A stretch of DNA of 64,000 nucleotides from Centroscyllium fabricii (taxonomy: Eukaryota): NCBI GenBank assembly GCA_051313645.2, contig JBNRSN020000025.1, positions 29,698,001 through 29,762,000 on the forward strand, read 5' to 3'. The notes beneath the pieces were generated by a model. That model was not told where the DNA came from. It did no database searches and saw only the letters and a program-made list of their open reading frames with translations. The position numbers were made by a program, and so were the translations under genes. Below are positions 1 to 64,000 of the stretch, piece by piece (within the stretch, counting starts at the first letter, position 1; every line of letters starts with the position of its first letter).

Positions 1-465
1 GGGCGTCGCTGGCAAGGCCAGCATTTGTTGACCATCCCTAATTGCCCTTGAGAAGGTGTTTTTTGTGAGCCGACTTCTTGAACCGCTGCAGTCCGTGTGG
101 CGAAGGTGCTCCCACGGTGCTGTTAGGGAGGGAGTTCCAGGATTTTGACCCAGCGACGATGAAGGATCAGCGATATACTTCCAAGTCAGGATGCTGTGTG
201 ACTTGGAGGGGAACTTGGAGGTGGTGGTGTTCCCATGCACCTGCTGCCCTTGTCCTTCGCGGTATTGGAGTTCACAATTTTGGGAGGTGCTGCCGAAGAC
301 TTGGCGACTTGCCGCCGTGCATCCTGTAGATGGTACACACTGCAGCCAAGGTGGAGGTAGTTGATGTTTAGGCTAGTGGATGAGGTACCGATCAAGCGGA
401 CTACTTTGTTCTGGATAGTATTGAGCTACTTGAGTGTTGTTGCAGCTGCACCTATCCAGGCAAAC
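1..465 (-). mobile_element. 3' fragment of a LINE (clade unresolved; same family as 25755-26385 and 54575-55380)
   Basis: Same 3' end as the RT-coding copy at 54575-55380 (ccctaattgcccttgagaagg...cttcttgaaccgctgcagtcc); degenerate RT C-terminus in ORF 186-395. Confidence 0.8.
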
Positions 466-519
466 ATTCTGTACACTGTATGCTAGATCAGTGTGACCCC
501 TTGTGTGGGGTCTAAGACT

Positions 520-1285
520 CTATCTTTAGAAAAGAGAAGGCTGAGGGGTGACCTGATAGAGGTCTTTAAAATTATGAAGGGGTTCGATAGGATTGACATA
601 GAGAAGATGTGGGGACAGGGCCGGCCTTAGGCCAATTGAACTTATTTGACCCAATGGGGCCCCGCACCCATTACTTGAAAGTCCATACTCAAAACCCTAA
701 CACCTTCAAACCAAACCTGTGTCTTATTCTTTTGAGCTGCAAAAAGGCACCAATCAATAATTAGTCTCGGGCTAGAAATGCAGGCATGGAGCAGTCATGC
801 ACAACATGACTAATTATAGCAACCTTGAAGGAGATCTGGATCACTTTACTTTCACATTGATGCTAAGGTATCATACTGGGCGCTGACTTGAGTTTAGCCA
901 GCCCTGAGTGATGTGTAATATCATATTGCTCAGGTTCCACTCTGGTCCAAATTGGGCCCCGCAATTGCTGAGGCCGGCCCTGTGTGGGGGAGTCCAAATC
1001 TAGGTGTCATCACTATAAGGCAGTCACTAATAAATCCAATAGGAATTCAGGAGAAACGTCTTTACTCAGAGAGTGGTGAGAATGTGGAACATGCTGCCAC
1101 AGGAGTGGTTGAGGTGAATAGCATGGATTAATTTAAGGGGAAGCTGGATAAACAATGAGAAAGGAATAGAAGGAGATGTTGATAGGGTGAAGTGAAGTAG
1201 GGTGGGAGGAGGCTCGTGTGGCGCATAAACACCGGCATGGACCAGTTGGGCCGAATGGCCTGTTTCTGTGCTGTACATTCAATGT
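520..1285 (+). mobile_element. CR1 LINE 3' fragment interrupted by a hAT MITE
   Basis: CR1 ORF2 end (agaaggctgaggggtgacctgatagaggtc; tttactcagagagtggtgagaatgtggaa) and CR1 tail gggccgaatggcctgtttctgtgctgta. Confidence 0.85.
616..982. mobile_element. hAT-superfamily non-autonomous DNA transposon (MITE)
   Basis: TIRs cagggccggcct/aggccggccctg; 8-bp TSD tgtgggga (608-615)/tgtggggg (983-990); the CR1 resumes after it. Confidence 0.85.
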
Positions 1286-1286
1286 G

Positions 1287-1919
1287 CAGGTTGAGCCTCC
1301 AAAATCTGGAGATCCGGACTCCGGGACGATTGGTGGCAGGGTCGTCCGGATTCCGTAAAATGTTCCGGAATCTGGACACCCTGAGGGAGACTTAACCAAA
1401 AAACATAAAATATCGCAACCTGGGCTCGGGCGTTTCCGGACTTCGGACATCAGAAACACGTTCCGAAGTCCGGAAAAACACGAAAACTGGCTCGGCCTCG
1501 GTCCCGAGGTTAGAAACATAGAAACATAGAAGATAGGAGCAGGAGTCGGCCATTCGGCCCTTCGAGCCTGCTCCGCCATTCAATGAGATCATGGCTGATC
1601 ATCCAAACCCAGTACCCCGCCCCTGCCCTCTCCCCAAATCCCTATCGAGCCTGCACCGACACATATCCCACCCTATCCCGTAACCCCACATATTCAATCC
1701 CCCTAACACTAAGGGTCAATTTATCCTGGCCAATCAACCTAACCCGCACATCTTTGGACTGTGGGAGGAAACCGGAGCACCCGGAGGAAACCCACGCAGA
1801 CACGGGGAGAATGTGCAAACTCCACACAGATAGTACCCGAGGCTAGATTTGAACCCGGGTCTCCAGTGCTGTGAGGCAACAGTGCTAGCCACCATGCCGG
1901 ATTCAGGACGCTCGACCTG
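1287..1919. mobile_element. Tc1/mariner-pogo (Tigger-like) MITE with nested SINE
   Basis: Termini caggttgagc...gctcgacctg followed by TA; same terminal type as 10485-11290 and 34887-35604. Confidence 0.75.
1511..1897 (-). mobile_element. HE1-like V-SINE, long-tail variant
   Basis: V-domain (ggagtttgcacattctccccgtgtctgcgtgggtttcctccgggtgctccgg on -), tRNA-like head and CR1-derived tail. Confidence 0.85.
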
Positions 1920-2827
1920 TAATTCTATGCAGAGCAGGGAGACCCCTTGAGTTCAGCAAACTACCGCCAAGAGTTTTCTCTGCCACTATTTTGGTTAATT
2001 GCCCAAAATGTATACATGAATGTTCTTGAAGTAACCAGATAATTACCATAGTTAGAAGGAATATCCTGCCGTTGATGGTGCTTAGGAAAAGCCTATTCAT
2101 GCATAAGGCAGCCTCTAAATCACAGATGCACATTATCACAGGGACATCAGGGCACCCACCCAGATCTGTTAACTGTCAGGTAAGGATTGTCCTCGAAAGA
2201 CTTTGAAAAGAAAATAGTTAAAACTTCTTGGATTTTTGTAGTATTGTATACTCTTAGACATGCTGCTACTGGTAGAGTAGGATTGTGGGTGAATAGGTGG
2301 GACATTGTGTACATTCATTTAAAGCAAACATATTTTAAGATGCATTGACAGAGTCATTTTGATTTCTAATTTAGTGCAAAATGCTCCTTCTGTGGACATT
2401 TCAGAGAGCTCTGCAGTAGAAGGAAGGTTAAATGACACCTTCAATTCTGACAGTCAAGCTTCTCATCAATCTCTCTCTTCTGCTGAGCTTGCCATCACTC
2501 TTCTACTTTTAAATGTATTTTTCCATTTTCTGCAATCCTATCTTACAGGCTGAATTGTTGTCCATGTGTGTATTTCGGGCAATGTCTTTTTTTTGTATGA
2601 TGTCTAATCTGGGTATGTCCCTATTTGTATACTTAATCATCCTTCAACTCTATTGCCGTGCTAAATGGAGAGGTAATCTCTGAAGGCTTTTCATTTGTGG
2701 AGTTTACTTGGATGTTAAGGAGAATACGGAGAACTTTCTTGGAATGGCACAAGCTGTTTGGCCATTATGGGCAAGTACCCAGTACCTTGCCTGGTACAAA
2801 CCAACTGCCACTTTTCCCAATAGACTG

Positions 2828-3250
2828 GTTCAATTGGTGTCACACTTGCCTCTGGCGCAGAAGGGTCATGGGTTCAAGTCCCACTCCAGAGACTTGAGCA
2901 CATAGTACTGAGAGAGTGCTGCACCTTCATTTGAGAAGTTAAACCAAGGCCCCATCTGCCTGTTTTGGTGATTCAGGTGGGTGCCAAAGACTCCAGGCGT
3001 TTGGAAAACACCGGGGAGCTCTCCCGATGTTCTGGCCGACATTCCGCCCCCCCACCTCCCACCCCTACAACTAAGAACACTAGAAATAGATTAACTGGCC
3101 ATTTATTTAATTGATGTTTGTCGGTTCATGCTGTGTTCGAAATAGCTCTGAGCTTGCTTGCATATTAACAGTGATTGCACTATAAAGTATGTGAAGCATT
3201 TTAAGACATTTCTGAGGGACGTGTTAAGTGGCCATCAAATGCAAGTCATT
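2828..3250 (+). mobile_element. Degenerate DeuSINE (SacSINE1-like)
   Basis: gggttcaagtcccactccagagacttgagcaca...gttaaaccaaggccccatctgcc; similar to the better-preserved copy at 21010-21478. Confidence 0.65.
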
Positions 3251-3820
3251 TTTACTTATGCCTATCTGGTGCCGCTGTTCCTGGTATAAATATCAGCACG
3301 GGTTCAGTACAGGGCCCACTATCCCCAGTAGCACTGCCACCTAGCTGCATGCTGAAGATTGGTTTCACAGCAGGTAAGTAGCCTCCAACTCCAATCTGAG
3401 TGTCAGTACAACTTTCAATTACATCACTGGTGCTATGCCTACCCGAACACCATGCGGGTCCAGTATTGGCACACGCCATTGTCAGTGCTGGTGCAGGTGA
3501 GTCCTGAAACGCACGGTACGGATGCCATTATTGGTACCACACTAGAGGTGCAGCACCAGATCTCCAATCCTGCTGCATTTTTGGGAAGTAAACTGGATTA
3601 AAGTCTACTCTGTAATACCAGTGACTGGCACCCAACGAAATGGGGGAACGGTGAAGCTTGCCCGTGCTTATGCAGAGATGTTTTAAAATGTATTCCCTGT
3701 ATGGTTTGGTCTATTCATGTCTTGTCAGATTGTTGCGAGTGCTATAGCAGCGATGTTGATGTCCTGTACGCGAGATCTGTTTTCTTACCAACTTTCACTT
3801 TGTCTGTTTGTGATTTACAG

Positions 3821-3982
3821 TGCAACTCTCTCTGTCAAACCTCCACTTTCACACGCTCAGAGTTTTTAGGAGCCCTGAAGCTGCCTCTCCTGACTCAGGG
3901 AAGGTGTAGTGAGACCAATCACAAAGCTGCATGCTTCTGTGCTAGTGTCACCATTAGCATCGGTGTTTCTGATTTGCTTTGA
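3821..3982 (+). CDS. Candidate alternative PLCH2 exon (first 20 codons resemble the PLCH1 post-C2 cassette; possibly terminal)
   Basis: Pyrimidine tract plus ttacag acceptor ending at 3820; phase-0 frame CNSLCQTSTFTRSEFLGALK resembles recalled PLCH1 WSPLILNPSYTILHFLGATK; no GT after codon 20; frame open to TGA at 3982. Confidence 0.35.
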   Translation, partial: CNSLCQTSTFTRSEFLGALKLPLLTQGRCSETNHKAACFCASVTISIGVSDLL

Positions 3983-4089
3983 CACACTACTTTCAACTCA
4001 TACATGGATTTGAATGTCACCCAATCCCTCTGTGCTTACCCATCTTAACTGCACTAACCCTCTGACATGCAGGTTCAGGATTTTTATTT

Positions 4090-4624
4090 TGATATGTACT
4101 GTGTACATGTTTTACAATCACAAACGGAGAATGCACTGACAGATCCAGGGTGCGATTGATAACACTAACGGCCAACTTGGTGTTAAGGGCTGACTCTGGG
4201 AAAGACAACCTCCTACCTTGGTCCAACTATATATATATCGAAAAGGGCGGAGTCCTGACCTTTGAAATCCCGTTACAGTCCCTTCAGCTGCAGGTTCAAT
4301 GTATGTTTCTTAACCTATCCAATCCGACACTTGGGATTTTTGTGGTTCTATTTGATTGGCCAAGTCAGACGTGACCTATCCACAGTCTAGGTGACGTCAC
4401 CCACCCAGTGCCAGTAACTAAATATAAGCCAAAAGGTGATTGACAGTCAGGAGAAGCTTAGATCTTCCATCAATGTCCGGCAATGATTCTTTGTCACTTG
4501 TGGGTCCTTCAACATGATTAATTACAGCAGACTTGTATGGGATCTTGTTCCATTATGGAAAGTAGTATATGTATGACAACAGGCTGTGTGTGGCTTGAGA
4601 GTGTTAACTGTGCTGAGCATTACA
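4090..4624 (-). mobile_element. Probable solo LTR
   Basis: TG...CA ends, imperfect 5-bp TSD tattt/tatat; CRE (tgacgtca), CCAAT, GC box and TATATA in promoter order on the - strand. Confidence 0.5.
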
Positions 4625-4631
4625 TATATTT

Positions 4632-5464
4632 AATGTCGCTGGGCCCCCTGCTGCTCAATGGAGGAGGTCTGTTGTTGGAGGGTGATGTTGGTGTATCTCC
4701 CCATTGCGACCCTCCAATCCAATCCTTTGATATGAAAACAGAAAATGCTGGAAACACTCAGCACTTTAGGGCACTTTTTAGTCACACTTGGGACAGAAGT
4801 TGGCTGATTCAACCAACGTTCTTCTAAAAGCCGATCAGTTGCTCTATTTGTGTTTTAGGTCACTTTTTTGGTGGGGGGTGGGGGGGTGGTTGGTTTTACA
4901 TTTCTGCTGATTCCCAATTTGCCTCAGTCCCTTTTTGAGCTGGCCATGGGTTAAAGGAAGAGCTCACCCATCTCCCCGCTGGTCTGTCGTCATCAGCAGA
5001 GCCCTGGTGCGCACAAGTTCTTGCACCGTCCCTTTGCCCACTTTGGTGGCACCCAGGCAGTTGCCATGGCATTCAGCTCTTGTCCTTGGCCACTGCGGCA
5101 CGCCACTACCCAATACAGTGACATTTACCTTCACTGATCTCACCGTGCCTCACTCACTACAGCTACAGTATTAGGGAGAGGAAGTTTTATTAGACAGTGG
5201 CGGAAAGGGAGATATTATTGCCCCCTACCTGTCCCCATTCCACCCTGTAGTTACCCCCTTTGAAGATTGGGGTGCGCCTGTATTGACCATCTAGCTTGTC
5301 ATGGAACCTCCTTGCTCTGGTCTCCAGTACAGAATGTCGCTGGGCCCACTGCTGCTCAATGGAGGGGCTCTGTTGTTGGAGGGTGATGTTGGTGTATCTC
5401 CCCATTGCGACCCTCCAATCCAATCCTTTGATATGAAAACAGAAAATGCTGGAAACACTCAGCA
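4632..5464 (+). repeat. Local direct duplication of 132 bp (4632-4763 and 5333-5464)
   Basis: Near-identical aatgtcgctgggccc...gaaaatgctggaaacactcagca in both copies. Confidence 0.9.
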
Positions 5465-6595
5465 GGTCAGGCAGCATCTGCGGAGAGAGAAACAGAGTTA
5501 ACGTTTCAGGTCGATGACCCTTTGATGTTCAGCTTCGGGATTTTGTGCTACACTGAGAGAATTTGAGAGTAGAAAGAAGTGTGTCTGGTCTGAGCCCACA
5601 TTTTTAATTGGTTAGTCCCTGAAGTAGAAGCCATGGGGCAGAATATTGGATGAGTTTACTGAAAATTGCACAACCAAATTCTTTGGGAAACTATTTCAAA
5701 AGCCTACAACCCACCCCCTGGATCTGCCTGTATATATAGATTTTTTTTTTAAACATTGGTTTTTAAAAAAAAACATAAACCTCCGGCTCTTGAATCACTG
5801 CCCTTTTGATTCAAGAATCAGTGCTTTTTATCGTCTCATAACAGCTTGGTTTTGTTTGGCTATGCCAAAGGTGCTACCACATATTTATTGGACTAACATT
5901 AACCGGATTGCCACCAGAATTCATATTGGCTGCACACTCACTTCCACCTGGACCTAACCATATGCCCTCAATGGGCTACGCCTTTGTTCCTGATCCTAAA
6001 GAGTTTCTCCCACCACCCCCACTCTTTCCCCCACCCCTCCCCTGCCCCCTTCCCTTCCCTTTAACAAGAATTCCATGTCTTCACAGGCTCTTGCAATTAT
6101 GTGAAGAAACGGGAAATCTAACCAAGGAAAAGTAGCATGGGATTGTAGGAAGAGTAAGACAGGAAGAAATTGGTGGCGATCACTGTAGTCCACCACATAC
6201 ACGGAGGGAATGATATGATAGGTCTGATGGTTGTGTCTGGGGAAAGGCTGCTTGGATCCTATCATTGGATGTCGAGGCTTTTTCTCTCTCTGTTTTCCCA
6301 GAGCAGGTGAAAGAATTTGCCAATGATCAAACTGCTAGAGTGCAAGACTCAACGGACTCCAGTAATCTTGCAGGAATATCAGGAGCAGGAAGAGGCCATT
6401 CAGCCCCTCCAGCCTGTTCCACCATTTAATTAGATCACGGATGATTTGTACCTCAACTTTATTTAGCCGCCTTTGCCCAATACCCCTTGATAACCTTACC
6501 TAACAAAAGCCGATCAATCTGAATCTTGAAAGCTCCAATTGTCCCCCAACATCCACAGCCTTTTGGGGGAGGGAATTTCAGATTTTGACAACCCT

Positions 6596-8845
6596 ATCAA
6601 AACTCTCTGGACTCAGCAAAGGTCCCGGCAGACTGGAAAACTGCTAATGTAACGCCCTTATTTAAAAAGGGTAGTACACAGAAGACTGGAAACTATAGAC
6701 CAGTTAGCCTAACATCTGTGGTTGGCAAAATGTTGGAAGTCCATTATTAAGGAAACAGTAACAGGACATTTGGATAAACATAATTTAATAGGACAAAGTC
6801 TGCATGGTTTTACGAAGGGGAAGTCATGTTTGACAAATTTGCTCGAGTTCTTTGAGGACGTAACATACAGGGTGGATAAAGGGGAACCAGTGGATGTAGT
6901 ATATTTGGACTTCCAAAAGGCATTTGACAAGGTGCCACACAAAAGATTATTGCTCAAGGTAACAAATTACGGGATCGGGAGTAATATTCTGGCATGGGTG
7001 GAGGATTGGCTTTCTAACAGAAAGCAGAGAGTTGGGATAAATGGTTCGTTCTCAGACTGGCAATTAGTGACGAGTGGTGTTCTGCAGGGGTCAGTGCTGG
7101 GACCCCAACTCTTTACAATCTATATTAATGATTTGGAAGAAGGGACCAAGTGCAACAGATCAAAGTTTGCGGCGATACAAAGATGGGAGGGAGGGTGATG
7201 AATGAGGAGGACATTAAAAACCTGCAAAAGGACATAGATAGGCTAAGTGAGTGGGCAGAGATTTGGCAGATGGAATATAATACTGGAAAGTGTGAGGTTA
7301 TGCACTTTGGCAGGAAAAATAATAGAGCGAGTTATTATCTTAATGGAAAGAAACTGGAAAGTACTTCAGTGCAAAGGGATCTGGGGGTCCTGGTGCAGGA
7401 AACACAAAAAGTTAGTATGCAGGTGCAGCAGGTGGTCAGGAAGGCCAACGGAATGTTGGCTTTTATTGCTAAAGGCCCTGTCACACCTAGACGTTTTAGC
7501 CAGCGTATGCAAATTTGGCTAAAACGCTGAATTTTTGACTTTTTTTCAGTTTTGGGCGTAAATAGCGTATTCATAACGTATGCATAACGTATTAGTAACG
7601 TACACAGAACGTATCGATAACTTACAGATAACTTATACCAACGAATGCTTAGCGTGTTGTCGGCGTTCACAACTTATGCCCAACGATAGTCTAACGTATG
7701 CATAGTGCGCGGCAGCGTATCGCCGACGTTTTAGATAAATTTTGATACGTTGGCATACTAAATCGTCAAGTTGTGACAGGGCATGACAGGGGCACAGGTA
7801 AAGTGTGTTCAACGATCGCCTAACGTGCCTACAACGTATGGCCAGCGTATGCGGAACGTGTGAGTCATACGCTGGATAAGTCGAGATTTTTTGTGCATGC
7901 TCAAAAATTCTCGACTTACTCGAAGTACAACGACGTATGCAACGTATGCCCAGCGTTCTCGTAACGTACCCATAACGTTTCCGACGTAACCCAACGTTTT
8001 AGCCAAATTTGCATACGCTGGCTAAAATGTCTAGGTGTGACAGGGCCTTAAGGGGATTGAGTATAAAAACAGGGAGGTCTTGCTGCAGTTGTGCAGGGTA
8101 TTGGTGAGACCACACCTGGAATACTGCGTGCAGTTCTGGTGTCCATATTTAAGAAAAGGCAGACTTGCTTTCGAGGCAGTGCAAAGAAGGTTCACTCGGT
8201 TAATCCCGGGGATGAGGGGGTTGACATATGAGGAGAGGTTGAGTAGATTGGGCCTCTACTCATTGGAGTTCAGAAGAATGAGAGGCGATCTTATTGAAAC
8301 ATGTAAGATTGTGAAGGGGCTTGATCGGGTGGATGCGGTGAGGATGTTCCCAATTGTCGGTGAAACTAGGACTAGGGGGCATAATCTTAAAATAAGGGGC
8401 TGCCCTTTCAAAACTGAGATGAGGAGAAGCTTCTTCACTCAGAGGGTGGTAGGTCTGTGGAATTTGCTGCCCAAGAGAGCTGTGGAAGCTACAACATTGA
8501 ATACATTTTTAAAAGAGATAGACAGTTTCCTAGAAGTAAAGGGAATTAGGGGTTACGGTGAGCAGGCAGGTAAGTGGACATAAGTCTAGGTTCAGATCGG
8601 CCATGTGATCTCCTGGACGAGTTTTGATCGCCTAGATGGGTCGGAGAGGAATTTCCCAGATTTTTTCTCCCAAATTGGCCACTGTTTTTTTTAATCTGGT
8701 TTTTCGCCTCTCCCGGGTGATCACATGGGTTCGGGCGGGATGGAGAGTGAAAGTAGATTTGAGGTTAGGATCAGATCAGCTATTGTTGAATGGCGGAGCA
8801 GGCTCGAGGGGCCGATTGGCCTACTCCTGCTCCTATTTCTTATGT
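6596..8845 (+). mobile_element. 5'-truncated CR1 LINE with RT domain, frameshifted and interrupted by a MITE
   Basis: ORFs 6722-7198, 7150-7530 and 8080-8583 encode CR1 RT motifs ([44 protein letters not shown]); CR1 3' UTR follows. Confidence 0.95.
7473..8048. mobile_element. PIF/Harbinger MITE
   Basis: ~55-bp TIRs (aggccctgtcacacctagacgttttagcc...) and TAA TSD (7470-7472/8049-8051); removal restores the CR1 sequence. Confidence 0.92.
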
Positions 8846-9329
8846 TCGATCCAGTTCTTTTAACATTTTAAACACCTCAATCTGATCACCCCTCAATCTT
8901 CTAGACTCAAGAGTCATGTGCTTTCTTTACTTTCTCGCGCCAACCTGCACTACCCATCACTCACCTGCTAAGAAGGTGTATGGGTGACCTAATGTCTGGC
9001 ATGTGCCAGTGCTGTTGTGAAACTGGTCCCAAGGAGATCCGAAGGTGATGGTGGCTGATCCTACCACCTATACTTCCCGCCCAGTGGAGAAACACCCGGC
9101 CCCGCACAGTATCCTCCTGCAGCGACAAGGTTGATGTCAGGAACTCGACTTGTGGGCAATCTCACATGCTAGCCCAGGTCCTGCCATCCTGTGCCACAAC
9201 ACGTTGGGGCTTTAACGCAATGTGCCAACACGTCATCCACAGCACAGATTTGGGTAACGGCAAATGTTTGGTCTACTGACCGGTCCCAAAGGTGCTTGTG
9301 TATTTCATTCTTGTGCAAGAACTGAGCAG

Positions 9330-9775
9330 TTATACCTATGAGGAAAGGCTCAAGAGGCTGGGGCTCTTTTCTCTAGAAAAGAGAAGGCCTGATGACCTGA
9401 TCGAGGTCTTTAAAATTTTGAAGAAGTTCGCTAGGATAGACAAAGAGAAGATGTTTCCACTTGTGGGAGAGTCCAAAACTAGGGGCCATAAATCCAAGAT
9501 ATTCACTAATAAATCCAATAAACAATGCAGGAGCAACTTCTTCACCCAGAGAGTGGTTAGAATGTGGAGCTTGCTACCACACGGAGTAGTTGAGGCGAAT
9601 AGCACAGATGCCTTCAAGGGGAAACTAGATACATACACGAGGGAGCGAGGAATAGAAGGATATGCTGATGGTGTTTATGAAGTAGGGTGGGAGAGGCTCG
9701 AACCCTACATTGGCACCAACCAGTTGGGCCGAATGGCTCGTTTCTGTGCTATACATTCTATGTAATTCTATGAGT
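9330..9775 (+). mobile_element. CR1 LINE 3' fragment
   Basis: ORF 9292-9765 YEERLKRLGLFSLEKRR...FFTQRVVRMW plus CR1 tail. Confidence 0.9.
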
Positions 9776-10669
9776 TAGTAAATTGTCAGTGAACTTTATC
9801 TGACTACACCAGCACCAAGAGAGCAAGGCTTGCTTTATCAATCCATGTTAGAGAGTTTGTAAAATAAAAAGAAAGTCATCTTTGTTTGGTAAATTATTTT
9901 CTCTCTCTAATGCACGTTGCCTGGAGATTAAAGACAGATGATCCCTGAAGCTAGGAATTGTCGGACTATAACTGTTCTGGTGATGTGGTCCTGGAATACT
10001 GGGAGCTGGATTCCCTGCTTCCCCCCGCCCCCCCCCCCCCAAACCCCCATACAAGTCGATCTGGAATTCTAGGTTTCAACTCAAGGCTAGGTTTTATCAC
10101 AAGATGTATAGAATATAAAAAGCCCAGAAGTAATGCTGAGCCTATATAAAACCCTAAGCAAATGTGTGCAGCATTGGGTTCCACGCGTAGGATGATACAA
10201 TCCAGATTCACTGAGATGCTGCGAAGAAATGCGAATACAAAGAAAGACTTGAAAAATGGGCTCTTTTATTCATTAGAATAATGCAGGTTATGGGACAATG
10301 TGACAGAAGTGTTTTAAAAAATGAAAGTAGGCACAGGGTAGATATAAGCTGATTGTTTCCAGTAGTTTAGGGGGTGAGGAACGAGGAGGGCCATTGATAA
10401 AAGACTAAATGTAAAATGATTTAAAACAGAGGGCAGGAGAAACTGCTTCACACAATGGGATAGATCTTGACTTCAATAGAAATGCGGGTTGAGCACCGGT
10501 AATCCGGCACCCGATGGTCCGGCAGCTTCGGTGGTTCGGCACGATTGGAAACCGGCGCTCTTCATTTTGCAGAGCTGCCGCTCGACGGCGCCACCATTTC
10601 CCGCGAAGGGTCAGCGAGCGCCGAAGGTGTCAGGCGTTTGGGTTTCTGTTTTTTAGGTTTTGTATGTGT

Positions 10670-10880
10670 TCTATCCCCGGGCTCCCTCCCGGGGAGTGTT
10701 CCACCGCGCGCTCCGGGCCCCGGGGAGTGTTCCACCACGCGCTCTGGGTCCCCGGGCCCCGGGGTGTGTGCTACTGCGCTCTCCGGGCCCCGGGGAGTGT
10801 TGTACCGCGCTCTCCAGGCCCCGGGGAGTGTTCTACTGCACGCTCCGGGCCCCGGGGAGTGTTCTACCGCGCGCTCCCCC
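10670..10880. repeat. ~31-bp GC-rich tandem repeat (ccgggccccggggagtgttctaccgcgcgct), ~6 copies
   Basis: Direct inspection. Confidence 0.9.
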
Positions 10881-10883
10881 CGA

Positions 10884-11205
10884 ACATAGAAACATAGAAG
10901 ATAGGAGCAGGCGTAGGCCATTCGGCCCCTTCGAGCCTGCTCCGCCATTCAATGAGATCATGGCTGATCATCCAAACCCAGCACCCTGTCCCTGCCTTCT
11001 CCCAATATCCCTCGATTCCTATCGAGCCACATATCACACCCTATCCCCGTAACCCCACATATTCAATCCCCCTAACACTAAGGGTCAATTTATCATGGCC
11101 AATCAACCTAACCCGCACACCTTTGGACTGTGGGAGGAAACCGGAGCACCCGGAGGAAACCCACGCAGACACGGGGAGAATGTGCAAACTCCACACAGAT
11201 AGAAC
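10884..11205 (-). mobile_element. 5'-truncated HE1-like SINE, long-tail variant
   Basis: Same body and tail as 1511-1897. Confidence 0.85.
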
Positions 11206-11656
11206 ACGAGGCACCTTCAGTGGTTCGAAATTTTCAGTGGTCCGGCACCGGCCTGGTCCCGAGGATGTCGGATTAACGGTGCTCAACCTGTAATAGTCGG
11301 GAGTGATGTAACACAGGCTGCCGACTCGCTACCACCCGTTTTACACTATCGCACAGAGTCAGGATTGACCTCAGAGTTGTGAGGCTGTGGAATTCACTTT
11401 AGTGGCTGAGGCAGAAATTACGTCAACAACCCGGATTAGATTGGAGAGGCGGATGAAGGAAAAGGGGGTTAAAGGGAAACGGGAAGAGGGCAGGTAAATG
11501 TGATTAGAACTATAGGCTGGTGTGGAGGGTAACTGCCGGGATGGACTGGTTGGGCCGAATGGCCTGTTTCTGTGTTGTGTGTGTGTATATATTGGCCAAA
11601 GGCTGCATTCCTGGTCTCAGCCCAAGACATCTGGATGAGACATCAAGCAATGGTAA

Positions 11657-12214
11657 TGGCCCTGTCACACCTAGATGTTTTAGCCACAGTATGCAAATTT
11701 GGCTAAAACGCTGGGTTACGTCAGATACGTTATGGGTACGTTATGCATACGTTAAGAGCACGCTGGCATACGCTGGCCATAAGTTGCATAAGTCGTTGTA
11801 CTTCGAGTAAGTCGAGAAATTTTGAGCATGCACAAAATTTCTCGACGTATCTTGCGTATGATTCACATGTTCCGCATACGCTGGCCATACGTTGTAGGCA
11901 TGTTTGGCGATCGTTGACACACGTCGACACACGTTACTTGTAAGTTAGTCATAAGTCAAAAGACGTCGAGATAATTTCTAAGCGTACCCGGAACTTATTT
12001 CTAACCTATGAGTAACGTGCTTTGAACCTATGTGTAACGTATCTCCAACGCATATTGACGACCACAGAACTTACTGAACGTGTTTGCTACCGTATAAAAC
12101 GTTATACGTCCAACTCGTTATGAATACGCTATTAAATGCCCAAAGTTCAGCGTAACCCAGCGTTTTAGCCAAATTTGCATACTGTGGCTAAAACGTCTAG
12201 GTGTGACAGGGCCA
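11657..12214. mobile_element. PIF/Harbinger MITE related to 7473-8048, opposite orientation
   Basis: Same long TIRs (ggccctgtcacacctaga...); flanked by TAA/TTA. Confidence 0.9.
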
Positions 12215-12773
12215 TTAGATATTTTCCCCTGGAGGAAAGTTTAGAGGCTGAGACAACCGGTCCGCTGACAGTGGAAGCCATTTGCTGCTGAAACCCTCAT
12301 CCAGGCCTTTGTTACCTCCAGACTCGACTAGTCCAACGCTCGCCTGAACCTCTCCCTCCCACTTCGCACCTTCTGTAAACTTGAGTTTATCCAACACTCT
12401 GCTGCCCCTGTGCTCGCTGACCTCCATTGGCTCCCGGTCCAGCAACGCCTCGGTTTTAAAATTCCCACCCTCATGTTTTCAAATCCCTCCATGGCCTCAC
12501 CCCCCTCCCTATCTCTGTAACCTCCTTCAGCCCCACAACTCCCCGTGATCTCTGCACTCCTCGAATTCTGGCCTCTGGCGCATCCCCGACTTTCATCGCT
12601 CCACCATTGATGGCGTGCCTTCGGACGACTAGGTCCTAAGCTCTGGAATTCCCTCCCTAAATCTCTCTACCTCTCTCTCCTCCTTTAATGTGGAGGTGCC
12701 GGTGTTGGACTGGGGTGGACAAATGCAAGAAGTCACACAACACCAGATTATAGTCCAACAGTTTTATTTTAAA

Positions 12774-12811
12774 TCACAAGCTTTCGGAGCTTTTGCCCCT
12801 TCGTCAGGTGA
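12774..12811 (-). ncRNA. Minimal type I hammerhead ribozyme
   Basis: UCAC-CUGACGA-A-GGGGC-AAAA-GCUCC-GAAA-GC-UU-GUGA on the - strand. Confidence 0.8.
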
Positions 12812-13098
12812 AAGAGAGAGACTGACTTAAAGAACGCACATATGTGATGATGGGAGAAATCCGATATCTCCCACATCTCACCTCAGTAGAGATAGACACA
12901 CAAAGGCTTATTAACATATTTTAAGTGTTTCATTTAAACATAGCATCTCTAGAGAGAGATAACAATGTGGTCTCTCCAATTGTTTCACATCACACCTCAG
13001 CTGAGGGACATCAAAGCAATCAAAGGTGTTCCAACATATCAGCCAGCCTGAGATCAAAGGGTGCAGTCACAAAGGGTCTTTAAGTCAGTCTCTCTCTT

Positions 13099-13136
13099 TC
13101 ACCTGACGAAGGGGCAGAAGCTCCGAAAGCTTGTGA
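13099..13136 (+). ncRNA. Minimal type I hammerhead ribozyme
   Basis: UCAC-CUGACGA-A-GGGGC-AGAA-GCUCC-GAAA-GC-UU-GUGA: intact core, stems I and II, palindromic AAGCUU at stem III. Confidence 0.8.
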
Positions 13137-14311
13137 TTTAAAATAAAACTGTTGGACTATAATCTGGTGTTGTGTGACTTCTTGCATTTCTCCTCCTTTA
13201 AGACTCTCCTTAAAACTCGCCTCTTTGACCAAGCTTTTGGTCACCTGTCCTAATATCTCCTTATGTGGCTCAGTGTCACATTTTTGATAAAACTCCTGTG
13301 AAGCGCTTCGGGACGTTTTACTACATTAACTGCGCGATATAAAGGCAAGTTATTGTTGCTGCTGTTTGTAGAGTGGAACTAGCAGGGGTCTGAAAGCAGG
13401 ATATGTGACTAGTCTCCAGACTGTGGCTGAGAGGCGCCGGAGGAACTGGGGAAACGAGAAGAATGATTTACAGCTCACCAAAAATTCAAAAAACTCAGCG
13501 AAGCCAAATTTTATATCAAGTAGAAGCCAGCAGCAGTCAGAACTTGGCTCTCAGTCAGACAGAAAGCCTATAATACTGGGTCCTATCTCCCATTGTGCTC
13601 CCTGTTCCCTATGCTTCCTCCTTACCCCTTCCTTGGAGTTTCGTAAAGATGTGGAGATTTCAAAAAGGTTTGTATTCATAATATTTTCTTTAGCCCAAGT
13701 CATCAACGCCAGGCTCTTTGCTACACTCTGGGGTTAACTTTGGCTTTGTATTTATTAAAATATTTAAATTACCCTATGAGCGTAAAACAATCAACAAGTG
13801 AATCCAAAGTACCTCGAAATTGCCAACTCCCGTGGTTCATTTATGCCTCATTTGAATATTGGCATCTAATTAGTCAATGGGATACCCTCCTGTTCGCTCT
13901 AAGGACCTCCTATTAGACTTCACCACAGACCCTACAATAGTGTTATTATCCTCAGGAAGAAATATCCGCTTAAGCCAAAATATTTCAATGTTGCATAACG
14001 CACTCCTCGGGCGACGGTCTTAATTCATCATCACCTCAAATTGCTCCCACCAGTGACAGACCTGTAACCCACAGCAGCTCAGCCTCAGTGTTACACTGCT
14101 CAAAATGTTCTCACTTGGCACAAACCAGGTTTGAATAACAGACTCTCTAATTGTACTGCTCAGCGTTTTTCACAGTCCAAACATTTCACACACCCACTGC
14201 TCCCTGTACTGAAACCCTAGTCACAGCACTGCTAACAGACAGGCTGGTGTGCTATAGACAACTTAAAGGTAACAATAGTATGGGATTAAAAGGTGTGATT
14301 GAATATCATTG

Positions 14312-14512
14312 ATGTGTGTGTTTTGTATGTGTGTGTGTTTGTGCGTGTGGTGTGTGCGTGTGCGTGTGTTGTGTTTGTGCGTGTGTAGGTGTTGTATTTG
14401 TATGTGTGTTTATGTGGGTGTGTGCATGTTTGTGGGTGTGTGCGTGCGTGTGTTTGTATGTGGGTGTGCGTGTGTTTGTGGGTGTGTATGCGTGTTTGTG
14501 TGTTGCGTGTAT
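14312..14512. repeat. Degenerate (TG)n microsatellite
   Basis: Direct inspection. Confidence 0.95.
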
Positions 14513-14575
14513 ACCATGTTGACAATCTGTTGCATGATGACTGACTTAATCTGTGGTCTTGTCCAACATTCAGTG

Positions 14576-14750
14576 GGGGTCATTTTTAACTTTGTGCGAT
14601 AGTGTAAAACGGGCAAAAGCGAATCAGCAACCAATTATACCTCACACACACTTTGAAGTCAATGGAAATAAAAATGGGGAGAGATGTAAAGTGAGCTGCT
14701 GACTCCCTGTCACCTGTATTACACCATCGCACTAAGTCACAATTACCCCC
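14576..14750. mobile_element. Short palindromic MITE (relatives near 17460-17550, 19789-19980, 21670-21840, 62933-63100)
   Basis: Imperfect inverted arms ggggtcatttttaactttgtgcgatagtgtaa...ttacaccatcgcactaagtcacaattacccc. Confidence 0.6.
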
Positions 14751-15714
14751 ATTCTGTCTGTGTTGAGCCAGACAGGATGTGTAGACAGATTCTGTGCAAT
14801 ATTCAACAGGAACCTTGTGGGGTGGGAGGGGGCGGTGAAATCAGCCAGGCCCCTCTATACAGCGACAGTATGCGTGTTTGGACAGTGGACGAGCACAGGG
14901 CTCGGCTCAGCTGTCAGTACTCTGCTGCCTCTTGTCTGGGCTCACACATAACAATTGGCCGGTTAGCTGAGGTACCTCGGAGCTGTCGGCAGATGTGGAC
15001 CTGCATCCCAGCTCTTTCAAAGAGCCGGCACAAGTACGAGGGGCCGAATGGCCTCCCTCTGTGCTGTACAAATTTTTGATTCAAAGGACAGGAGGGTGGA
15101 AAGCTAGGGGTGAGGGTCTTTAACCAGTTAGAGTGGGAATTTAAATTAGAAATGTAGAAAACCAGGAGCAGGCCACTCAGCCCTTCGAGCCTGCTCTGCT
15201 ATTCAATATGATCATGGCTGATCCTCTATCTCAATACCATAGTCCCGCTCTCTCCCCACACAATCCTGCTGTCATCAACACATTAATATATTCTGCACCG
15301 GGGTGCGGGAATGTGCTCGAACTCTCCGCCCCTTTATTGGGGCACCTGGGTTTGAATGCTACCCAGACAGAAAGTAGGGAGGTACCTTTTCCACACCAGT
15401 CCCCAGTGGTGCCTTACTGACAGCACCAGTGCATAACTTGAGTCATATTAACGTTGATGCTACACTAGTCAGTGTGAATCACAGGGACACTGATGCTACG
15501 ATAATAATGCACAGGGAGGACCCACTGACCCTGGCATATTGATAGCCAGTGTGAATCACTGTCAGTAACACCGCCAATGCTGTGCTACCACATAACGAGA
15601 CACTTTGACACCTTGCTACTGTTGCTCCTTGAAATATCCTCCTGAGGATCCCATCCAATCGAACTGTTGCACTGAGCCCAATATAATTTTATTAAAGATT
15701 ACGGCAACTTGCAG

Positions 15715-16080
15715 CAGAGAAGGTTAAGGGGAGATTTAATGGAGGTTTTCAAAACCATGAAGGGTTTCGATAGAGTAAATAAGGAGACACTGTTTCCACT
15801 GGCAGGAGGGTCGATAACCAGAGGTCACAGATTTAAGGTCAAAGAGCCAGAGATTAGATGAGAATTATTTTTACACAGCGAGTTGTTGTGATCTGGAACG
15901 TGCTGCCTGAAAGGGCGGGGGAAGCAGATTCAATAGTAACTTTCAAAAGTGAATTGGAGAAATACATAAAGGGGGAAAATACTTGCAAGGCTATGGGGAA
16001 AAGGGATGGGAAATGGAACTAATTGGAAAGCTCTTTCAACGAGCCAGGCACAGGCACGATGAGCCAAATGGCCTCCTTCA
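15715..16080 (+). mobile_element. CR1 LINE 3' fragment
   Basis: agcagagaaggttaaggggagatttaatggagg...atctggaacgtgctgcctgaaaggg plus CR1 tail. Confidence 0.8.
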
Positions 16081-16187
16081 TTAGGCCCAAATTCAAAATG
16101 GTCCGTTGTTAGATTTGGGGTCACCTTGAGGCCAAGATTGATTCTTAAAATGGGGTATTTTTTTGTTTTTGTTTGTCTTTCCCGCAG

Positions 16188-17136
16188 ATCAAGCAAGTCA
16201 TGGGACTAAAGGGCCTTTTCCACAGAAATCCAAAGCAGGCTTCGCTCGACAGTCATGTTGCTGTACGGCTCACTCACAAACACTCTTTTAGCAGCCACAT
16301 CCTCCGCAGGACTGCCAGTGCCCCCACCAAAGGGCACCAGAAGAGCAAAAAGGGCTTTCCGCAAATCGTTCTAGATACCAAAGACTGCAGTTCAGAGGGA
16401 GCGAGCGAGTCTGACGACACCTCCCAACCTCGGTTTGAGCAGGAGGCCGAATGTGCTGTGGCTGCTCCGGAAGGTGCTGAACGGGCTGGCACCGACGGGG
16501 AAGTGCAGGCGGAGGCCTTTCAAGGTAAGGGGACGAGCATGGGGTCGGGGGAAGGTCAGAAGCCACGTGCGACTAATTTGCCAACGGGTGTGGTGTTTAG
16601 CGAGCCTTTAAGGCGGGCGCACCGAGTGCGCATACTGGACCCCGAGGAGCAGAGGCAAGGCGTGTTTACCAGGTGTGCCATAAATGGCTGCGGTAGGATT
16701 GGCATAGCCACCAATTGCATGAAATGCGTCATTGGTTCTAGGGAGAGCCCAGATCTAGAACGCAAGTGGAAGGAGCGTGTCCACAAGCCAGATGCCCTGG
16801 CAGCGGCCAAGCGGGCACATCAGCGCGGTTCCTCAGAGAACGAACGGTTAATTCCCGCGGGGCAGGCGGTCCAATGCCAACCCAAGCAGAGGTGGCGACG
16901 CCAGATCGTCCACGGTGTCGGCTGCAGCAGCGGAGAGGTCGACAAATTGGAGGCCGCCAGCAAGGGCTGCAACTCGCCCGAGTCTGAAAGCCTCGAGGGT
17001 CTGAGCGGTCTGGAGCACTCGTATCACTTGGCGCAGAACCCTCAGAAGTATCCGGGCACCCTTCAACGTGAAATGAACTCTTTGTTTGTACAAAAGATGC
17101 AGGAAATCCGAAGCAAGTCTCCAATCTTTTCCACGG
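16188..17136 (+). CDS. PLCH2: Phospholipase C eta 2, penultimate coding exon (long form; internal alternative donor after 16524)
   Basis: Acceptor tttcccgcag|ATC; encodes IKQVMGLKGLF...SLDSH...ILRRTASAPTK, NCMKCVIGS and PGTLQREMNSLFVQKMQEIRSKSPIFS, matching recalled mammalian PLCH2; phase-1 donor G|gtaaga at 17136/17137 fits the acceptor at 28740. Confidence 0.92.
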
Positions 17137-18494
17137 GTAAGACCTGAATGGACCGTTTTGTTGACCCATTTTTTGCTTTGTAGATCGTCCTGTTCCTCTG
17201 GCCAGCATCTCTGTGTCCAGCCGAACCTAAACCCTCTGACCAACCTAGAACACCACGCCAACTATAGATTTTGCCATCCGTTTTCCCTTGAGAAAACCTG
17301 CAGAGTGTTGAAGTGGAATGCTAAGTTGGAGCCACTTATTTTCTAGTTTCTTGTGCCCTGCCTGCCCAGCGTTTCAAAGGGTTATTTTCTTTCTTTCGTT
17401 CAACATGGTTCACGCCAACCAAATGTCTAGGATTTAGATTGCCCCAGGCTTTGGAGGATGAGATCTAAATGGTCTCCTTAAAACCATCTTGGGCGATAGC
17501 GCAAAATGGGCGACCGCATCGGCAGCCCGTTTTACACTCTGCCCGAGTCTCTCTTAGGTACCAGGATGGTCCTCCTTACCTTTGACCTCCATTGTTCCCA
17601 AAGTGATGAGGCAATGTCGTGCCCAGTAACGGATAGCCAAAAGATAGCCAGAGATAGAAAAAAGGGAACCCTGTAAGTGGGGGAAAGCACTGAACGGTAC
17701 AGACCAGCAAGGTCCTACGTTTGACCCCTGGCCTCTGCTGACATAGCTGACCTCAGTTGGCGCAAAGGGCTTGCAGATTAGCCTGGGTGCCCCTGGCTGA
17801 GGGTGGCATAATAGTGCTCGTGACGGAATGCGGCGCTGGCCTCATTATCCATCTAACCCGAACCCCATGTTCACCCCATCAACAATTCTGAAAAGGTGGG
17901 ACATGCTCGATAGAAGCAAACTGTTCCAGTAGTTGAAGGGTCAGGGACGAGGGACCATTGATACAAGATTAAATATAAGACATTCAGAACAGTGCGCAGC
18001 AGACACAGCTTTACACACAGAGAGTTCTGAGGCTGTGGAATTCATTTCCAGGGTTAATGGTTGAGACAGAAACATTCCAGATTGGATTGGATAGGCGGAT
18101 GATGGAAAAGGGGTTGAAGGGAGCAAGGTGGGTAAATGTGATTCGACTTATTTGCTCAGGTAGAGGGTAAAGGGACTGGTTGGGCCAAATGGCCTATTTC
18201 CATGATGTAAACTATTTATTTCTAGATATGAATTAGGAGCAGGAGTAGGCCATACGGCCCCTCGAGCCTGCTCCACCATTCAATAAGATTCAGGCTATAA
18301 CGAGAAAATGTGGAGATAGAGACTAAATCAGACCAGGGAGAAGAGCAATTTAGATAAATGTAGGGAAGATGGTTTTAAAAAAGTTTGTACATTTTTAAAA
18401 GTTGAGTTTCCCCACTTCCACTCGCCTTGACCTCCCTACACCACTCACCCTCTGTGGATCAAAATGTGGCGTATGCAGGAGTTAGCAATGACTT

Positions 18495-19727
18495 AAACCC
18501 TGATTTTAGCCTTGGGGTGTGGGGGGCCAAAATGGGCAGAGATCCGGGCGATTATAAATTCCGGGCCTTGTTTTGTTATCCCATCATGGACTTCCGGCCA
18601 AAACCGCTGGGAATGGTGTTGAGGCCAGAGGACAAAAGCAGGAAATCACCCGGCTATCGGGACTCAAAGTAACAGCAAGGTGGGCACCGGGAATGATTGG
18701 GATTGGAGAGGGTAGACCCACAGTCACCTTGTGTGGTTAGGAGAAGCATCCTTGCTTCTTGAGGGGTCAGGATGAGCATTCCCGCTCCTTGTGGGGTCAG
18801 GATGAGCATTCCCGCTCCTTGTGGGGTCAGGATGAGCATTCCTGCTCCTTGAGGGGTCAGGATGAGCATTTCTGCTCCTTGTGGGGTCAGGATGAGCATT
18901 CCTGCTCCTTGTGGGGTCAGGATGAGCATTCCTGCTCCTTGTAGGGGTCAGGATGAGCATTCCCGCTCCTTGAGGGGTCAGGACGAGCATTCCTGCTCCT
19001 TGTGGGGTCAGGATGAACATTCCTGCTCCTTGTGGGGTCAGGATGAGCATTCCTGCTCCTTGTAGGGTCAGGATGAGCATTCCCGCTCCTTGAGGGGTCA
19101 GGACGAGCATTCCTGCTCCTTGTGGGGTCAGGATGAGCATTCCCGCTCCTTGAGGGGTCAGGACGAGCATTCCTGCTCCTTGTGGGGTCAGGATGAGCAT
19201 TCCTGCTCCTTGTGGGGTCAGGATGAGCATTCCTGCTCCTTGTGGGGTCAGGATGAGCATTCCTGCTCCTTGTAGGGTCAGGATGAGCATTCACGCTCCT
19301 TGAGGGGTCAGGACGAGCATTCCTGCTCCTTGAGGGGTCAGGACGAGCATTCCTGCTCCTTGTGGGGTCAGGATGAGCATTCCCGCTCCTTGAGGGGTCA
19401 GGACGAGCATTCCTGCTCCTTGTGGGGTCAGGCTGAGCATTCCCGCTCTCCTGGTTCACCAGGAACCTTCTGGCCAAGCTCCTGCCTGCCGCCAACTTTC
19501 TCTGGTGGGTCCGGGACTGTTCAGGCCTTAGTTTACCAGGCGTTAAAACCACGTGTGCGTGGCAATTACATCATTGGACCGCGACTCTGCCTCTATAATC
19601 AGAGCATGGCATGTCTGGGGGGTGTCCCAAAGCCAGAAAATCACCAGTTAAAATTCGAGGAGCCCCCAGAAACTATTTTAGCCCCTTCCCATACCCGCTG
19701 AGTGGGCTGGGGTAAAATCGGGGGTTT
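18495..19727. mobile_element. Probable non-autonomous DNA transposon hosting an expanded minisatellite
   Basis: Imperfect TIRs aaaccctgatttta/taaaatcgggggttt; no TSD established. Confidence 0.45.
18727..19447. repeat. 30-bp minisatellite (cttgtggggtcaggatgagcattcctgctc), ~23 copies
   Basis: Direct inspection; highly homogeneous units. Confidence 0.97.
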
Positions 19728-20391
19728 CACCTTTAAGATTTAAGCCATTTTGGGCGAATCAAATCAATTTGGGGGTAATTTCAACCTCGCAGGTAGCCCA
19801 CGGGATCGGGTGGAAGGCCTGTTTTACACCCCGCCCAATGTTGACTTTAATGGAGAGTAGAATCAGGCGGGCTGTAAAAGCCTCGCACCCGATCCTGTTC
19901 GCTTCCCGACGGGCGAATTGGGTTAGCATTGCCCAACATTGCCGTTTTACATTGAATGAAAAATATGTGCGAATCTGACCTTTTAACCGTTGCCTCCTTA
20001 GTTTTGAGTGTGACTTGTCCATCTTCCTTTGTGTTTCCTTTCTCATCCTCTCCTTCCTAATGAGTTTAACTGTTTGCAATGTTCTGCCCTTGCTGCCACA
20101 TGCAGTGGACAACTGACTTGGAGAGCAACACAAAGGTAAAGATCTGATCCCCTTGGACCTTCCTTCCTTTCCCCCCACAGGGGATGACTTGCTTCATTGA
20201 ACCTGTTGCCTAATTGGGTGACAAGCACCTGCCTTCCAGCCTACTAGTTGTGCAAAGATGTCCCAGCCCTCGGCCAAGACAGTGGTGGGCGGGGCGGAGG
20301 GGTGGGTGCCGTTAGCACACACCTCACCTGGCTTTTGCAGATTTGTAAAAGCCCCTTAACGAACTGGCCTGCAGGTGAGAGACACCTCATA

Positions 20392-20868
20392 GGGGAGGCG
20401 GTGGCGTAGTGGTTATGTCACTAGACTAGTAAGCCAGAGGCTCAGTCAAATGCTCTGAGGATATGGGTTCAAATCCCACCACGGCAGCTGGTGGGATTTC
20501 AATTCAATTTAATTCTGGAATTAAATGTTAGTCTGGAATTAAATGACAACCATGATACCATTGTCGATTGTTGCAAAAACCCATCTGGTTCACTAATGTC
20601 CTTTAGGGAAGGAAATCTGCCGTCCTTACCTGGTCTGGCCTACATGTGACTCCAGACCCACAGCAATGTGGTTGACTCTTAATGCCCTCTGAAATGGCCC
20701 AGCAAGCCACTCAGTTGTAAACAACCGCTACCAAAAAAACAATAAGACTGCAGCGGTTCAAGAAGGCGGCTCACCACCATCTTCTCAAGGGCAATTAGGG
20801 ATGGGCACTAAATGCAGGCCTAGCCAGCGATGCCCACATCCCATCAATGAATAAAAAAATAAAAAAAT
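20392..20868 (+). mobile_element. Full-length tRNA-derived SINE sharing its 3' tail with the LINE family at 54575-55380
   Basis: A-box tggcgtagtgg, B-box gggttcaaatccc; tail gactgcagcggttcaagaaggcggctcaccacc...gggcaattagggatggg; A-rich end. Confidence 0.85.
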
Positions 20869-21009
20869 ACACCCAAGGTTTAATCAGGATGCCTTCGTCC
20901 TTGAAGCTTGCTGGCGAGCACTTGACTGGTAAATGATATACTAGAATCAAAAAGATATACACAGTATGGGTGACATATGCCGTTCCACAAGGGCCCAGTG
21001 GTCTTAGTC

Positions 21010-21478
21010 ATTCTGACTCAGTGGGTAGCACACTCTCGCCTCGGAGTCAGAAGGCCATGGGTTCGAGCCCCACTCCAGGGACTTGAGCCCGTAATCCAGG
21101 CTGACATTCCCAGTGCATTACTGAGGGAGTACTGCACTGTCAGAGGTGCCGTCTTTCAGATGAGACGTTAAACCGAGGCCCCATCTGCTCTCTCAGATGG
21201 ATGTAAATAGATCCCACGGCACTATTTCGAACAAGAGCAGGTCAGTGATCCCCGGTGTCCTGGCCAATATTTATCCCTCAATCAACATAACAAAAAACTG
21301 GTTATCTTATCATTATCACATTGCTGTTTGTGGGAGCTTGCTGTGAGCAAATTGGCTGCCACGTTTCCTGCATTACAACAGTGACTACACTTCAAAAAGA
21401 GTACTTCACTGGATGTAAAGCGCTTTGGGACGTTCGGTGGGCCTGAAAGGCGCTATATAAATGCAAGCCTTTCTTTTC
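21010..21478 (+). mobile_element. DeuSINE (SacSINE1/AmnSINE1-related)
   Basis: tRNA-like head, Deu core gaggtgccgtctttcagatgagacgttaaaccgagg, L2-type tail aaaggcgctatataaatgcaag. Confidence 0.85.
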
Positions 21479-21940
21479 CATACTCCAACCCCTAGCCAGG
21501 GGAAAACAGCCTCTCATCATCTACCCTGTCAAGCCCTCTAATAATTTTATACGTTTCACTGAGATCACCTGCCATCCTTCTAAACTCCATTGTACTCAAT
21601 CTCTCCTCATCGGTCAACCTTCTCAGTCCAGGATGCAGGTCTTTCTTTTTCCAGCAACTTGTTTAAAGGTACTGTGGTATAAATCCATCTTGGGCAGCAG
21701 CGGGCAGTAGCGAATCGGCAGCCCCCTTTTGCACTGCGTCTGATTTTCGCTTTTCAATTGAAGTCAACGGGAAAGGAAATCGGTCGGGAGAGCAAAAGGA
21801 GCGCCTGATTCGGTATCGGCCATTTTGCGCTACCTCATTCTACTCCGTTCAATGGGACAGGCGAGAATGCCCGAAGCCGTTGTCATTGGTAACAGGCAAA
21901 GGCAGTAAATGGTCTTGTGCAACAGTGGCATTTATGAAGC

Positions 21941-22632
21941 ATTTCAATTCAATTCAATTCAAGTTTTATTGTCATTGCAGATTACTAGTACAATACAACG
22001 AGACGAAGGCTCGACTCTCCCAAGAGTAGTGCAAATAAATTACATGCAAATTGCATACAGTAAAGTACATTATCAGGCGTGCAGGTACCGAAGTTTATTT
22101 TCAGAGTTCAGGAGGCTGACAGCCCTGGGGAAGAAGCTGTTCTGAAATCTAGTCGTGCGGGTGCGAATTGCTCTGTAGCGTCTCCCGGAGGGCAGGGGGG
22201 CGAACAGACTGTGGCTGGGGTGTGTGGGGTCTTTAATAATGTTCAGCGACCTCCGTAAGCAGCGTTTGAGGTAGATGCTTTCCATTGACGGTAGCTGTGT
22301 ACCAGTGATTCGTTGGGCAGTTTTGACTACCCGCTGCAGGGTTTTCCGGTCCGAGATAGTGCAATTTCCATACCAGACAGTGATGCAGCTTGTCAGTATG
22401 CTTTCGATTGTGCAGCGGTAGAAGTTGGGAGTGAAGAGGGAGTAGAGGAGGGGGCTCAGCACACAACCTTGTGGGGCCCCCGTGTTCAGGGTAAGTGGGG
22501 GGGAGGTGAGGTTGCCTAACTTCACAGACTGTGGTCTGTTGGTTAGGAAGTCCAGGGTCCAGTTGCAGAGGGAGGTGTTCAGGCCGAGGGTGAGGAGTTT
22601 GTTAGACAATTTGCTGGGGACGATGGTGTTTC
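21941..22632 (-). mobile_element. Rex1/Babar LINE fragment with internal deletion
   Basis: ORF 22073-22609: [33 protein letters not shown] fused to [22 protein letters not shown]; (TTGAA)n tail. Confidence 0.85.
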
Positions 22633-22954
22633 AGACCAGGATCCCCCTTCAGATATAAAGAGAGAAAAGAAAGGCTTGCATTTATATAGCGCCTGTCACA
22701 ATCTCAGGACGCCCTAAAAGCACTTTGCAGCCAATAGAGTACTTTTGAAGTGTAGTCACTGTTGTAATGTCAGGGGACGTGGCAGCCATTTATGCACAGC
22801 AAGCTCCCACACATAGCAATGACCAGCCCGTGGTGCAGTATTCATAACGTGCCCAAATAGCCCAACATTTCCCTCACTCATTAGCAACTGTTCTCTCTCT
22901 CCCCGCTGTCTGTATTTCTACTGTTCCTTGGTACCTAGGCCAAGTGGTCCGAGG

Positions 22955-23037
22955 CAATGTCCCCCCCTAAGGTGCAAGGCCGCCCATCAAATCTAAAGGG
23001 CCCACATGGGAAATAAAAAAAATTAGAGGGGACATTG
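22955..23037. mobile_element. 83-bp hAT-type mini element
   Basis: TIRs caatgtcccccccta/tagaggggacattg; 8-bp TSD-like gtccgagg/gtcacagg. Confidence 0.6.
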
Positions 23038-24836
23038 GTCACAGGCACAAAGGTCCGAATGGCGGCCTCCTGTGCTGTATGATTCTGTTTGGGACATCTT
23101 TGCTGAAACTCATCAAGATTTTATTTTAATATATGCATAGAAATATTCTGGTTTAAATGACCTGATTTTTAAACATTGTATCTTATTACGGGTGACATTT
23201 TCAATGAAGCCTTTCAATCCTGCCTGCATGCTCCAAGTGTGTGTGTTTATTGACATTTCATTGACATTTCGCTAACCGCAATAGTGGCTACTACTCAATA
23301 GGTCAACGGGTCAAGGAGATCCTCTGGGCACCAAACAAGTGCAAATACTGTGTAGTGGCCAGATCACACTTTATCATTGTGTACACAGGTCTGTTTGAAA
23401 ATTTCTGCGTAGAGGAGACTGCGTTGTGAAATATTTACATAAATCGTGAATAATAAGTAACCAAGACTCATGAGTTGTATAAATCCTGCATCACATGAGG
23501 TGTTCCACTTGCACAATGAGGGGTGAGAAATGATACATTCTCATTGTATAAAAGGTGCTTTTCATCAGCACATTAAGTTTTAGTGTGTGTGTGCATGCAT
23601 GCTATGTATGCATGTGTATGTGCACATTTGTGTGTGTGTGCATGCACGTGTGTTCACTATTGAGTCGTGCACCTTGCTACAGTCAACGGGTTCAGGATGT
23701 ACCCTCAGTGCATTATAATACCTTATGGCCCTGTTAAGATACCATATTGGTTGTGGAGCCGCTTTCAATGTAAATAAAAACAATTGGTTCTCTCTCAGCC
23801 TCAAAAGGCCTTGGTTTAAACCAAGGTGTGAACCTCCCCCAACAACAACCTTCAGAGCTGCCATATTGGTCATGGGATGGCATCTGCTGGATCGTTCGCG
23901 GTCGCAACTGAAGCAGTTTTATATTGCGCGCTGACATTGAGCCTGCTGCGGATAGACACGGTGATGTGATGTGAATACATCACTAATCACTGTGCAGCAC
24001 ATTTCCCTTTACCATTCGGGTGAAGCCATGATCCAGCTACATCTCTAGAATAACAACGACCCTTTAATATCAACAGCTGCATTGCTCCCTTCATTAAATA
24101 TTTCAGTGATAAATGTAAAATAAAAACCCTCTAACTTGTTTGGCATTTTGTGAAAAAATTGCACACAAGACAAATGTCATCCAATCAATACTATTTAAAT
24201 CAGGGCCAGGACAAACAACAAGCAAACTCCAAAGATTACTTCTTTGAGGCTCTGGTACACGGGCAAGGTGACTATTGCAACAAAAGTTGGCAAAGCTCCT
24301 ACTGCGCGGGGACAACACACGCGTGATGTTTTCATGACAAATTGGTGCGATTGCATGTCATGTTCTTAAGAACATAAGAGCATAAGAGGTAGGAGCAGGA
24401 GTAGGCCTGCTCCGCCATTCAATAGGATCATGGCTGATCTCTGTTGCATTCGCACGTCTCCTTCAAAGAAACCAAGGTCTCTGTTTAAGGCCCCAGGGAC
24501 AAGGAGGCAGACCATGCAATGATGACCAGGAAGCTAAGAGAACCTTCATCTGTTATCATAGTGACGCAATCTAGATGCATCTACTTGTTAAGAATGAAAG
24601 ACGAAACCCCCCCACCCCCGGCGACGTGGATCCATGAACACACCTACTGATTGGTGCAGTCCTAGACAGGTCAGCGACCCGACAGGGTAGGAGCAATTTT
24701 AACTCTATCCCCTCCCCATGGAGTAAACGGGGTGCGTCGGCAGTTAAAATCGACCGGGTGTCCTACCCGCCAATGTCCTGGTCGGATCCCGCCATCTTCC
24801 GTTTTAACCTGCTCTTCTGAGAGGCAAATGGATTCT

Positions 24837-24993
24837 GAGATTCTTGCAAAAGTTAGCAAGCAGCAAGCCTAATCCCAATTGAAGAGCCAGTGGCAACCAG
24901 CGACAAGCTGATGGCCTTGAAATGAAGCCCTTGGCTAAGTCACTTCCAATTCGCTTCCAGTCAAACCCAAGGAAGCAGACCTGAAGTAGTCTA
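24837..24993 (+). pseudogene. Decayed intronic duplicate of part of the PLCH2 terminal exon (29823-29978)
   Basis: Hand alignment gives ~77% nucleotide identity; reads EILAKVSK/SKPNPN*...KPLAKSLPIRFQSNPRKQT* with a 1-nt insertion and two stops. Confidence 0.85.
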
Positions 24994-25255
24994 CCTTGGC
25001 TGGCACCAGTTAAGGGCCCTCTCCGTGGCAGCATCAATCCTCTGATAGGCCAATGAAAAGTTCAGCGTCACCACCTCGCAAGTATTGAACAAATGAATCT
25101 CTCTAGTTCCTAGACTTCAGCTATTTTGAACGTTTGTGGATGCTGCAATGGGATCCAGACCATTCAGGTGATGGTGGATGTCGAGTAAGCTTAGACTAGA
25201 ACTATAGCGACTTTGACCTGCACGAGTCAATTGTCTATTTTGTTCTGTGACGCAT

Positions 25256-26620
25256 TGGGGCCAAATCTTCCTGAAAAAATTACCGGTGTGTTAATGACGC
25301 AAGGCATTAGTAATGCACAAAGTGAATTGGGGAGTTCAGGGAATGAAGAGATATGCCATGAGTTGCAAATCTCCAGAACTTGCTGGTCAATTTACGCCGC
25401 TTCACCCTTTGCTTCGCACAAATGGCACCTTGCCCTTAGTCTCCCCGTTATTTATAAGACTTTGCTGGATTTGCACATTTATTGCCTATTAAACTTGTCG
25501 CAGAAAATTAGGGCTCATAATTAATACTGTAAGTATCTATTTAACAATGTGATCATTGTTAATGCGATGCCAATTGCTCTGGCCCAGAAAGGGAACAATT
25601 TAAACTGTTCAATCTCATTCCTGCAGATAGTAAATTGTTGTTGGAGATTTAAAAAAAAATATTTTTCAATTTTTTTTCTTTTCCTTTCTGTCTTTTTTTT
25701 CTCTCTTAATTCAGTCTTTCTCTCTCTTTCAGTACCTGATTTGACTCTAATTCTCCACATAAATACTGTGGCTACAAGAGCAGGTCAGAGGCTGGGTATT
25801 CTTCAGTGAGTGTCTCACCTCCTGACTCCCCAAAGCCTTTCCACCATCTACAAGGGACCAGTAAGGAGTGTGATGGAATACTCTCCACCTGCCTGGATGA
25901 GTGCAGCTCCAACACTCAAGAAGCTCACTGCCATCTAGGACAAAGCAGCCCGTTTAATTGGCACCCCATCCACCACCTTAAACATTCACTCCCTCCACCA
26001 CTGGTGCACCATGGCAGCAGTGTGTACCATCTACAAGATACACTGCAGCAACTAGCCAAGGCTTCTTCAGCAGTGCCTCCCAAACCCATGACCTCTTCCA
26101 GCCAGAAGGACAAGGGCAGCAGGCGCATGGGAACACCACCACCTCCACGCTCCCCTCCAAGTTACGCACCATCCTAACTTGGAAGTATATCGCTGTTCCT
26201 TCATCGTCACTGGGTCAAAATCCTGGAACTCCCTCCTAACAGCACTGTGGGAGTACCTTCACCACACGGACTGCAGTGGTTCAAGAAGGCAGCTCACCAC
26301 CACCTTCTCGAGGGCAATTAGGGATGGCAACAAATTCTGGCCTTGTCAGCGACACTCACATCCCATGAATGAATAAAATAAAACCTCCTTCTCTGTCGTT
26401 CCTGTTTCTTTCTCAATCCTTAAATCTCATTGTTTAAACAGGTTGTCTATTGGTCCCGTCATTCACCTGAGGTCCCAGGTGCCCTGTTACCCTTGCCATA
26501 CCATCATGAGCTCGCACTTCCAGCAAGTTACGGTGTGAAAGCTTTCTTGCTGAAGGGTGCAAGAAAAAGTCTAACTAACGGCGCATAGTGAGATGCCAAA
26601 ATGCAACAGGATTTGGCCCA
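25256..26620. mobile_element. Probable DNA transposon remnant with nested LINE 3' fragment (25755-26385, +)
   Basis: TIR-like gggccaaatc/gatttggccc; the nested part matches the LINE at 54575-55380 (HINTVATRAGQRLGIL). Confidence 0.55.
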
Positions 26621-27750
26621 TTGTGCTGTGCTGTATTGTGTTGGACCGTACTGTATTGTGTTGTGCTGGACTGTGCTGCGTTGAGCTAGACTGGACCGTG
26701 GTGTGTTGTGTTGGACTGTGCCGTGTTGTGTTGGACTGTGCCGTGTTGTGTTGGACTGTGCCGTGTTGTGTTGGACTGTGCCGTGTTGTGTTGGACTGTG
26801 CCGTGTTGTGTTGAACTGTGCCGTGTTGTGTTGAACTGTGCCGTGTTGTGTTGGACTGTGCCGTGTTGTGTTGGACTGTGCCGTGTTGTGTTGGACTGTG
26901 CCGTGTTGTGTTGGACTGTGCTGTGTTGTGTTGGACTGTGCCGTGTTGTGTTGGACTGTGCCGTGTTGTGTTGGACTGTGCCGTGTTGTGTTGGACTGTG
27001 CTGCGTTGTGTTGTGTTGGACTGTGCTGTGTTGTGTTGGACTGTGCTGTGTTGTGTTGGACTGTGCTGTGTTGTGTTGGACTGTGCTGTGTTGTGTTGGA
27101 CTGTGCTGTGTTGTGTTGGACTGTGCTGTGTTGTGTTGGTCTGTGCTGTGTTGTGTTGGACTGTGCTGTGTTGTGTTGGTCTGTGCTGTGTTGTGTTGGA
27201 CTGTGCTGTGTTGTGTTGGACTGTGCTGTGTTGTGTTGGACTGTGCCGTGTTGTGTTGGACTGTGCTGTGTTGTGTTGGACTGTGCTGTGTTGTGTTGGA
27301 CTGTGGTGTGTTGTGTTGCACTGTGGTGTGTTGCGTTGGACTGTGCTGTGTTGTGTTGGACTGTGGTGTGTTGTGTTGGACTGTGGTGTGATGTGTTGGA
27401 CTGTGCTGTGTTGTGTTGGACTGTGCTGTGTTGTGTTGGACTGTGGTGTGTTGTGTTGGACTGTGGTGTGTTGTGTTGGACTGTGCTGTGTTGTGTTGGA
27501 CTGTGCTGTGTTGTGTTGGACTGTGCTGTGTTGTGTTGGACTGTGGTGTGATGTGTTGGACTGTGCTGTGTTGTGTTGGACTGTGCTGTTGTGTTGGACT
27601 GTGTTGTGTTGGACTGTGCTGAACTGCTCTGTGTTGGACTGTGGTGTGATGTGTTGGACTGTGCTGTTGTGTTGGACTCTGTTGTGTTGGACTGTGCTGT
27701 TGTGTTGGACTGTGTTGTGTTGGACTGTGCTGAACTGCTCTGTGTTGTCT
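26621..27750. repeat. 20-bp minisatellite (gtgttgtgttggactgtgct), ~55 copies
   Basis: Direct inspection. Confidence 0.97.
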
Positions 27751-28740
27751 TTCAACACTGGAACAGCTTCTGATGTCAAGCTAAATTCTCAGTTTGCTCC
27801 AATAGCCCAAGTGTTTCCACTTACGAATCAAAACTGACTACTGACTGCATTGACTGGCTTATTGAGTTCCATAGACAGCTTGTGGGGAAGGACTATCCAG
27901 ATCAATGACATTTTGAAATTGAAATTGATGAAGTAATTGATTTATGAAAGATCTTTAATAGAGCCTGTGTCTTTCAGAAAAGAATACAAATTGCTTTTAT
28001 CAAAGGCACTCTGTGTCATGTTATCCACAAAAAAACAACTTTATATTTCAAGAATTATTGGGCTGGTAGAGCGCTCACTGGAGTGAATGTGCTTTGAGTA
28101 TCAGTAGTCACGGTGTGTGGGAAGGTTAGTATGTCTTGAAGGCACTGGGCAAAGTTAAAATGTCCGTTGTTCTAGTCAGTCAATGTTGTGCTGGGTTTAT
28201 GAGGCTGGCTTGGTGTTGCAGACCCTGCCTGGGATGTGGCTCAGTCACTCACAGTCAGGTTGCCAGTGGGAGAATAGCTCAAGACTGTTGCTTTCGCTCC
28301 CTCGCTCGTTACCCCTGCTGGAAGCGCACGTGCTCAGCTGTGTGGGGCAGCCACAGCGTTTGTCTCGGCCCTGATGTCCCCCCTGCCCCTCCCCCCCCCC
28401 GCGGTGGGAAGCCCATCGACACCCGCTCACCAGGCCCACTCGTGAAACAAAGCCGATTGAACAAGACGACCGCTGTCACCTATGGAGCCAATCCCTAGCG
28501 TGAGCAACAGCCTTGAGAAGAGAGGAATGATAAACGGGACAGAAAAAAGAATATTTGGGAACTTTTACGAAAACTTACGTTTTAAGTCCTAACTCTAGTG
28601 TCAGGAAAAAGCAATTTGACTTTTTGGCCTCGGCTGCCTTCCATTCATTGACCTGATCCCCACACCGTGATTATATGATGGAGTATGATGAAGCTTGAAT
28701 GATTTTTATTGATTGTTTTCATCTCCTCTTCTCCTTGCAG

Positions 28741-30581
28741 GTGACCAGCCATTCTCACATCCAGTTCCAAGCGCTCCCACGCACACTCTTGAAACCATTA
28801 CTGAAGAATCTATGCATTTCGAGGATAGAACTTGCACTGACTCCCAGTGGATGTCCTCATCTACTGTGAGTAGATCCAGAGAAGAAAGCACCAACTCCGA
28901 GGAACGTCTAGTTCCAGAAACCAGCCCGTCGCCACCACAACCCAAGAAGGTCCCGACCGATAATGACCGAGCAATAAAGGCCCCAGAGGCTTCTATTAGT
29001 GAGAAACAATTGGGAAATGGAGCTGTTCTCCTAGGTATGGATCTCCTCACAGGAGGCAACAAGCAAGAGGAGACCCTTCATGCTCATGTTTGTCTTGCAT
29101 CAAGTCTCCACAAAGACTCTCAGGGCGGTGACAGACCTTCCCATTTTTCTGATGACGGCACAAATTCGTGCACTGCCACCAATCACTCCACAACCCAACT
29201 GAGCTCTTCTCAAAACCCAAAAGATTCCTCATTGGCACCAAATGGTCAGTGCAGGGAAAAAGCTGAAGTCCTCGGTGGTCATCTGGCTCAACTTGAAGCT
29301 TTACCCACTGGAGCCTCAGCCGATAATCCTGTTCAGGAAGCACCTGGTGAAAGGTTGGACAGCACAGAGTTAGCCGAATCCCAGAAAAGCCCTACTATTG
29401 ATTCAATCGCCAGTTCTATACCACAAGGTGCTCAAAACGGATGTGACAAAAATACCCCTGGTTGTCCTATTGGGAATAATGTTCACCCTGATATGGTGCA
29501 AAGCGTTAGTTGTGATGGGCATCTTATTCAAAGTCAACATCGATTGTTGGTAACTCCTGTCCAACTATGCACATCTCCAGTGCCTGCAGTGTCATCAGAT
29601 GTGACCATAAATGATAGAATCTGGTGCAAATTGGATTCTGGGAGCCACCGGGATAGTATGTCCTCGTCATCCAGTATGTCATCAAATGACACGGTCATCG
29701 ATTTGTCGTTGCCCAATTTGGCTCGGAAGAGTTTATCCGACCTCAGCAGCAGGCAGAATGAAACCTTGGAAGGGCTTTTGATAGATAAACGGATAAGGCC
29801 TCGATCAGCTACAACTGGTCATGAAATGCTCGCTAAAGTTAGCAAAAGCAAGTCCAATCCCAATTTAAGGTCTGATGGCGACCAGCAACAAGTTGATGAC
29901 CTTCTGCCGAAGCCCTTAGCAAAGTCATCGCCAATTCCCTTCCAGTCAAACTCAAGGCGACACACCTGGAGTAGGCTGTACATGGATAGCCTCAAACAGT
30001 CTTCCCCAACTCTCAAATCAATAACGCAAAGCAAAAAGGTAGCGGACAGTCCGAGCAAATCAAAAAGCCTGGGTGACCTGACCTCCGACGATATCATGCC
30101 CAGCTTTGACAGCAAGTACAAGAGCATCAGTCGGAACTTTATCACAAGGCCCATGCGTGAGCAGCGCAGGGCGGCCGGCATGAAGAGACCCACCCAGGAC
30201 AATTTGACGGAGCAGCTGAAGAGGATCACGAGCTTCGAGCGGGAGAATGACATCACCTCCCCCACCGCCGGTCAGCCTCCGGAGACCGAGGAGACCAGCC
30301 CAGTCGTCCTTCGCAGATCTTCGTCGAGGAGCCAAAGCCGGGTGCGGTACATTGCCAACCGGGCGAAGCAGGCGCAGGAACGGCAGCGGCTGTGGAGCCT
30401 GGGGCAGAACAACCCGGCCAGCGTGCTGGAAGAGAGGGGTAACCCGGAGGGGGCGTGCTCTGTCCCCAAGAGCATTTGCACGGACATGGCCCTGCCCCTG
30501 CTCCATCGAGTCGCAGAGGAGACCAAGGTCCCACCAGCCATTGGCAGCGAGGCGGAGGTCTTCTTCATGCTAAAACTTTAA
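28741..30581 (+). CDS. PLCH2: Phospholipase C eta 2, terminal coding exon
   Basis: Acceptor ctccttgcag at 28740 (phase 1); motifs HRDSMSSSSSMSSNDTVIDLSLP, SKSKSNPNLR, SKSKSLGDLT, LTEQLK, RRSSSRSQSRVR, EERGNPEGACSV and hydrophobic C-terminus FFMLKL match PLCH2. Confidence 0.95.
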
Positions 30582-32288
30582 GACTCGTTGCAAAGAGGTC
30601 AAACAAACTTAATCTTGTCAGCAGACCTCAAGAACGATTGAGATGTTTCACTCCAACAGCAGCACTGGGGCAACCAACCCTCGGAATGGGTCCAATTTTT
30701 AAAAAGCTGGAATTTGTGCTTTTTTTGGTTGCCCTTTTTGCGTGCCATACTTTGCACAAATCATGCGGTTTGCACTGGAAATTGAAACTTTGTACGACAC
30801 TGGTGCAAATTGGTACTACTTGCGCAGAAAAGAGCGCTAAAAAGTGCACGGAAGCAGCAAGCGGGACAGGAGAAGGAGAGTCAGAGACGGAAAGTAAATC
30901 CAGCGCTCAAGAGCGAGTCAAAAACTTATGTCTTCCTCCCGTAGGTGGGGATGTGAAACTCGTGTCAGTGTTGTGCAGTATCTGAAGCTCCTCATTTCGA
31001 GTCCGAGGTCGGGCAAATACGTCTCAAATTCCTCGGCCATTGCCATCGTGTTCTTAGGCCCCCCAATCGGGAGTCATGCTTACAGCGGCGGCAAAAATGT
31101 CTGAATTATTTTTTTAAACTGTGCGTGTGATGGTGTAAAAAAACTGCACGATAATATTGTTTTTATTTAAAATAGAACTCTTTTAGATTGTTTTAAACGG
31201 AATATCACCCCCAAAAAATGAAAAAAAACTGCTCTGTATTTAATAAATACACAGCAGTGTGTATGAATCGTACCTCCCAAAAGAACTATGTTCAATTTTT
31301 TTTTTTAATGTAGTCGCATGTTTTTTTAATGTTTGATTTGTGATTTTAATACTCAACTGAGTATGGCTTCACAAACGTAGATTTTAAATCCTCGCTCTCC
31401 CCCGGCGCACAAAAAAGAATGAATACATGTACCCAGGGCAGTTGGTCGAGCTGTGATGATTCTATTAATCCTGTCACCGGCCAGTTGTGACTATACAGAT
31501 GTTCTCGGGGGGGGGGGGGGGCTCCACTCCCTGGTTAATGTGAGGTTGTTTGAAGTGTCCTGGAGACCGAGGGGGTTAAAGGCTCCGTCCGTCCAGCCGC
31601 CCTGAGTAGTTCGTCCAAGGATCTCATCCCCGGCCTGTGCTGGGTTGGTCGATTTCAAATTGGGGTGCTAAGTTGGGGCAAAGAAATTGGTCCGCGTGCT
31701 AATGGACGAGAGAGGGGAAAATCAGCCCCTGATCACTGCTTATTGTATGGTGCTCAGAAATGCCTCGGTGTGGGCATTGGGCGCATATGCACAGGAGTAG
31801 GCGCCCGGGGGCAAAAACAGAGGGGAAAATGGATCTTTCGTTACATTGTCAGTCTGCACGCTGAGTGCTCCTGGACCATAGGAACAGGAGGAGGCCATTC
31901 AGCCCTTCGAGCCTGTTCTGTCTTTCAATTGGATCATGGCTGGTCTGTATCTTAACTCCATTTACCAGCCTTGGCGCAGTATCCCTTACTACCCTTACCT
32001 AACCAAAATCTATCAATCCCAGTTTTGAAATTTTCAATTGACCCCCAGCCTCACCACTTTTCGGGGGAGAGAGTTCCTGATTTCCACTTCCCTTTGTGTG
32101 AGGAAGTGCTTCCTGTCATCAGCCCCAGCTCTAATTTTAAGGTTACAATGATAAGGGAGTTATTGACTAATCAGAGCAATCGGTCTCGATCAATGAGTCT
32201 CCAACAGACCCAGACCTGAGGCGAGGAAACCTCCAGTGGTGGAGAGCTTTGGCATTCTTTACCATCTTGGTATCTCTTGCTGATATCT

Positions 32289-32660
32289 TGGGCGGCACGG
32301 TGGCATAATGGTTAGCACTGTTGCCTAACAGAGCCAGGGGCCCGGGTTCAAATCCGGCCTCGGATGACTATCTGTGTGGAGTTTGCACATTCTCCCCGTG
32401 TCTGCGTGGGTTTCCTCCGGGTGCTCCGGTTTCCGCCCACAGTCCAAAGATGTGCGGGTTAGGTTGATTGGCCTTGATAAATTGACCCTTAGTGTTAGGG
32501 GGATTGAATATGTGGGGTTACGGGGATAGGGTGGGAATATGTGGGGTTACGGGGATAGGGTGGGAATATGTGGGGTTACGGGGATAGGGTGTGATGTGTG
32601 TCGGTGCGGGCTCGATGGGCCGAAATGGCCTCTATCTGCATTGTAGGGATTCTATGATCT
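32289..32660 (+). mobile_element. Full-length HE1-like V-SINE (short tail) with internal 30-bp triplication
   Basis: gggcggcacggtggcataatggttagcac head, V-domain and ttctatga end. Confidence 0.92.
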
Positions 32661-32814
32661 TTCCATATTGTTTTTGCTGTTTCAATCTCCCAAGCATGGC
32701 TGTGCCCAAAAGGTTGGCTGCCCAGTACCCACTCCTTCCTTCAGCACAGTTACATCAGTTCAGCAGCTTATTCCTCACTCGCCTGATCGACCCGGGAGCG
32801 AAGGCAACAACAAC

Positions 32815-33200
32815 AACAACGTACATTTATTTAGCACCTTTAAAGCGGTAAAACGTCCCGCGGTGCTTCACAGGAACGTTATCGGACAAAATTTGACACC
32901 TAGCCACGTGAAGGGATATTAGGACAGGTGACAGGTAGGTTTTAAGGAGTGTCTTAAAGGAGAAGAGCGAGGTGTAGAGAGGCAGAGAGGTTTAGGGAGG
33001 GAATTCCAGAGCTTAGGGCCGAGACAGCTCAAGGCACGGCCGCCACCGGTTGTTCACCACCAACATCCGCAGTGCAGATTCAATCCGTGCCAGGTGAGTA
33101 CCAATGGTGGAGTGGGGAAAATTAGAGATGTACACAAGGTTAAAATTGGAGGAGTGCAGAGATCTCGGAGGGTTGTAGGGCTGGAGGAGGTGCTCGAGAG
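32815..33200 (-). mobile_element. L2-type LINE 3' fragment
   Basis: (caa)n tail and ggtttagggagggaattccagagc shared with 61535-62150. Confidence 0.75.
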
Positions 33201-33269
33201 AAGGCAGGAAAATATTCACCTCAGGAAAGGAGAATACGAATCCAGGACGGCTTCACATGATGCCAGCTA

Positions 33270-33720
33270 TATAGAATTACATTACATAGACTGTACAGCA
33301 GAGAAACTGGCCATTCGACCCAACTGGTCCATGCTGATGTTTATGCTTCACTCCAGCCACCTCTCAGCAGATCCTTCTATTCCTTTCTTCCTCTCGTGCT
33401 TATCTACTTTCCCCTTGAATGCATCTCCGCTATTCGCCTAAACCACTCGCTGTGGTACTGATTCCACATTCTAACCACTCTCTGGATAAAGAAGTTTCTC
33501 CTGAATTCCTCATTGGATTTATTGGTGACTATCTTTTATTTATGACCCCTAGTTTTGGACTCCCCCATAAATGGAAACATCTTCTCTCGGTCGACCCTAT
33601 CAAACCCTTTGGTAATGTTAAAGACCTCTGTCTGGTCACCCCTCAGCCTTGTCTTTTCTGGAGATAAGAGATCGAGCCTGTTCAATCTTTCCTGATGGTT
33701 GTAACCACTAATTTCTGGTG
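33270..33720 (-). mobile_element. CR1 LINE 3' fragment
   Basis: attccacattctaaccactctctgg...aaagaagtttctcctgaattcc; similar to 45885-46390. Confidence 0.75.
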
Positions 33721-33942
33721 GTATTGTTGTTGCTCAGTTGGTGATAACACTGCAGGAGGGGGATCAGTCTTCTTACTGATTGCTCACAACATCTCCCGGT
33801 CCAAAGATCTCTCAGACACCCAGAGTAACCAAGAAAGAAGCTACGCTGTACATTACACCAGCGACGGACACACCAGTCTCTTAACCGACGTGAAAGTTGG
33901 ACTTCACGGTTCAATGAGAGCGGCTTTCATTTTGTTTTAGAC

Positions 33943-34139
33943 ACATAGAAACATAGAAGATAGGAGCAGGAGTAGGCCATTTGGCCCTTCGAGCCTGCTC
34001 CGCCATTCAATGAGATCATGGCTGATCATCCAAACCCAGTACCCTGTCCCTGCCTTGTCCCCATATCCCTATCGAACCTGCACCGACACATAACCCACCC
34101 TATCCCCGTAACCCCACATATTCAATCCCTCTAACACTA
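33943..34139 (-). mobile_element. 3' part of a long-tail HE1-like SINE
   Basis: Same tail and junction as 1511-1897. Confidence 0.8.
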
Positions 34140-34886
34140 TGAACAAATAAGACAGTAGGCGCCAGAAAATTAAATAATAAGATTTTAATTCATAAACGTC
34201 TTAAGGTGCTAATTCTGAGAATTTGTGCCTCTTTGATTTTTTAATTTTATTTTGCTGCAGATAAATGAACGGTTGCACTGCCCCTTTGCATGTCATATCG
34301 TTTCAACCAGAGATGTTTTAGATATTATTAATATTTAAGTTTTTCAACAAAAAATGGCAAAGGAGCCAAGTTTTAGGACTGAAATGTACACTAGGAACAT
34401 TTTTAATTTTGTTTGTTTTATTTTGAATGTCCGATCAAAAGTAATAATTGAATGTTTCAGGTTATGAAATGAGAATGTTTTGTTTCCAGATATCTTGGAT
34501 GTAATATTTCAATCGACGCACAGTATCTTCCGTGTACATTACTGAGAGTCATGAATGTGATATGTCCACATTGCAAAAAATACAGAATACAAATATGTAA
34601 CTTCCTACCACTTTGATAATTCTGCAGCAGCTATCTGCGATTTTGAACACTATTTGTAATTGAACTATTATACCAATCAAATAAAATGTAATGAAGTTTG
34701 CTGTAATTGTCCTTATTTGGGTTTTGACAGTATGGAGACCCTTCCCACACCCACCTCACCCAGATTGAACGATGTTATTGGTACTGAGGCAAGAAGACAT
34801 GACATCAACTGACGTGAAAGGCCTGCTTCTAATGAGTCAGAAATGTCTCCTCTTGTGCTGCTGTGCAGTACAGTGCTACAGTAATA

Positions 34887-35604
34887 CAGGTTGAGCACCG
34901 TTAATCGGGCACGGGCGGGACCAGGCCCGTGCCGGGAAATGGAAAATACCGGGAGAACGAGTTTGGACACTGCGCATGCGCGCCAGTCAAAATGGCCGCG
35001 CGCATGCGCGCAGCATTGCGATTCGCTGGCGCGCGCGCATGCGCAAATCGGGCCCGGGTCCGCCGTCCCTCTCCATCGCCTTTGGATAAATGCAAAAAGT
35101 CACACAACACCAGGTTTAAAGTCCAACGTTTTATTTTAAATCACAAGCTTTCGGAGCTCCGAAAGCTTGTGATTTAAAATAAAACGTTGGACTTTAAACC
35201 TGGTGTTGTGTGACTTTTTGCATTTGTCCACCCCAGTCCAACACCGGCACCTCCGCATTATCGCCTTTGGGGTTGCTGCTGCCACCGAGCGGGACTCAGG
35301 CTGACAGCTGTTGCCTGGTGACTGTCCGCCTCAGTCACGGGGCTCAGCTGTCGAGAAAATAACGGGCGGCCGTATTGAATTATCTGCGCATGCGCTAACC
35401 GTCCGGTGACGCATGCGCAGATCATTCAAAACACCCGCAGCTGTTTTGAATGATCTGCGCATGCGCTCGGCGCATGCGCAGATCAATCGCTGAAGCCACG
35501 ATGGGGGCTGCCATTTTGCGCATGCGCAGTGCAGTCGGGGCAATTTGTGCCGGCAGACTGAAGCTGCCGGCTATTCGGGACACGGATTAACGGTGCTCAA
35601 CCTG
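34887..35604. mobile_element. CpG-rich Tigger-like MITE
   Basis: TA|caggttgagcaccgttaatc...gattaacggtgctcaacctg|TA. Confidence 0.9.
35086..35259. mobile_element. Palindromic Penelope-type family A insertion
   Basis: 11-bp TSD atcgcctttgg (35075-35085/35260-35270); ~140-bp palindrome centred on ggagctcc; terminal segment shared with 12689-12720. Confidence 0.85.
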
Positions 35605-36417
35605 TACTGTAAATCTGTGCTACAGTAACTGTAAATCTGTGCTATAGTAATTAAATCTGCTACAGTAACACAATCAGTGCTACAGTAACACAATCTGCTA
35701 CAATAACTGTACATTTGCTACAGTAAAACTAAATCTGTGCGACAGTAACACTAAATCTGTACTACAGTAAAACTAAATCTGTACTACAGTAAGACTAAAT
35801 CTGTGCTACAGTAAGACTAAATCTGTGCAACAGTAACTGTAAATCTGTGCTACAGTAAAACTGTAAACCTGTGCAACAGTTACACTGCAAATCTGTAGTA
35901 ACACTGTAAACCTGTGCTACAGTAACACTGTAAATCTGTGCTACAGTAACACTAAATCTATGCTACAGTAACTAAATCTGTGCTACAGTAACAATCTATA
36001 ATACAGTAACATTGTAAATCTGCTACAGTGACACTGTAAATCTGTGCTACAGTAACTCTAAATCTGTGCTACAGTAACATTGTAAACCTGTGTTACAATA
36101 ACACTAAATCTGTGCATTAGTAACACTGTAAATCTGTGCTACAGTAACTCTAAATCTGTGCGACAGTAACTGTAAACCTGTGCTACAGTAACACTAAATC
36201 TTTGCTATGGTAACACTAAACCTGTGCTAAAGTAACTCTGTAAATCAAACTACAGTAACACTAAACCTGTGCTCCAGTAACACTGTAAATCTGTGCTGCA
36301 GTAACACTAAATCTGTGCAACAGTAACACTAAATCTGTGCAACAGTAACACTAAATCTGTGCAACAGTAACTGTAAATCTGTGCTACAGTAATACTGTAA
36401 ATCTGTGCTACAGTAAC

Positions 36418-36896
36418 TGTAATGGGTGTAGGTTGGGCCCAAATGCAATACACCGAAACAGCATACGTAGAAGTAAACTACTTTATTTCTGAGCAGTAGA
36501 AGACACTGGTAACAGTGGGTCGATATGTAGGCAGAAAGTTCACAGAGGCAACAAGTCCAAAACAGAGGTCAGGCAGAAGAGAATCCAAATACCAAAAACA
36601 GATCAATACGGGTAGTCAGTCCACGAGAGCAACAAATCCAAACGAGGTCAGGCAGAAGAGAATCCAAATTCCAGAAAGCAGGTCAGTATCTCGAACAGGC
36701 AGGATCAGAGAGCTTAGAACAAAACACAGGTTATCTCAGTCAGAAAGCACAAACGATCTGGCAACCACTATGTAGAAAGCAGGGGCCTATATACAGCTCC
36801 TGATTATCACTGGTGACTCTGGGCTGTTCAATCAGGTGCGGGCAGTAGAGTTAACGAGGTGATAACCAGTTAAAGGGGAAGAGCCAACCTATGACA
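36418..36896 (-). mobile_element. Solo LTR
   Basis: TGT...ACA ends, perfect 5-bp TSD gtaac (36413-36417/36897-36901); TATA and AATAAA on the - strand. Confidence 0.88.
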
Positions 36897-37656
36897 GTAA
36901 CACTAAATCTGTGCTACGGTAACACTAAATCAGTGCTGTAGTAACACTAAATCTGTGCTACAGTAACACTAAATCTATGCTACAGTAACTGTAAATCTGT
37001 GCTACAGTAACATTGTAAACCTGTGTTACAGTAACTGTAAATCTGTGCATTAGTCACACTGTAAACCTGTGCTACAGTAACTGTAAATCTGTGCTATGGT
37101 AACACTAAACCTGTGCTAAAGTAACTCTGTAAATCAAGCTACAGTAACACTAAACCTGTGCTCCAGTAACACTGTAAATCTGTGCTACAGTAAAACTAAA
37201 TCTGTGCTACAGTAACACTAAATCTGTGCAACAGTAACTGTAAATCTGTGCTACAGTAACATTAAGTCTGTGCTACAGTAACTAACTATGTGCTACGGTA
37301 ACACTGTAAACCTGTGCTATGCTCACACTAAACCTGTGCTAAAGTAACTCTGTAAATCAAACTACATTAACACTAAACCTGTGCTCCAGTAACACTAAAT
37401 CTGTGCTACAGTAACAATAAATCTGTACTACATTAATACTCTAAATCTGTGCTACAGTAACACTAAATCTGTACTACAGTAATACTCTAAATCTGTGCTG
37501 TAGTAACACTAAATCTGTGCTACAGTAACACTAAATCTGTGCTACAGTAACTGTAAATATGTGCTATGGTAACACTGTAAATATGTACTACAGTAACACT
37601 GTAAATCTGTGCTATGGTAACACTAAATCTGTGCTACAGTAACACTGGAAATCTGT

Positions 37657-37965
37657 GAATCATAGAATTCCTACAGTGCAGATAGAGGTCATTTCGGCCC
37701 ATCGAGCCTGCACTGACACATATCCCACCCTATCCCCGTAACCCCATATATTTAATCCCCCAAACACTAAGGGTCAATTTATCCTGGCCAATCAACCTAA
37801 CCCGCACATCTTTGGACTATGTGAGGAAACCGGAGCACCCGGAGGAAACCCACGCAGACACGGGGAGAATGTGCAAACTCCACACAGTCACCCGAGGCCG
37901 GATTTGAACCCGAGCCCCTAGCGCTGTGAGGCAACAGTGCTAACCACTATGCCACCGTGCCGCCC
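37657..37965 (-). mobile_element. Full-length HE1-like SINE (short tail)
   Basis: Head, V-domain and tail as at 47257-47567. Confidence 0.92.
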
Positions 37966-38128
37966 TAAATCTGTGCTACAGTAACTATACATCTGTGCTA
38001 CAGTAACACTGTAAACCTGTGCTACAGCAACACTGTAAATCTGTGCTGTAGTAACTCTGTAAACCTATGCTACAGTAACACTAAATCTGTGCTACAGTAA
38101 CACTAAATCTGTGCTACAGTAACACTGT

Positions 38129-41100
38129 TGACGTATCGTCAATAAGACTCAAAGACGAATAGTTACCTCAACTAAAGACTTTTATTAACTATAGAACAGA
38201 GCTGGTCTTTGGCTGAGCTCAGGACGGTAAATGACCGTGGTGATGGTGAGCAGCCACCTATATACTCCGACATGAGGGGAGGAGTTAGAGGTGGGGCGGT
38301 TCCTGCAGTCAGGTATGTACAGGTATATACAGATATATATATATAGCAATGCAGTAAGGTCGTTACTGGTACAGACATTATATACAAGTGGTAAATACAG
38401 GGTTACCACATTCGCCCCTTCTTTAAAAATGAGTCCGGCGGGGTGAATGTGTGTCAGCATTCTGCAATCAGTCTCTCCGCGGGGTCTGGGGCGTGTTGTC
38501 CGCCACCGGTGCTGGCGGCGTGCTGTCCATCCTGCAGTCGTCAGATGGCGATGTCAAGGGCCCAGGCGTGTGTGTGTATGCGGGCCAGTGGTCGGTGGGT
38601 GGTGGCTGGCCGAGCTGGGGCTCGGCCGGGGGTTCTGTGTTTGTGGTCCCGGCGGGCGCCAGGTCCCTGATTGAGACCGTGTCTTCCTGCCCGTCCGGGT
38701 ATGCCACATATGCATATTGTGTGTTGGCGTGGAGCAGGTGCACCCATTCCACTAGGGGGTCCGTCTTGTGGCCGCGGACATGCTTCCTAAGCAAGACTTG
38801 CCCCGGCGTGGTCAGCCACCGCGGGAGTGCTGTCCTCGAAGTCAATTTCCTAGGGAAGGAAAGCAGTTGTTCGTGAGGTGTGGCGTTAATTATGTTGCAC
38901 AGCAGAGAGCGGATGGAATGGAGTGTGTCGGGGAGGACCTCTTGCCAACGGGAGACTGGAAGGCCTCTGGACTTAAGGGCCAGGGTGACCGCCTTCCAGA
39001 TCGTCCCGTTCTCTCTTTCTACCTGGCTGTTCCCCCGGGGGTTGTAACTGGTCGTTCTGCTCGAGGCAATCCCCTTCTGGAGCAGAAACTGACGCAGTTC
39101 GTTGCTCATGAACGACGACCCCCGGTCGCTGTGGATGTAGCCGGGGAGGCCGAAGATGGCGAATAGCGTGGTGAAGTGTTTGATCACCGTTGTGCTCGTC
39201 ATATCTGGGCAGGGGAAGGCAAAGGGGAAGCGGGAGAACTCGTCGATGACCGTGAGGAAATACGAGTTGCGGTCAGTGGAGGGGAGGGGACCTTTGAAGT
39301 CCACACACAGGCGCTCGAATGGGCGGGTGGCCTTGATGAGGTGGGCCCTGTCTGGCCTGTAAAATTGGGGTTTGCACTCAGTACAGACAGGGCACTCTTT
39401 GGTCATAGCCTTGATCTCCGAGATGGAGTAGGGGAGGCTGCGAGACTTGACAAAGTGGGCGAGTCTGGTGACACCCGGGTGGCAGTCTATCGTGGAGGGC
39501 CTGCAGCCGGTCAAGCTGGGCGCTGGCGCATGTTCCCCTGGACAGGGCGTCCGGGGGCTCGTTAAGCTTACCGGGCCGATAAAAAATGTCGTACTCGTAA
39601 GTCGAGAGCTCGATCCGCCACCGAAGGATCTTGTCATTCTTAATTTTACCCCGTTGTTTATTGTTAAACATAAACGCCACCAACCGTTGGTCAGTGAGCA
39701 GGGTAAATCTCTTACCGGCCAGGTAGTGGCGCCAGTAGCGCACTGCCTCCACAATAGCCTGGGCCTCCTTTTCCACTGAGGAGTGGCGAATTTCGGGTCC
39801 CTGTAGGGTCCGGGGGAAGAAAGCGACAGGCCTGCCCGCCTGGTTGAGGGTGGCAGCTAGGGCAAAGTCCGATACGTCACTCTCAACCTGGAAGGGAATG
39901 GACTCATCAACAGCATGCATGGTAGCCTTGATGATGCCTTCCTTAATCTAGGCGAAGGCCGTTTGGGCTTCTACCGAGAGTGGGAAGACGTCGGCCTTGA
40001 GAAGAGGCCTGGCCTTATCCGCGTACTGGGGAACCCATTGTGCGTAATAGGAGAAAAACCCCAGGCATCTCTTCAAGGCTTTGAGGTTGTGAGGTAAGGG
40101 CAGCTCCTGCAGGGGGTGCATATGTTGGGGATCGTTGCCGAGGACCCCGTTTTCCACCACATAGCCGAGGATGGCGAGCTGGTCCGTACTAAAGGTACAC
40201 TTCTCTTTATTGTATGTCAGGTTCAGCCGCTGGGCCCTGTGAAGGAATTTGGCGAGATTGGCATTGTGGTCCTGCTGGTCATGGCCGCAGATGGTCACGT
40301 TGTCCAGATAGGAGGAGGTGGCCTGCAACTCGTTCTAGTCAACCATCCGGTCCATCTCCCGTTGGAAGACCGACACTCCATTGGTAACGCCGAAGGGGAC
40401 CCAGAGGAAGTGGTAGAGCCGACCGTTCGCCTCGAAGGCGGTGTATCGGCGGTCTGACGCCCGGATGGGGAGCTGGTGATACGCCAACTTAAGGTCAATA
40501 GTGGAGAAGACCTTGTATTGGGCGATCTGGTTGACCATATCTGAGATTCGGGGAAGTGGGTACGTGTCGAGCCCAGTGTAGTGGTTAATGGCCTGGCTAT
40601 AGTCTATGACCATGCGCAGTTTTTCACCTGTATTAACCACCACGACCTGGGCCCTCCAGGGGCTGGTGCTGGCCTCGATGATCCCTTCCCGTAACAGGCG
40701 CTCAACCTCCGTCCTGATAAACGCCCGGTCCCCCGCACTGTATCGCCGACTCTTGGTTGCAATGGGATTGCACTTGGGGTCGAGGTTGGCGAACAGTGAC
40801 GGGGGGTCGACCTTCAGCGTGGACAGGCTGTAGGTTGAGCGCCGTAGTAGGTCGGGATCATCCCGGCTACTGACTGTGAGGGGGGCCAGGGGCCCACCGT
40901 ATGCCATCGTTACACTCTGCAGGTGACACTGGAAATCCAGTCCCAGTAATACTGGGGCGCAGAGCTGTGGGAGAGCGTACAACTTGAAGTTGCGGTATGT
41001 GCGGTCCCTGATGGTGAGCGTAACGCTGCAGTAGCCGGTGATGTCCGCCGTGTGGGACTTGGAGGCTAGCGAGATTTGGTAACGCGTGGGCCGGGTCTGC

Positions 41101-42817
41101 AGTGCATAGCGCCGCACCGTGTCGGGGTGTATAAAGCTCTCTGTGCTGCCGGTGTTGAACAGGCAGTTAGTGGCATGCCCCTCTCCCTTGATCCCCATGA
41201 TGGAGTTGGACAAGGCGTGCGGCCTGGACTGGTCGGCCGTAGCTGAGGCCGATGTTGGGTGTGTGTAGGGGCCCTCCGATAGCTGGGGCCTCGTCTGGGG
41301 TGAGTAGCAAGATGGCCACGCTGAAGATGGCGGCGCCGGTGATTCGCACGTGTCTGGCCATTGCCACGGCAAAGATGGCGGCGCCTGTTGTGGCAAAGAT
41401 GGCGGCGCCCGTGGTTTGCACGCGGCTGGCCGCTGTTGTGTGGAAGATGGCGGCGCCAGTGGTTCGCATGCAGCTGGCTGCGACTGTGTGGAAGATGGCG
41501 GCGCCCGTGGTTCGCACGCGGCCAACCGCGACTGTACCAAAGATGGCGGCGCTGGCGAGTTGCACATGGCCGGCTGCGCCCATGCCAAAGATGGCGGCTC
41601 CTGCGCCACGTGCGCGGCCGGCCGCCGCCGTGATTTTAAAAGAGATGGCGGCGCCCGTAGTTTGCACGTGGCTGGCCGCTGCTGGGTCGTGCTGCGGCAC
41701 CGTACCTGTGGCCACGGAGTGGCATCATTGGCTTCGCTGGCCGCACTGTTGGGTCTGGAGGTCGGGCTCGACTTGCAGGCTTTGGCGAAGTGGCCCTTCT
41801 TCCCGCACTTCGCGCAGGTCGCGCTCTTCGTGGGGCACAGTGATCGCGGGTGTTTCGCCTGGCCGCAGAAGTAGCATTTGGGCCCCGCCGGCGTCTTCGC
41901 AGCTGCCGCTGCCGTCGTTGGGGCCTCGGCCCGTGTCTGCGGTGCCCAGAGGTTAGGTGGGCCTGCGTGGAAGTTGCTCTCCCCGTATGCATCCAAGCGC
42001 CGGAGTGCCCCATCCACCGCATTAGATAGCGTGATGGCGGACTCGAGCGATAGTTTTTCCTGCTCCAGTAGCCGTTGGCAGGCCTGGCTGGACCTGAGTC
42101 CTGTTACGTACGCATCGCGGACCAGGTGGTTGGCATATTCTTCTGCCGTCACTGCCTGGCAATCGCAGGCCCGTACGAGGGCTTGCAGCACTTGGAGAAA
42201 TTCTTCATTTGACTCACCCAGCCGTTGCCTTCTGGCCGACAGTAGATGCCTGGCGTAGACCGAGTTGACCGGGCGCATGAAGTTGTCCTTCAGTTTTTGG
42301 GCGGCGTCTGTATATGTTTTGGTGCCTCTAATGAATGAGTACACCCGGCCGCTGACTCTGGAGACCAGTACCTGCAGCTTGTCCTCATCACTGGTCGCTT
42401 TCACGGCCTTCATGTAGGCCTCGACACAGTGAAACCAATGTTCAAAGTCGTTTACAGCATTCGGCGCCTGGGGGTTGAGATCGAGGCGTTCCGGCTTTAC
42501 TGCGCTGCTCTCCATTTTCAAAATATAGTTAATAAAATTGACATATCGTCAATAAGACTCAAAGACGAATAGTTACCTCAACTAAAGGCTTTTATTAACT
42601 ATAGAACAGAGCTGGTCTTTGGCTGAGCTCAGGACGGTAAATGACCAGGGGATGGTGAGCAGCCACCTGTGTACTCCGACCTGAGGGGAGGAGTTAGAGG
42701 TGGAGCGGTTCCTGCAGCCAGTTATGTACAGGTATATACAGATATATATACAGCAATGCAGTAAGGTCGTTAGTGGTACAGACATTATATACAAGTGGTA
42801 AGTACAGGGATACCACA
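38129..42817 (-). mobile_element. Full-length Ty3/Gypsy LTR retrotransposon (Mag-like, two CCHC knuckles), inactivated
   Basis: LTRs 38129-38410 and 42539-42817 (TG...CA, ~5% diverged by hand count); 5-bp TSD actgt; PPT aagaaggggcgaa next to the 3' LTR; domain order gag-PR-RT-RH-IN. Confidence 0.96.
38468..42515 (-). pseudogene. Disrupted gag-pol polyprotein
   Basis: CYFCGQAKHPRSLC and CAKCGKKGHFAKAC knuckles; protease LFNTGS (D>N); RT IDLKLAYHQ and YLDN; RNase H ESDVSD; integrase VDFKG/HSDRG/VERENG; in-frame TAGs at ~40335 and ~39948 and a frameshift near 39490. Confidence 0.93.
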
Positions 42818-42912
42818 ACTGTGAAACTGCTACAGTAAAACTGGAAATCTGTGCTACAGGAACACGGTAAATCTGTGCTACAGTAGCACTAAATCTGCTA
42901 CAGTAACACCAA

Positions 42913-43228
42913 ATCATAGAATCATAGAATCCCTACAGTGCAGATAGAGGCCATTTCGGCCCATCGAGCCTGCACTGACACATATGCCACCCTATCCCCG
43001 TAACCCCACATATTTAATCTCCCTAACACCAAGGGTCAATTTATCCTGGCCAATCGACCTAGCCCGCACATCTTTGGACTGTGTGAGGAAACCGGAGCAC
43101 CCGGAGGAAACCCACGCAGACACGGGGAGAATGTGAAAACTCTACACAGATAGTTACCCACGGCTGGATTTGAACCCGGGCCCCTAGTGCTCTGAGGCAA
43201 CAGTGCTAACCGCTGTGCCACCGTGCCG
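42913..43228 (-). mobile_element. Full-length HE1-like SINE (short tail)
   Basis: As 37657-37965. Confidence 0.92.
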
Positions 43229-43904
43229 TAGTAACACTCTAAATCTGTGCTACAGTAACACTAAATCCATACTACAGTAATACTCTAAATCTGTGCTACA
43301 CTAACTGTAAATCTGTGCTACAGTAATACTGTAAATCTGTGCTACAGTAAATCTGTACTACAGTAACACTAAACCTGTGCTGCAGTAATTGTAAATACGT
43401 GCTACAGCAACACTGTAAATCTGTGCTACAGTAACACTGTAAATCTCTGCTACAATAACTAAATCGGTGCTACAGTAACACTGTAAATCTCTGCTGTTGT
43501 AACACTGGAAATCTGTGCTACAGTAACACTAAACCTGCTGCAGTAACTGTAAATCCATACTACAGTAACACTAAATCTGTGCTACAGTAACACTAAACTT
43601 GTGCTATAGTAACACTGTAAACCTGTGCTACAGTGACACTAAATCTGTGCTACAGCAACACTGTAAACCTGTGCTGTAGTAACACTAAATCTGTGCTACA
43701 GAAACACTAAATCTGTGCCAGAGTAACACTAAATCTGTGCTACAGTGACACGGTAAATCTGTACCTGTACTACATTAATATTCTGGGGTCTGAGATCTCA
43801 GATAGTAAATTGTACTGGCAGTGCTGTAACAAGAATATTGCACCATGGTGTCCAGCAGCTTTGGTAAGTTAATTGCATTGCCCAGTAACAGCCTATTACT
43901 GAAG

Positions 43905-44240
43905 ACTGTTCTAGTGTTGTGTGGTACAGTGACTGAGGGGTCTAGAATGAGAGGGACATAGATATAAGAATAAAGGTTAGATTTAGGACAGAGAGCAGGA
44001 GAAGCTCGTTTACACAGAGTGTTGTGAGGCTGTGGAATGCACGACTGAAGTTGGTGATTGAAGCAGCGACCTCGTCAACATTGAAGAATAGATTAGATAG
44101 ACGGTTGAAGGAAAAAGGGGATAAAGGGATATGGGAGCAGGGTGGGCACATTGGATTAGGACTAATGCTAATGTGGAGGCTGAACAACACAGACTGATTG
44201 AGCTGAGCAGCCTGCTTCTGTGTCATAATCTCTATGTAAT
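43905..44240 (+). mobile_element. Old CR1 3' fragment
   Basis: tttacacagagtgttgtgaggctgtggaatgc and CR1-like tail. Confidence 0.65.
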
Positions 44241-45209
44241 TAAGTCTGTACAACTGTTCCTTCAATGAACAGAAACCGATTCAGTCCCTGGTGGGCCCCC
44301 ACACACATCTCCAACCCCCTCGTTTAAATTTTTTCATTTTAATTGTCTTTATTCTGAATTCTTGAAAATCAAACTGCTTTGTTCCTGCTATCACTGACGG
44401 GATCATTTAACGACTGCTGCTGAATCAGGGAGGCTCCTTACTGATCTGTTCGCTGACAACTGAGCACACAGGAGGGCTGAGCCCCAAGTCCTCCCAGGGT
44501 TAGCCAGAGACGAGGGAGAAAAAAAACATGACAGAAAGAAATAGAGCATAATATCTGGAAAGGAAAAAAAGCTCCAGTGAGATCCTAAAGCGAAAAGACC
44601 CAGAAACAATCTCAATGATCTGACACACTGGATGAGTGGCAAATCTCACAATGGAACCACAGGCCTCAAACAGTCGTTGGCATAGAAACCATCGGCAATG
44701 GACCTTGAACATCCCGTGAGTGATCGCACAAACTCTATTCAACTTTGCATCCACCCTGTCAACAGGAAGAAAATCATCTTACCACCGCCAGCACAAAGCT
44801 TCATTCATTACACTTTCTAGAACATTCCAGCTGAACAGAAATGGCCATTTTTTTTAATACACCATTCTTATTTTAACAGCTGCTCCTGGGAGGGGTTTGA
44901 TTTTAATGTCGACCCCAGGGATTCCATTCATTTCTTCTTCGGAATACACATATATACACATTTTTTTCTCTCAATCATTCTTTTTCCTGAACTTCTTTTC
45001 TCCCTACTAAATATTTTCAATAGGGAAACCGCAGAAAATGAAGAGAACGGTTTTTAAACACATTCAAAAAATTGTGAATGATAATAAATAATAGTTCTTT
45101 AAATTCATTCTTTTTTTAAGTGCTATTCGAAAACATTTTGTACCAAAGCTTTTTTTAAAGACCATTAAGGTGCCCAGGCATCAATCCTAAAGGGAACAAC
45201 ACTTTGTCC

Positions 45210-45530
45210 TGTCGCTGTCTTTCAGATGAGACATTAAACTGAGGCCCCGTCTGCTCTCTTGGGTGGATGTAAAAGATCCCATGGCACTATTTTGAAAAAG
45301 AGCAGGGGAGTTCTCCCCGGTGTCCTGGCTAATATTTATCCCTCAATCAGCATAACAAAAACAGATGATCTGGTCATTATCATATTGTTTTTGTGGGACC
45401 TTGCTGTGTGCAAATTGGCTGCTACGTTTCCCACGTTACAACAGTCACTGCACTTCAAAAGTACTTCATTGGCTGTAAAGCGCTTTGAGACGTCTGGTGG
45501 TCGTAAAAGGCGCGATATATTTTTTCTTTT
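45210..45530 (+). mobile_element. DeuSINE fragment
   Basis: gtctttcagatgagacattaaactgaggcccc core and tail as at 21010-21478. Confidence 0.8.
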
Positions 45531-45884
45531 GCATTCTGGAGCTGTTTTAACTTTTGCTGCTGTTAATCCAGGTAGGCATTCCCCCTCCCTTCCTGAAGGT
45601 GCTGACTCTTGCTCCAGCACCTTGCTTGCATGCCAGAAACCCATTGCTAGCTCGCCCAAGCAGCCATTCTTCATGGTGAGCCCTGGTGCAAAGGGTCAGC
45701 AGCCTATTTGACTGCGGGAAGCTTCACAACCAAGCCAGATCCTGCCCTAACCCAACATCCACTTTTCACCAGGGGTCACCGGACAGTAATCGGGTGAAAA
45801 CGCCAATTTTCCGCTCGCCCCCAATCCAAGAGTGCTGAGGACAACTATAGCACCCCGGTCATTGCCCCATCTCAGGCTACATAG

Positions 45885-46750
45885 ATTGACACAGAATTTA
45901 CTGCATAGAAACCGGCCATTTGACCCAACTGGTCTATGTTGGTGTTTATGCTCCCCACAAGCCTCCTCCCACCTTACTTCATCTCACCCCATCAACAGAT
46001 CCTTCTATTCCTTTCTCCCTCACGCGTTTACCTAGCTTCCCCTTAAATGCGTCTACGCTATTCACCTCAACTACTCCCTGTTGTAGCGAGTTCCACATTC
46101 TAACCACTCTTTGGGTAAAGAAGTTTCTCCTGAATTCCTTATTGGATTTATTAGTGACTATCTTATATTTCTGGCCCCTAGTTTTGGTCTACCCCACAAG
46201 CAGAAACATCTTCTCTACATCGACCCTATCAAATCGCTTCATAACTTTTAAAGACCTCTCTTTGGTCACCCCCTCAGCCTTCTCTTTTCTAGAGAAAAGA
46301 GCCCCAGCCTGTTCAGTCTTTCCTGATAGTTCTAACCTCTCAGTTCTGGTATCATCCTTGTAAATCATTTTTACACATACTCCAGTGTCTTAGAATCATA
46401 GAATCCCTACAGTGCAGATAGAGGCCATTTCGGCCCATCGAGCCTGCACCGACACATATCCCACCCTATCCCCGTAACCCCACATATTCAATCCCCCTAA
46501 CACTAAGGGTCAATTTATCCTGGCCAATCAACCTAACCTGCACATCTTTGGACTGTGGGAGGAAACCGGAGCACCCGGAGGAAACCCACGCAGACACGGG
46601 GAGAATGTGCAAACTCCACACAGATAGTCACCCGAGGCCGGATCTGAACCCGGGCCCCTGGCGCTGTGAGGCAACAGTGCTAACCACTATGCCACCGGGC
46701 TGTCTTATTATCCCTTTTGTAATTATGGAGACCAGAACTGTATAAAGTAC
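45885..46750 (-). mobile_element. CR1 3' fragment with nested HE1-like SINE (46391-46698, -)
   Basis: Antisense CR1 ORF2 end (ORF 45920-46363 is its mirror) and a complete SINE. Confidence 0.85.
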
Positions 46751-46937
46751 TCCAACCTCCAATATTCTCTCCTCCTCTCCTGAAGGTAACTCAGTACTGA
46801 CCACAGATGGAAACTGCCTTCCTGCTCTGGTAGATTTACCCCGGCGGGCACTGGAAAACACTATCTCAGTGAAACATTGGTTTAACATGACCTGAGTTGA
46901 ATGTTTCCTGGATACCTCCTCAGTAAATATTTACTCG

Positions 46938-47120
46938 ACATTCCCTGCTCTCTTACCCCCTCATCCAATTCCCTGCTCTCTCTTACCCCCTCATCAAATT
47001 CCCTGCTCTCTCTTACCCCCTCCTCCAATTCCCTGCTCTCTCTCTTACCCCCTCATCCAATTCCCTGCTCTCTCTCTTACCCCCTCCTCTAATTCTCTGT
47101 TCTCTTTTACCCCTCCTCCA
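46938..47120. repeat. ~30-bp pyrimidine-rich tandem repeat (ttccctgctctctcttaccccctcatccaa), ~6 copies
   Basis: Direct inspection. Confidence 0.9.
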
Positions 47121-47256
47121 ATCCCCACCCATCCTGTCCCAAACAATAAGTCAAATGATTTGGATCATCAGCTGGGGTTAGCATTTTTCATGTGTCCTTG
47201 AAATGTGGGCACCTCTGGCAAGGCAGCATTTCTAGCCCATTCCTAGTTACCTTGAT

Positions 47257-47567
47257 GGCGGCACGGTGGCATAGTGGTTAGCACTGTTGCCTCACAGCGC
47301 CAGGGGCCCGGGTTCAAACCCGGCCTCGGGTGACTATCTGTGTGGAGTTTGCACATTCTCCCCGTGTCTGCGTGGGTTTCCTCCGGGTGCTCCGGTTTCC
47401 TCCCACAGTCCAAAGATGTGCGGGTTAGGTTGATTGGCCAGGATAAATTGACCCTTAGTGTTAGGGGGATTAAATATGTGGGGTTACGGGGATAGGGTGG
47501 GATATGTGTCGGTGCAGGCTCGATGGTCCGAAATGGCCTCTATCTGCACTGTAGGGATTCTATGATT
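47257..47567 (+). mobile_element. Full-length HE1-like SINE (short tail)
   Basis: Head ggcggcacggtggcatagtggttagcac, V-domain, ttctatga end. Confidence 0.93.
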
Positions 47568-47604
47568 AAACATCAACCACGTGGCCAAATTTAACATACA
47601 CGGA

Positions 47605-48025
47605 TGGAAGACTTCAGTTATGTGGAGAGACTACAGAAACTGCGATTGCTCTTCTTAGAGCAGAGAAGGTTAAGAGGAGATTTAATAGAAATGTTCAATA
47701 TCATGAAGGGTTTTGAAAGAGTCAATGAGTAGTACTTGTTTCCACTGGTAGGAGGTTCGGTAACCAGAGGACAAAGAGTCAGTGGTTACACGAGGGGGAA
47801 AATGTAGTCAGTTGTTATGATCTGGAATGCGCTGCCTGTTAGATCGGTGGAAGCAGATTCAATAGTAACTTTCCAAAGGGAATTGGAGAAATACCTGAAG
47901 TGGAAAAGTTTACAGGGCTATGGGGAAAGAGCAGAGAGTGGGGCTAATTGGATAGCTCTACCAAAGAGCTGGCAAAGGCACAATGGGCCGAATGGCCTCC
48001 TTCTGTGCTGTATCAGTTTATGATT
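47605..48025 (+). mobile_element. CR1 3' fragment
   Basis: ttagagcagagaaggttaagaggagatttaataga plus tail. Confidence 0.8.
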
Positions 48026-48262
48026 CTACTTCCTGCCCCTCTGGTATTCTGTAACCATTTACACCTCCCCAGGACACAGCTTCTGTTGCTGTACTCATCT
48101 CATTACCACCCCTTTTTGCCTTGTTCCACCATCCCTTTGGTCATTTATTCCCTCCTTCCCTCCTGCCCTCCACCCTATCACAGACCTCTGGTTCTTTTCC
48201 TGCTCCCTTCTTTTCCCTGCCTCTGTACTTGCTTAAAAACTGTTAAATCTCTAGCATCTTCC

Positions 48263-48299
48263 AGTTCTGATGAAAGGTCATTGACCTGAAACGTTAACT
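48263..48299 (+). ncRNA. Minimal hammerhead ribozyme (canonical core) in a Penelope-type fragment (~48030-48362)
   Basis: AGUU-CUGAUGA-A-AGGUC-AUU-GACCU-GAAA-CG-UU-AACU. Confidence 0.8.
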
Positions 48300-48364
48300 C
48301 TGTTTCTCACTCTACAGATGCTGCCGGATCTGCTGAGTATTTCCAGCGTTTTCTGTTTTTACTG

Positions 48365-49375
48365 TATAGATACATAGAAGATAGGAGCAGGAGTAGACCA
48401 TTCGGCCCCTCGAGCCTGCTCTGCCATTCGATGAGATCATGGCTGATCATCCAAACTCAGTGCCCCGCCCATGCCTTCTCCCCATATCCCTTGATACCTT
48501 TAGCTCTAAGAACTATATCTAACTCCTTCTTGAAAGGAGGCACGGTGGCACAGTGGTTAGCACTGTTGTCTCACAGCACTGGAGACCCAGGTTCAAATCC
48601 AGCCTCGGGTACTATCTGTGTGGAGTTTGCACATTCTCCCCGTGTCTGCGTGGGTTTCCTCTGGGTGCTACGGTTTCCTCCGACAGTCCAAAGATGTGCG
48701 GGTTAGGTTGATTGGCCATGATAAATTGACCCTTAGTGTTAGGGGGATTGGCCATGATAAATTGACCCTTAGTGTTAGGGGGATTAAATATGTGGGGTTA
48801 CGGGGATAGGGTGCGATATGTGTCGGTGCAGGCTCGATAGGGATTGAGGGATATGGGGATGGGTTACTGGGTTTGGATGATCAGCCATGATCTCATTGAA
48901 TGGTGGAGCAGCCTCAAAGGGTCGAATGGCCTACTCCTGCTCCTATCTCCTATCTTCTATTTAATGAATTGGCCTCAATTACATTCTATGGTAGAGAATT
49001 CCACAGGTTCAACATTCTCTGGGTGAAGAAATTCTTCCTCATCTCTGTCCTGAATGGCCTACCCCTTATCCTTAGACTGTGCCCCCTGGTTCTGGACTCC
49101 CCGACCATTGGGAACATTTTTCCTGCATCTAGTTGTCTATTCCTGTCAGAATGTTATAAGTTTCTATGAGATCCCCTCTCATTCTTCTAAACTCCAGCGA
49201 GTATAAGCCTAATCGACCCAATCTCTCCTCATACGTTATTCCTGCCATCCCAGGTTTCTTCACCCAGAGAGTGGTGAACCTGTGGAATTCTCTACCATAG
49301 AAGGTAGTTGAGGCCAAGCCTTGTGAACCTTCGCTGAACTCCTTCCATGGCAAGAACATCCTTCCTCAGATAAGG
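48365..49375 (-). mobile_element. CR1 3' fragment with nested long-tail SINE (48536-48960, +) and an internal inverted segment
   Basis: ORF 49129-49359 YEERLGRLGLYSLEFRRMRGDLIE; CR1 tail at 48365-48450. Confidence 0.85.
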
Positions 49376-49939
49376 ACATCCGTCCTCAGATAAGGTGCAC
49401 AGTGTGGTGGGACTGGAATCACATGTAGGATGGCAGGTTCCCTTCTCTGAAGGACATCAGTGAACCAGTTGGGTTTTTACAACAATCCAACAATTTCTTG
49501 GTAATTTTTTGGTGCCAGCCTACAAACAGATTTATTGAATTCAGTTTCACAACTTGTTATTGTGGGATTTGAACTCTCAACCTCTGGGTTGCTCGTCCAG
49601 CCCCTTAACCACCAGACTACTGTGCCGAAGGTCTGTTGCCTTGCAAACTCATTGTCAGCCTTGGCTCAGTGGGTAGCACTCTTGCTTCTGAGTCAGAAGG
49701 TTGTGGGTTCAAAATCCCACTTCAGAGGCTTGAGCACAAAAATCCAGGCTGACGCTCCAGCACAGTGCTGAGGGAGTGCAGCACGGTCGGAGGTGCCGTC
49801 TTTCGGATGGGACGAAAGACTGGGAGCCTCAGCCTAGTTGCGAATGAACATCGGCCTGCCGCATAATAACACTTGTAATTTGACACGCTCATGGGCAGCA
49901 GGTGTGAGAAAGGTGTGCACTGTGCAGAGGATGGTGTGG

Positions 49940-50245
49940 AGTGGGGTGGACAAATGTAAGAAGTCACACAACACCAGGTTATCGTCCAACAGCTTTATTG
50001 GAAATCACAAGCTTTCGGAGCGCTGCTCCTTCGTCAGGTGAAGTGAAGAGATGCACATAGGCACAGCATATATCGTCAGAGAACACTGCCAGATGATTAC
50101 AGGTAATCTTTCCAACTGCCCTTTATCACACCTCGGCAGAGAGATAATCACATCAATCAAAGGTGTGAATGGTGTTCAAACAGGTCAGTCAGGAAAACAT
50201 TCCATCAAAGAACAATGAGGTGGGGTCACAAGGGGTCAAATGTTG
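49940..50245 (-). mobile_element. Penelope-type family A fragment with hammerhead at 50005-50041 (-)
   Basis: UCAC-CUGACGA-A-GGAGC-AGC-GCUCC-GAAA-GC-UU-GUGA; flanks homologous to 12713-12830. Confidence 0.8.
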
Positions 50246-50399
50246 CAGATGCTGGGGTCTGTATGAAAAACAAAAAACAATTAAAACAAACATTGTGCTG
50301 GAAATGACAGCAGGCCCGGCCGCATCTGTGTAGAACAGAAGATGCTGGGGCAAGGCCTAAGCTTCCATCCTTGAATATGGCAGAAGTGCTAGCTCAGTT

Positions 50400-50655
50400 C
50401 ACTTGCCCAGCACTTTTGGAGAACTCCCCTGCTCTTCCTTGAATAGTACTGAAGGATCTTTAACCACCACCCGGGCGGGCAGACAGGGCCTCAGTTTGAC
50501 GTCTCATCCAAAAGATGGCACCTCTGACAGTGCAGCACTCCCTCAGTACTGGCACTGGGAGTGTCGACCTGGATTTTGTGCTCAAGTCTCTGGAGCGGGA
50601 CTTGAACCCACGACCTTCCGATTCAGTGGCAAGGGTGTTACCCACTGAGCCACAG
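50400..50655 (-). mobile_element. DeuSINE fragment (another partial + copy at 49660-49815)
   Basis: Reverse complement of head and Deu core. Confidence 0.8.
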
Positions 50656-51608
50656 GTGACACCAATAGGTAAGAGGTGAAGCGGTAGTTCATTCACCACA
50701 CTCAGGGAGCACAGCAAGCCTGGACGGGCAGTGATGGGTTGGCCCGTGGGGAGAATTCCCAATTGCTGTACCACGCAAGCTTGCACCGGTGATTTTTTCT
50801 TCATCCACATGCAAACCCGATGCCCTCCCAGATCCTGATGCTCTGTGGATCAGAGCAGTCCGTCCTTCAGAAGGGAATGTGATCAGAGGAAGGAATGGGC
50901 CAGGACGAGACATGAAGGTGCGGGTTGTGATATCCCAGCTCAGGGTTTTATGGTATGTTTCCATTCTGAGAAAGTCTGCATAAAAATCTAACGGGATCAT
51001 TATTTTTAATCCTGTGCCTTTGACCTGATGTTTTTGTTTGCAGGAATTGGCAAATTGTGAACCGGGTTTTTGTCCATTGTACACTCTGTCTACACGAACA
51101 AGCATCAGGGCATGTTTCCATACAATCAAACAGCGGGAGGCCATCACCACTTTGGGATATTTACAAGTAAGAGTTTATTTTATAGCAGGGGCAAGAGAGT
51201 CCTGTTCCTTCTAATTGGGGTGAACTGTGCGGACCATTCGACACTGGGGCCCTCGATGGAAGGATTAAGCCCGCACTGCAGAAACACGCCCAATACATTC
51301 CAGAGTGCTGGCGGGTCACCTCCGTGTTGAACAAGCCTCGGTACAAGTGCAGAATCAGCTCTGTGTGTGTAATTGTCACAGCTTGCCTTGATGGTCTTTG
51401 TGAGTTCATTAAGGACTCTTCAATAGAGAAGGCACAGTGGGAATGCACCAAAATAAGCCTTTATTCAGAACGTTTGAGTGCTCCGAATAACCACGTGTTC
51501 TGATCCAAAGGAATCTTGTTGTAACGTTCCCAGATAGGTGAAGAGGGGGTGGATGAGGAACCTTTCCCATACTGTGTACTGTTTGGTCCCAGTGTTTTCT
51601 TGGCAATC

Positions 51609-52015
51609 GATAGCAAAATACTGCAGATGCTGGAAATCCGAAATAACAACAGAAAATGCTGGAAAAACTCGGCAGGCCAGGCAACATCCGTGGAGAGAAA
51701 TATAGGGTCGACATTTCGGGTTCGGACCCTTTGTCAAGACTAAAGCCAGGAAATGAAAGAGGTAGGAAGGCCGGGAGCTGGGAGGGAACAGAAAACAAAG
51801 AGAAGAGAGAACAAAGAGAAAAGACGTTAAGAGGTATTCAATGCTGATGGGGCTGTGGACAGGAGACAGCTGTAGATTAGGTGTGAAAAGCCTTCCTACC
51901 TGTTTCATTTCCTGGCTTTAGTCTTGACAAAGGGTCTGAACCCGAAACGTCAACTCTTTTTTCTCTCCATGGATGTTGCCTGGCCTGCTGAGTTTTTCCA
52001 GCATTTTCCGTTGTT
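51609..52015. mobile_element. Non-coding Penelope-type retroelement (family B) with inverted arms carrying variant hammerheads (51706-51741 -, 51920-51955 +)
   Basis: TSD ttttcttggcaatc/ttttcttggaaatc; ~125-bp inverted arms; core UUGACAA...GAAA. Confidence 0.78.
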
Positions 52016-52102
52016 TTTTCTTGGAAATCTCTCAGCCACAGCACTGAGGTGGGGCGGTGCTGTCCAAGTTAAGGACATCAACGGAACGTATTAGTTTATT
52101 AA

Positions 52103-53172
52103 TCATAGAATCATAGAAGATAGGAGCAGGAGTAGGCCATTCAGCCCTTCGAGCCTGCTCCGCCATTCAATGAGATCATGGCTGATCTTTAGCAAGCTAG
52201 TACCCCGTCCCCGCCTTTTCTCCGTAACCTTTAATCCCTTTAGCTTGAAGAAATATATCCAATTCCCTCTTAAATATGTTTAATGAACTGGCCTCCACCG
52301 CCCTCTGTGGCATGGAATTCCACAGGCCCACCACTCTCTGAGTGAAGAAATTCTTCCTCATGTCTGTCCTAAATGGTTTACCCCTTATTCTTAGACCGTG
52401 GCCCCTGGTTCTGGACTCCCCCGCCATTGGAAACATTCTCTCTGAATCTAACCTGTCCAGACCTTTCAGAATTTTATACGTCTCAATGAGATCACCTCTC
52501 AATCTTCTAAACTCCAACGAGTACAAGCCCAGACTACATAATCTCTCCTCGTAGGTCATTCCAGGAATCAGCCTGGTGAAACGCCGCTGCACTCCCTCCA
52601 TGGCAAGAACATCCTTTCTCAGGCGAGGCGACCAGAACTGTACACAATACTCGAGGTGTGGTCTCACCAGTGCCTTGTACAGCTGTAGTAAGGTATCCTT
52701 ATTCCTATACTCAAACCCTCTTGATATGAAGGCCAACACACCATTTGCCTTCCTAACCGCCTGCTGCACCTGCATGCTCGCCTTCAGCGACTGGTGCACA
52801 AGAACACCCAGGTCTCTTTGCACCTCCCCATCTCCCAATCTATTGCCATTTAAGTAATAATCTACCCTCCTGTTTTTGCCCCCAAAGTGGATAACCTCAC
52901 ATTTATCCACATTATAGTGCATCTGCCATCTATCTGCCCAGTCCCCCAACTTATCCAAATCGCCCTGTAACTTCCTGACACCCTCTTCAGAGCCTGCCCC
53001 CCCTCCTAGTTTGGTGTCATCTGCGAATTTGGAGATATTACATTCAATTCCCTGATCCAGATCATTAATATATATTGTAAACAGCTGGGGTCCCAGGACA
53101 GACCCCTGCGGTACCCCACTAGTCACCGGCTGCCACTCAGAAAACAAGCCGTTAATTCCAACTCTCTGTTTT
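52103..53172 (-). mobile_element. Young 5'-truncated CR1 LINE with open RT C-terminal half
   Basis: ORF 52197-53282 contains GVPQGSVLGP, KFADDTKL and RPHLEYCVQFW with no stop before the natural end; intact 3' tail. Confidence 0.96.
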
Positions 53173-54057
53173 AATGAGTCAGGACACTGAACACGTTCAC
53201 CAAAACAACAACTGGCATTTATATGAACGCCTATAACATAGAAAAATGTCCCAAGGTGCTTCACGGAAGCGTGAACAGACAAAAAAAAAATGGACGCAGA
53301 GATATTAGGAGGGGTTGGCCCTGAGCTTGGGCTTAAAGGTGAAGAGGGAGGTGGAGAGGTTCAGGAAGGGAATTCCACAGTGCGGCTGAAGGGAGTGGAG
53401 GGGACACACATCTAGAAAACAGCTGGATTCTGCAATGGGCAGACAATAGGGTGGCTATTCTGGGAGGAAGAGATGAGATGGGCCGAAGGATCTCCTACAT
53501 GCAAAACCAACTTGTGATCCTCTCAGCAGTAAACGCAGTGAGCGAAAACATTGTTCTGAGTTTTAGTTTGTCGCTAAATCTGAAACCTTTACGTCCGATA
53601 GGGAATTTCTGGAATCACAAAACACCGTTTCGATTGATCTCAGCCCCACTTTCCTATTTCCACTGCCCACACCCCCCAGTCTCCCCTCCCTCTCTCGCTC
53701 CAGTTTGCCTCAATGGCTTCCTCCAGTAAATAGTTTGAAGTTGTATCTGGACCAGCTGAGGCTGCATCTCTGGCACTGGGTCTAGTTTTGGTTTCCGTAT
53801 TACAGACAGGATCTTCAGAGGGTTGGGTTATGAGGACAGATCCATCAGCCAGTGACCACAATCTCCTGAAAAAGAGGATGAGGGGGATAATAATAGAGGT
53901 CTTTAAGACTTTCAATGGGTCTAGAGAATTTGGATCCCTGGATGTGAGGACCAGTGGCAGAGTTTAAAGTTACAGAGGTCAAGAGAAATGTAGCAACAGG
54001 TTTTTTGTAAGAGGGTGGTGGAAAAGAAAACCATGGCAAAACGACTGGCTGAATTCC

Positions 54058-55655
54058 ATACTGAGTGTGTACCTACCTGCTTGTACATTGTGTACCCACC
54101 CATACTAAGTGCGTGCTCGCCCGTACTGATTGCGTACCCGCCCGTACGGAGTGCGTACCCGCCCATACTGAGTGCGTACTCGCCCGTACTGATTGCGTAC
54201 CCGCCCGTACGGAGTGCGTACCCGCCCGTACTGAGTGCGTACTCGCCCGTACTGAGTGGGTACTCGCCCGTACTGAGTGGGTACTCGCCCGTACTGAGTG
54301 GGTACTCGCCCGTACTGAGTGGGTACTCGCCCGTACTGAGTGGGTAATCGCCCGTAGTGAGTGCGTACCCGCCCGTACTGTGTGGGTACCCGCCCGTACT
54401 GTGTGGGTACCCGCCCGTACTGAGTGCGTATCCACCCGTACTGAGTGCGTACCCGCCCGTACTGAGTGCGTACCCGCCCGTACTGAGTGGGTACCCGCTC
54501 GTACTGAGTGCGTACCCGCTCGTACTGTGTGCGTACCCGCCCGTACTGAGTGGGTACCCGCCCGTACTTTTTTAAAATTCATTGATGGGATGTGGGCGTC
54601 GCTGGCTAGCTAGGCCTGCATTTAGTGCCCACCCCTAATTGCCCTTGAGAAGATGGTGGTGAGCCACCTTCTTGAACCGCTGCAGTCCATATGGTGTAGG
54701 TACACCCACAATGTTGTTAGGAAGGGAGTTCCAGGATTTTGGCCCAGCGACAGTGAAGGAGCGGCGATACAGGTCCAAGTCAGGATGGTGTGTGGCTTGG
54801 AGGGGAACTTGTAGGTGGTGCTGTTCCCATGCGTCTGCTGCCCTTGTCCTTCTAAGTGGTAGAGGTCGCGGGTTTGGAAGGTGCTGTTGAAGGAGCTTTG
54901 GCGAGTTGCTGCAGTGCATCTTGTAGATGGTACACACTGCAGCCACAGTGTGCCGGTGGTGGAGGGAGTTAATGTTGAAGGTGGTGGATGGAGTGCCAAT
55001 CAAGCGGCCTGCTTTATCCTGAATGGTGTCGAGCTTCTTGAGTGTTGTTGGAGCTGCACTCATCCAGGCAAGTGGAGAGTATTCCATCACACTCCTGACT
55101 TGTGCCTTGTAGATGGTGGAAAGGCTTTGGGGAGTCAGGAGGTGAGACACTCGCCGCAGAATTCCCAGCCTCTGGCCTGCTCTTGTAGCCACAGTATTTA
55201 TATGGCTGGTCCAGTTCAGTTTTCGATCAATGGTAACCCCCAGGATGTTGATAGTGTGGGATTCAGCGATGATAATGCCATTGAATGTCAAGGGGAGATG
55301 GTTAGAGTCTCGCTTGTTGGAGATGGTCAATTGCCTGGCACTTGTGTGGTGCGAATGTTACTTGCCACTTGTCAGCCCAACTGAGTACGTACCCGCCCGT
55401 ACTGAGTGCGTACCCGCCCGTACTGAGTGGGTACCTGCCCGTACTGAGTGTGTACCCGCCCGTACCCACCCATACCGAGTGCATACCCGCCCGTACCGAG
55501 TGGGTATCCGCCCGTACCGTGTGTACCCACCTGTACCCACCCGTGCATACCCACCCGTACAGCGGGTACCCGCTCCGCCCATACCGAGCGGGTACCCGCT
55601 GTACCGAGCGCATACCCGCCCGTACTGAGTGCGTACCCGCCTGTACCGAGTGCGT
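54058..55655. repeat. 21-bp minisatellite (actgagtgcgtacccgcccgt) split by a LINE
   Basis: Arrays 54058-54567 and 55381-55655 flank the LINE. Confidence 0.95.
54575..55380 (-). mobile_element. 5'-truncated LINE (clade unresolved) with open RT C-terminus
   Basis: ORF 54635-55330 ILGVTIDRKLNWTSHI...YKAQVRSVMEY...HHHLLKGN; A-rich tail. Confidence 0.9.
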
Positions 55656-56077
55656 ATTCACTTACCTATGTTCTGGATTTGTTCTTGGGTTGTGGACAAC
55701 ACTGGAAAGGCCACATTTATGAACCACCCCTGCCTGTTTTTATATTGGGATTAATGTGCTGCCATATCCACTGTCTCTCACTGCCAGGGTCACACACTAC
55801 CAGCTGCACTCTCGGAGCAAATCCTCGGAATCACTAAAGTGCTACATTTAGCAATCGTCTCCCTTGTCTCGAGAGAGGTAAACCCAACCAAGAGTCCCAG
55901 GCTTGCCGTCCAGTGATTGCTGCTGGAAGGGTGCAGTCATTAGTTGGGGACTGGATTGGTTTTAGCTACAATGACCACACACCCCATTGTCCAATAGACC
56001 TCCGACCTAGTGGGGTTGCCCATGGAGACTGATTAGTCGGACGAGATACTAAAGGTCCGTCACATGTATGGAACTGA

Positions 56078-57577
56078 GCCAGCACCTGTCGACACAGCAC
56101 CTGTCGACCCAGCACATGTCGACCCAAAACCTGTCGACCCAGCACCTGTCGACCCAGCATCTGTGTACCCAGCACCTGTCGACCCAGCACCTGTCGAGCA
56201 CAGCACTTGTCGACCCGCCACCTGTTGACCCAGCACCTGTCGAGCACAGCACAGAGGTGCAGATCAGCCACAGAATCCTAGAATGATCGAACACAGCACT
56301 GTCGACCCAGCATGTGTTGACCCAACACCTGTCGACCCAGCACCTGTCGAGCACAGCACCTGTTAACCCAGCACCTGTCGAGCACAGCACGGAGGTGCAG
56401 ATCAGCCACAGAGTCCTAGAATGATTGAGCACAACACCTGTTGAGCCGGCACCTGTTGACCCAGCACCTGTTGACCCAGCACCTGTTGACCCAGCACCTG
56501 TCGGCACAGCACCTGTCGCACCGGCACCTGTCGATCTAGCACCTGTGGAGCACAGCACCTGTCGACCCAGCACCTGATGAGCACAGCACCTGTCGACCCA
56601 GCACCTGTCGACCCAGCACCTGTTGACCCAGCACCCATTGAGCACAGCACCTGTCGAGCACAGCACCTGTCAACCCAGCACCTGTCGAGCACAGCACCTG
56701 TCAACCCAGCACCTGTCGAGCACAGCACCTGTTGACCCAGCACCTGCCGAGCACAGCACCTGTCGAGCACAGCACCTGTCGACCCAGCACCGGTCGACCC
56801 AGCACCTGTCGACCCAGCACCTGTCGACCCAGCACCTGTCAAACTAGCACCTGTTGAGCACAGCACCTGATGAGCACAGCACCTGCCGTGCCGGCACCTG
56901 TCGACCCGGCACCTGTGGAGCACAGCACCTGTCGACCCAGCACCTCTCGACCCAGCACCTGTCGACCCAGCACCTGTCGACCCAGCACCTGTCGACCCAG
57001 CACCTGTTGAGCACAGCACCTGTTCAGCCGGCACCTGTTCAGCCGGCACCTGTTGACCCAACACCTGTCGAGCACAGCACCTGTCGACCCAGCACCTGTC
57101 GAGCACAGCACCTGTCGAGCACAGCACCTGTCGAGCACAGCACCTGTCGAGCCGGCACCTGTCGACCCAGCACCTGTCGAGCACAGCACCTGTCGAGCAC
57201 AGCACCTGTTGACCCAGCACCTGTCGACCCAGCACCTGTTGACCCAGCACCTGTCGACCCACCACCTGTCGACCCAGCACCTGTCGACCCAGCACCTGTT
57301 CAGCCGGCACCTGTTGACCCAGCACCTGTCGAGTACAGCCCCTGTTGACCCAGCACCTGTCAAGCACAGCACCTGTTGACCCAACACCTGTCGAGCACAG
57401 CACCTGTCGACCCAGCACCTGTCGACCCAGCCCCTGTTGACCCAACACCTGTCAAGCACAGCACCTGTCGACCCCACACCTGTCGACCCAGCACCTGTCG
57501 AGCACAGCACCTGTCGACCCAGCGCCTGTCGAGCACAGCACAGAGGTGCAGATCAGCCACAGAATCCTAGAATGATA
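56078..57577. repeat. 15-bp minisatellite (cagcacctgtcgacc/cagcacctgtcgagca-type units) with a recurring ~40-bp spacer
   Basis: ~90 units; spacer gaggtgcagatcagccacagaatcctagaatgat at ~56255, ~56393 and ~57544. Confidence 0.95.
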
Positions 57578-58099
57578 CAGTACCTTTTTATGTTTACATT
57601 GGGACGGTTGCTTCCTTTCGGGGCTAACCGGCAACCACTTTTTTGAAGCAGTGTTTTGTGGCCTTTATTCCTTTTTCCTGTTTCATTTTCCAGTTTGGTC
57701 CTTTTGATTATAAAATTTGGCTTTGCTTTTGTGAGTTTTGGTTTTCTAACTTTTGGCTTTATAAGGACCACCTTGTAGTAAGATTTTTTTTAAATCAGTC
57801 CAGGGGAGTGGGAATATTCCTCATATTCAAAATGTATTTACTGAAAGTAGCCATTGTTCTTTATGCAATATTTGATGCTAAAAACAGCCAAAAATTCAGC
57901 TTTCACGTGACTGCAAGGACAAATTGCCTTACATCCACGTGACTTTCCCTCTGGGTAACTGACCTGAGATAGGAACTCACTGTGACGATTCGTCGGGAAA
58001 AGCCCGGGTCTAACTGCTCCATGGTGCAGGACGTTTTGTTTGCTTGCACAGTTTGGCTGTGTTGTATTGGCAAACTGCATTCACCTTATTACTGTTATT

Positions 58100-58855
58100 G
58101 GCCCAGAAATTGCAGTGGAGCCTTTCATGCGGGTGCAGAGCTGCTTAACGCACTTTAATTGTCCATATTCACTTTTGATTTTTTCCACTGAGAAATTCCC
58201 ATTACCCCTGCCTGTCAGAGCTCCGTGCGAGATCTGAAGGGCGTAATTAGTGCGAAGTGGCTTTTGAGACCAGCTGATTGGCAGGGAGCCAATCAGTGGA
58301 AGGAATTCTCCGTACAAACCTTCCACAGAGAAATCTGTGCGAGTTTTGAATAGAGAGATTCTCAAAAGACACCTAAACACAAAAATAAAATTTTACAAAC
58401 ACCACATTTTTTAAACATTACCCCAACTAACAAAAATAACCTATTTTAAAGAAAAAAGAAAAATTTGCAGATTTTTTTTTAACTTCAAACAGGTCTAAAA
58501 AAATACCTACCTGTCTTTAAAGTTATCAACAATTAAAAACCTGAAGAAACAACAATTAAAATCAATAAAATATACACTTACCAGATAAAAACGGGTGTTA
58601 ACGACTGCTTTTTTCCAGCGTTGATTTCTCTTCTCTTGGTCCGCTGATTTTTTTTTTTAAAACATCGGGATGTCTGGGCGGTCCTGTAGTGCGATGGTCC
58701 TTGCGATGGACCTCGCAGGGAGCACTGACCTCCCCCCCCCCCCCCACCCCCCGCTGGGCGGCACAGGAAGTCCTGGAGCGTGCGCACCGGCTCCTTCCTG
58801 CGGTTGAGCGCACCAGAGCTTAAACCCGATATGCGATAACGGGAATTTCTGGGCC
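58100..58855. mobile_element. Non-autonomous DNA transposon (MITE)
   Basis: TIRs (tatt)ggcccagaaatt/aatttctgggcc(aata). Confidence 0.7.
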
Positions 58856-59037
58856 AATATCTGTTCCCAGATATGGGAAGCAAATCTGCTGTAAGACGAC
58901 GAGGTCATTATGGAACCGATGAGAATTCCTCATCAAGGAACTGTCAGTAAGCTGATGGGGTGACAGAGAACACACAAGCACAAGACATGGGAAAATGAAA
59001 GGGGAAAGATGATGAAACCAACATAGATAGGAATGGA

Positions 59038-59175
59038 AAACAACAACAGAAAATGCTGGAATAACTCAGCAGTTCAGGCAGCATCGGTGGAGAGAGAAAC
59101 ACAGAGTCAACGTTTCGGGGAGTTCCCTTTGTCGAGACGTTTGGATTTCCAGCATCTGCAGTATTTTGTTATCGT
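59038..59175. mobile_element. Short Penelope-type family B insertion with variant hammerhead (59106-59138, -)
   Basis: 15-bp TSD atagataggaatgga/atagataggagtgga; one end is the reverse complement of 51609-51640. Confidence 0.75.
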
Positions 59176-59546
59176 ATAGATAGGAGTGGACCAGATAAAG
59201 ACTCAAACATCTTGGAGCAGCAGAAGAAGAAAAGGGTGGTGAAAGAAATCTGATAGTTAGCGTGCCTTTAAAGGAACATTCCTTCTACAAGTTAGTAGAA
59301 TTGGCGCTCACTGCTACAACATACGCCTGGGGGAAAACACATCCTGATTATATTCAGGTTTAATCAAACACTTTAAATTGAGGTTCCCTGGCCACGCCAC
59401 CCTAGAAGGCCCAGGTTTGATCCCTTGTCTCTGCTGAATTAGCTGGTTTCAGTCAGCACAGCAGTGGGGTGGCTCCAGTTGACCTCAGTACCTACCCATT
59501 CAGTGATCACTGCTCTGAGGTACGAGTGAGCTCCCTGCATATATCC

Positions 59547-59773
59547 TGATGTGACAAAAGCGACTTACACATCAAATACTTTAAGCAAAGCTTTAATCAG
59601 CTATTTACAGAGTTGAGAGTTTTAACATATTTACATAGAGAAACATTATCTCAGACTGAATAGTAGCAGAATTTATACTACTACACAGGAAGTGACGTAC
59701 AGGAAGTGATGTCACTGGAAGTTCATAAGCAGAGTTCATCCGACTTCCTGCCGGAAGTCTCAATATCATTACA
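59547..59773 (-). mobile_element. Short solo LTR
   Basis: TG...CA ends and perfect 5-bp TSD tatcc (59542-59546/59774-59778). Confidence 0.8.
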
Positions 59774-59919
59774 TATCCCAAATTAAGATGTTGCCTTCAG
59801 CACAGGATACGCAAGGGAAGAAATCTAAACAAAATACGTGGGCTCGGTATTCAGTGTTAACGATGGGGGAAAGTGCGAAACACAAACCAAAAGCCCTGCA
59901 TTCAATTTAATATCTTAAG

Positions 59920-61115
59920 GCTGGGTCTCTTTTTCTCTTTGAAAAAAGAAGGCTGAGGGGTGACCTAATAGAGGTCATTAAAATTATGAAAGGTTTTGAT
60001 AGAGTGGATACAGAGCGAGTGTTTCCACTTGTGAGGAAAAGCATAACTAGAGGCCGTCAATATAAGATAGTCACCAAGAAATCAAATCGGCAATTCAGAA
60101 GAAACACCTTCACCCAAAGAGTGATGAGAATGTGGAACTCGCTACCAGAGGGAGTGGTTGAGGCGAATAGTATCGATACATTTAAGGGGAGGCTGGACAA
60201 CCATATGAGGGAGAAGGAAATAGAAGGTTCCGCTGATAGATTTAGATGAGGAGGAGGCTTGAGTGGAGCATAAATGCCGACATGGACTGGTTGGGCCGAA
60301 TGGCCTGTTTTTAGAACATAAGAACATAAGAAATAGGAGCAGGAGTAGGCCAATCGGCCCCTCGAGCCTGCTCCGCCATTCAATAAGATCATGGCTGATC
60401 CTACCCTAACCTTCTTCCCACTATCACCCTTCAACCCACCCAAAAAACCATGTGATCTCCTGGGAGAGGCGAAAAACCAGATAAAAACCCAGGCCAATTT
60501 GGGAAAAAATCCGGGAAATTCCTCTCCGACCCCAATCTAGGCGATCGAAACTTGTCCAGGAGATCACTCAGGTCTTACTATACTAACAATAGCTCAGGTC
60601 CACTTCCCTGCCCGCTCCCCGTAACCCCTAATTCCCTTGTCTGCTAAAAAACAGTCTTTCCGTTTTAAATTTATTTAACGTTCCCGCTTCCACAGCTCCC
60701 TGAGGCAGCAAATTCCATAGATTAACCACCCTCTGAGTGAAGAAGTTTCTCCTCATCTCAGTTTTAAAAGAGCCCCCCCTTATTTTTGTGTCATGTAGCC
60801 TATACAAAGCACAGAAGGAGGCCATTCGGCCCATCGTGCCTGTGCCGACTCTTTGAAAGAGCTCTCCAATTATCCCCACTTCCCTCCTCTTACACCTTAG
60901 CCCTGCAAATTTTTCCTTTTCAAATATTTATCAAATTCCCCTTTGAAAGTTACTATTGAATCTGCTTCCCCCACCCTTTCAGGCAGCGCATTCCAGGTCA
61001 CAACAACTCGCTGTGTAAAAAACCGAATCACCTCATCTTCCCCCTCTGGCTCTTTTTATCGTGACCTAATTGAATGGTGGAACAGGCTCGAGGGGCTGAA
61101 TGGCCTCCTCCTGTG
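59920..61115. mobile_element. Cluster of CR1 3' fragments (59920-60310 +, 60312-60785 -, 60800-61050 -)
   Basis: CR1 ORF2 ends (FTQRVMRMWNSLP; FFTQRVVNLWN) and tails. Confidence 0.85.
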
Positions 61116-61534
61116 ATAATCAGGCAAGGAATGAGAAAGAGCAAAGTGGGAAAGCGTCAGTTTCACTTTGTGCTTGTGCAGCCTGCAAGGATTATTATGT
61201 AACTTCGAAGAATGCTCAGCATGTCAGCCGTTGACTGTGGCACGATGACACGATAAATCAAGCTGTACAGTTTCGAGCAAAAGGACTCTGCCTGCAGCTT
61301 GAGTTGGACGCCGGGTGTATCTCTGCCAGTGGGTGAGCTGAAACAATGCAGCTTCCTGCCTAACAAAGCACGGAGGATCGAGGCTGCAACTGATCTCAGT
61401 AAACAATTTCTGGTTAAGAAGGTTCAAGCAGAATTGAGTGACTTTCCTTTTCTCTCACTGTGTTGAAATTAAGACTCATCCGGCGCTCTCACATTCTGTC
61501 CCATGACACCAAATACCACGGAACCCCCTCATAA

Positions 61535-62150
61535 CAATAACTTGAAATTATGCCATATCTTTAACATAGTGAAAACGTCGCAAGGCGCTTCACAGGAGCA
61601 ATTATGAAACAAAATTTGACACCGAGCCATAGGAGATATTTGGAGAGGTGATCAAAAGCTTGGCCAAAGAGGTAGGTTTTAAGGAGCGTCTTACAGGAGA
61701 GACGGAGAGGTTTAGGGAGGGAATTCCAGAGCTCAGGAGCACGGCAGCTGAAGGCACGGCCGCCAATGATGGGGCAATGAAAATCTGGGACGCGCAAGAG
61801 GTCAGAATTGGAGGAAGGCAGAGTTTGGAGGAGGTTACAGAGATAGGGAGGGGCGAGGCCGTGGAGGGATTTGAACACAAGGATGAGAATTTAAAAATCG
61901 AGGTATTGCCAGGCCGGGAGCCAGTGTAGGTCAGTGAGCACAGGGATGTCTTTGCAAGTTAGGATACGGGCAGCGGAGTTTTGGATGAGCTCAAGTTTAC
62001 AGAGGGTGCAAGGTGGACGGCCGGCCAGAGAGCATTGGAATAGTCAAGTCTGGAGATAACAAAGGCATGGATGAGGGTTCCCAGCAGCAGATGGGCTGAA
62101 ACAGGGGCGATGGTATGGAGGTGGAGGTAGGCGGTCTTAGTGGAAACTGC
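61535..62150 (-). mobile_element. L2-type LINE 3' fragment
   Basis: LIHAFVISRLDYSNAL, FKSLHGLAPPYL and GGRAFS...APELWNSLP are L2 ORF2 C-terminal motifs. Confidence 0.9.
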
Positions 62151-62233
62151 CAATTACACTGAGTCCGTTGTCACTGGGTTTTCCTGGTAGTCGCCCGGTT
62201 ACTGTTGGTTACCACCGGCTCCATGACACCTGC

Positions 62234-62650
62234 GTGTCAGGAGTTGGTGATGCCATCACCAGGTCACCTGCGGGTCAGGAGTTGGCGACTCCATCACCAG
62301 GTCACTTGCGGGTCAGGAGTTGGCGATTCCATCACCAGGTCACCTGCGGGTCAGGAGTTGGCGATGCCATCACCAGGTCACCTGCGGGTCAGGAGTTGGC
62401 GATGCCATCACCAGGTCACCTGTGGGTCAGGAGTTGGCGATTCCATCACCAGGTCACCAGCGGGTCAGGAGTTGGCGACTCCATCACCAGGTCACCTGCG
62501 GGTCAGGAGTTGGCGATTCCATCACCAGGTCACCTGCGGGTCAGGAGTTGGCGATGCCATCACCAGGTCACCTGCGGGTCAGGAGTTGGCGATGCCATCA
62601 CCAGGTCACCTGTGGGTCAGGAGTTGGCGATTCCATCACCAGGTCACCTG
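62234..62650. repeat. 38-bp minisatellite (cgggtcaggagttggcgatgccatcaccaggtcacctg), ~11 copies
   Basis: Direct inspection. Confidence 0.97.
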
Positions 62651-63199
62651 AAATAGAAAAGCAGCTTTGGTCTTCCCTTCTTCTCATGACCTACAAGCTT
62701 TAAAAAAAAAACAAGCTTGGGATCACTTGGCCACGATCTCCTGACTTAACTGATCTTCTTTCCTCGCGGCAAAGGGAGACTTTTTTGCGCTATGTGCAAT
62801 GAAAGATCACAAAGCTAAGTATGGAGGAGGTGGGGGATCCTTGGCCAATCCTTGCACAGAAACCCACAATCCCCTTCCATCACCTAAGTACCCCGTCAAT
62901 GAGTTTCTGCTTCGCCTTCCCGAGAAATGAAGGGAGTCATTTTAATTTTGAGCGATAGTGTAAAACGGACGATATCAAGAGTTGGCCGGTCGTTATACCC
63001 CCCGCCCCATCCTCCATTCCCTTGACTTCAGCAGGAAGGGTAATTGGGTGGGGCGTAGAATGGGCGGACATTCCAATATTGCCCTAATTTAAAATTACCC
63101 TCTAATAGTGGAGCTGGGTTTAAACTGTGGATCTTGTTAGATCAACAGCACTCCAATCAACCCATTGAACCATCCAGCAATAAATGGCAGCTTTGCAGT

Positions 63200-64000
63200 A
63201 ATGAGAGCTATTTGTAGATAATTATGCTGTTTAGTGATGATGGTTGGGGGATAAATATTGGCCAGGACACCGGGGAGAACTCCCCCACTCTTCTTTGAAA
63301 TTGTACCATTGGATCTTTTACATCCACCCCAGACGGCAGACAGGGCCTCATCTGAAAGACAGCACCTCTGACAGTGCAGCACTGGAGTGTCGGCCAAGAT
63401 TATGGTCTCAAGTCTCTGGAGTGGGGCTTGAACCCACAACCAGGCTGTCAAAAACAGAAAGGCAGACTATTATCTGAATGGAAATAGATTGGAAGACGGG
63501 GAAGTGCAACGAGACCTGGGTGTTCTTGTGCACCAGTCGTTGAAGGTAAGCATGCAGGTGCAACAGGCGGTGAAGAAGGCGAATGGTATGTTGGCCTTCA
63601 TAGTGAGAGGATTTGAGTACAGGAACAAGGATGTCCTGCTGCAGTTGTACAGGGCCTTGGTGAGACCACACCTTGAGTACTGTGTGCAGTTTTGGTCACC
63701 TTATCTGAGGAAGCATGTTCTTGCCATGGAAGGAGTTCAGCGAAGATTCACAAGGCTGATACCTGGGAAACACAGAAACACAGAAGATAGGAGCAGGAGT
63801 AGGCCATTCGGCCCTTCGAGCCTGCTCTGCCATTTTGATGAGATCATGGCTGATCATCCAAACCCAGCAACCCCCTCCTACCCTCTCCCCATATCCCCTG
63901 ACACACCCAACTCTAAGAACTATATCTCACACACATACTCATGGGCAATTTTTATTTTTTATTTTTTAGCATCTCCAATTCACCTAACCTGCATGTCTTT
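63200..64000. mobile_element. DeuSINE fragment (63200-63443 -), CR1 RT fragment (63446-63768 +) and SINE tail (63770-64000 -)
   Basis: Matches to the corresponding families elsewhere in the window. Confidence 0.8.

Follow-up and report, generated by a model that had tools for sequence, protein, structure and literature searches.

The 500-bp element at positions 12689–13188 of the window (the whole stretch of DNA analysed here, 64,000 nt of the Centroscyllium fabricii contig JBNRSN020000025.1) is very probably a young insertion of a Neptune-like Penelope-like element (PLE) family that has reached a very high copy number in this shark, and which arrived by the standard PLE route. The element has a target site duplication (TSD), inverted arms, a one-sided tail of 32–33 nt, hammerheads and a non-coding, high-copy body, a layout which is the published signature of PLE insertions, and in which the arrangement of hammerheads on opposite strands has also been described already. 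That both strands carry a hammerhead follows from the 5' inversion usual for PLEs and involves no special design; for sharks, the element provides a clean, textbook case of PLE insertion.

The TSD, TCTCCTCCTTTAA, occupies 12676–12688 and 13189–13201 as a direct repeat (+ strand) that is identical at 13/13 positions, the last base of the left copy being ambiguous with the 3' end of the element. The target of the insertion was an older high-copy host repeat (12400–13360, +), delimited from contigs and paralogue alignment, one paralogue of which (61945–61533) aligns over the empty join with 75% identity, and contigs leaving at 12688 into the host sequence that follows the TSD number 633 in run X1 and 571 in run X3. 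Since both the paralogue and the contigs display the empty site, the 13-bp repeat recognised in the original prediction is a true TSD. The inverted arms, put there at about 110 bp, measure 112 nt each (12722–12833 and 13077–13188) with one mismatch, located in loop II. A further feature, unmentioned at that stage, is an unpaired stretch at the left end only (12689–12721, - strand) which has no partner on the right and which, by arm comparison, corresponds to the PLE "tail" described in the parts of PMC8557442 and PMC3846280 covered here.

The element thus comprises two copies of unequal length. The long copy (12689–13078, -; 390 nt, 43% GC) includes the non-coding family body, the hammerhead and the 3' terminus and is collinear with another copy at 49925–50237; its body upstream of the hammerhead (12834–13078, -) has high depth throughout and a fixed-looking 5' start at 13078. 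The second copy (13077–13188, +) is inverted and 5'-truncated to 112 nt, and is joined to the long copy via a 2-nt microhomology at 13077–13078. The arms are identical to each other at 111/112 positions, compared with 89–94% identity to the other two window copies, and both carry a minority variant at 12747/13163, the other base being the family majority in run X1 (74–75%). This shared variant, together with an arm identity far above that to other copies, points to one source for both arms, and fold-back (self-)priming or gene conversion could also yield arms that are nearly identical. Separately, the body contains an internal duplication of about 114 nt (12872–12918, 12986–13040) that is missing from the 50-kb copy.

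A complete minimal type I hammerhead is found in each arm, as originally claimed: the long copy holds one at 12774–12811 (-), with a cut predicted between 12778 and 12777, and the other, sense to PLCH2, is at 13099–13136 (+), where it is predicted to be buried in the arm duplex. The cores CUGACGA are at 12807 (-) and 13103 (+), stem I has 4 bp, stem II has 5 bp, and GAAAGCUU is also present; the order in either arm is CUGACGA, an extra A, the 5-bp stem II closed by G10.1–C11.1, GAAA, GCUU and the 4-bp stem I. The + strand cut was expected after 13132, a position which, judging from the motif, would be the right one. Helix III is absent, and the palindromic 15.1–16.1 tetramer for dimer pairing is AGCU in this family and ACGU in a second family within the window. 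A palindrome is therefore indeed present, but the dimer model uses these 4 nt and not the 6-nt AAGCUU initially proposed, which would pair A14 with U17. A U at position 17 makes a weaker cleavage site.

The CUGANGA and GAAA boxes, the extra base before 10.1 and the G10.1–C11.1 pair are present in 3/3 complete window copies. A loose core pattern matches the window five times, where 0.76 ± 0.78 matches are expected by chance and 0/100 shuffles reach five, and stem II has at least four pairs in 4/5 of them. When six motifs were aligned (three of this family, the metagenome loci L001 and L002 described below, and the second window family at 48267), a small and partly pattern-selected sample in which most changes come from the second-family row, 66/66 cells were paired and 7/11 pairs varied on both sides, compared with 0/500 shuffles. 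The pattern used to select L001 and L002 fixed the core and stem II, leaving stem I (including the change in L002) and the central palindrome free; left out of the alignment were L003, which is identical to L001, and the 35-kb copy, which is without the core. With all cells paired and two-sided pair changes, we take the motif to be a real PLE minimal hammerhead, and Rfam gave no hammerhead match at E ≤ 5. The relative at 50005–50041 had been credited with a different stem II and loop that still pair: its stem II does differ and yet pairs, with a 3-nt loop, but by one stem II change only (G.U to A-U).

The minimal hammerheads of metazoan PLEs were defined by Cervera and de la Pena (2014; PMC4209133), who, in the parts of the paper covered, report that monomers are not cleaved and that dimers are cleaved to a low extent, together with opposite-strand pairs 100–700 bp apart interpreted as truncated PLEs. 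As in the hammerheads described in those parts, the motif is of type I, lacks helix III, has an extra base between 9 and 10.1, a G10.1–C11.1 pair, a palindromic 15.2–16.2 and a helix I of 4–5 bp, and it differs from the schistosome version given there (helix II of 7–8 bp) in its 5-bp helix II. Sharks are not named in the text parts and two supplementary files of PMC4209133 that were covered.

The connection to PLE coding sequence comes from three metagenome loci found with the pattern for this family's hammerhead, L001, L002 and L003, which going by their records are not from sharks; scans of viral and prokaryote collections with the hammerhead pattern gave no match. In L003 the hammerhead is preceded by a domain that combines a CxxC finger with GIY-YIG-type motifs, and while L003 itself has no Pfam match, its relatives carry RT, many of them also GIY-YIG, with the finger typical of Neptune/Nematis PLEs in 105/120 and one of them coming from a catshark. 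L001 has an inverted RT fragment beside the hammerhead (Pfam RVT_1, E 2e-5) and L002 a GIY-YIG tail about 240–270 nt upstream of it. A profile of 120 PLE proteins matched L001 with E 5e-62, L003 with 1e-46 (partly by construction) and L002 with 3e-4. Outside the hammerhead, similarity to the window is confined to L002, which is 76–80% identical to the arm over about 75 nt. The PLE link proposed in the original prediction is thereby borne out, this hammerhead type adjoining Neptune-like RT/GIY-YIG sequence in metagenome contigs.

Against the element and its 50-kb relative, the same profile reached E 0.65 or worse (i-E 0.65–1.9), and tblastn with the 120 PLE queries produced two weak matches only in the element (E 0.017 and 0.047). 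The element is therefore non-coding and its terminus is of PLE type, and the lack of an ORF stated beforehand agrees with this result, neither the 120 proteins nor their profile matching significantly. One of the two, a match of a GIY-YIG tail to the + strand middle (E 0.017, 1/120 queries), was rejected, the profile being unsupportive and the body oriented oppositely. A related shark protein exists, the Neptune-like P0156; used as a query it matched one locus, in a bacterial MAG, where a PLE fragment shows no link to the family, and none in viral contigs. Two further observations concern the metagenome data: L004:1–1533, from a short contig in a bacterial MAG, is an RT fragment of Neptune-like type and is probably host contamination, and L002:500–1000, where a PLE 3' end and the hammerhead lie in AT-rich, bacterial-looking DNA of a contig with a coverage of 0.8, is probably a chimeric assembly.

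Three copies of this family are present in the window. The second, missed in the original prediction, is another inverted insertion (35075–35270) flanked by an 11-bp TSD (35075–35085, 35260–35270); the copy itself (35086–35259) has perfect 69-nt arms, forming a 138-bp palindrome centred at 35156/35157 inside stem II, and it has the same short end and a tail of about 28–32 nt on the right, with the catalytic CUGA box absent. Rfam miRNA matches at 35081–35232 were dismissed as the palindrome only, their scores being far below gathering. The third copy (49925–50237, -), more diverged and single-armed, is about 313 nt long and has an intact hammerhead (core 50037–50009); no TSD was found for it. 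Its body aligns with the middle of the element with a score of 85, the best of 300 shuffles being 38, and this alignment makes it possible to orient the long copy, which begins at 13078 and proceeds on the - strand to 12689, leaving the + arm as the inverted, truncated extra. The 12689–13078 copy and the 50-kb copy share their first base, even though the alignment included 60 bases upstream of it. An inverted 5'-truncated arrangement is thus seen in 2/3 window copies, with TSDs of 13 bp and 11 bp.

Contigs from 4 of the 22 listed runs were compared with 12340–13540. The summed contig depth of run X1, which is not a copy number, is 0.9–2.1 million over the body compared with 11–18 over the unique flank; run X3 gives a comparable picture, in X5 the repeats are covered and the unique flank is not, and X10 is thin. 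The RNA runs contain only 5–16% of the sequence words, and small shares of this kind (X13, X14, X17–X20) are no evidence. Depth declines from the 3' end of the element towards its 5' end. The family is accordingly of very high copy number, body included, with very roughly 10^4–10^5 copies. At the tail end, 595 X1 contigs leave into mixed flanks (agreement 0.39–0.43), past a short common extension with an ATG. In these other copies the ATG is situated 4 nt beyond the 3' end of the present copy, in a context of A at position -3 and G at position +4, and is possibly the start codon of an ORF in tandem master copies. Joints were also collected, 15 of them listed (1634 more exist), and among the 15 listed, 12 connect the left arm to the right arm across shorter middles, which indicates that inverted insertions with varied centres are routine; the deepest joint listed is centred on loop II, and the joint 12790–13120 occurs in 11, 7 and 3 contigs of three runs.

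The insertion route may be outlined by analogy with in vitro work on an anole PLE. The RT/GIY-YIG protein would nick both target strands 13 nt apart, each nick would prime a cDNA, the two start sites being separated by about 33 nt close to the RNA 3' end and thus producing the tail, one cDNA would reach 390 nt and the other halt at 112 nt, and the two would be joined by the 2-nt microhomology, with repair creating the TSD and both hammerheads being carried along as passengers from the pLTR. In that work (Frangieh et al. 2024; PMC11167929) the PLE protein cleaves the two target strands and extends each of them, and cDNA begins at two nearby internal sites, the gap between which equals the genomic tail, hammerhead cleavage not being required. 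The element resembles this Anolis PLE (PAc) in having a hammerhead near the 3' end of the insertion, a tail explicable by two RT start sites, and a structure in which both target strands may have been cut and extended; in contrast, PAc belongs to the Poseidon clade and has an ORF starting at the hammerhead, whereas no open frame leads from the hammerhead of the element and its linked proteins are Neptune-like. Additional support comes from the second window copy, which repeats the short end, the tail and an 11-bp TSD.

Genomic insertions of the same form have been described by Arkhipova et al. (2013; PMC3846280) and Craig et al. (2021; PMC8557442, Fig. 2 legend), where the portions covered mention an inverted copy, a one-sided tail of 30–40 bp and palindromic junctions, PMC3846280 giving an inverted pLTR, a 31-bp tail and a TSD of 8–10 bp. 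The element shares with these insertions, as presented in those portions, the inverted 5'-truncated copy, the one-sided tail, the short TSD and palindromes where the inversion is joined, and differs from them in having no ORF between the arms, a 13-bp TSD and a body that may have a fixed 5' start. Several points count against the PLE reading: neither the collection scans nor the P0156 query gave a linked locus with an autonomous partner of the family, L001–L003 are by their records not shark loci, the depth figure is not a copy number, the priming model comes from another species and would apply here by analogy, the 13-bp TSD exceeds the 8–10 bp of the rotifer examples, and the shared 5' start is drawn from two copies.

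As regards the template, we lean slightly towards a short non-coding unit mobilised in trans, ranking it above the 3' end of an autonomous copy, which is a possible source of the insertion but not the preferred one. The spacing in L002 keeps this truncated-autonomous reading alive, since the 200–270-nt non-coding stretch before the hammerhead may be a 3' UTR. The non-autonomous nature asserted in the original prediction appears plausible given the shared 5' start of two diverged copies and the non-coding high-copy body, but the support these sequence features lend it is modest. Short non-autonomous PLEs are known, Chlamys MRC1 among them (covered parts of PMC8557442) as well as elements in heliconiine butterflies (PMC6685494); the shark element is likewise short and non-coding, with the PLE 3' ends in common, but belongs to another clade and host, and its non-autonomy would derive from two copies.

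More tentatively, the element might be full-length and belong to a SINE-like, dispersed family of non-autonomous PLEs that has a fixed 5' start of its own, numbers very roughly 10^4–10^5 copies in this shark and is carried by a Neptune-type partner; stem II would then also serve as a fold-back point, in many cases determining the inversion centre. The stem II centre is suggested by the 35-kb copy and by the joint 12790–13120 among the joints listed. If this is true, many introns would acquire long and nearly perfect dsRNA hairpins from such insertions. A search of the unit's first 200 nt with a loose pattern found no Pol III B box.

The original prediction had described the family as retrozyme-like, and it is improbable that the element is the monomeric offspring of a non-LTR retrozyme, in which case a 390-nt unit would exist elsewhere in head-to-tail arrays, be cut by dimeric hammerheads, circularise and be reinserted by a PLE enzyme. 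Retrozymes, in the parts of Cervera and de la Pena (2020; PMC7229834) and of Li et al. (bioRxiv 10.64898/2026.07.22.740005) covered, are head-to-tail tandem repeats yielding circular RNA. The short, non-coding, low-GC character of the element, its type I hammerhead and its PLE relationship are shared with the non-LTR retrozymes described in those parts of PMC7229834, a unit of 313–390 nt with 43% GC (390-nt copy) fits monomers of about 150–450 nt and low GC, and the common 5' start of two copies also agrees; furthermore, the covered parts of the bioRxiv study report retrozymes in one chondrichthyan genome with a mean consensus of 363 bp. However, the window copies are dispersed and either inverted or single, head-to-tail tandem with hammerheads on one strand being seen in 0/3, copies neither start nor end at the cut site, and the hammerhead, devoid of helix III, is the minimal PLE type. 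The contigs at the tail end enter mixed flanks (agreement 0.39–0.43) and not the unit again, none of the 15 joints listed goes back from one unit end to the other, and the unit folds no better than shuffles (z -1.6 and +0.1); in the window, the retrozyme-like description lacks its defining feature, the head-to-tail tandem. A MITE-like DNA transposon that has long terminal inverted repeats and carries a hammerhead-like motif by chance would account for the size of about 500 bp, the non-coding sequence, the long inverted ends, the TSD and the high copy number, but is extremely improbable and already largely refuted, as the ends are made asymmetric by the tail of 32–33 nt in 2/2 inverted copies, centres and TSD lengths (13, 11) differ between copies, one copy is single-armed, and the motif shows covariation as well as a link to PLE coding sequence.

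The host gene was identified by homology, PLC motifs giving no match. The ORFs 16149–17147 and 28713–30581 (+) are the last two large exons of shark PLCH2: one, 3.0 kb downstream of the element, has approximate limits of 16188–17138 (+) and 83–96% identity to shark PLCH2 proteins, and the last coding exon, with an approximate start, lies at 28740–30581 (+; 76–84%). The preceding C2-domain exon is absent from 1–16200, and the intron would therefore be longer than 16 kb, with its 5' end outside the window. The placement of the element inside a PLCH2 intron is consequently supported by the exons downstream on the + strand, but, the upstream exon lying beyond 1–16200, it is from these that we infer the intronic, + sense position. 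In the last intron, 24841–24981 (+) is 52–53% identical to about 45 residues of the PLCH2 C-terminal region, possibly, from its sequence, an old duplication of exon sequence.

When the full + transcript is folded, the arms form an unbroken 112-bp helix in which the mismatch becomes G.U (-274 kcal/mol, z -20.7), and imposing the hammerhead fold on the full element carries a penalty of about 69 kcal/mol, compared with 1–2 kcal/mol for the isolated motifs. Unit folding, by itself, is not better than that of shuffles. Two hammerheads cofolded without constraints failed to adopt the active dimer, a result that says little either way. Minimal hammerheads require a partner on the same strand, and the 64-kb window contains no + strand partner of this family, the + strand hammerhead at 48267 having a different palindrome (ACGU) and being located past the final coding exon of PLCH2. 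It is therefore unlikely that PLCH2 pre-mRNA is cleaved, and the capacity to form dsRNA, the other effect originally suggested, accords with the predicted pairing of the arms. The likely product in PLCH2 pre-mRNA would, according to the folding model, be an intronic dsRNA, and because the 112-bp helix would block the sense hammerhead, the element probably amounts to an intronic hairpin with a near-neutral effect. By analogy with the inverted repeats of other animals, which are substrates for RNA editing, this hairpin is probably edited as well.

The proposal that the sense hammerhead cleaves PLCH2 pre-mRNA, and that it regulates the gene, could draw on an intact core sense to PLCH2, on the 11 modelled pairs all being kept across the six aligned motifs and on the conserved intronic hammerheads known in amniotes from partly covered sources, but it has next to no probability. 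In addition to the folding cost and the lack of a partner in the window, transcription reaches the complement before the hammerhead, the insertion is a young one among very many, and published minimal hammerheads, as far as the sources were covered, are uncut as monomers, cut at low levels as dimers, or require the PLE protein. What is present here is a minimal motif in a young high-copy insertion, in contrast with a domesticated intronic hammerhead of the RECK type, in which a canonical motif is conserved across species at a single locus. Nothing indicates a role for PLCH2.

An expansion of PLEs in whale shark introns is reported in the covered part of 10.1101/443036, and the literature searches brought up no paper on this shark family. 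As a young, high-copy family with a TSD, a tail and a variable inversion centre, it offers material for studying how PLEs build inverted ends, and also for asking how sharks handle long intronic dsRNA.

Other mobile sequences were observed in the window. A second minimal-hammerhead family is represented at 48254–48360 (+), with A-U at 10.1–11.1, the palindrome ACGU and a fully compensatory stem I, and by 3' fragments at 4735–4763, 5436–5522, 51644–51721, 51940–52015 and 59042–59119; a degraded 3' piece of this family (50238–50345) abuts the 5' start of the 50-kb copy on the same strand. An LTR retrotransposon with long open frames is located at 38468–42548 (-), with zinc knuckle, protease, RT and integrase recognised by Pfam, and RT fragments (Pfam RVT_1), probably belonging to LINEs, are found at 6713–7198 (+), 22073–22630 (-) and 52197–53360 (-).

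Follow-up and report, generated by a model that had tools for sequence, protein, structure and literature searches.

A self-priming signature in a chromodomain-free Ty3/Gypsy lineage of animals

A chromodomain-free Ty3/Gypsy lineage, found in animals of different phyla and numbering at least 10,921 copies in the single genome of Centroscyllium fabricii, carries a self-priming signature: directly past the 5′ long terminal repeat (LTR), the leader complements a stretch of the element's own LTR. This self-pairing is real and extends throughout the lineage, and it very probably has a function. Because the duplex recurs throughout the lineage, changes its letters on both sides, keeps a fixed edge and shares its register with chromodomain elements, we consider self-priming in some form likely. 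Through the arrangement of primer site, poly(A) signal and promoter, a single short duplex could shield nascent RNA against premature polyadenylation and also define where DNA synthesis begins. The result bears on how often tRNA-independent priming arose and may bear on escape from tRNA-fragment silencing, and a compact RNA of ∼140 nt with natural compensatory variants offers a direct test object.

The element and its leader–LTR duplex

The window analyzed here is a 64,000-nt stretch of one C. fabricii contig. It contains a Ty3/Gypsy element of 4.7 kb on the minus strand, running from 42817 down to 38129, with the following features:

42818..42822, minus strand: 5′ target-site duplication, 5 bp, ACAGT
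42539..42817, minus strand: 5′ LTR, 279 nt, TG...CA
42668..42673, minus strand: TATA box position, mutated in this 5′ LTR; intact at 38259–38264 in the 3′ LTR and in most family copies
42640..42644, minus strand: initiator-like motif, 31 nt past the TATA position; predicted transcript start at 42642
42590..42603, minus strand: pairing arm in the LTR, with its core 11-mer at 42600–42590; predicted to form the 3′ end of the self-primer
42591..42596, minus strand: AATAAA, the only one in the LTR, within the arm
42538..42538, minus strand: single unpaired nucleotide that separates the putative primer-binding site from the LTR end
42524..42537, minus strand: putative primer-binding site, complementary to the LTR arm, without TGG
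40335..42515, minus strand: gag (two CCHC-type knuckles), protease and the first part of reverse transcriptase (RT) in one frame from the ATG, with a premature stop at the end
38468..40334, minus strand: remaining pol (RT, RNase H, integrase), with a stop and frame changes and without a chromodomain
40299..40310, minus strand: RT active-site motif YLDN in place of YxDD
38411..38424, minus strand: polypurine tract, adjoining the 3′ LTR
38129..38410, minus strand: 3′ LTR, 282 nt, carrying a second arm copy (38180–38193) with no partner strand after it
38124..38128, minus strand: 3′ target-site duplication, ACAGT

The element belongs to an abundant Ty3/Gypsy lineage of animals and has since decayed. 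Its Pfam domains follow the Gypsy order (zinc knuckle, protease, RT, RNase H, integrase) with no chromodomain among them, the best solved relative of its protein is Ty3 Gag-Pol (E = 2e-107), and its LTRs agree at 265 of 279 aligned bases, with 14 mismatches and 3 gap columns. The LTR end was fixed from 20 further copies fetched whole, 15 of which gave two LTR hits. Each of these 15 has a 5′ LTR with CA at its end and, bar single substitutions, an identical leader behind it; most are flanked by a 5-bp target duplication. Copy length varies within the family, mostly between 4.4 and 5.0 kb, in a host genome of 7.2 Gb.

Several other repeats and reading frames lie in the window. Tandem 48-nt repeats occupy 41317–41690 (minus strand), between the gag knuckles and the protease. 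The element is surrounded by a degenerate satellite of 22-bp period (35600–38120 and 42830–43800), itself interrupted by repeats that we take to be SINE-like. A separate RT fragment (52197–53360, minus strand) is unmatched by the proteins of this element, and a 622-codon stop-free frame (28713–30581, plus strand) has no Pfam match.

The leader is 23 nt long. The gag ATG stands at 42515 and the first TGG past the LTR falls within the ATG codon, so the first-pass annotation, which had reported a gag ATG only 23 nt from the LTR and no TGG-type primer-binding site, was accurate on both points. Its 14-nt perfect complement across the AATAAA is likewise exact: 42524–42537 and 42590–42603 form an inverted repeat of 100% identity, with 52 nt between the arms. 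Shuffling produced pairing of this length in 1 of 20,000 cases for the LTR and in 2 of 20,000 for the leader, in a test whose LTR and leader boundaries were 1 nt off, with the arms unaffected. Folding z-scores were −3.6 to −3.9 for the 5′ context versus −1.8 for the 3′ LTR and its flank. Taken alone, the duplex is weak (−7.5 to −11.2 kcal/mol), and within the window's own family the arms are not more conserved than the loop (variation of 0.017 and 0.010 versus 0.019).

No TGG primer site was found at the LTR edge, either in the window element or in the family copies and relatives examined. A host tRNA search, in which 10 of 30 loci were scanned, returned tRNA-Lys and tRNA-Cys; these were the only types compared directly with the leader, whose longest complement to them was 5–6 nt. 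Rfam gave two hits, both at chance level, and no credible match at the primer site.

Conservation of the duplex and placement of the lineage

Relatives were collected from this genome and from 80 metagenome loci, giving 145 loci with a gag N-terminus. A sequence motif, chosen without use of pairing, anchored 138 of them, which fell into 32 clusters. A self-duplex of at least 10 nt occurred in 24 of the 32 cluster representatives, versus 6 of 992 pairings of a leader with the LTR of another cluster. Among the seven unanchored loci, two had duplexes of 13 and 10 nt, one had 8 nt and four had none, two of these four having too little upstream sequence. Register was analyzed in 27 families, leaving out five clusters: one (L098) had originally been given a wrong CA anchor and showed a 15-nt duplex on recheck, and the other four are single copies from this genome with no duplex or 8 nt.

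Across the 27 families, leader positions +5 to +12 are paired in 25–27 families versus 9–22 expected from non-cognate pairs, fractions that are biased upward by a register picked for maximal pairing at +2 to +12. The edge was not optimized, and there pairing is only 0.0–0.08 at +1, 0 and −1; on its inner side the duplex begins at a constant distance of 1 nt from the LTR end. Pairing exceeds that of permuted partners at positions +5 to +17 (p ≤ 0.013, under a permutation that ignores relatedness), with up to four pair types per position. From +18 onward there is no excess over permuted partners, and +2 to +4 are almost invariant A–U. The LTR partner lies 35–86 nt from the LTR end across the lineage. 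The leader core takes the form of 25 distinct 11-mers, each complemented by its own LTR, and so many different 11-mers cannot correspond to a single tRNA. The shortest leaders measure 15–16 nt and thus have no space for another primer site. Since the primer 3′ end must sit at the LTR edge, and the sole candidate site there is complemented by each family's own LTR, this arrangement argues for self-priming.

Within this genome, 42 stem sequences were picked from 93 to span subfamilies, 39 of them distinct. In these 39, 95% of cells pair across the 14-bp stem and a 5-bp inner helix, versus 23–44% in slid registers. Four of the 14 stem pairs vary on both sides, and two neighbouring pairs alternate between U–A, C–G and G–C. 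The compensatory changes that the first-pass annotation had suggested looking for in relatives were found in a conserved stem, and its self-priming proposal gains support from a stem kept with changes on both sides in 27 families.

Individual copies vary in other ways. Three (L201, L203 and L204) join the arm of one subfamily to the primer site of another, leaving one mismatch, and are possible intermediates or recombinants. Two near-identical copies, L057 and L058, differ by one change on both stem sides, as would follow from copying of the primer into its binding site. In L065 (130–255), the primer-site sequence occurs twice, within and after the LTR, giving an 86-nt loop.

Additional helices were also considered. 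An outer helix between upstream R and the gag start was plausible in shark folds and was rejected, cognate and non-cognate pairings not differing (p = 0.49; metagenome families only, p = 0.31). As judged by eye, many families, though not every one, can form a short hairpin immediately 3′ of the arm. A helix at the U5 end is unproven, three of its five pairs being invariant and the fifth broken in 10 of 39 sequences.

Other Gypsy groups of the same genome served as controls; we take some of them to be sushi-type or Mag-like, labels assigned from motifs. Among chromodomain elements, 5 of 7 copies with an LTR pair have an 11-nt self-duplex starting 1 nt past the LTR CA, its partner lying ∼410 nt from the LTR end. 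This common register means that the window's lineage shares the register of a group known to self-prime. Two further Gypsy groups (the L307 group and L299) have TGG sites and lack the self-duplex. Five chromodomain Gypsy elements (L291, L293, L294, L303 and L304) are young, with LTRs 99–100% identical, and show the classical Tf1/sushi geometry.

The closest named proteins come from sharks and rays, and named relatives occur in Trichuris, Trichinella, Actinostola, Apostichopus and Styela; viral contigs yielded no relative at all. No chromodomain was detected in the window integrase or in any of the seven relatives scanned. An RT–RNase H tree of 27 rows, rooted near two BEL elements and containing vertebrate chromoviruses from this genome only, without fungal or plant chromoviruses or named references, placed the 17 rows of the lineage and the 5 rows of the chromovirus group on separate branches, each with 100/100 support and a long stem; one tRNA-primed element joins the chromoviruses weakly (89/80). 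The term non-chromoviral in the first-pass annotation accordingly holds for the missing chromodomain and the separate clade. As a statement on sister relations it is less secure: the free tree does not join the lineage to the chromoviruses, and a tree forced to do so is not rejected (p-AU = 0.245), compatible with either one or two origins of self-priming. A position beside the chromoviruses had appeared in a first tree, built on a query-anchored alignment, and was not recovered in the better tree. In four of the five text supplements of PMC6238403, no references for named clades (Mag A/B/C, CsRN1, Barthez, MolGy) were found.

The YLDN motif of the window element is typical of its relatives: 95 of 139 related proteins have YxDN and 38 a DD motif, with no motif recovered in 6, and the self-duplex is present in DN as well as DD members. 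According to the available text of PMC2148107, Ty1 loses transposition through the corresponding substitution, D211N, and regains it in part through changes in RNase H. The present lineage, in contrast to this defect, has been massively amplified.

Predicted RNA start, poly(A) signal and possible routes of priming

In four shark families, a TATA box lies 71–75 nt upstream of the arm and an initiator-like motif follows 30–31 nt after it; the usual distance from TATA to transcript start is ∼30 nt. Both motifs are present in 21 of 22, 29 of 32, 35 of 39 and 9 of 10 parsed copies, drawn from 29, 38, 44 and 10 loci, respectively, with at least one parse of the first set falling on a neighbouring element of another family. 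As these families share ancestry, they are not independent cases; in a fifth, the strict motif was unmatched (1 of 3 copies parsed). The joint pattern of TATA, arm and leader has 10,921 matches in the genome versus 0 for a reversed control. This spacing predicts that the arm occupies RNA nt 40–53 and not nt 1–11. For the window element, the predicted start at 42642 lies ∼42 nt upstream of the arm, which would end at RNA nt 53 with the AATAAA at nt 47–52. Of the analogy to Tf1 drawn in the first-pass annotation, the pairing with the element's own LTR stands, and pairing by the very 5′ end of the RNA probably fails in the shark families.

No fixed-distance TATA was seen in 23 metagenome families, and 24 of the 27 families have none at −40 to −15 of the arm. 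The 5′ end of the arm itself bears a conserved T-rich/AG(T/C) motif (A in 22 and G in 24 of 27 families) that could be the initiator. In four loci (L081, L094, L096 and L110), a pyrimidine tract ending in CAG, ∼15–40 nt upstream of the arm, resembles a splice or trans-splice acceptor. A search for poly(A)-tailed retrocopies yielded a single locus, at which an LTR fragment runs into a stretch of A and no target duplication was seen.

If transcription starts upstream of the arm, the poly(A) signal would lie complete within the 5′ R region. In 17 of 27 families the arm carries, at a constant position, either AATAAA or ATTAAA; the other 10 arms have mostly variants ending in TAAA, and two of these families have a canonical hexamer further downstream. 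In folding calculations, the probability that AATAAA is unpaired is 0.00–0.12 in the 5′ context, 0.85–0.99 in the 3′ LTR and 0.71–0.99 when the leader is removed. With the signal predicted to be paired in the 5′ copy but accessible in the 3′ copy, folding supports masking of the 5′ poly(A) signal, as the first-pass annotation had suggested, as a possible second role of the duplex.

For the priming itself we lean, with somewhat better than even confidence, towards a route in which the 5′ arm copy, cut just 3′ of AATAAA, serves as primer. Transcription would start ∼42 nt upstream of the pairing arm, the RNA would fold back, and the arm would anneal to the site that starts 1 nt beyond the LTR. 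If the analogy with Tf1 holds, RNase H of the element would then cut just 3′ of AATAAA, producing a capped primer of ∼53 nt with its last 11–14 nt annealed, and the same hairpin would hide the 5′ poly(A) copy and leave the 3′ copy open. The distinctive parts of this route, the upstream start and a poly(A) signal at the primer end, are predicted from motifs and folding. Several observations count against it: a 53-nt primer requires a plus-strand stop after the paired part, and nothing found explains one; the metagenome families have no fixed TATA; 10 of 27 arms lack AATAAA and ATTAAA; and the isolated duplex is weak.

No such stop is needed if the primer is instead the 3′ end of the RNA, with the 3′ arm copy displacing the 5′ copy on the primer site by circularization and being cut or trimmed as far as the end of the duplex, immediately past AATAAA. 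The stretch of 42 nt ahead of the arm would then act as a strand-transfer acceptor, and RNase H would leave a remnant of duplex length, which would account for the start upstream of the arm and for covariation that reaches +17 with a variable outer edge. The arm is present in both LTRs and ends exactly at the poly(A) signal, as this route would have it. However, the local hairpin with its 52-nt loop is predicted to form first, and the sushi-type controls have the same register with a 5′ geometry. We know of no precedent for priming by an RNA's own 3′ end, and we regard it as rather unlikely that this pan-animal lineage (sharks, rays, nematodes, cnidarians, echinoderms and tunicates), mostly with a YxDN RT, primes in this way. 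If it did, the mode would be distinct from tRNA, half-tRNA and Tf1-type 5′ self-priming, and one hairpin would also switch polyadenylation. A plain Tf1-type start, with RNA beginning at or a few bases before the arm and its first 11–14 nt as the primer, would need the upstream TATA to drive a different transcript or to be specific to sharks. The 11-nt core duplex, the initiator-like T-rich/AG(T/C) motif that begins the arm, the 1 + 11 register of the chromodomain controls and the missing fixed TATA in metagenome families are all consistent with it. Against these stand the empty −40 to −15 interval in 24 of 27 families, the well-spaced TATA and initiator further upstream in four shark families, and covarying pairs extending up to 6 nt upstream of the AG, and we consider such a start unlikely.

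Two further readings dispense with self-priming. The duplex might act solely in concealing the 5′ poly(A) signal, or in the control of translation or packaging, with some other primer in use. A hexamer in 17 of 27 arms and a fold that masks the 5′ copy only fit this reading, but masking would not require the strand to start precisely 1 nt past the LTR in all families, leaders of 15–16 nt fit no other primer site, and the duplex is retained in 10 of 27 families whose arm has no canonical hexamer, making it quite improbable. Alternatively, the leader could bind a host tRNA fragment or another small RNA, its match to the LTR being secondary; the available text of PMC6317226 and PMC10886601 describes anticodon-loop priming for Copia-type elements. 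The first-pass annotation had named a tRNA match of the leader as the result that would speak against self-priming. The missing TGG and the 25 different 11-mers among 27 families, each with its complement in its own LTR, argue against a host RNA, as do complements of at most 5–6 nt to two tRNA types and the lack of a credible Rfam match at the site; direct comparison covered tRNA-Lys and tRNA-Cys only. We judge this reading most improbable. Priming by the 5′ arm copy thus remains our preferred route.

Comparison with known systems

In Tf1, the RNA's first 11 bases pair with the primer-binding site and RNase H cleaves between bases 11 and 12, as given in the available text of PMC7175516 and PMC4600332. 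The lineage resembles Tf1 and Tf2 of S. pombe, Tj1 of S. japonicus and the Tf1/sushi group in having no tRNA site, a site beside the LTR that complements its own LTR, and an 11-nt core; the chromodomain elements of the same genome also have the 1-nt spacer and 11-nt duplex. Unlike Tf1/sushi elements, the lineage has no chromodomain, forms a separate RT clade and holds the poly(A) signal in its arm. It also differs in geometry from the sushi-type controls: its partner lies 35–86 nt from the LTR end, compared to ∼410 nt. In the three controls examined, TATAAA stands 29 nt before the partner, which is the Tf1 arrangement, compared to 71–75 nt in the shark families. In the latter, the RNA is thus predicted to begin ahead of the arm, ∼40 bases further upstream than in the yeast and fish self-primers.

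Within Ty3/Gypsy, the literature available to us ties self-priming to the Tf1/sushi and Tcn1 chromoviruses. Self-priming is also predicted, from a complement of at least 10 nt starting 0–5 bp after the LTR, for plant Copia TAR elements (Houba, Osr-1) and the Tcn1 clade (PMC6317226, available text), so self-priming outside chromoviruses is not new in itself. A complement of at least 10 nt near the LTR is found in the present lineage too. The systems nevertheless differ: TAR elements belong to another superfamily, Tcn1 is a chromovirus, the hosts are plants, and the available text of PMC6317226 does not mention an overlap with a poly(A) signal. For the present lineage, we found no description of self-priming in the literature searched, which includes the available text of PMC3601003, PMC6934838, PMC6238403, PMC13524379, PMC12471100 and PMC5006619; Repbase reports, GyDB and most subscription papers lay outside its scope.

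In size, the lineage is similar to Gypsy elements of the fish Mag lineage and CsRN1, which measure ∼4–4.8 kb with LTRs of 200–300 bp (PMC11117352, available text). The window's lineage is likewise short, with LTRs of similar size. A gag with two CCHC knuckles, a Mag-like trait, is a further point of likeness, but the two Mag-like RTs sampled from this genome fall outside the lineage, and one of the elements has a TGG site.

In HIV-1, RNA structure (the poly(A) hairpin) hides the poly(A) signal in the 5′ R region, and in the present lineage folding likewise predicts that RNA structure hides the signal in 5′ R. Unlike in HIV-1, the masking strand lies outside the LTR, so that only the 5′ copy has one, and it is at the same time the putative primer-binding site.

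What the first reader, a model, noticed from the sequence alone, without database searches (positions are those of the whole stretch)
51609..52015. Retroelement family whose hammerhead carries a compensatory U3-A8 core
Seen: both arms read GUC-UUGACAA-A-GGGU-(4 nt)-ACCC-GAAA-(C/U)G-UC, so CUGACGA is changed at exactly C3>U and G8>A; the copy at 59106-59138 also has U3/A8 with a different stem II. Established: C3-G8 is a tertiary Watson-Crick pair needed for catalysis, and U3-A8 double changes can rescue activity. Inference: the double change, shared by independent TSD-flanked insertions, points to selection for self-cleavage in a small non-coding mobile RNA family that standard CUGANGA searches would miss. 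This is the best candidate for an undescribed system in the window.
Basis: partly seen in the sequence, partly recalled or inferred. Interest (0 to 1): 0.82.

Follow-up and report, generated by a model that had tools for sequence, protein, structure and literature searches.

The report
Penelope retrotransposon end with U3-A8 hammerhead
This is a truncated copy of a common protein-coding jumping gene (a Penelope-like element) whose end carries a hammerhead-ribozyme motif with a known U-A swap in its core; the swap arose at least twice in this genome, which likely reflects selection to keep the RNA able to cut itself.

Summary
The motif is real: both arms read U3-UGAC-A8. It is not a small stand-alone RNA family. 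Longer genomic copies run upstream into an RT + Zn-linker + GIY-YIG ORF, with pseudo-LTRs, an inverted 5'-truncated copy and an optional ~34-nt tail: an autonomous Neptune-type Penelope-like element (PLE). U3-A8 cores are published for PLE hammerheads in Schistosoma (PMC4209133) and other natural hammerheads (PMC3088659). New here is the record of how the pair changed. Exact genome-wide counts: C3G8 39,133; U3A8 17,755; C3A8 4,536; U3G8 3,165. C3A8 is mostly CpG decay of dead copies. U3-A8 arose in at least two lineages (one U3 clade rejected), once in a non-CpG context (A7). U3-G8 subfamilies also amplified; no amplified C3-A8 subfamily was seen. The 59.1-kb copy shares the focal lineage's origin, so it is not independent evidence, and it also has U4C. 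The focal copy has decayed helices and a long inverted repeat, so it is probably inactive. Cleavage was not tested. Verdict: new member of a known kind; modest interest.

The parts
51592..51608 (+). left target-site duplication
   Evidence: 15 of 17 identical to 52013-52029
51609..51891 (-). main copy: 3'-most 283 nt of the PLE pseudo-LTR/3'UTR, 5'-truncated, with the ~34-nt tail at about 51609-51642
   Evidence: 93-95% identical to the pLTRs of ORF-bearing copies; two classes of 3' end
51706..51741 (-). minimal type-I hammerhead motif, U3 (51737)-A8 (51732); C15.2>U and one stem I mismatch; predicted cut 51710/51709
51890..52020 (+). inverted, 5'-truncated second copy of the pLTR, without tail
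51920..51955 (+). minimal type-I hammerhead motif, U3 (51924)-A8 (51929); C2.1-A1.1 mismatch; predicted cut after 51951
52013..52029 (+). right target-site duplication (overlaps the arm end)
59023..59190 (.). sister-subfamily insertion: pLTR piece 59038-59138 (-) with a U3-C4...A8 core, tail piece 59140-59175 (+), 15-bp duplication at both ends
48200..48361 (+). copy of another subfamily of the same PLE family with a canonical C3-G8 core (motif at 48262-48300); left limit not mapped

Best explanation
The locus is a truncated, probably dead, inverted-pair insertion of an autonomous Penelope-like retrotransposon (likely Neptune clade) whose pseudo-LTR carries a minimal hammerhead motif, and the U3-A8 core is likely a compensatory swap kept by selection on the master elements for RNA self-cleavage. 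Shown: element identity and architecture, the covariation, at least two origins of U3-A8, and amplified U3-G8 subfamilies. Inferred from published PLE work: the element's RT/GIY-YIG protein nicked both target strands and copied pLTR RNA from two start sites about 34 nt apart, giving two 3'-outward arms, one with the tail and one without. In full pLTR-ORF-pLTR transcripts two hammerheads would form helix III through the ACGU palindrome, perhaps helped by the element's protein, and cut after C17. Selection would act only on such masters; inserted copies decay neutrally. Any transcript of the focal copy is predicted to fold into a ~130-bp hairpin that buries its damaged motif.
For: 46 oriented copies show a ladder of 5' truncation, up to 855 nt upstream, running into a GIY-YIG C-terminus. 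L115 has a 570-aa frame with RT motifs, a C-x4-C-x2-C linker and GIY-YIG (Pfam RVT_1 E 2.5e-4, GIY-YIG E 5.3e-4). L182 is pLTR-ORF-pLTR in direct orientation, motifs 3,137 nt apart; L181 and L183 have an inverted 5' copy. 3' ends: 65 of 130 at unit 243-263, 40 at 278-283, 0 between, 25 shorter, matching the PLE tail (PMC8557442, PMC11167929). Counts C3G8 39,133, U3A8 17,755, C3A8 4,536, U3G8 3,165. On C3, A8 frequency is about 25% after C7 but 2.9% after U7 and 1.8% after A7. One U3 clade rejected: p-AU 1e-40 (ORF+UTR, 46 rows, core masked) and 0.0013 (ORF only, 36 of 46 rows). A7 lineage, first 100 of 6,476 matches: C3G8 62, U3A8 28, U3G8 9, C3A8 1; 3 and 8 are 2 of only 8 diagnostic columns among 192 (chance about 0.0015). 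C4 class, first 100 of 5,194: 31 C3G8, 66 U3A8, 3 other, no C3A8 or U3G8. Stems I and II also change on both sides.
Against: No cleavage was measured. Both Pfam hits lie below the curated cut-offs (21.2 vs 29.6 bits; 20.7 vs 22.6). The genome-wide odds ratio alone proves little: any two subfamily markers are linked by descent, so the case rests on about two events. U3-G8 masters amplified (about 3,000 copies), and in the focal lineage they are nested inside U3-A8, so they look like reversion or chimaerism (a basal position is rejected, p-AU 0.008): a Watson-Crick pair is not strictly required. U4C masters also amplified, and U4C lowers activity in vitro (PMC3088659). In Anolis PAc, hammerhead mutants still insert in vitro and no RNA ends at the cut site were found (PMC11167929). 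In the focal lineage a CpG origin of G8>A cannot be excluded, since close C3 relatives carry C7G8 (L008).
Confidence: 0.8

Rival explanations
1. Same PLE, but the hammerhead is vestigial: U3 and A8 are neutral master-lineage substitutions linked by clonal descent.
For: U3-G8 and U4C subfamilies amplified to thousands of copies. Cleavage is dispensable for insertion in vitro in PAc (PMC11167929). Minimal PLE hammerheads cleave poorly in vitro (PMC4209133). Both changes are transitions.
Against: The same two changes recur in two lineages, once without CpG. Mismatched masters seen are U-G, not C-A (9 vs 1, p 0.02). Stem pairs change in a compensated way.
Confidence: 0.13
2. The pairing is selected, but for a folded RNA structure (protein-binding or RT-start signal) rather than for cutting.
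For: In PAc the uncut RNA is the main substrate and RT starts downstream of the hammerhead (PMC11167929); here the 3' ends lie about 90-130 nt downstream of the core.
Against: The 3-8 pair is a feature of the catalytic conformation (PMC3884650, passages); no other role for it is known to me (recalled).
Confidence: 0.05
3. One reading: a separate small non-coding family (retrozyme-like) that cleaves, circularises and borrows a PLE protein.
For: Many copies are short and lack ORF sequence: 78 of 161 motifs had ORF within 900 nt upstream, the rest did not. Animal retrozymes derive from pLTRs (bioRxiv 10.64898/2026.07.22.740005).
Against: No fixed 5' end: truncation is continuous into the ORF. No tandem array at this locus. 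Every subfamily examined has ORF-linked copies. The arms are inverted, not head-to-tail.
Confidence: 0.02

Closest known systems
Minimal type-I hammerheads in PLE pseudo-LTRs, including the U3-A8 variant of Schistosoma mansoni Cercyon PLEs (Cervera & de la Pena 2014, PMC4209133; main text parts 1-3 of 4 read, one of two supplementary files searched)
   Same: No helix III loop, palindromic 15.2-16.2, extra base after A9, short helix I, location in pLTRs, mostly single truncated copies, inverted pairs on opposite strands, U3-A8 core
   Different: A 7.2-Gb vertebrate-type genome, at least 17,755 exact U3-A8 copies against about 1,300; helix II is 3-5 bp, not 7-8; two origins, U3-G8 and U4C subfamilies resolved, which the text read does not describe
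Neptune-clade EN+ Penelope-like elements (PMC8557442, passages)
   Same: RT then C-terminal GIY-YIG with a CX2-5CxxC linker; pLTRs, inverted 5'-truncated copy, 30-40-bp tail
   Different: Clade assigned from the linker motif only, which Nematis shares; no RT tree against reference elements was possible
Anolis PAc Poseidon element and its protein-assisted hammerhead (PMC11167929, passages and second half of main text)
   Same: Two 3' ends bracketing a tail, hammerhead in the pLTR
   Different: PAc keeps C3-G8, is Poseidon clade, and its ORF starts inside stem II; here the long reading frame appears to start after the tail
Natural U3-A8 hammerheads (Perreault et al. 2011, PMC3088659, section 8 and passages)
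   Same: Same covariation; U4C is also noted there as a natural low-activity variant
   Different: Those are scattered examples, not a high-copy lineage series
Non-LTR retrozymes (PMC7229834, listing only; bioRxiv 2026.07.22.740005, part 1 and passages)
   Same: Type-I hammerhead related to pLTRs
   Different: Retrozymes are head-to-tail non-coding repeats; this is an inverted truncation of a coding element

Membership tests
EN+ Penelope-like element | single ORF with RT followed by GIY-YIG endonuclease | tested here: met
   L115 570-aa frame with RT and GIY-YIG motifs; Pfam E 2.5e-4 and 5.3e-4, both under the cut-off; its 3' part is contiguous with the focal UTR
EN+ Penelope-like element | pseudo-LTRs, direct and/or inverted 5'-truncated | tested here: met
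   L182 direct; L181, L183 and the window inverted
EN+ Penelope-like element | optional 30-40-bp tail | tested here: met
   65 vs 40 of 130 ends, none between
Neptune clade | CX2-5CxxC linker between RT and EN | tested here: met
   C-x4-C-x2-C in L038, L115, L122; shared with Nematis
Neptune clade | RT groups with reference Neptune elements | not testable with these tools
   no reference PLE set was on hand
Minimal type-I hammerhead (PLE type) | core, stems I and II, extra base after A9, palindrome for dimeric helix III | tested here: met
   93.9% of cells paired, two-sided changes in 4 of 10 pairs among 31 distinct rows that I chose by class; ACGU in 112 of 137 non-B motifs and 23 of 24 B motifs, partly set by my regex; damaged in the focal arms
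Minimal type-I hammerhead (PLE type) | self-cleavage after H17 | not testable with these tools
   needs an assay
Rfam hammerhead families | match to a covariance model | tested here: not met
   no hammerhead hit at E<=1 in the window, C3-G8 copies included
Non-LTR retrozyme | head-to-tail tandem non-coding units, each with a hammerhead | tested here: not met
   inverted arms, no tandem array here; continuous with an ORF
Non-LTR retrozyme | circular RNA | not testable with these tools
   only contigs were available, no confirmed RNA run

The most novel reading that the evidence does not exclude
Tens of thousands of dated PLE copies preserve a fossil record of a ribozyme's catalytic tertiary pair being rewired repeatedly: C3-G8 to U3-A8 twice, once stepwise through an amplified U3-G8 wobble, with reversion to U-G and U4C tolerated but C-A not amplified. 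This would be in-vivo evolutionary evidence that hammerhead cleavage matters for PLE propagation, which in-vitro work leaves open.
Probability: 0.55. Interest if true: 0.5.

Novelty: new member of a known kind. Interest (0 to 1): 0.33.

Why it matters
The system is known, so this is not a new class of mobile RNA. Its value is as a natural experiment. Whether PLEs need their hammerhead is open: the one reconstituted element inserts without cleavage in vitro (PMC11167929). Repeated compensatory change at the 3-8 pair within one PLE family suggests masters were selected for the active fold, and supplies natural C3-G8, U3-G8, U3-A8 and U4C variants in matched backgrounds for assays. Practically, about a third of the motifs counted (20,920 of 64,589 have U3) would be missed by a search that demands C3.

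Tried and rejected
Rfam scan: no hammerhead hit. Monomer folding of four window motifs: not better than shuffles (z -0.2 to -1.0), uninformative for a dimer-type motif. PDB sequence search of the ORF: nothing useful. Pfam on the short L038 frame: GIY-YIG only at E 0.24; the N-terminal L115 frame had no family. Fixed-position sample (664 kb): 25 family hits, too few for a 3/8 table, so exact-pattern counts were used. U3-G8 as the intermediate in the focal lineage: rejected. Whether the two arms come from different RNA molecules: in 19 inverted pairs the arms were 86-98% alike, mostly no closer than to other copies, which cannot be told from age. Sequencing runs: no RNA holder listed; contigs of four runs (coded organisms C and D and one unlabelled) cover the core with no difference listed at 3 or 8, 7 rows not shown: at most a hint that U3-A8 is shared with relatives. 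Earlier scan findings: none. Not held: Lunse et al. 2017 (PMC5785218), Przybilski & Hammann 2007 (PMC1986816), Nelson & Uhlenbeck 2008 (PMC2271363); so I have no measured rate for U3-G8 or C3-A8, and the Lunse paper may already list these variants. Searches for prior description of this family or of the path: searches found none beyond those cited; Repbase and Dfam could not be checked and very likely hold the family. One supplementary file of PMC4209133 and the bioRxiv supplements were not seen.

Full report
Observation. Each arm reads stem I AGUC, core UUGACAA, an extra A, a 4-bp stem II and GAAA-(C/U)GUC; the + arm would be cut after 51951 and the - arm between 51710 and 51709. The arms are a 90-93% inverted repeat and both insertions are flanked by direct repeats. 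Two things were missed. The focal arms are decayed: the left has lost the ACGU palindrome, the right has a C-A mismatch beside the cut. The 59.1-kb copy also carries U4>C, as do 24 of 24 tabulated copies of its subfamily.

What the element is. The window lies in a 7.2-Gb genome; its repeats look elasmobranch to me, which is recalled and comes from no call. A query made only of the 140 nt upstream of the motif fetched 29 other loci; 27 of the 28 with a readable core are U3/A8 and one is C3/A8. These copies do not share a 5' end. Among 46 oriented copies from L002-L060, shared sequence runs upstream as a ladder up to 855 nt and enters a frame ending in a GIY-YIG domain. Searching with that ORF piece gave 11,128 first-look candidates. 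L115 holds a 570-aa frame with RT motifs, a C-x4-C-x2-C linker and GIY-YIG (Pfam RVT_1 E 2.5e-4, GIY-YIG E 5.3e-4, both below the curated cut-offs). Of the 29 ORF-selected loci, 20 had a core readable in the table: 18 U3-A8 and 2 U3-G8. L182 is pLTR-ORF-pLTR with two direct motifs 3,137 nt apart; L181 and L183 have an inverted copy at the 5' end. Of 130 aligned pieces, 65 end at unit position 243-263 and 40 at 278-283, none between, 25 shorter. Inverted 5'-truncated copies and a 30-40-bp tail are the published PLE signature, and the Cys linker marks Neptune or Nematis (PMC8557442, passages). The focal locus is therefore an extreme truncation: a tailed 3' end on one strand joined to an untailed one on the other.

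Do 3 and 8 covary? Exact counts with one 19-place pattern gave C3G8 39,133, C3A8 4,536, U3G8 3,165 and U3A8 17,755, with backwards controls of 3, 0, 10 and 6: odds ratio 48, 88% Watson-Crick. These are lower bounds and leave out the C4 subfamilies. From my by-eye counts of the first 100 listed matches (all on contig C1), A8 on a C3 background is about 25% after C7, 2.9% after U7 and 1.8% after A7. So C3-A8 copies are mainly CpG decay after insertion. In the C4 class (5,194 matches) the first 100 were 31 C3G8, 66 U3A8 and 3 other.

Is that selection? Linkage among copies is expected from descent, so only independent events count. I built a tree of 46 rows from ORF end plus UTR with the core and the 7 bases before it masked; rows were those of 161 motifs with enough ORF, the focal subfamily thinned to 14 chosen rows, plus three UTR-only rows. 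The focal and 59.1-kb subfamilies fall in one all-U3 clade (98/92): they are one event. A second U3-A8 group sits among C3-G8 copies that have A7 and a 5-bp stem II (100/99). One U3 clade is rejected (p-AU 1e-40; ORF only, 36 of 46 rows, p-AU 0.0013). Conversion from the focal lineage is unlikely because the A7 between the two sites is kept. In this A7 lineage the first 100 of 6,476 matches were C3G8 62, U3A8 28, U3G8 9, C3A8 1. Positions 3 and 8 are 2 of 8 diagnostic columns among 192 between six C3-G8 and six U3-A8 copies (chance about 0.0015); two U3-G8 copies keep the ancestral state at the clean markers and seven share the derived ones. That fits C-G, then U-G, then U-A, though the tree is unresolved there and reversion is possible. 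Stems I and II also show two-sided changes (rows chosen by class, so the 3-8 counts there are not a test).

Results against. In the focal lineage a U3-G8 subfamily is nested inside U3-A8 and cannot be moved basal (p-AU 0.008), so a wobble-pair master amplified after the swap. U4C masters amplified too. G8>A in the focal lineage may have arisen at a CpG, as relatives carry C7G8. In PAc, hammerhead mutants still insert in vitro and cleavage needs the protein (PMC11167929). No cleavage or expression data were obtained here.

Mechanism. Inferred from PLE literature: the protein nicks both strands and primes reverse transcription from two sites, giving outward-facing 3' ends with or without tail. 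In pLTR-ORF-pLTR RNA two minimal hammerheads would pair through ACGU and cut after position 17 (dimer model, PMC4209133). Selection would act on such masters. The focal copy has one motif per strand, each damaged, and either strand is predicted to fold into a long hairpin (-246 and -231 kcal/mol), so it is probably inert.

Comparison and novelty. U3-A8 in PLE pLTR hammerheads was reported with about 1,300 hits in S. mansoni, along with inverted pairs and truncated single copies (PMC4209133); natural U3-A8 and U4C cores are in PMC3088659. Eight literature searches found no account of this family's variants or of the repeated path, but three key papers were not held and Repbase/Dfam could not be checked. 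Verdict: a new member of a known kind, with a useful evolutionary record. Interest 0.33.

Noticed in passing
window 12720-12830 (-), 13085-13190 (+), 49950-50045 (-), 35081-35232: A second, different repeat family with canonical C3-G8 minimal hammerhead motifs and an AAGCUU palindrome; an inverted pair at 12.8/13.1 kb and a near-perfect inverted repeat at 35.1 kb whose cores are lost at the centre (the Rfam miRNA hits there are spurious). Probably another PLE family.
   Followed up: partly
window 59038-59175; L061-L090; U4>C is carried by amplified subfamilies on both C3-G8 and U3-A8 backgrounds (5,194 exact matches); it creates a CpG, so decay hides part of it as U4.
   Followed up: partly
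window 59038-59175: Here the tail piece is inverted against the rest of the pLTR with no overlap (also L062-L065, L075), unlike the overlapping arms of the focal copy.
   Followed up: no
G000:C1:4995698/4996024; L229; L225: Some close inverted pairs carry different core or subfamily states in the two arms (U3A8 beside C3G8; U3A8 beside U3G8), which would fit two RNA templates in one insertion.
   Followed up: partly
L123, L127, L234-L236: A subfamily keeps a U2.1-G1.1 wobble in stem I between the U-A and C-G states.
   Followed up: partly
window 38468-42548 (-): LTR-type retroelement frames: zinc knuckle, protease, RT, integrase (Pfam).
   Followed up: partly
window 52197-53360 (-): RT-bearing frame of another retroelement just right of the focal insertion (RVT_1 E 1e-12).
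   Followed up: no
window 4729-4763 and 5430-5524: Two decayed pieces of the same PLE family behind an identical ~30-nt flank, suggesting a local duplication.
   Followed up: no
window 16149-17147 (+), 28713-30581 (+): Stop-free frames of 332 and 622 aa with no Pfam family.
   Followed up: no
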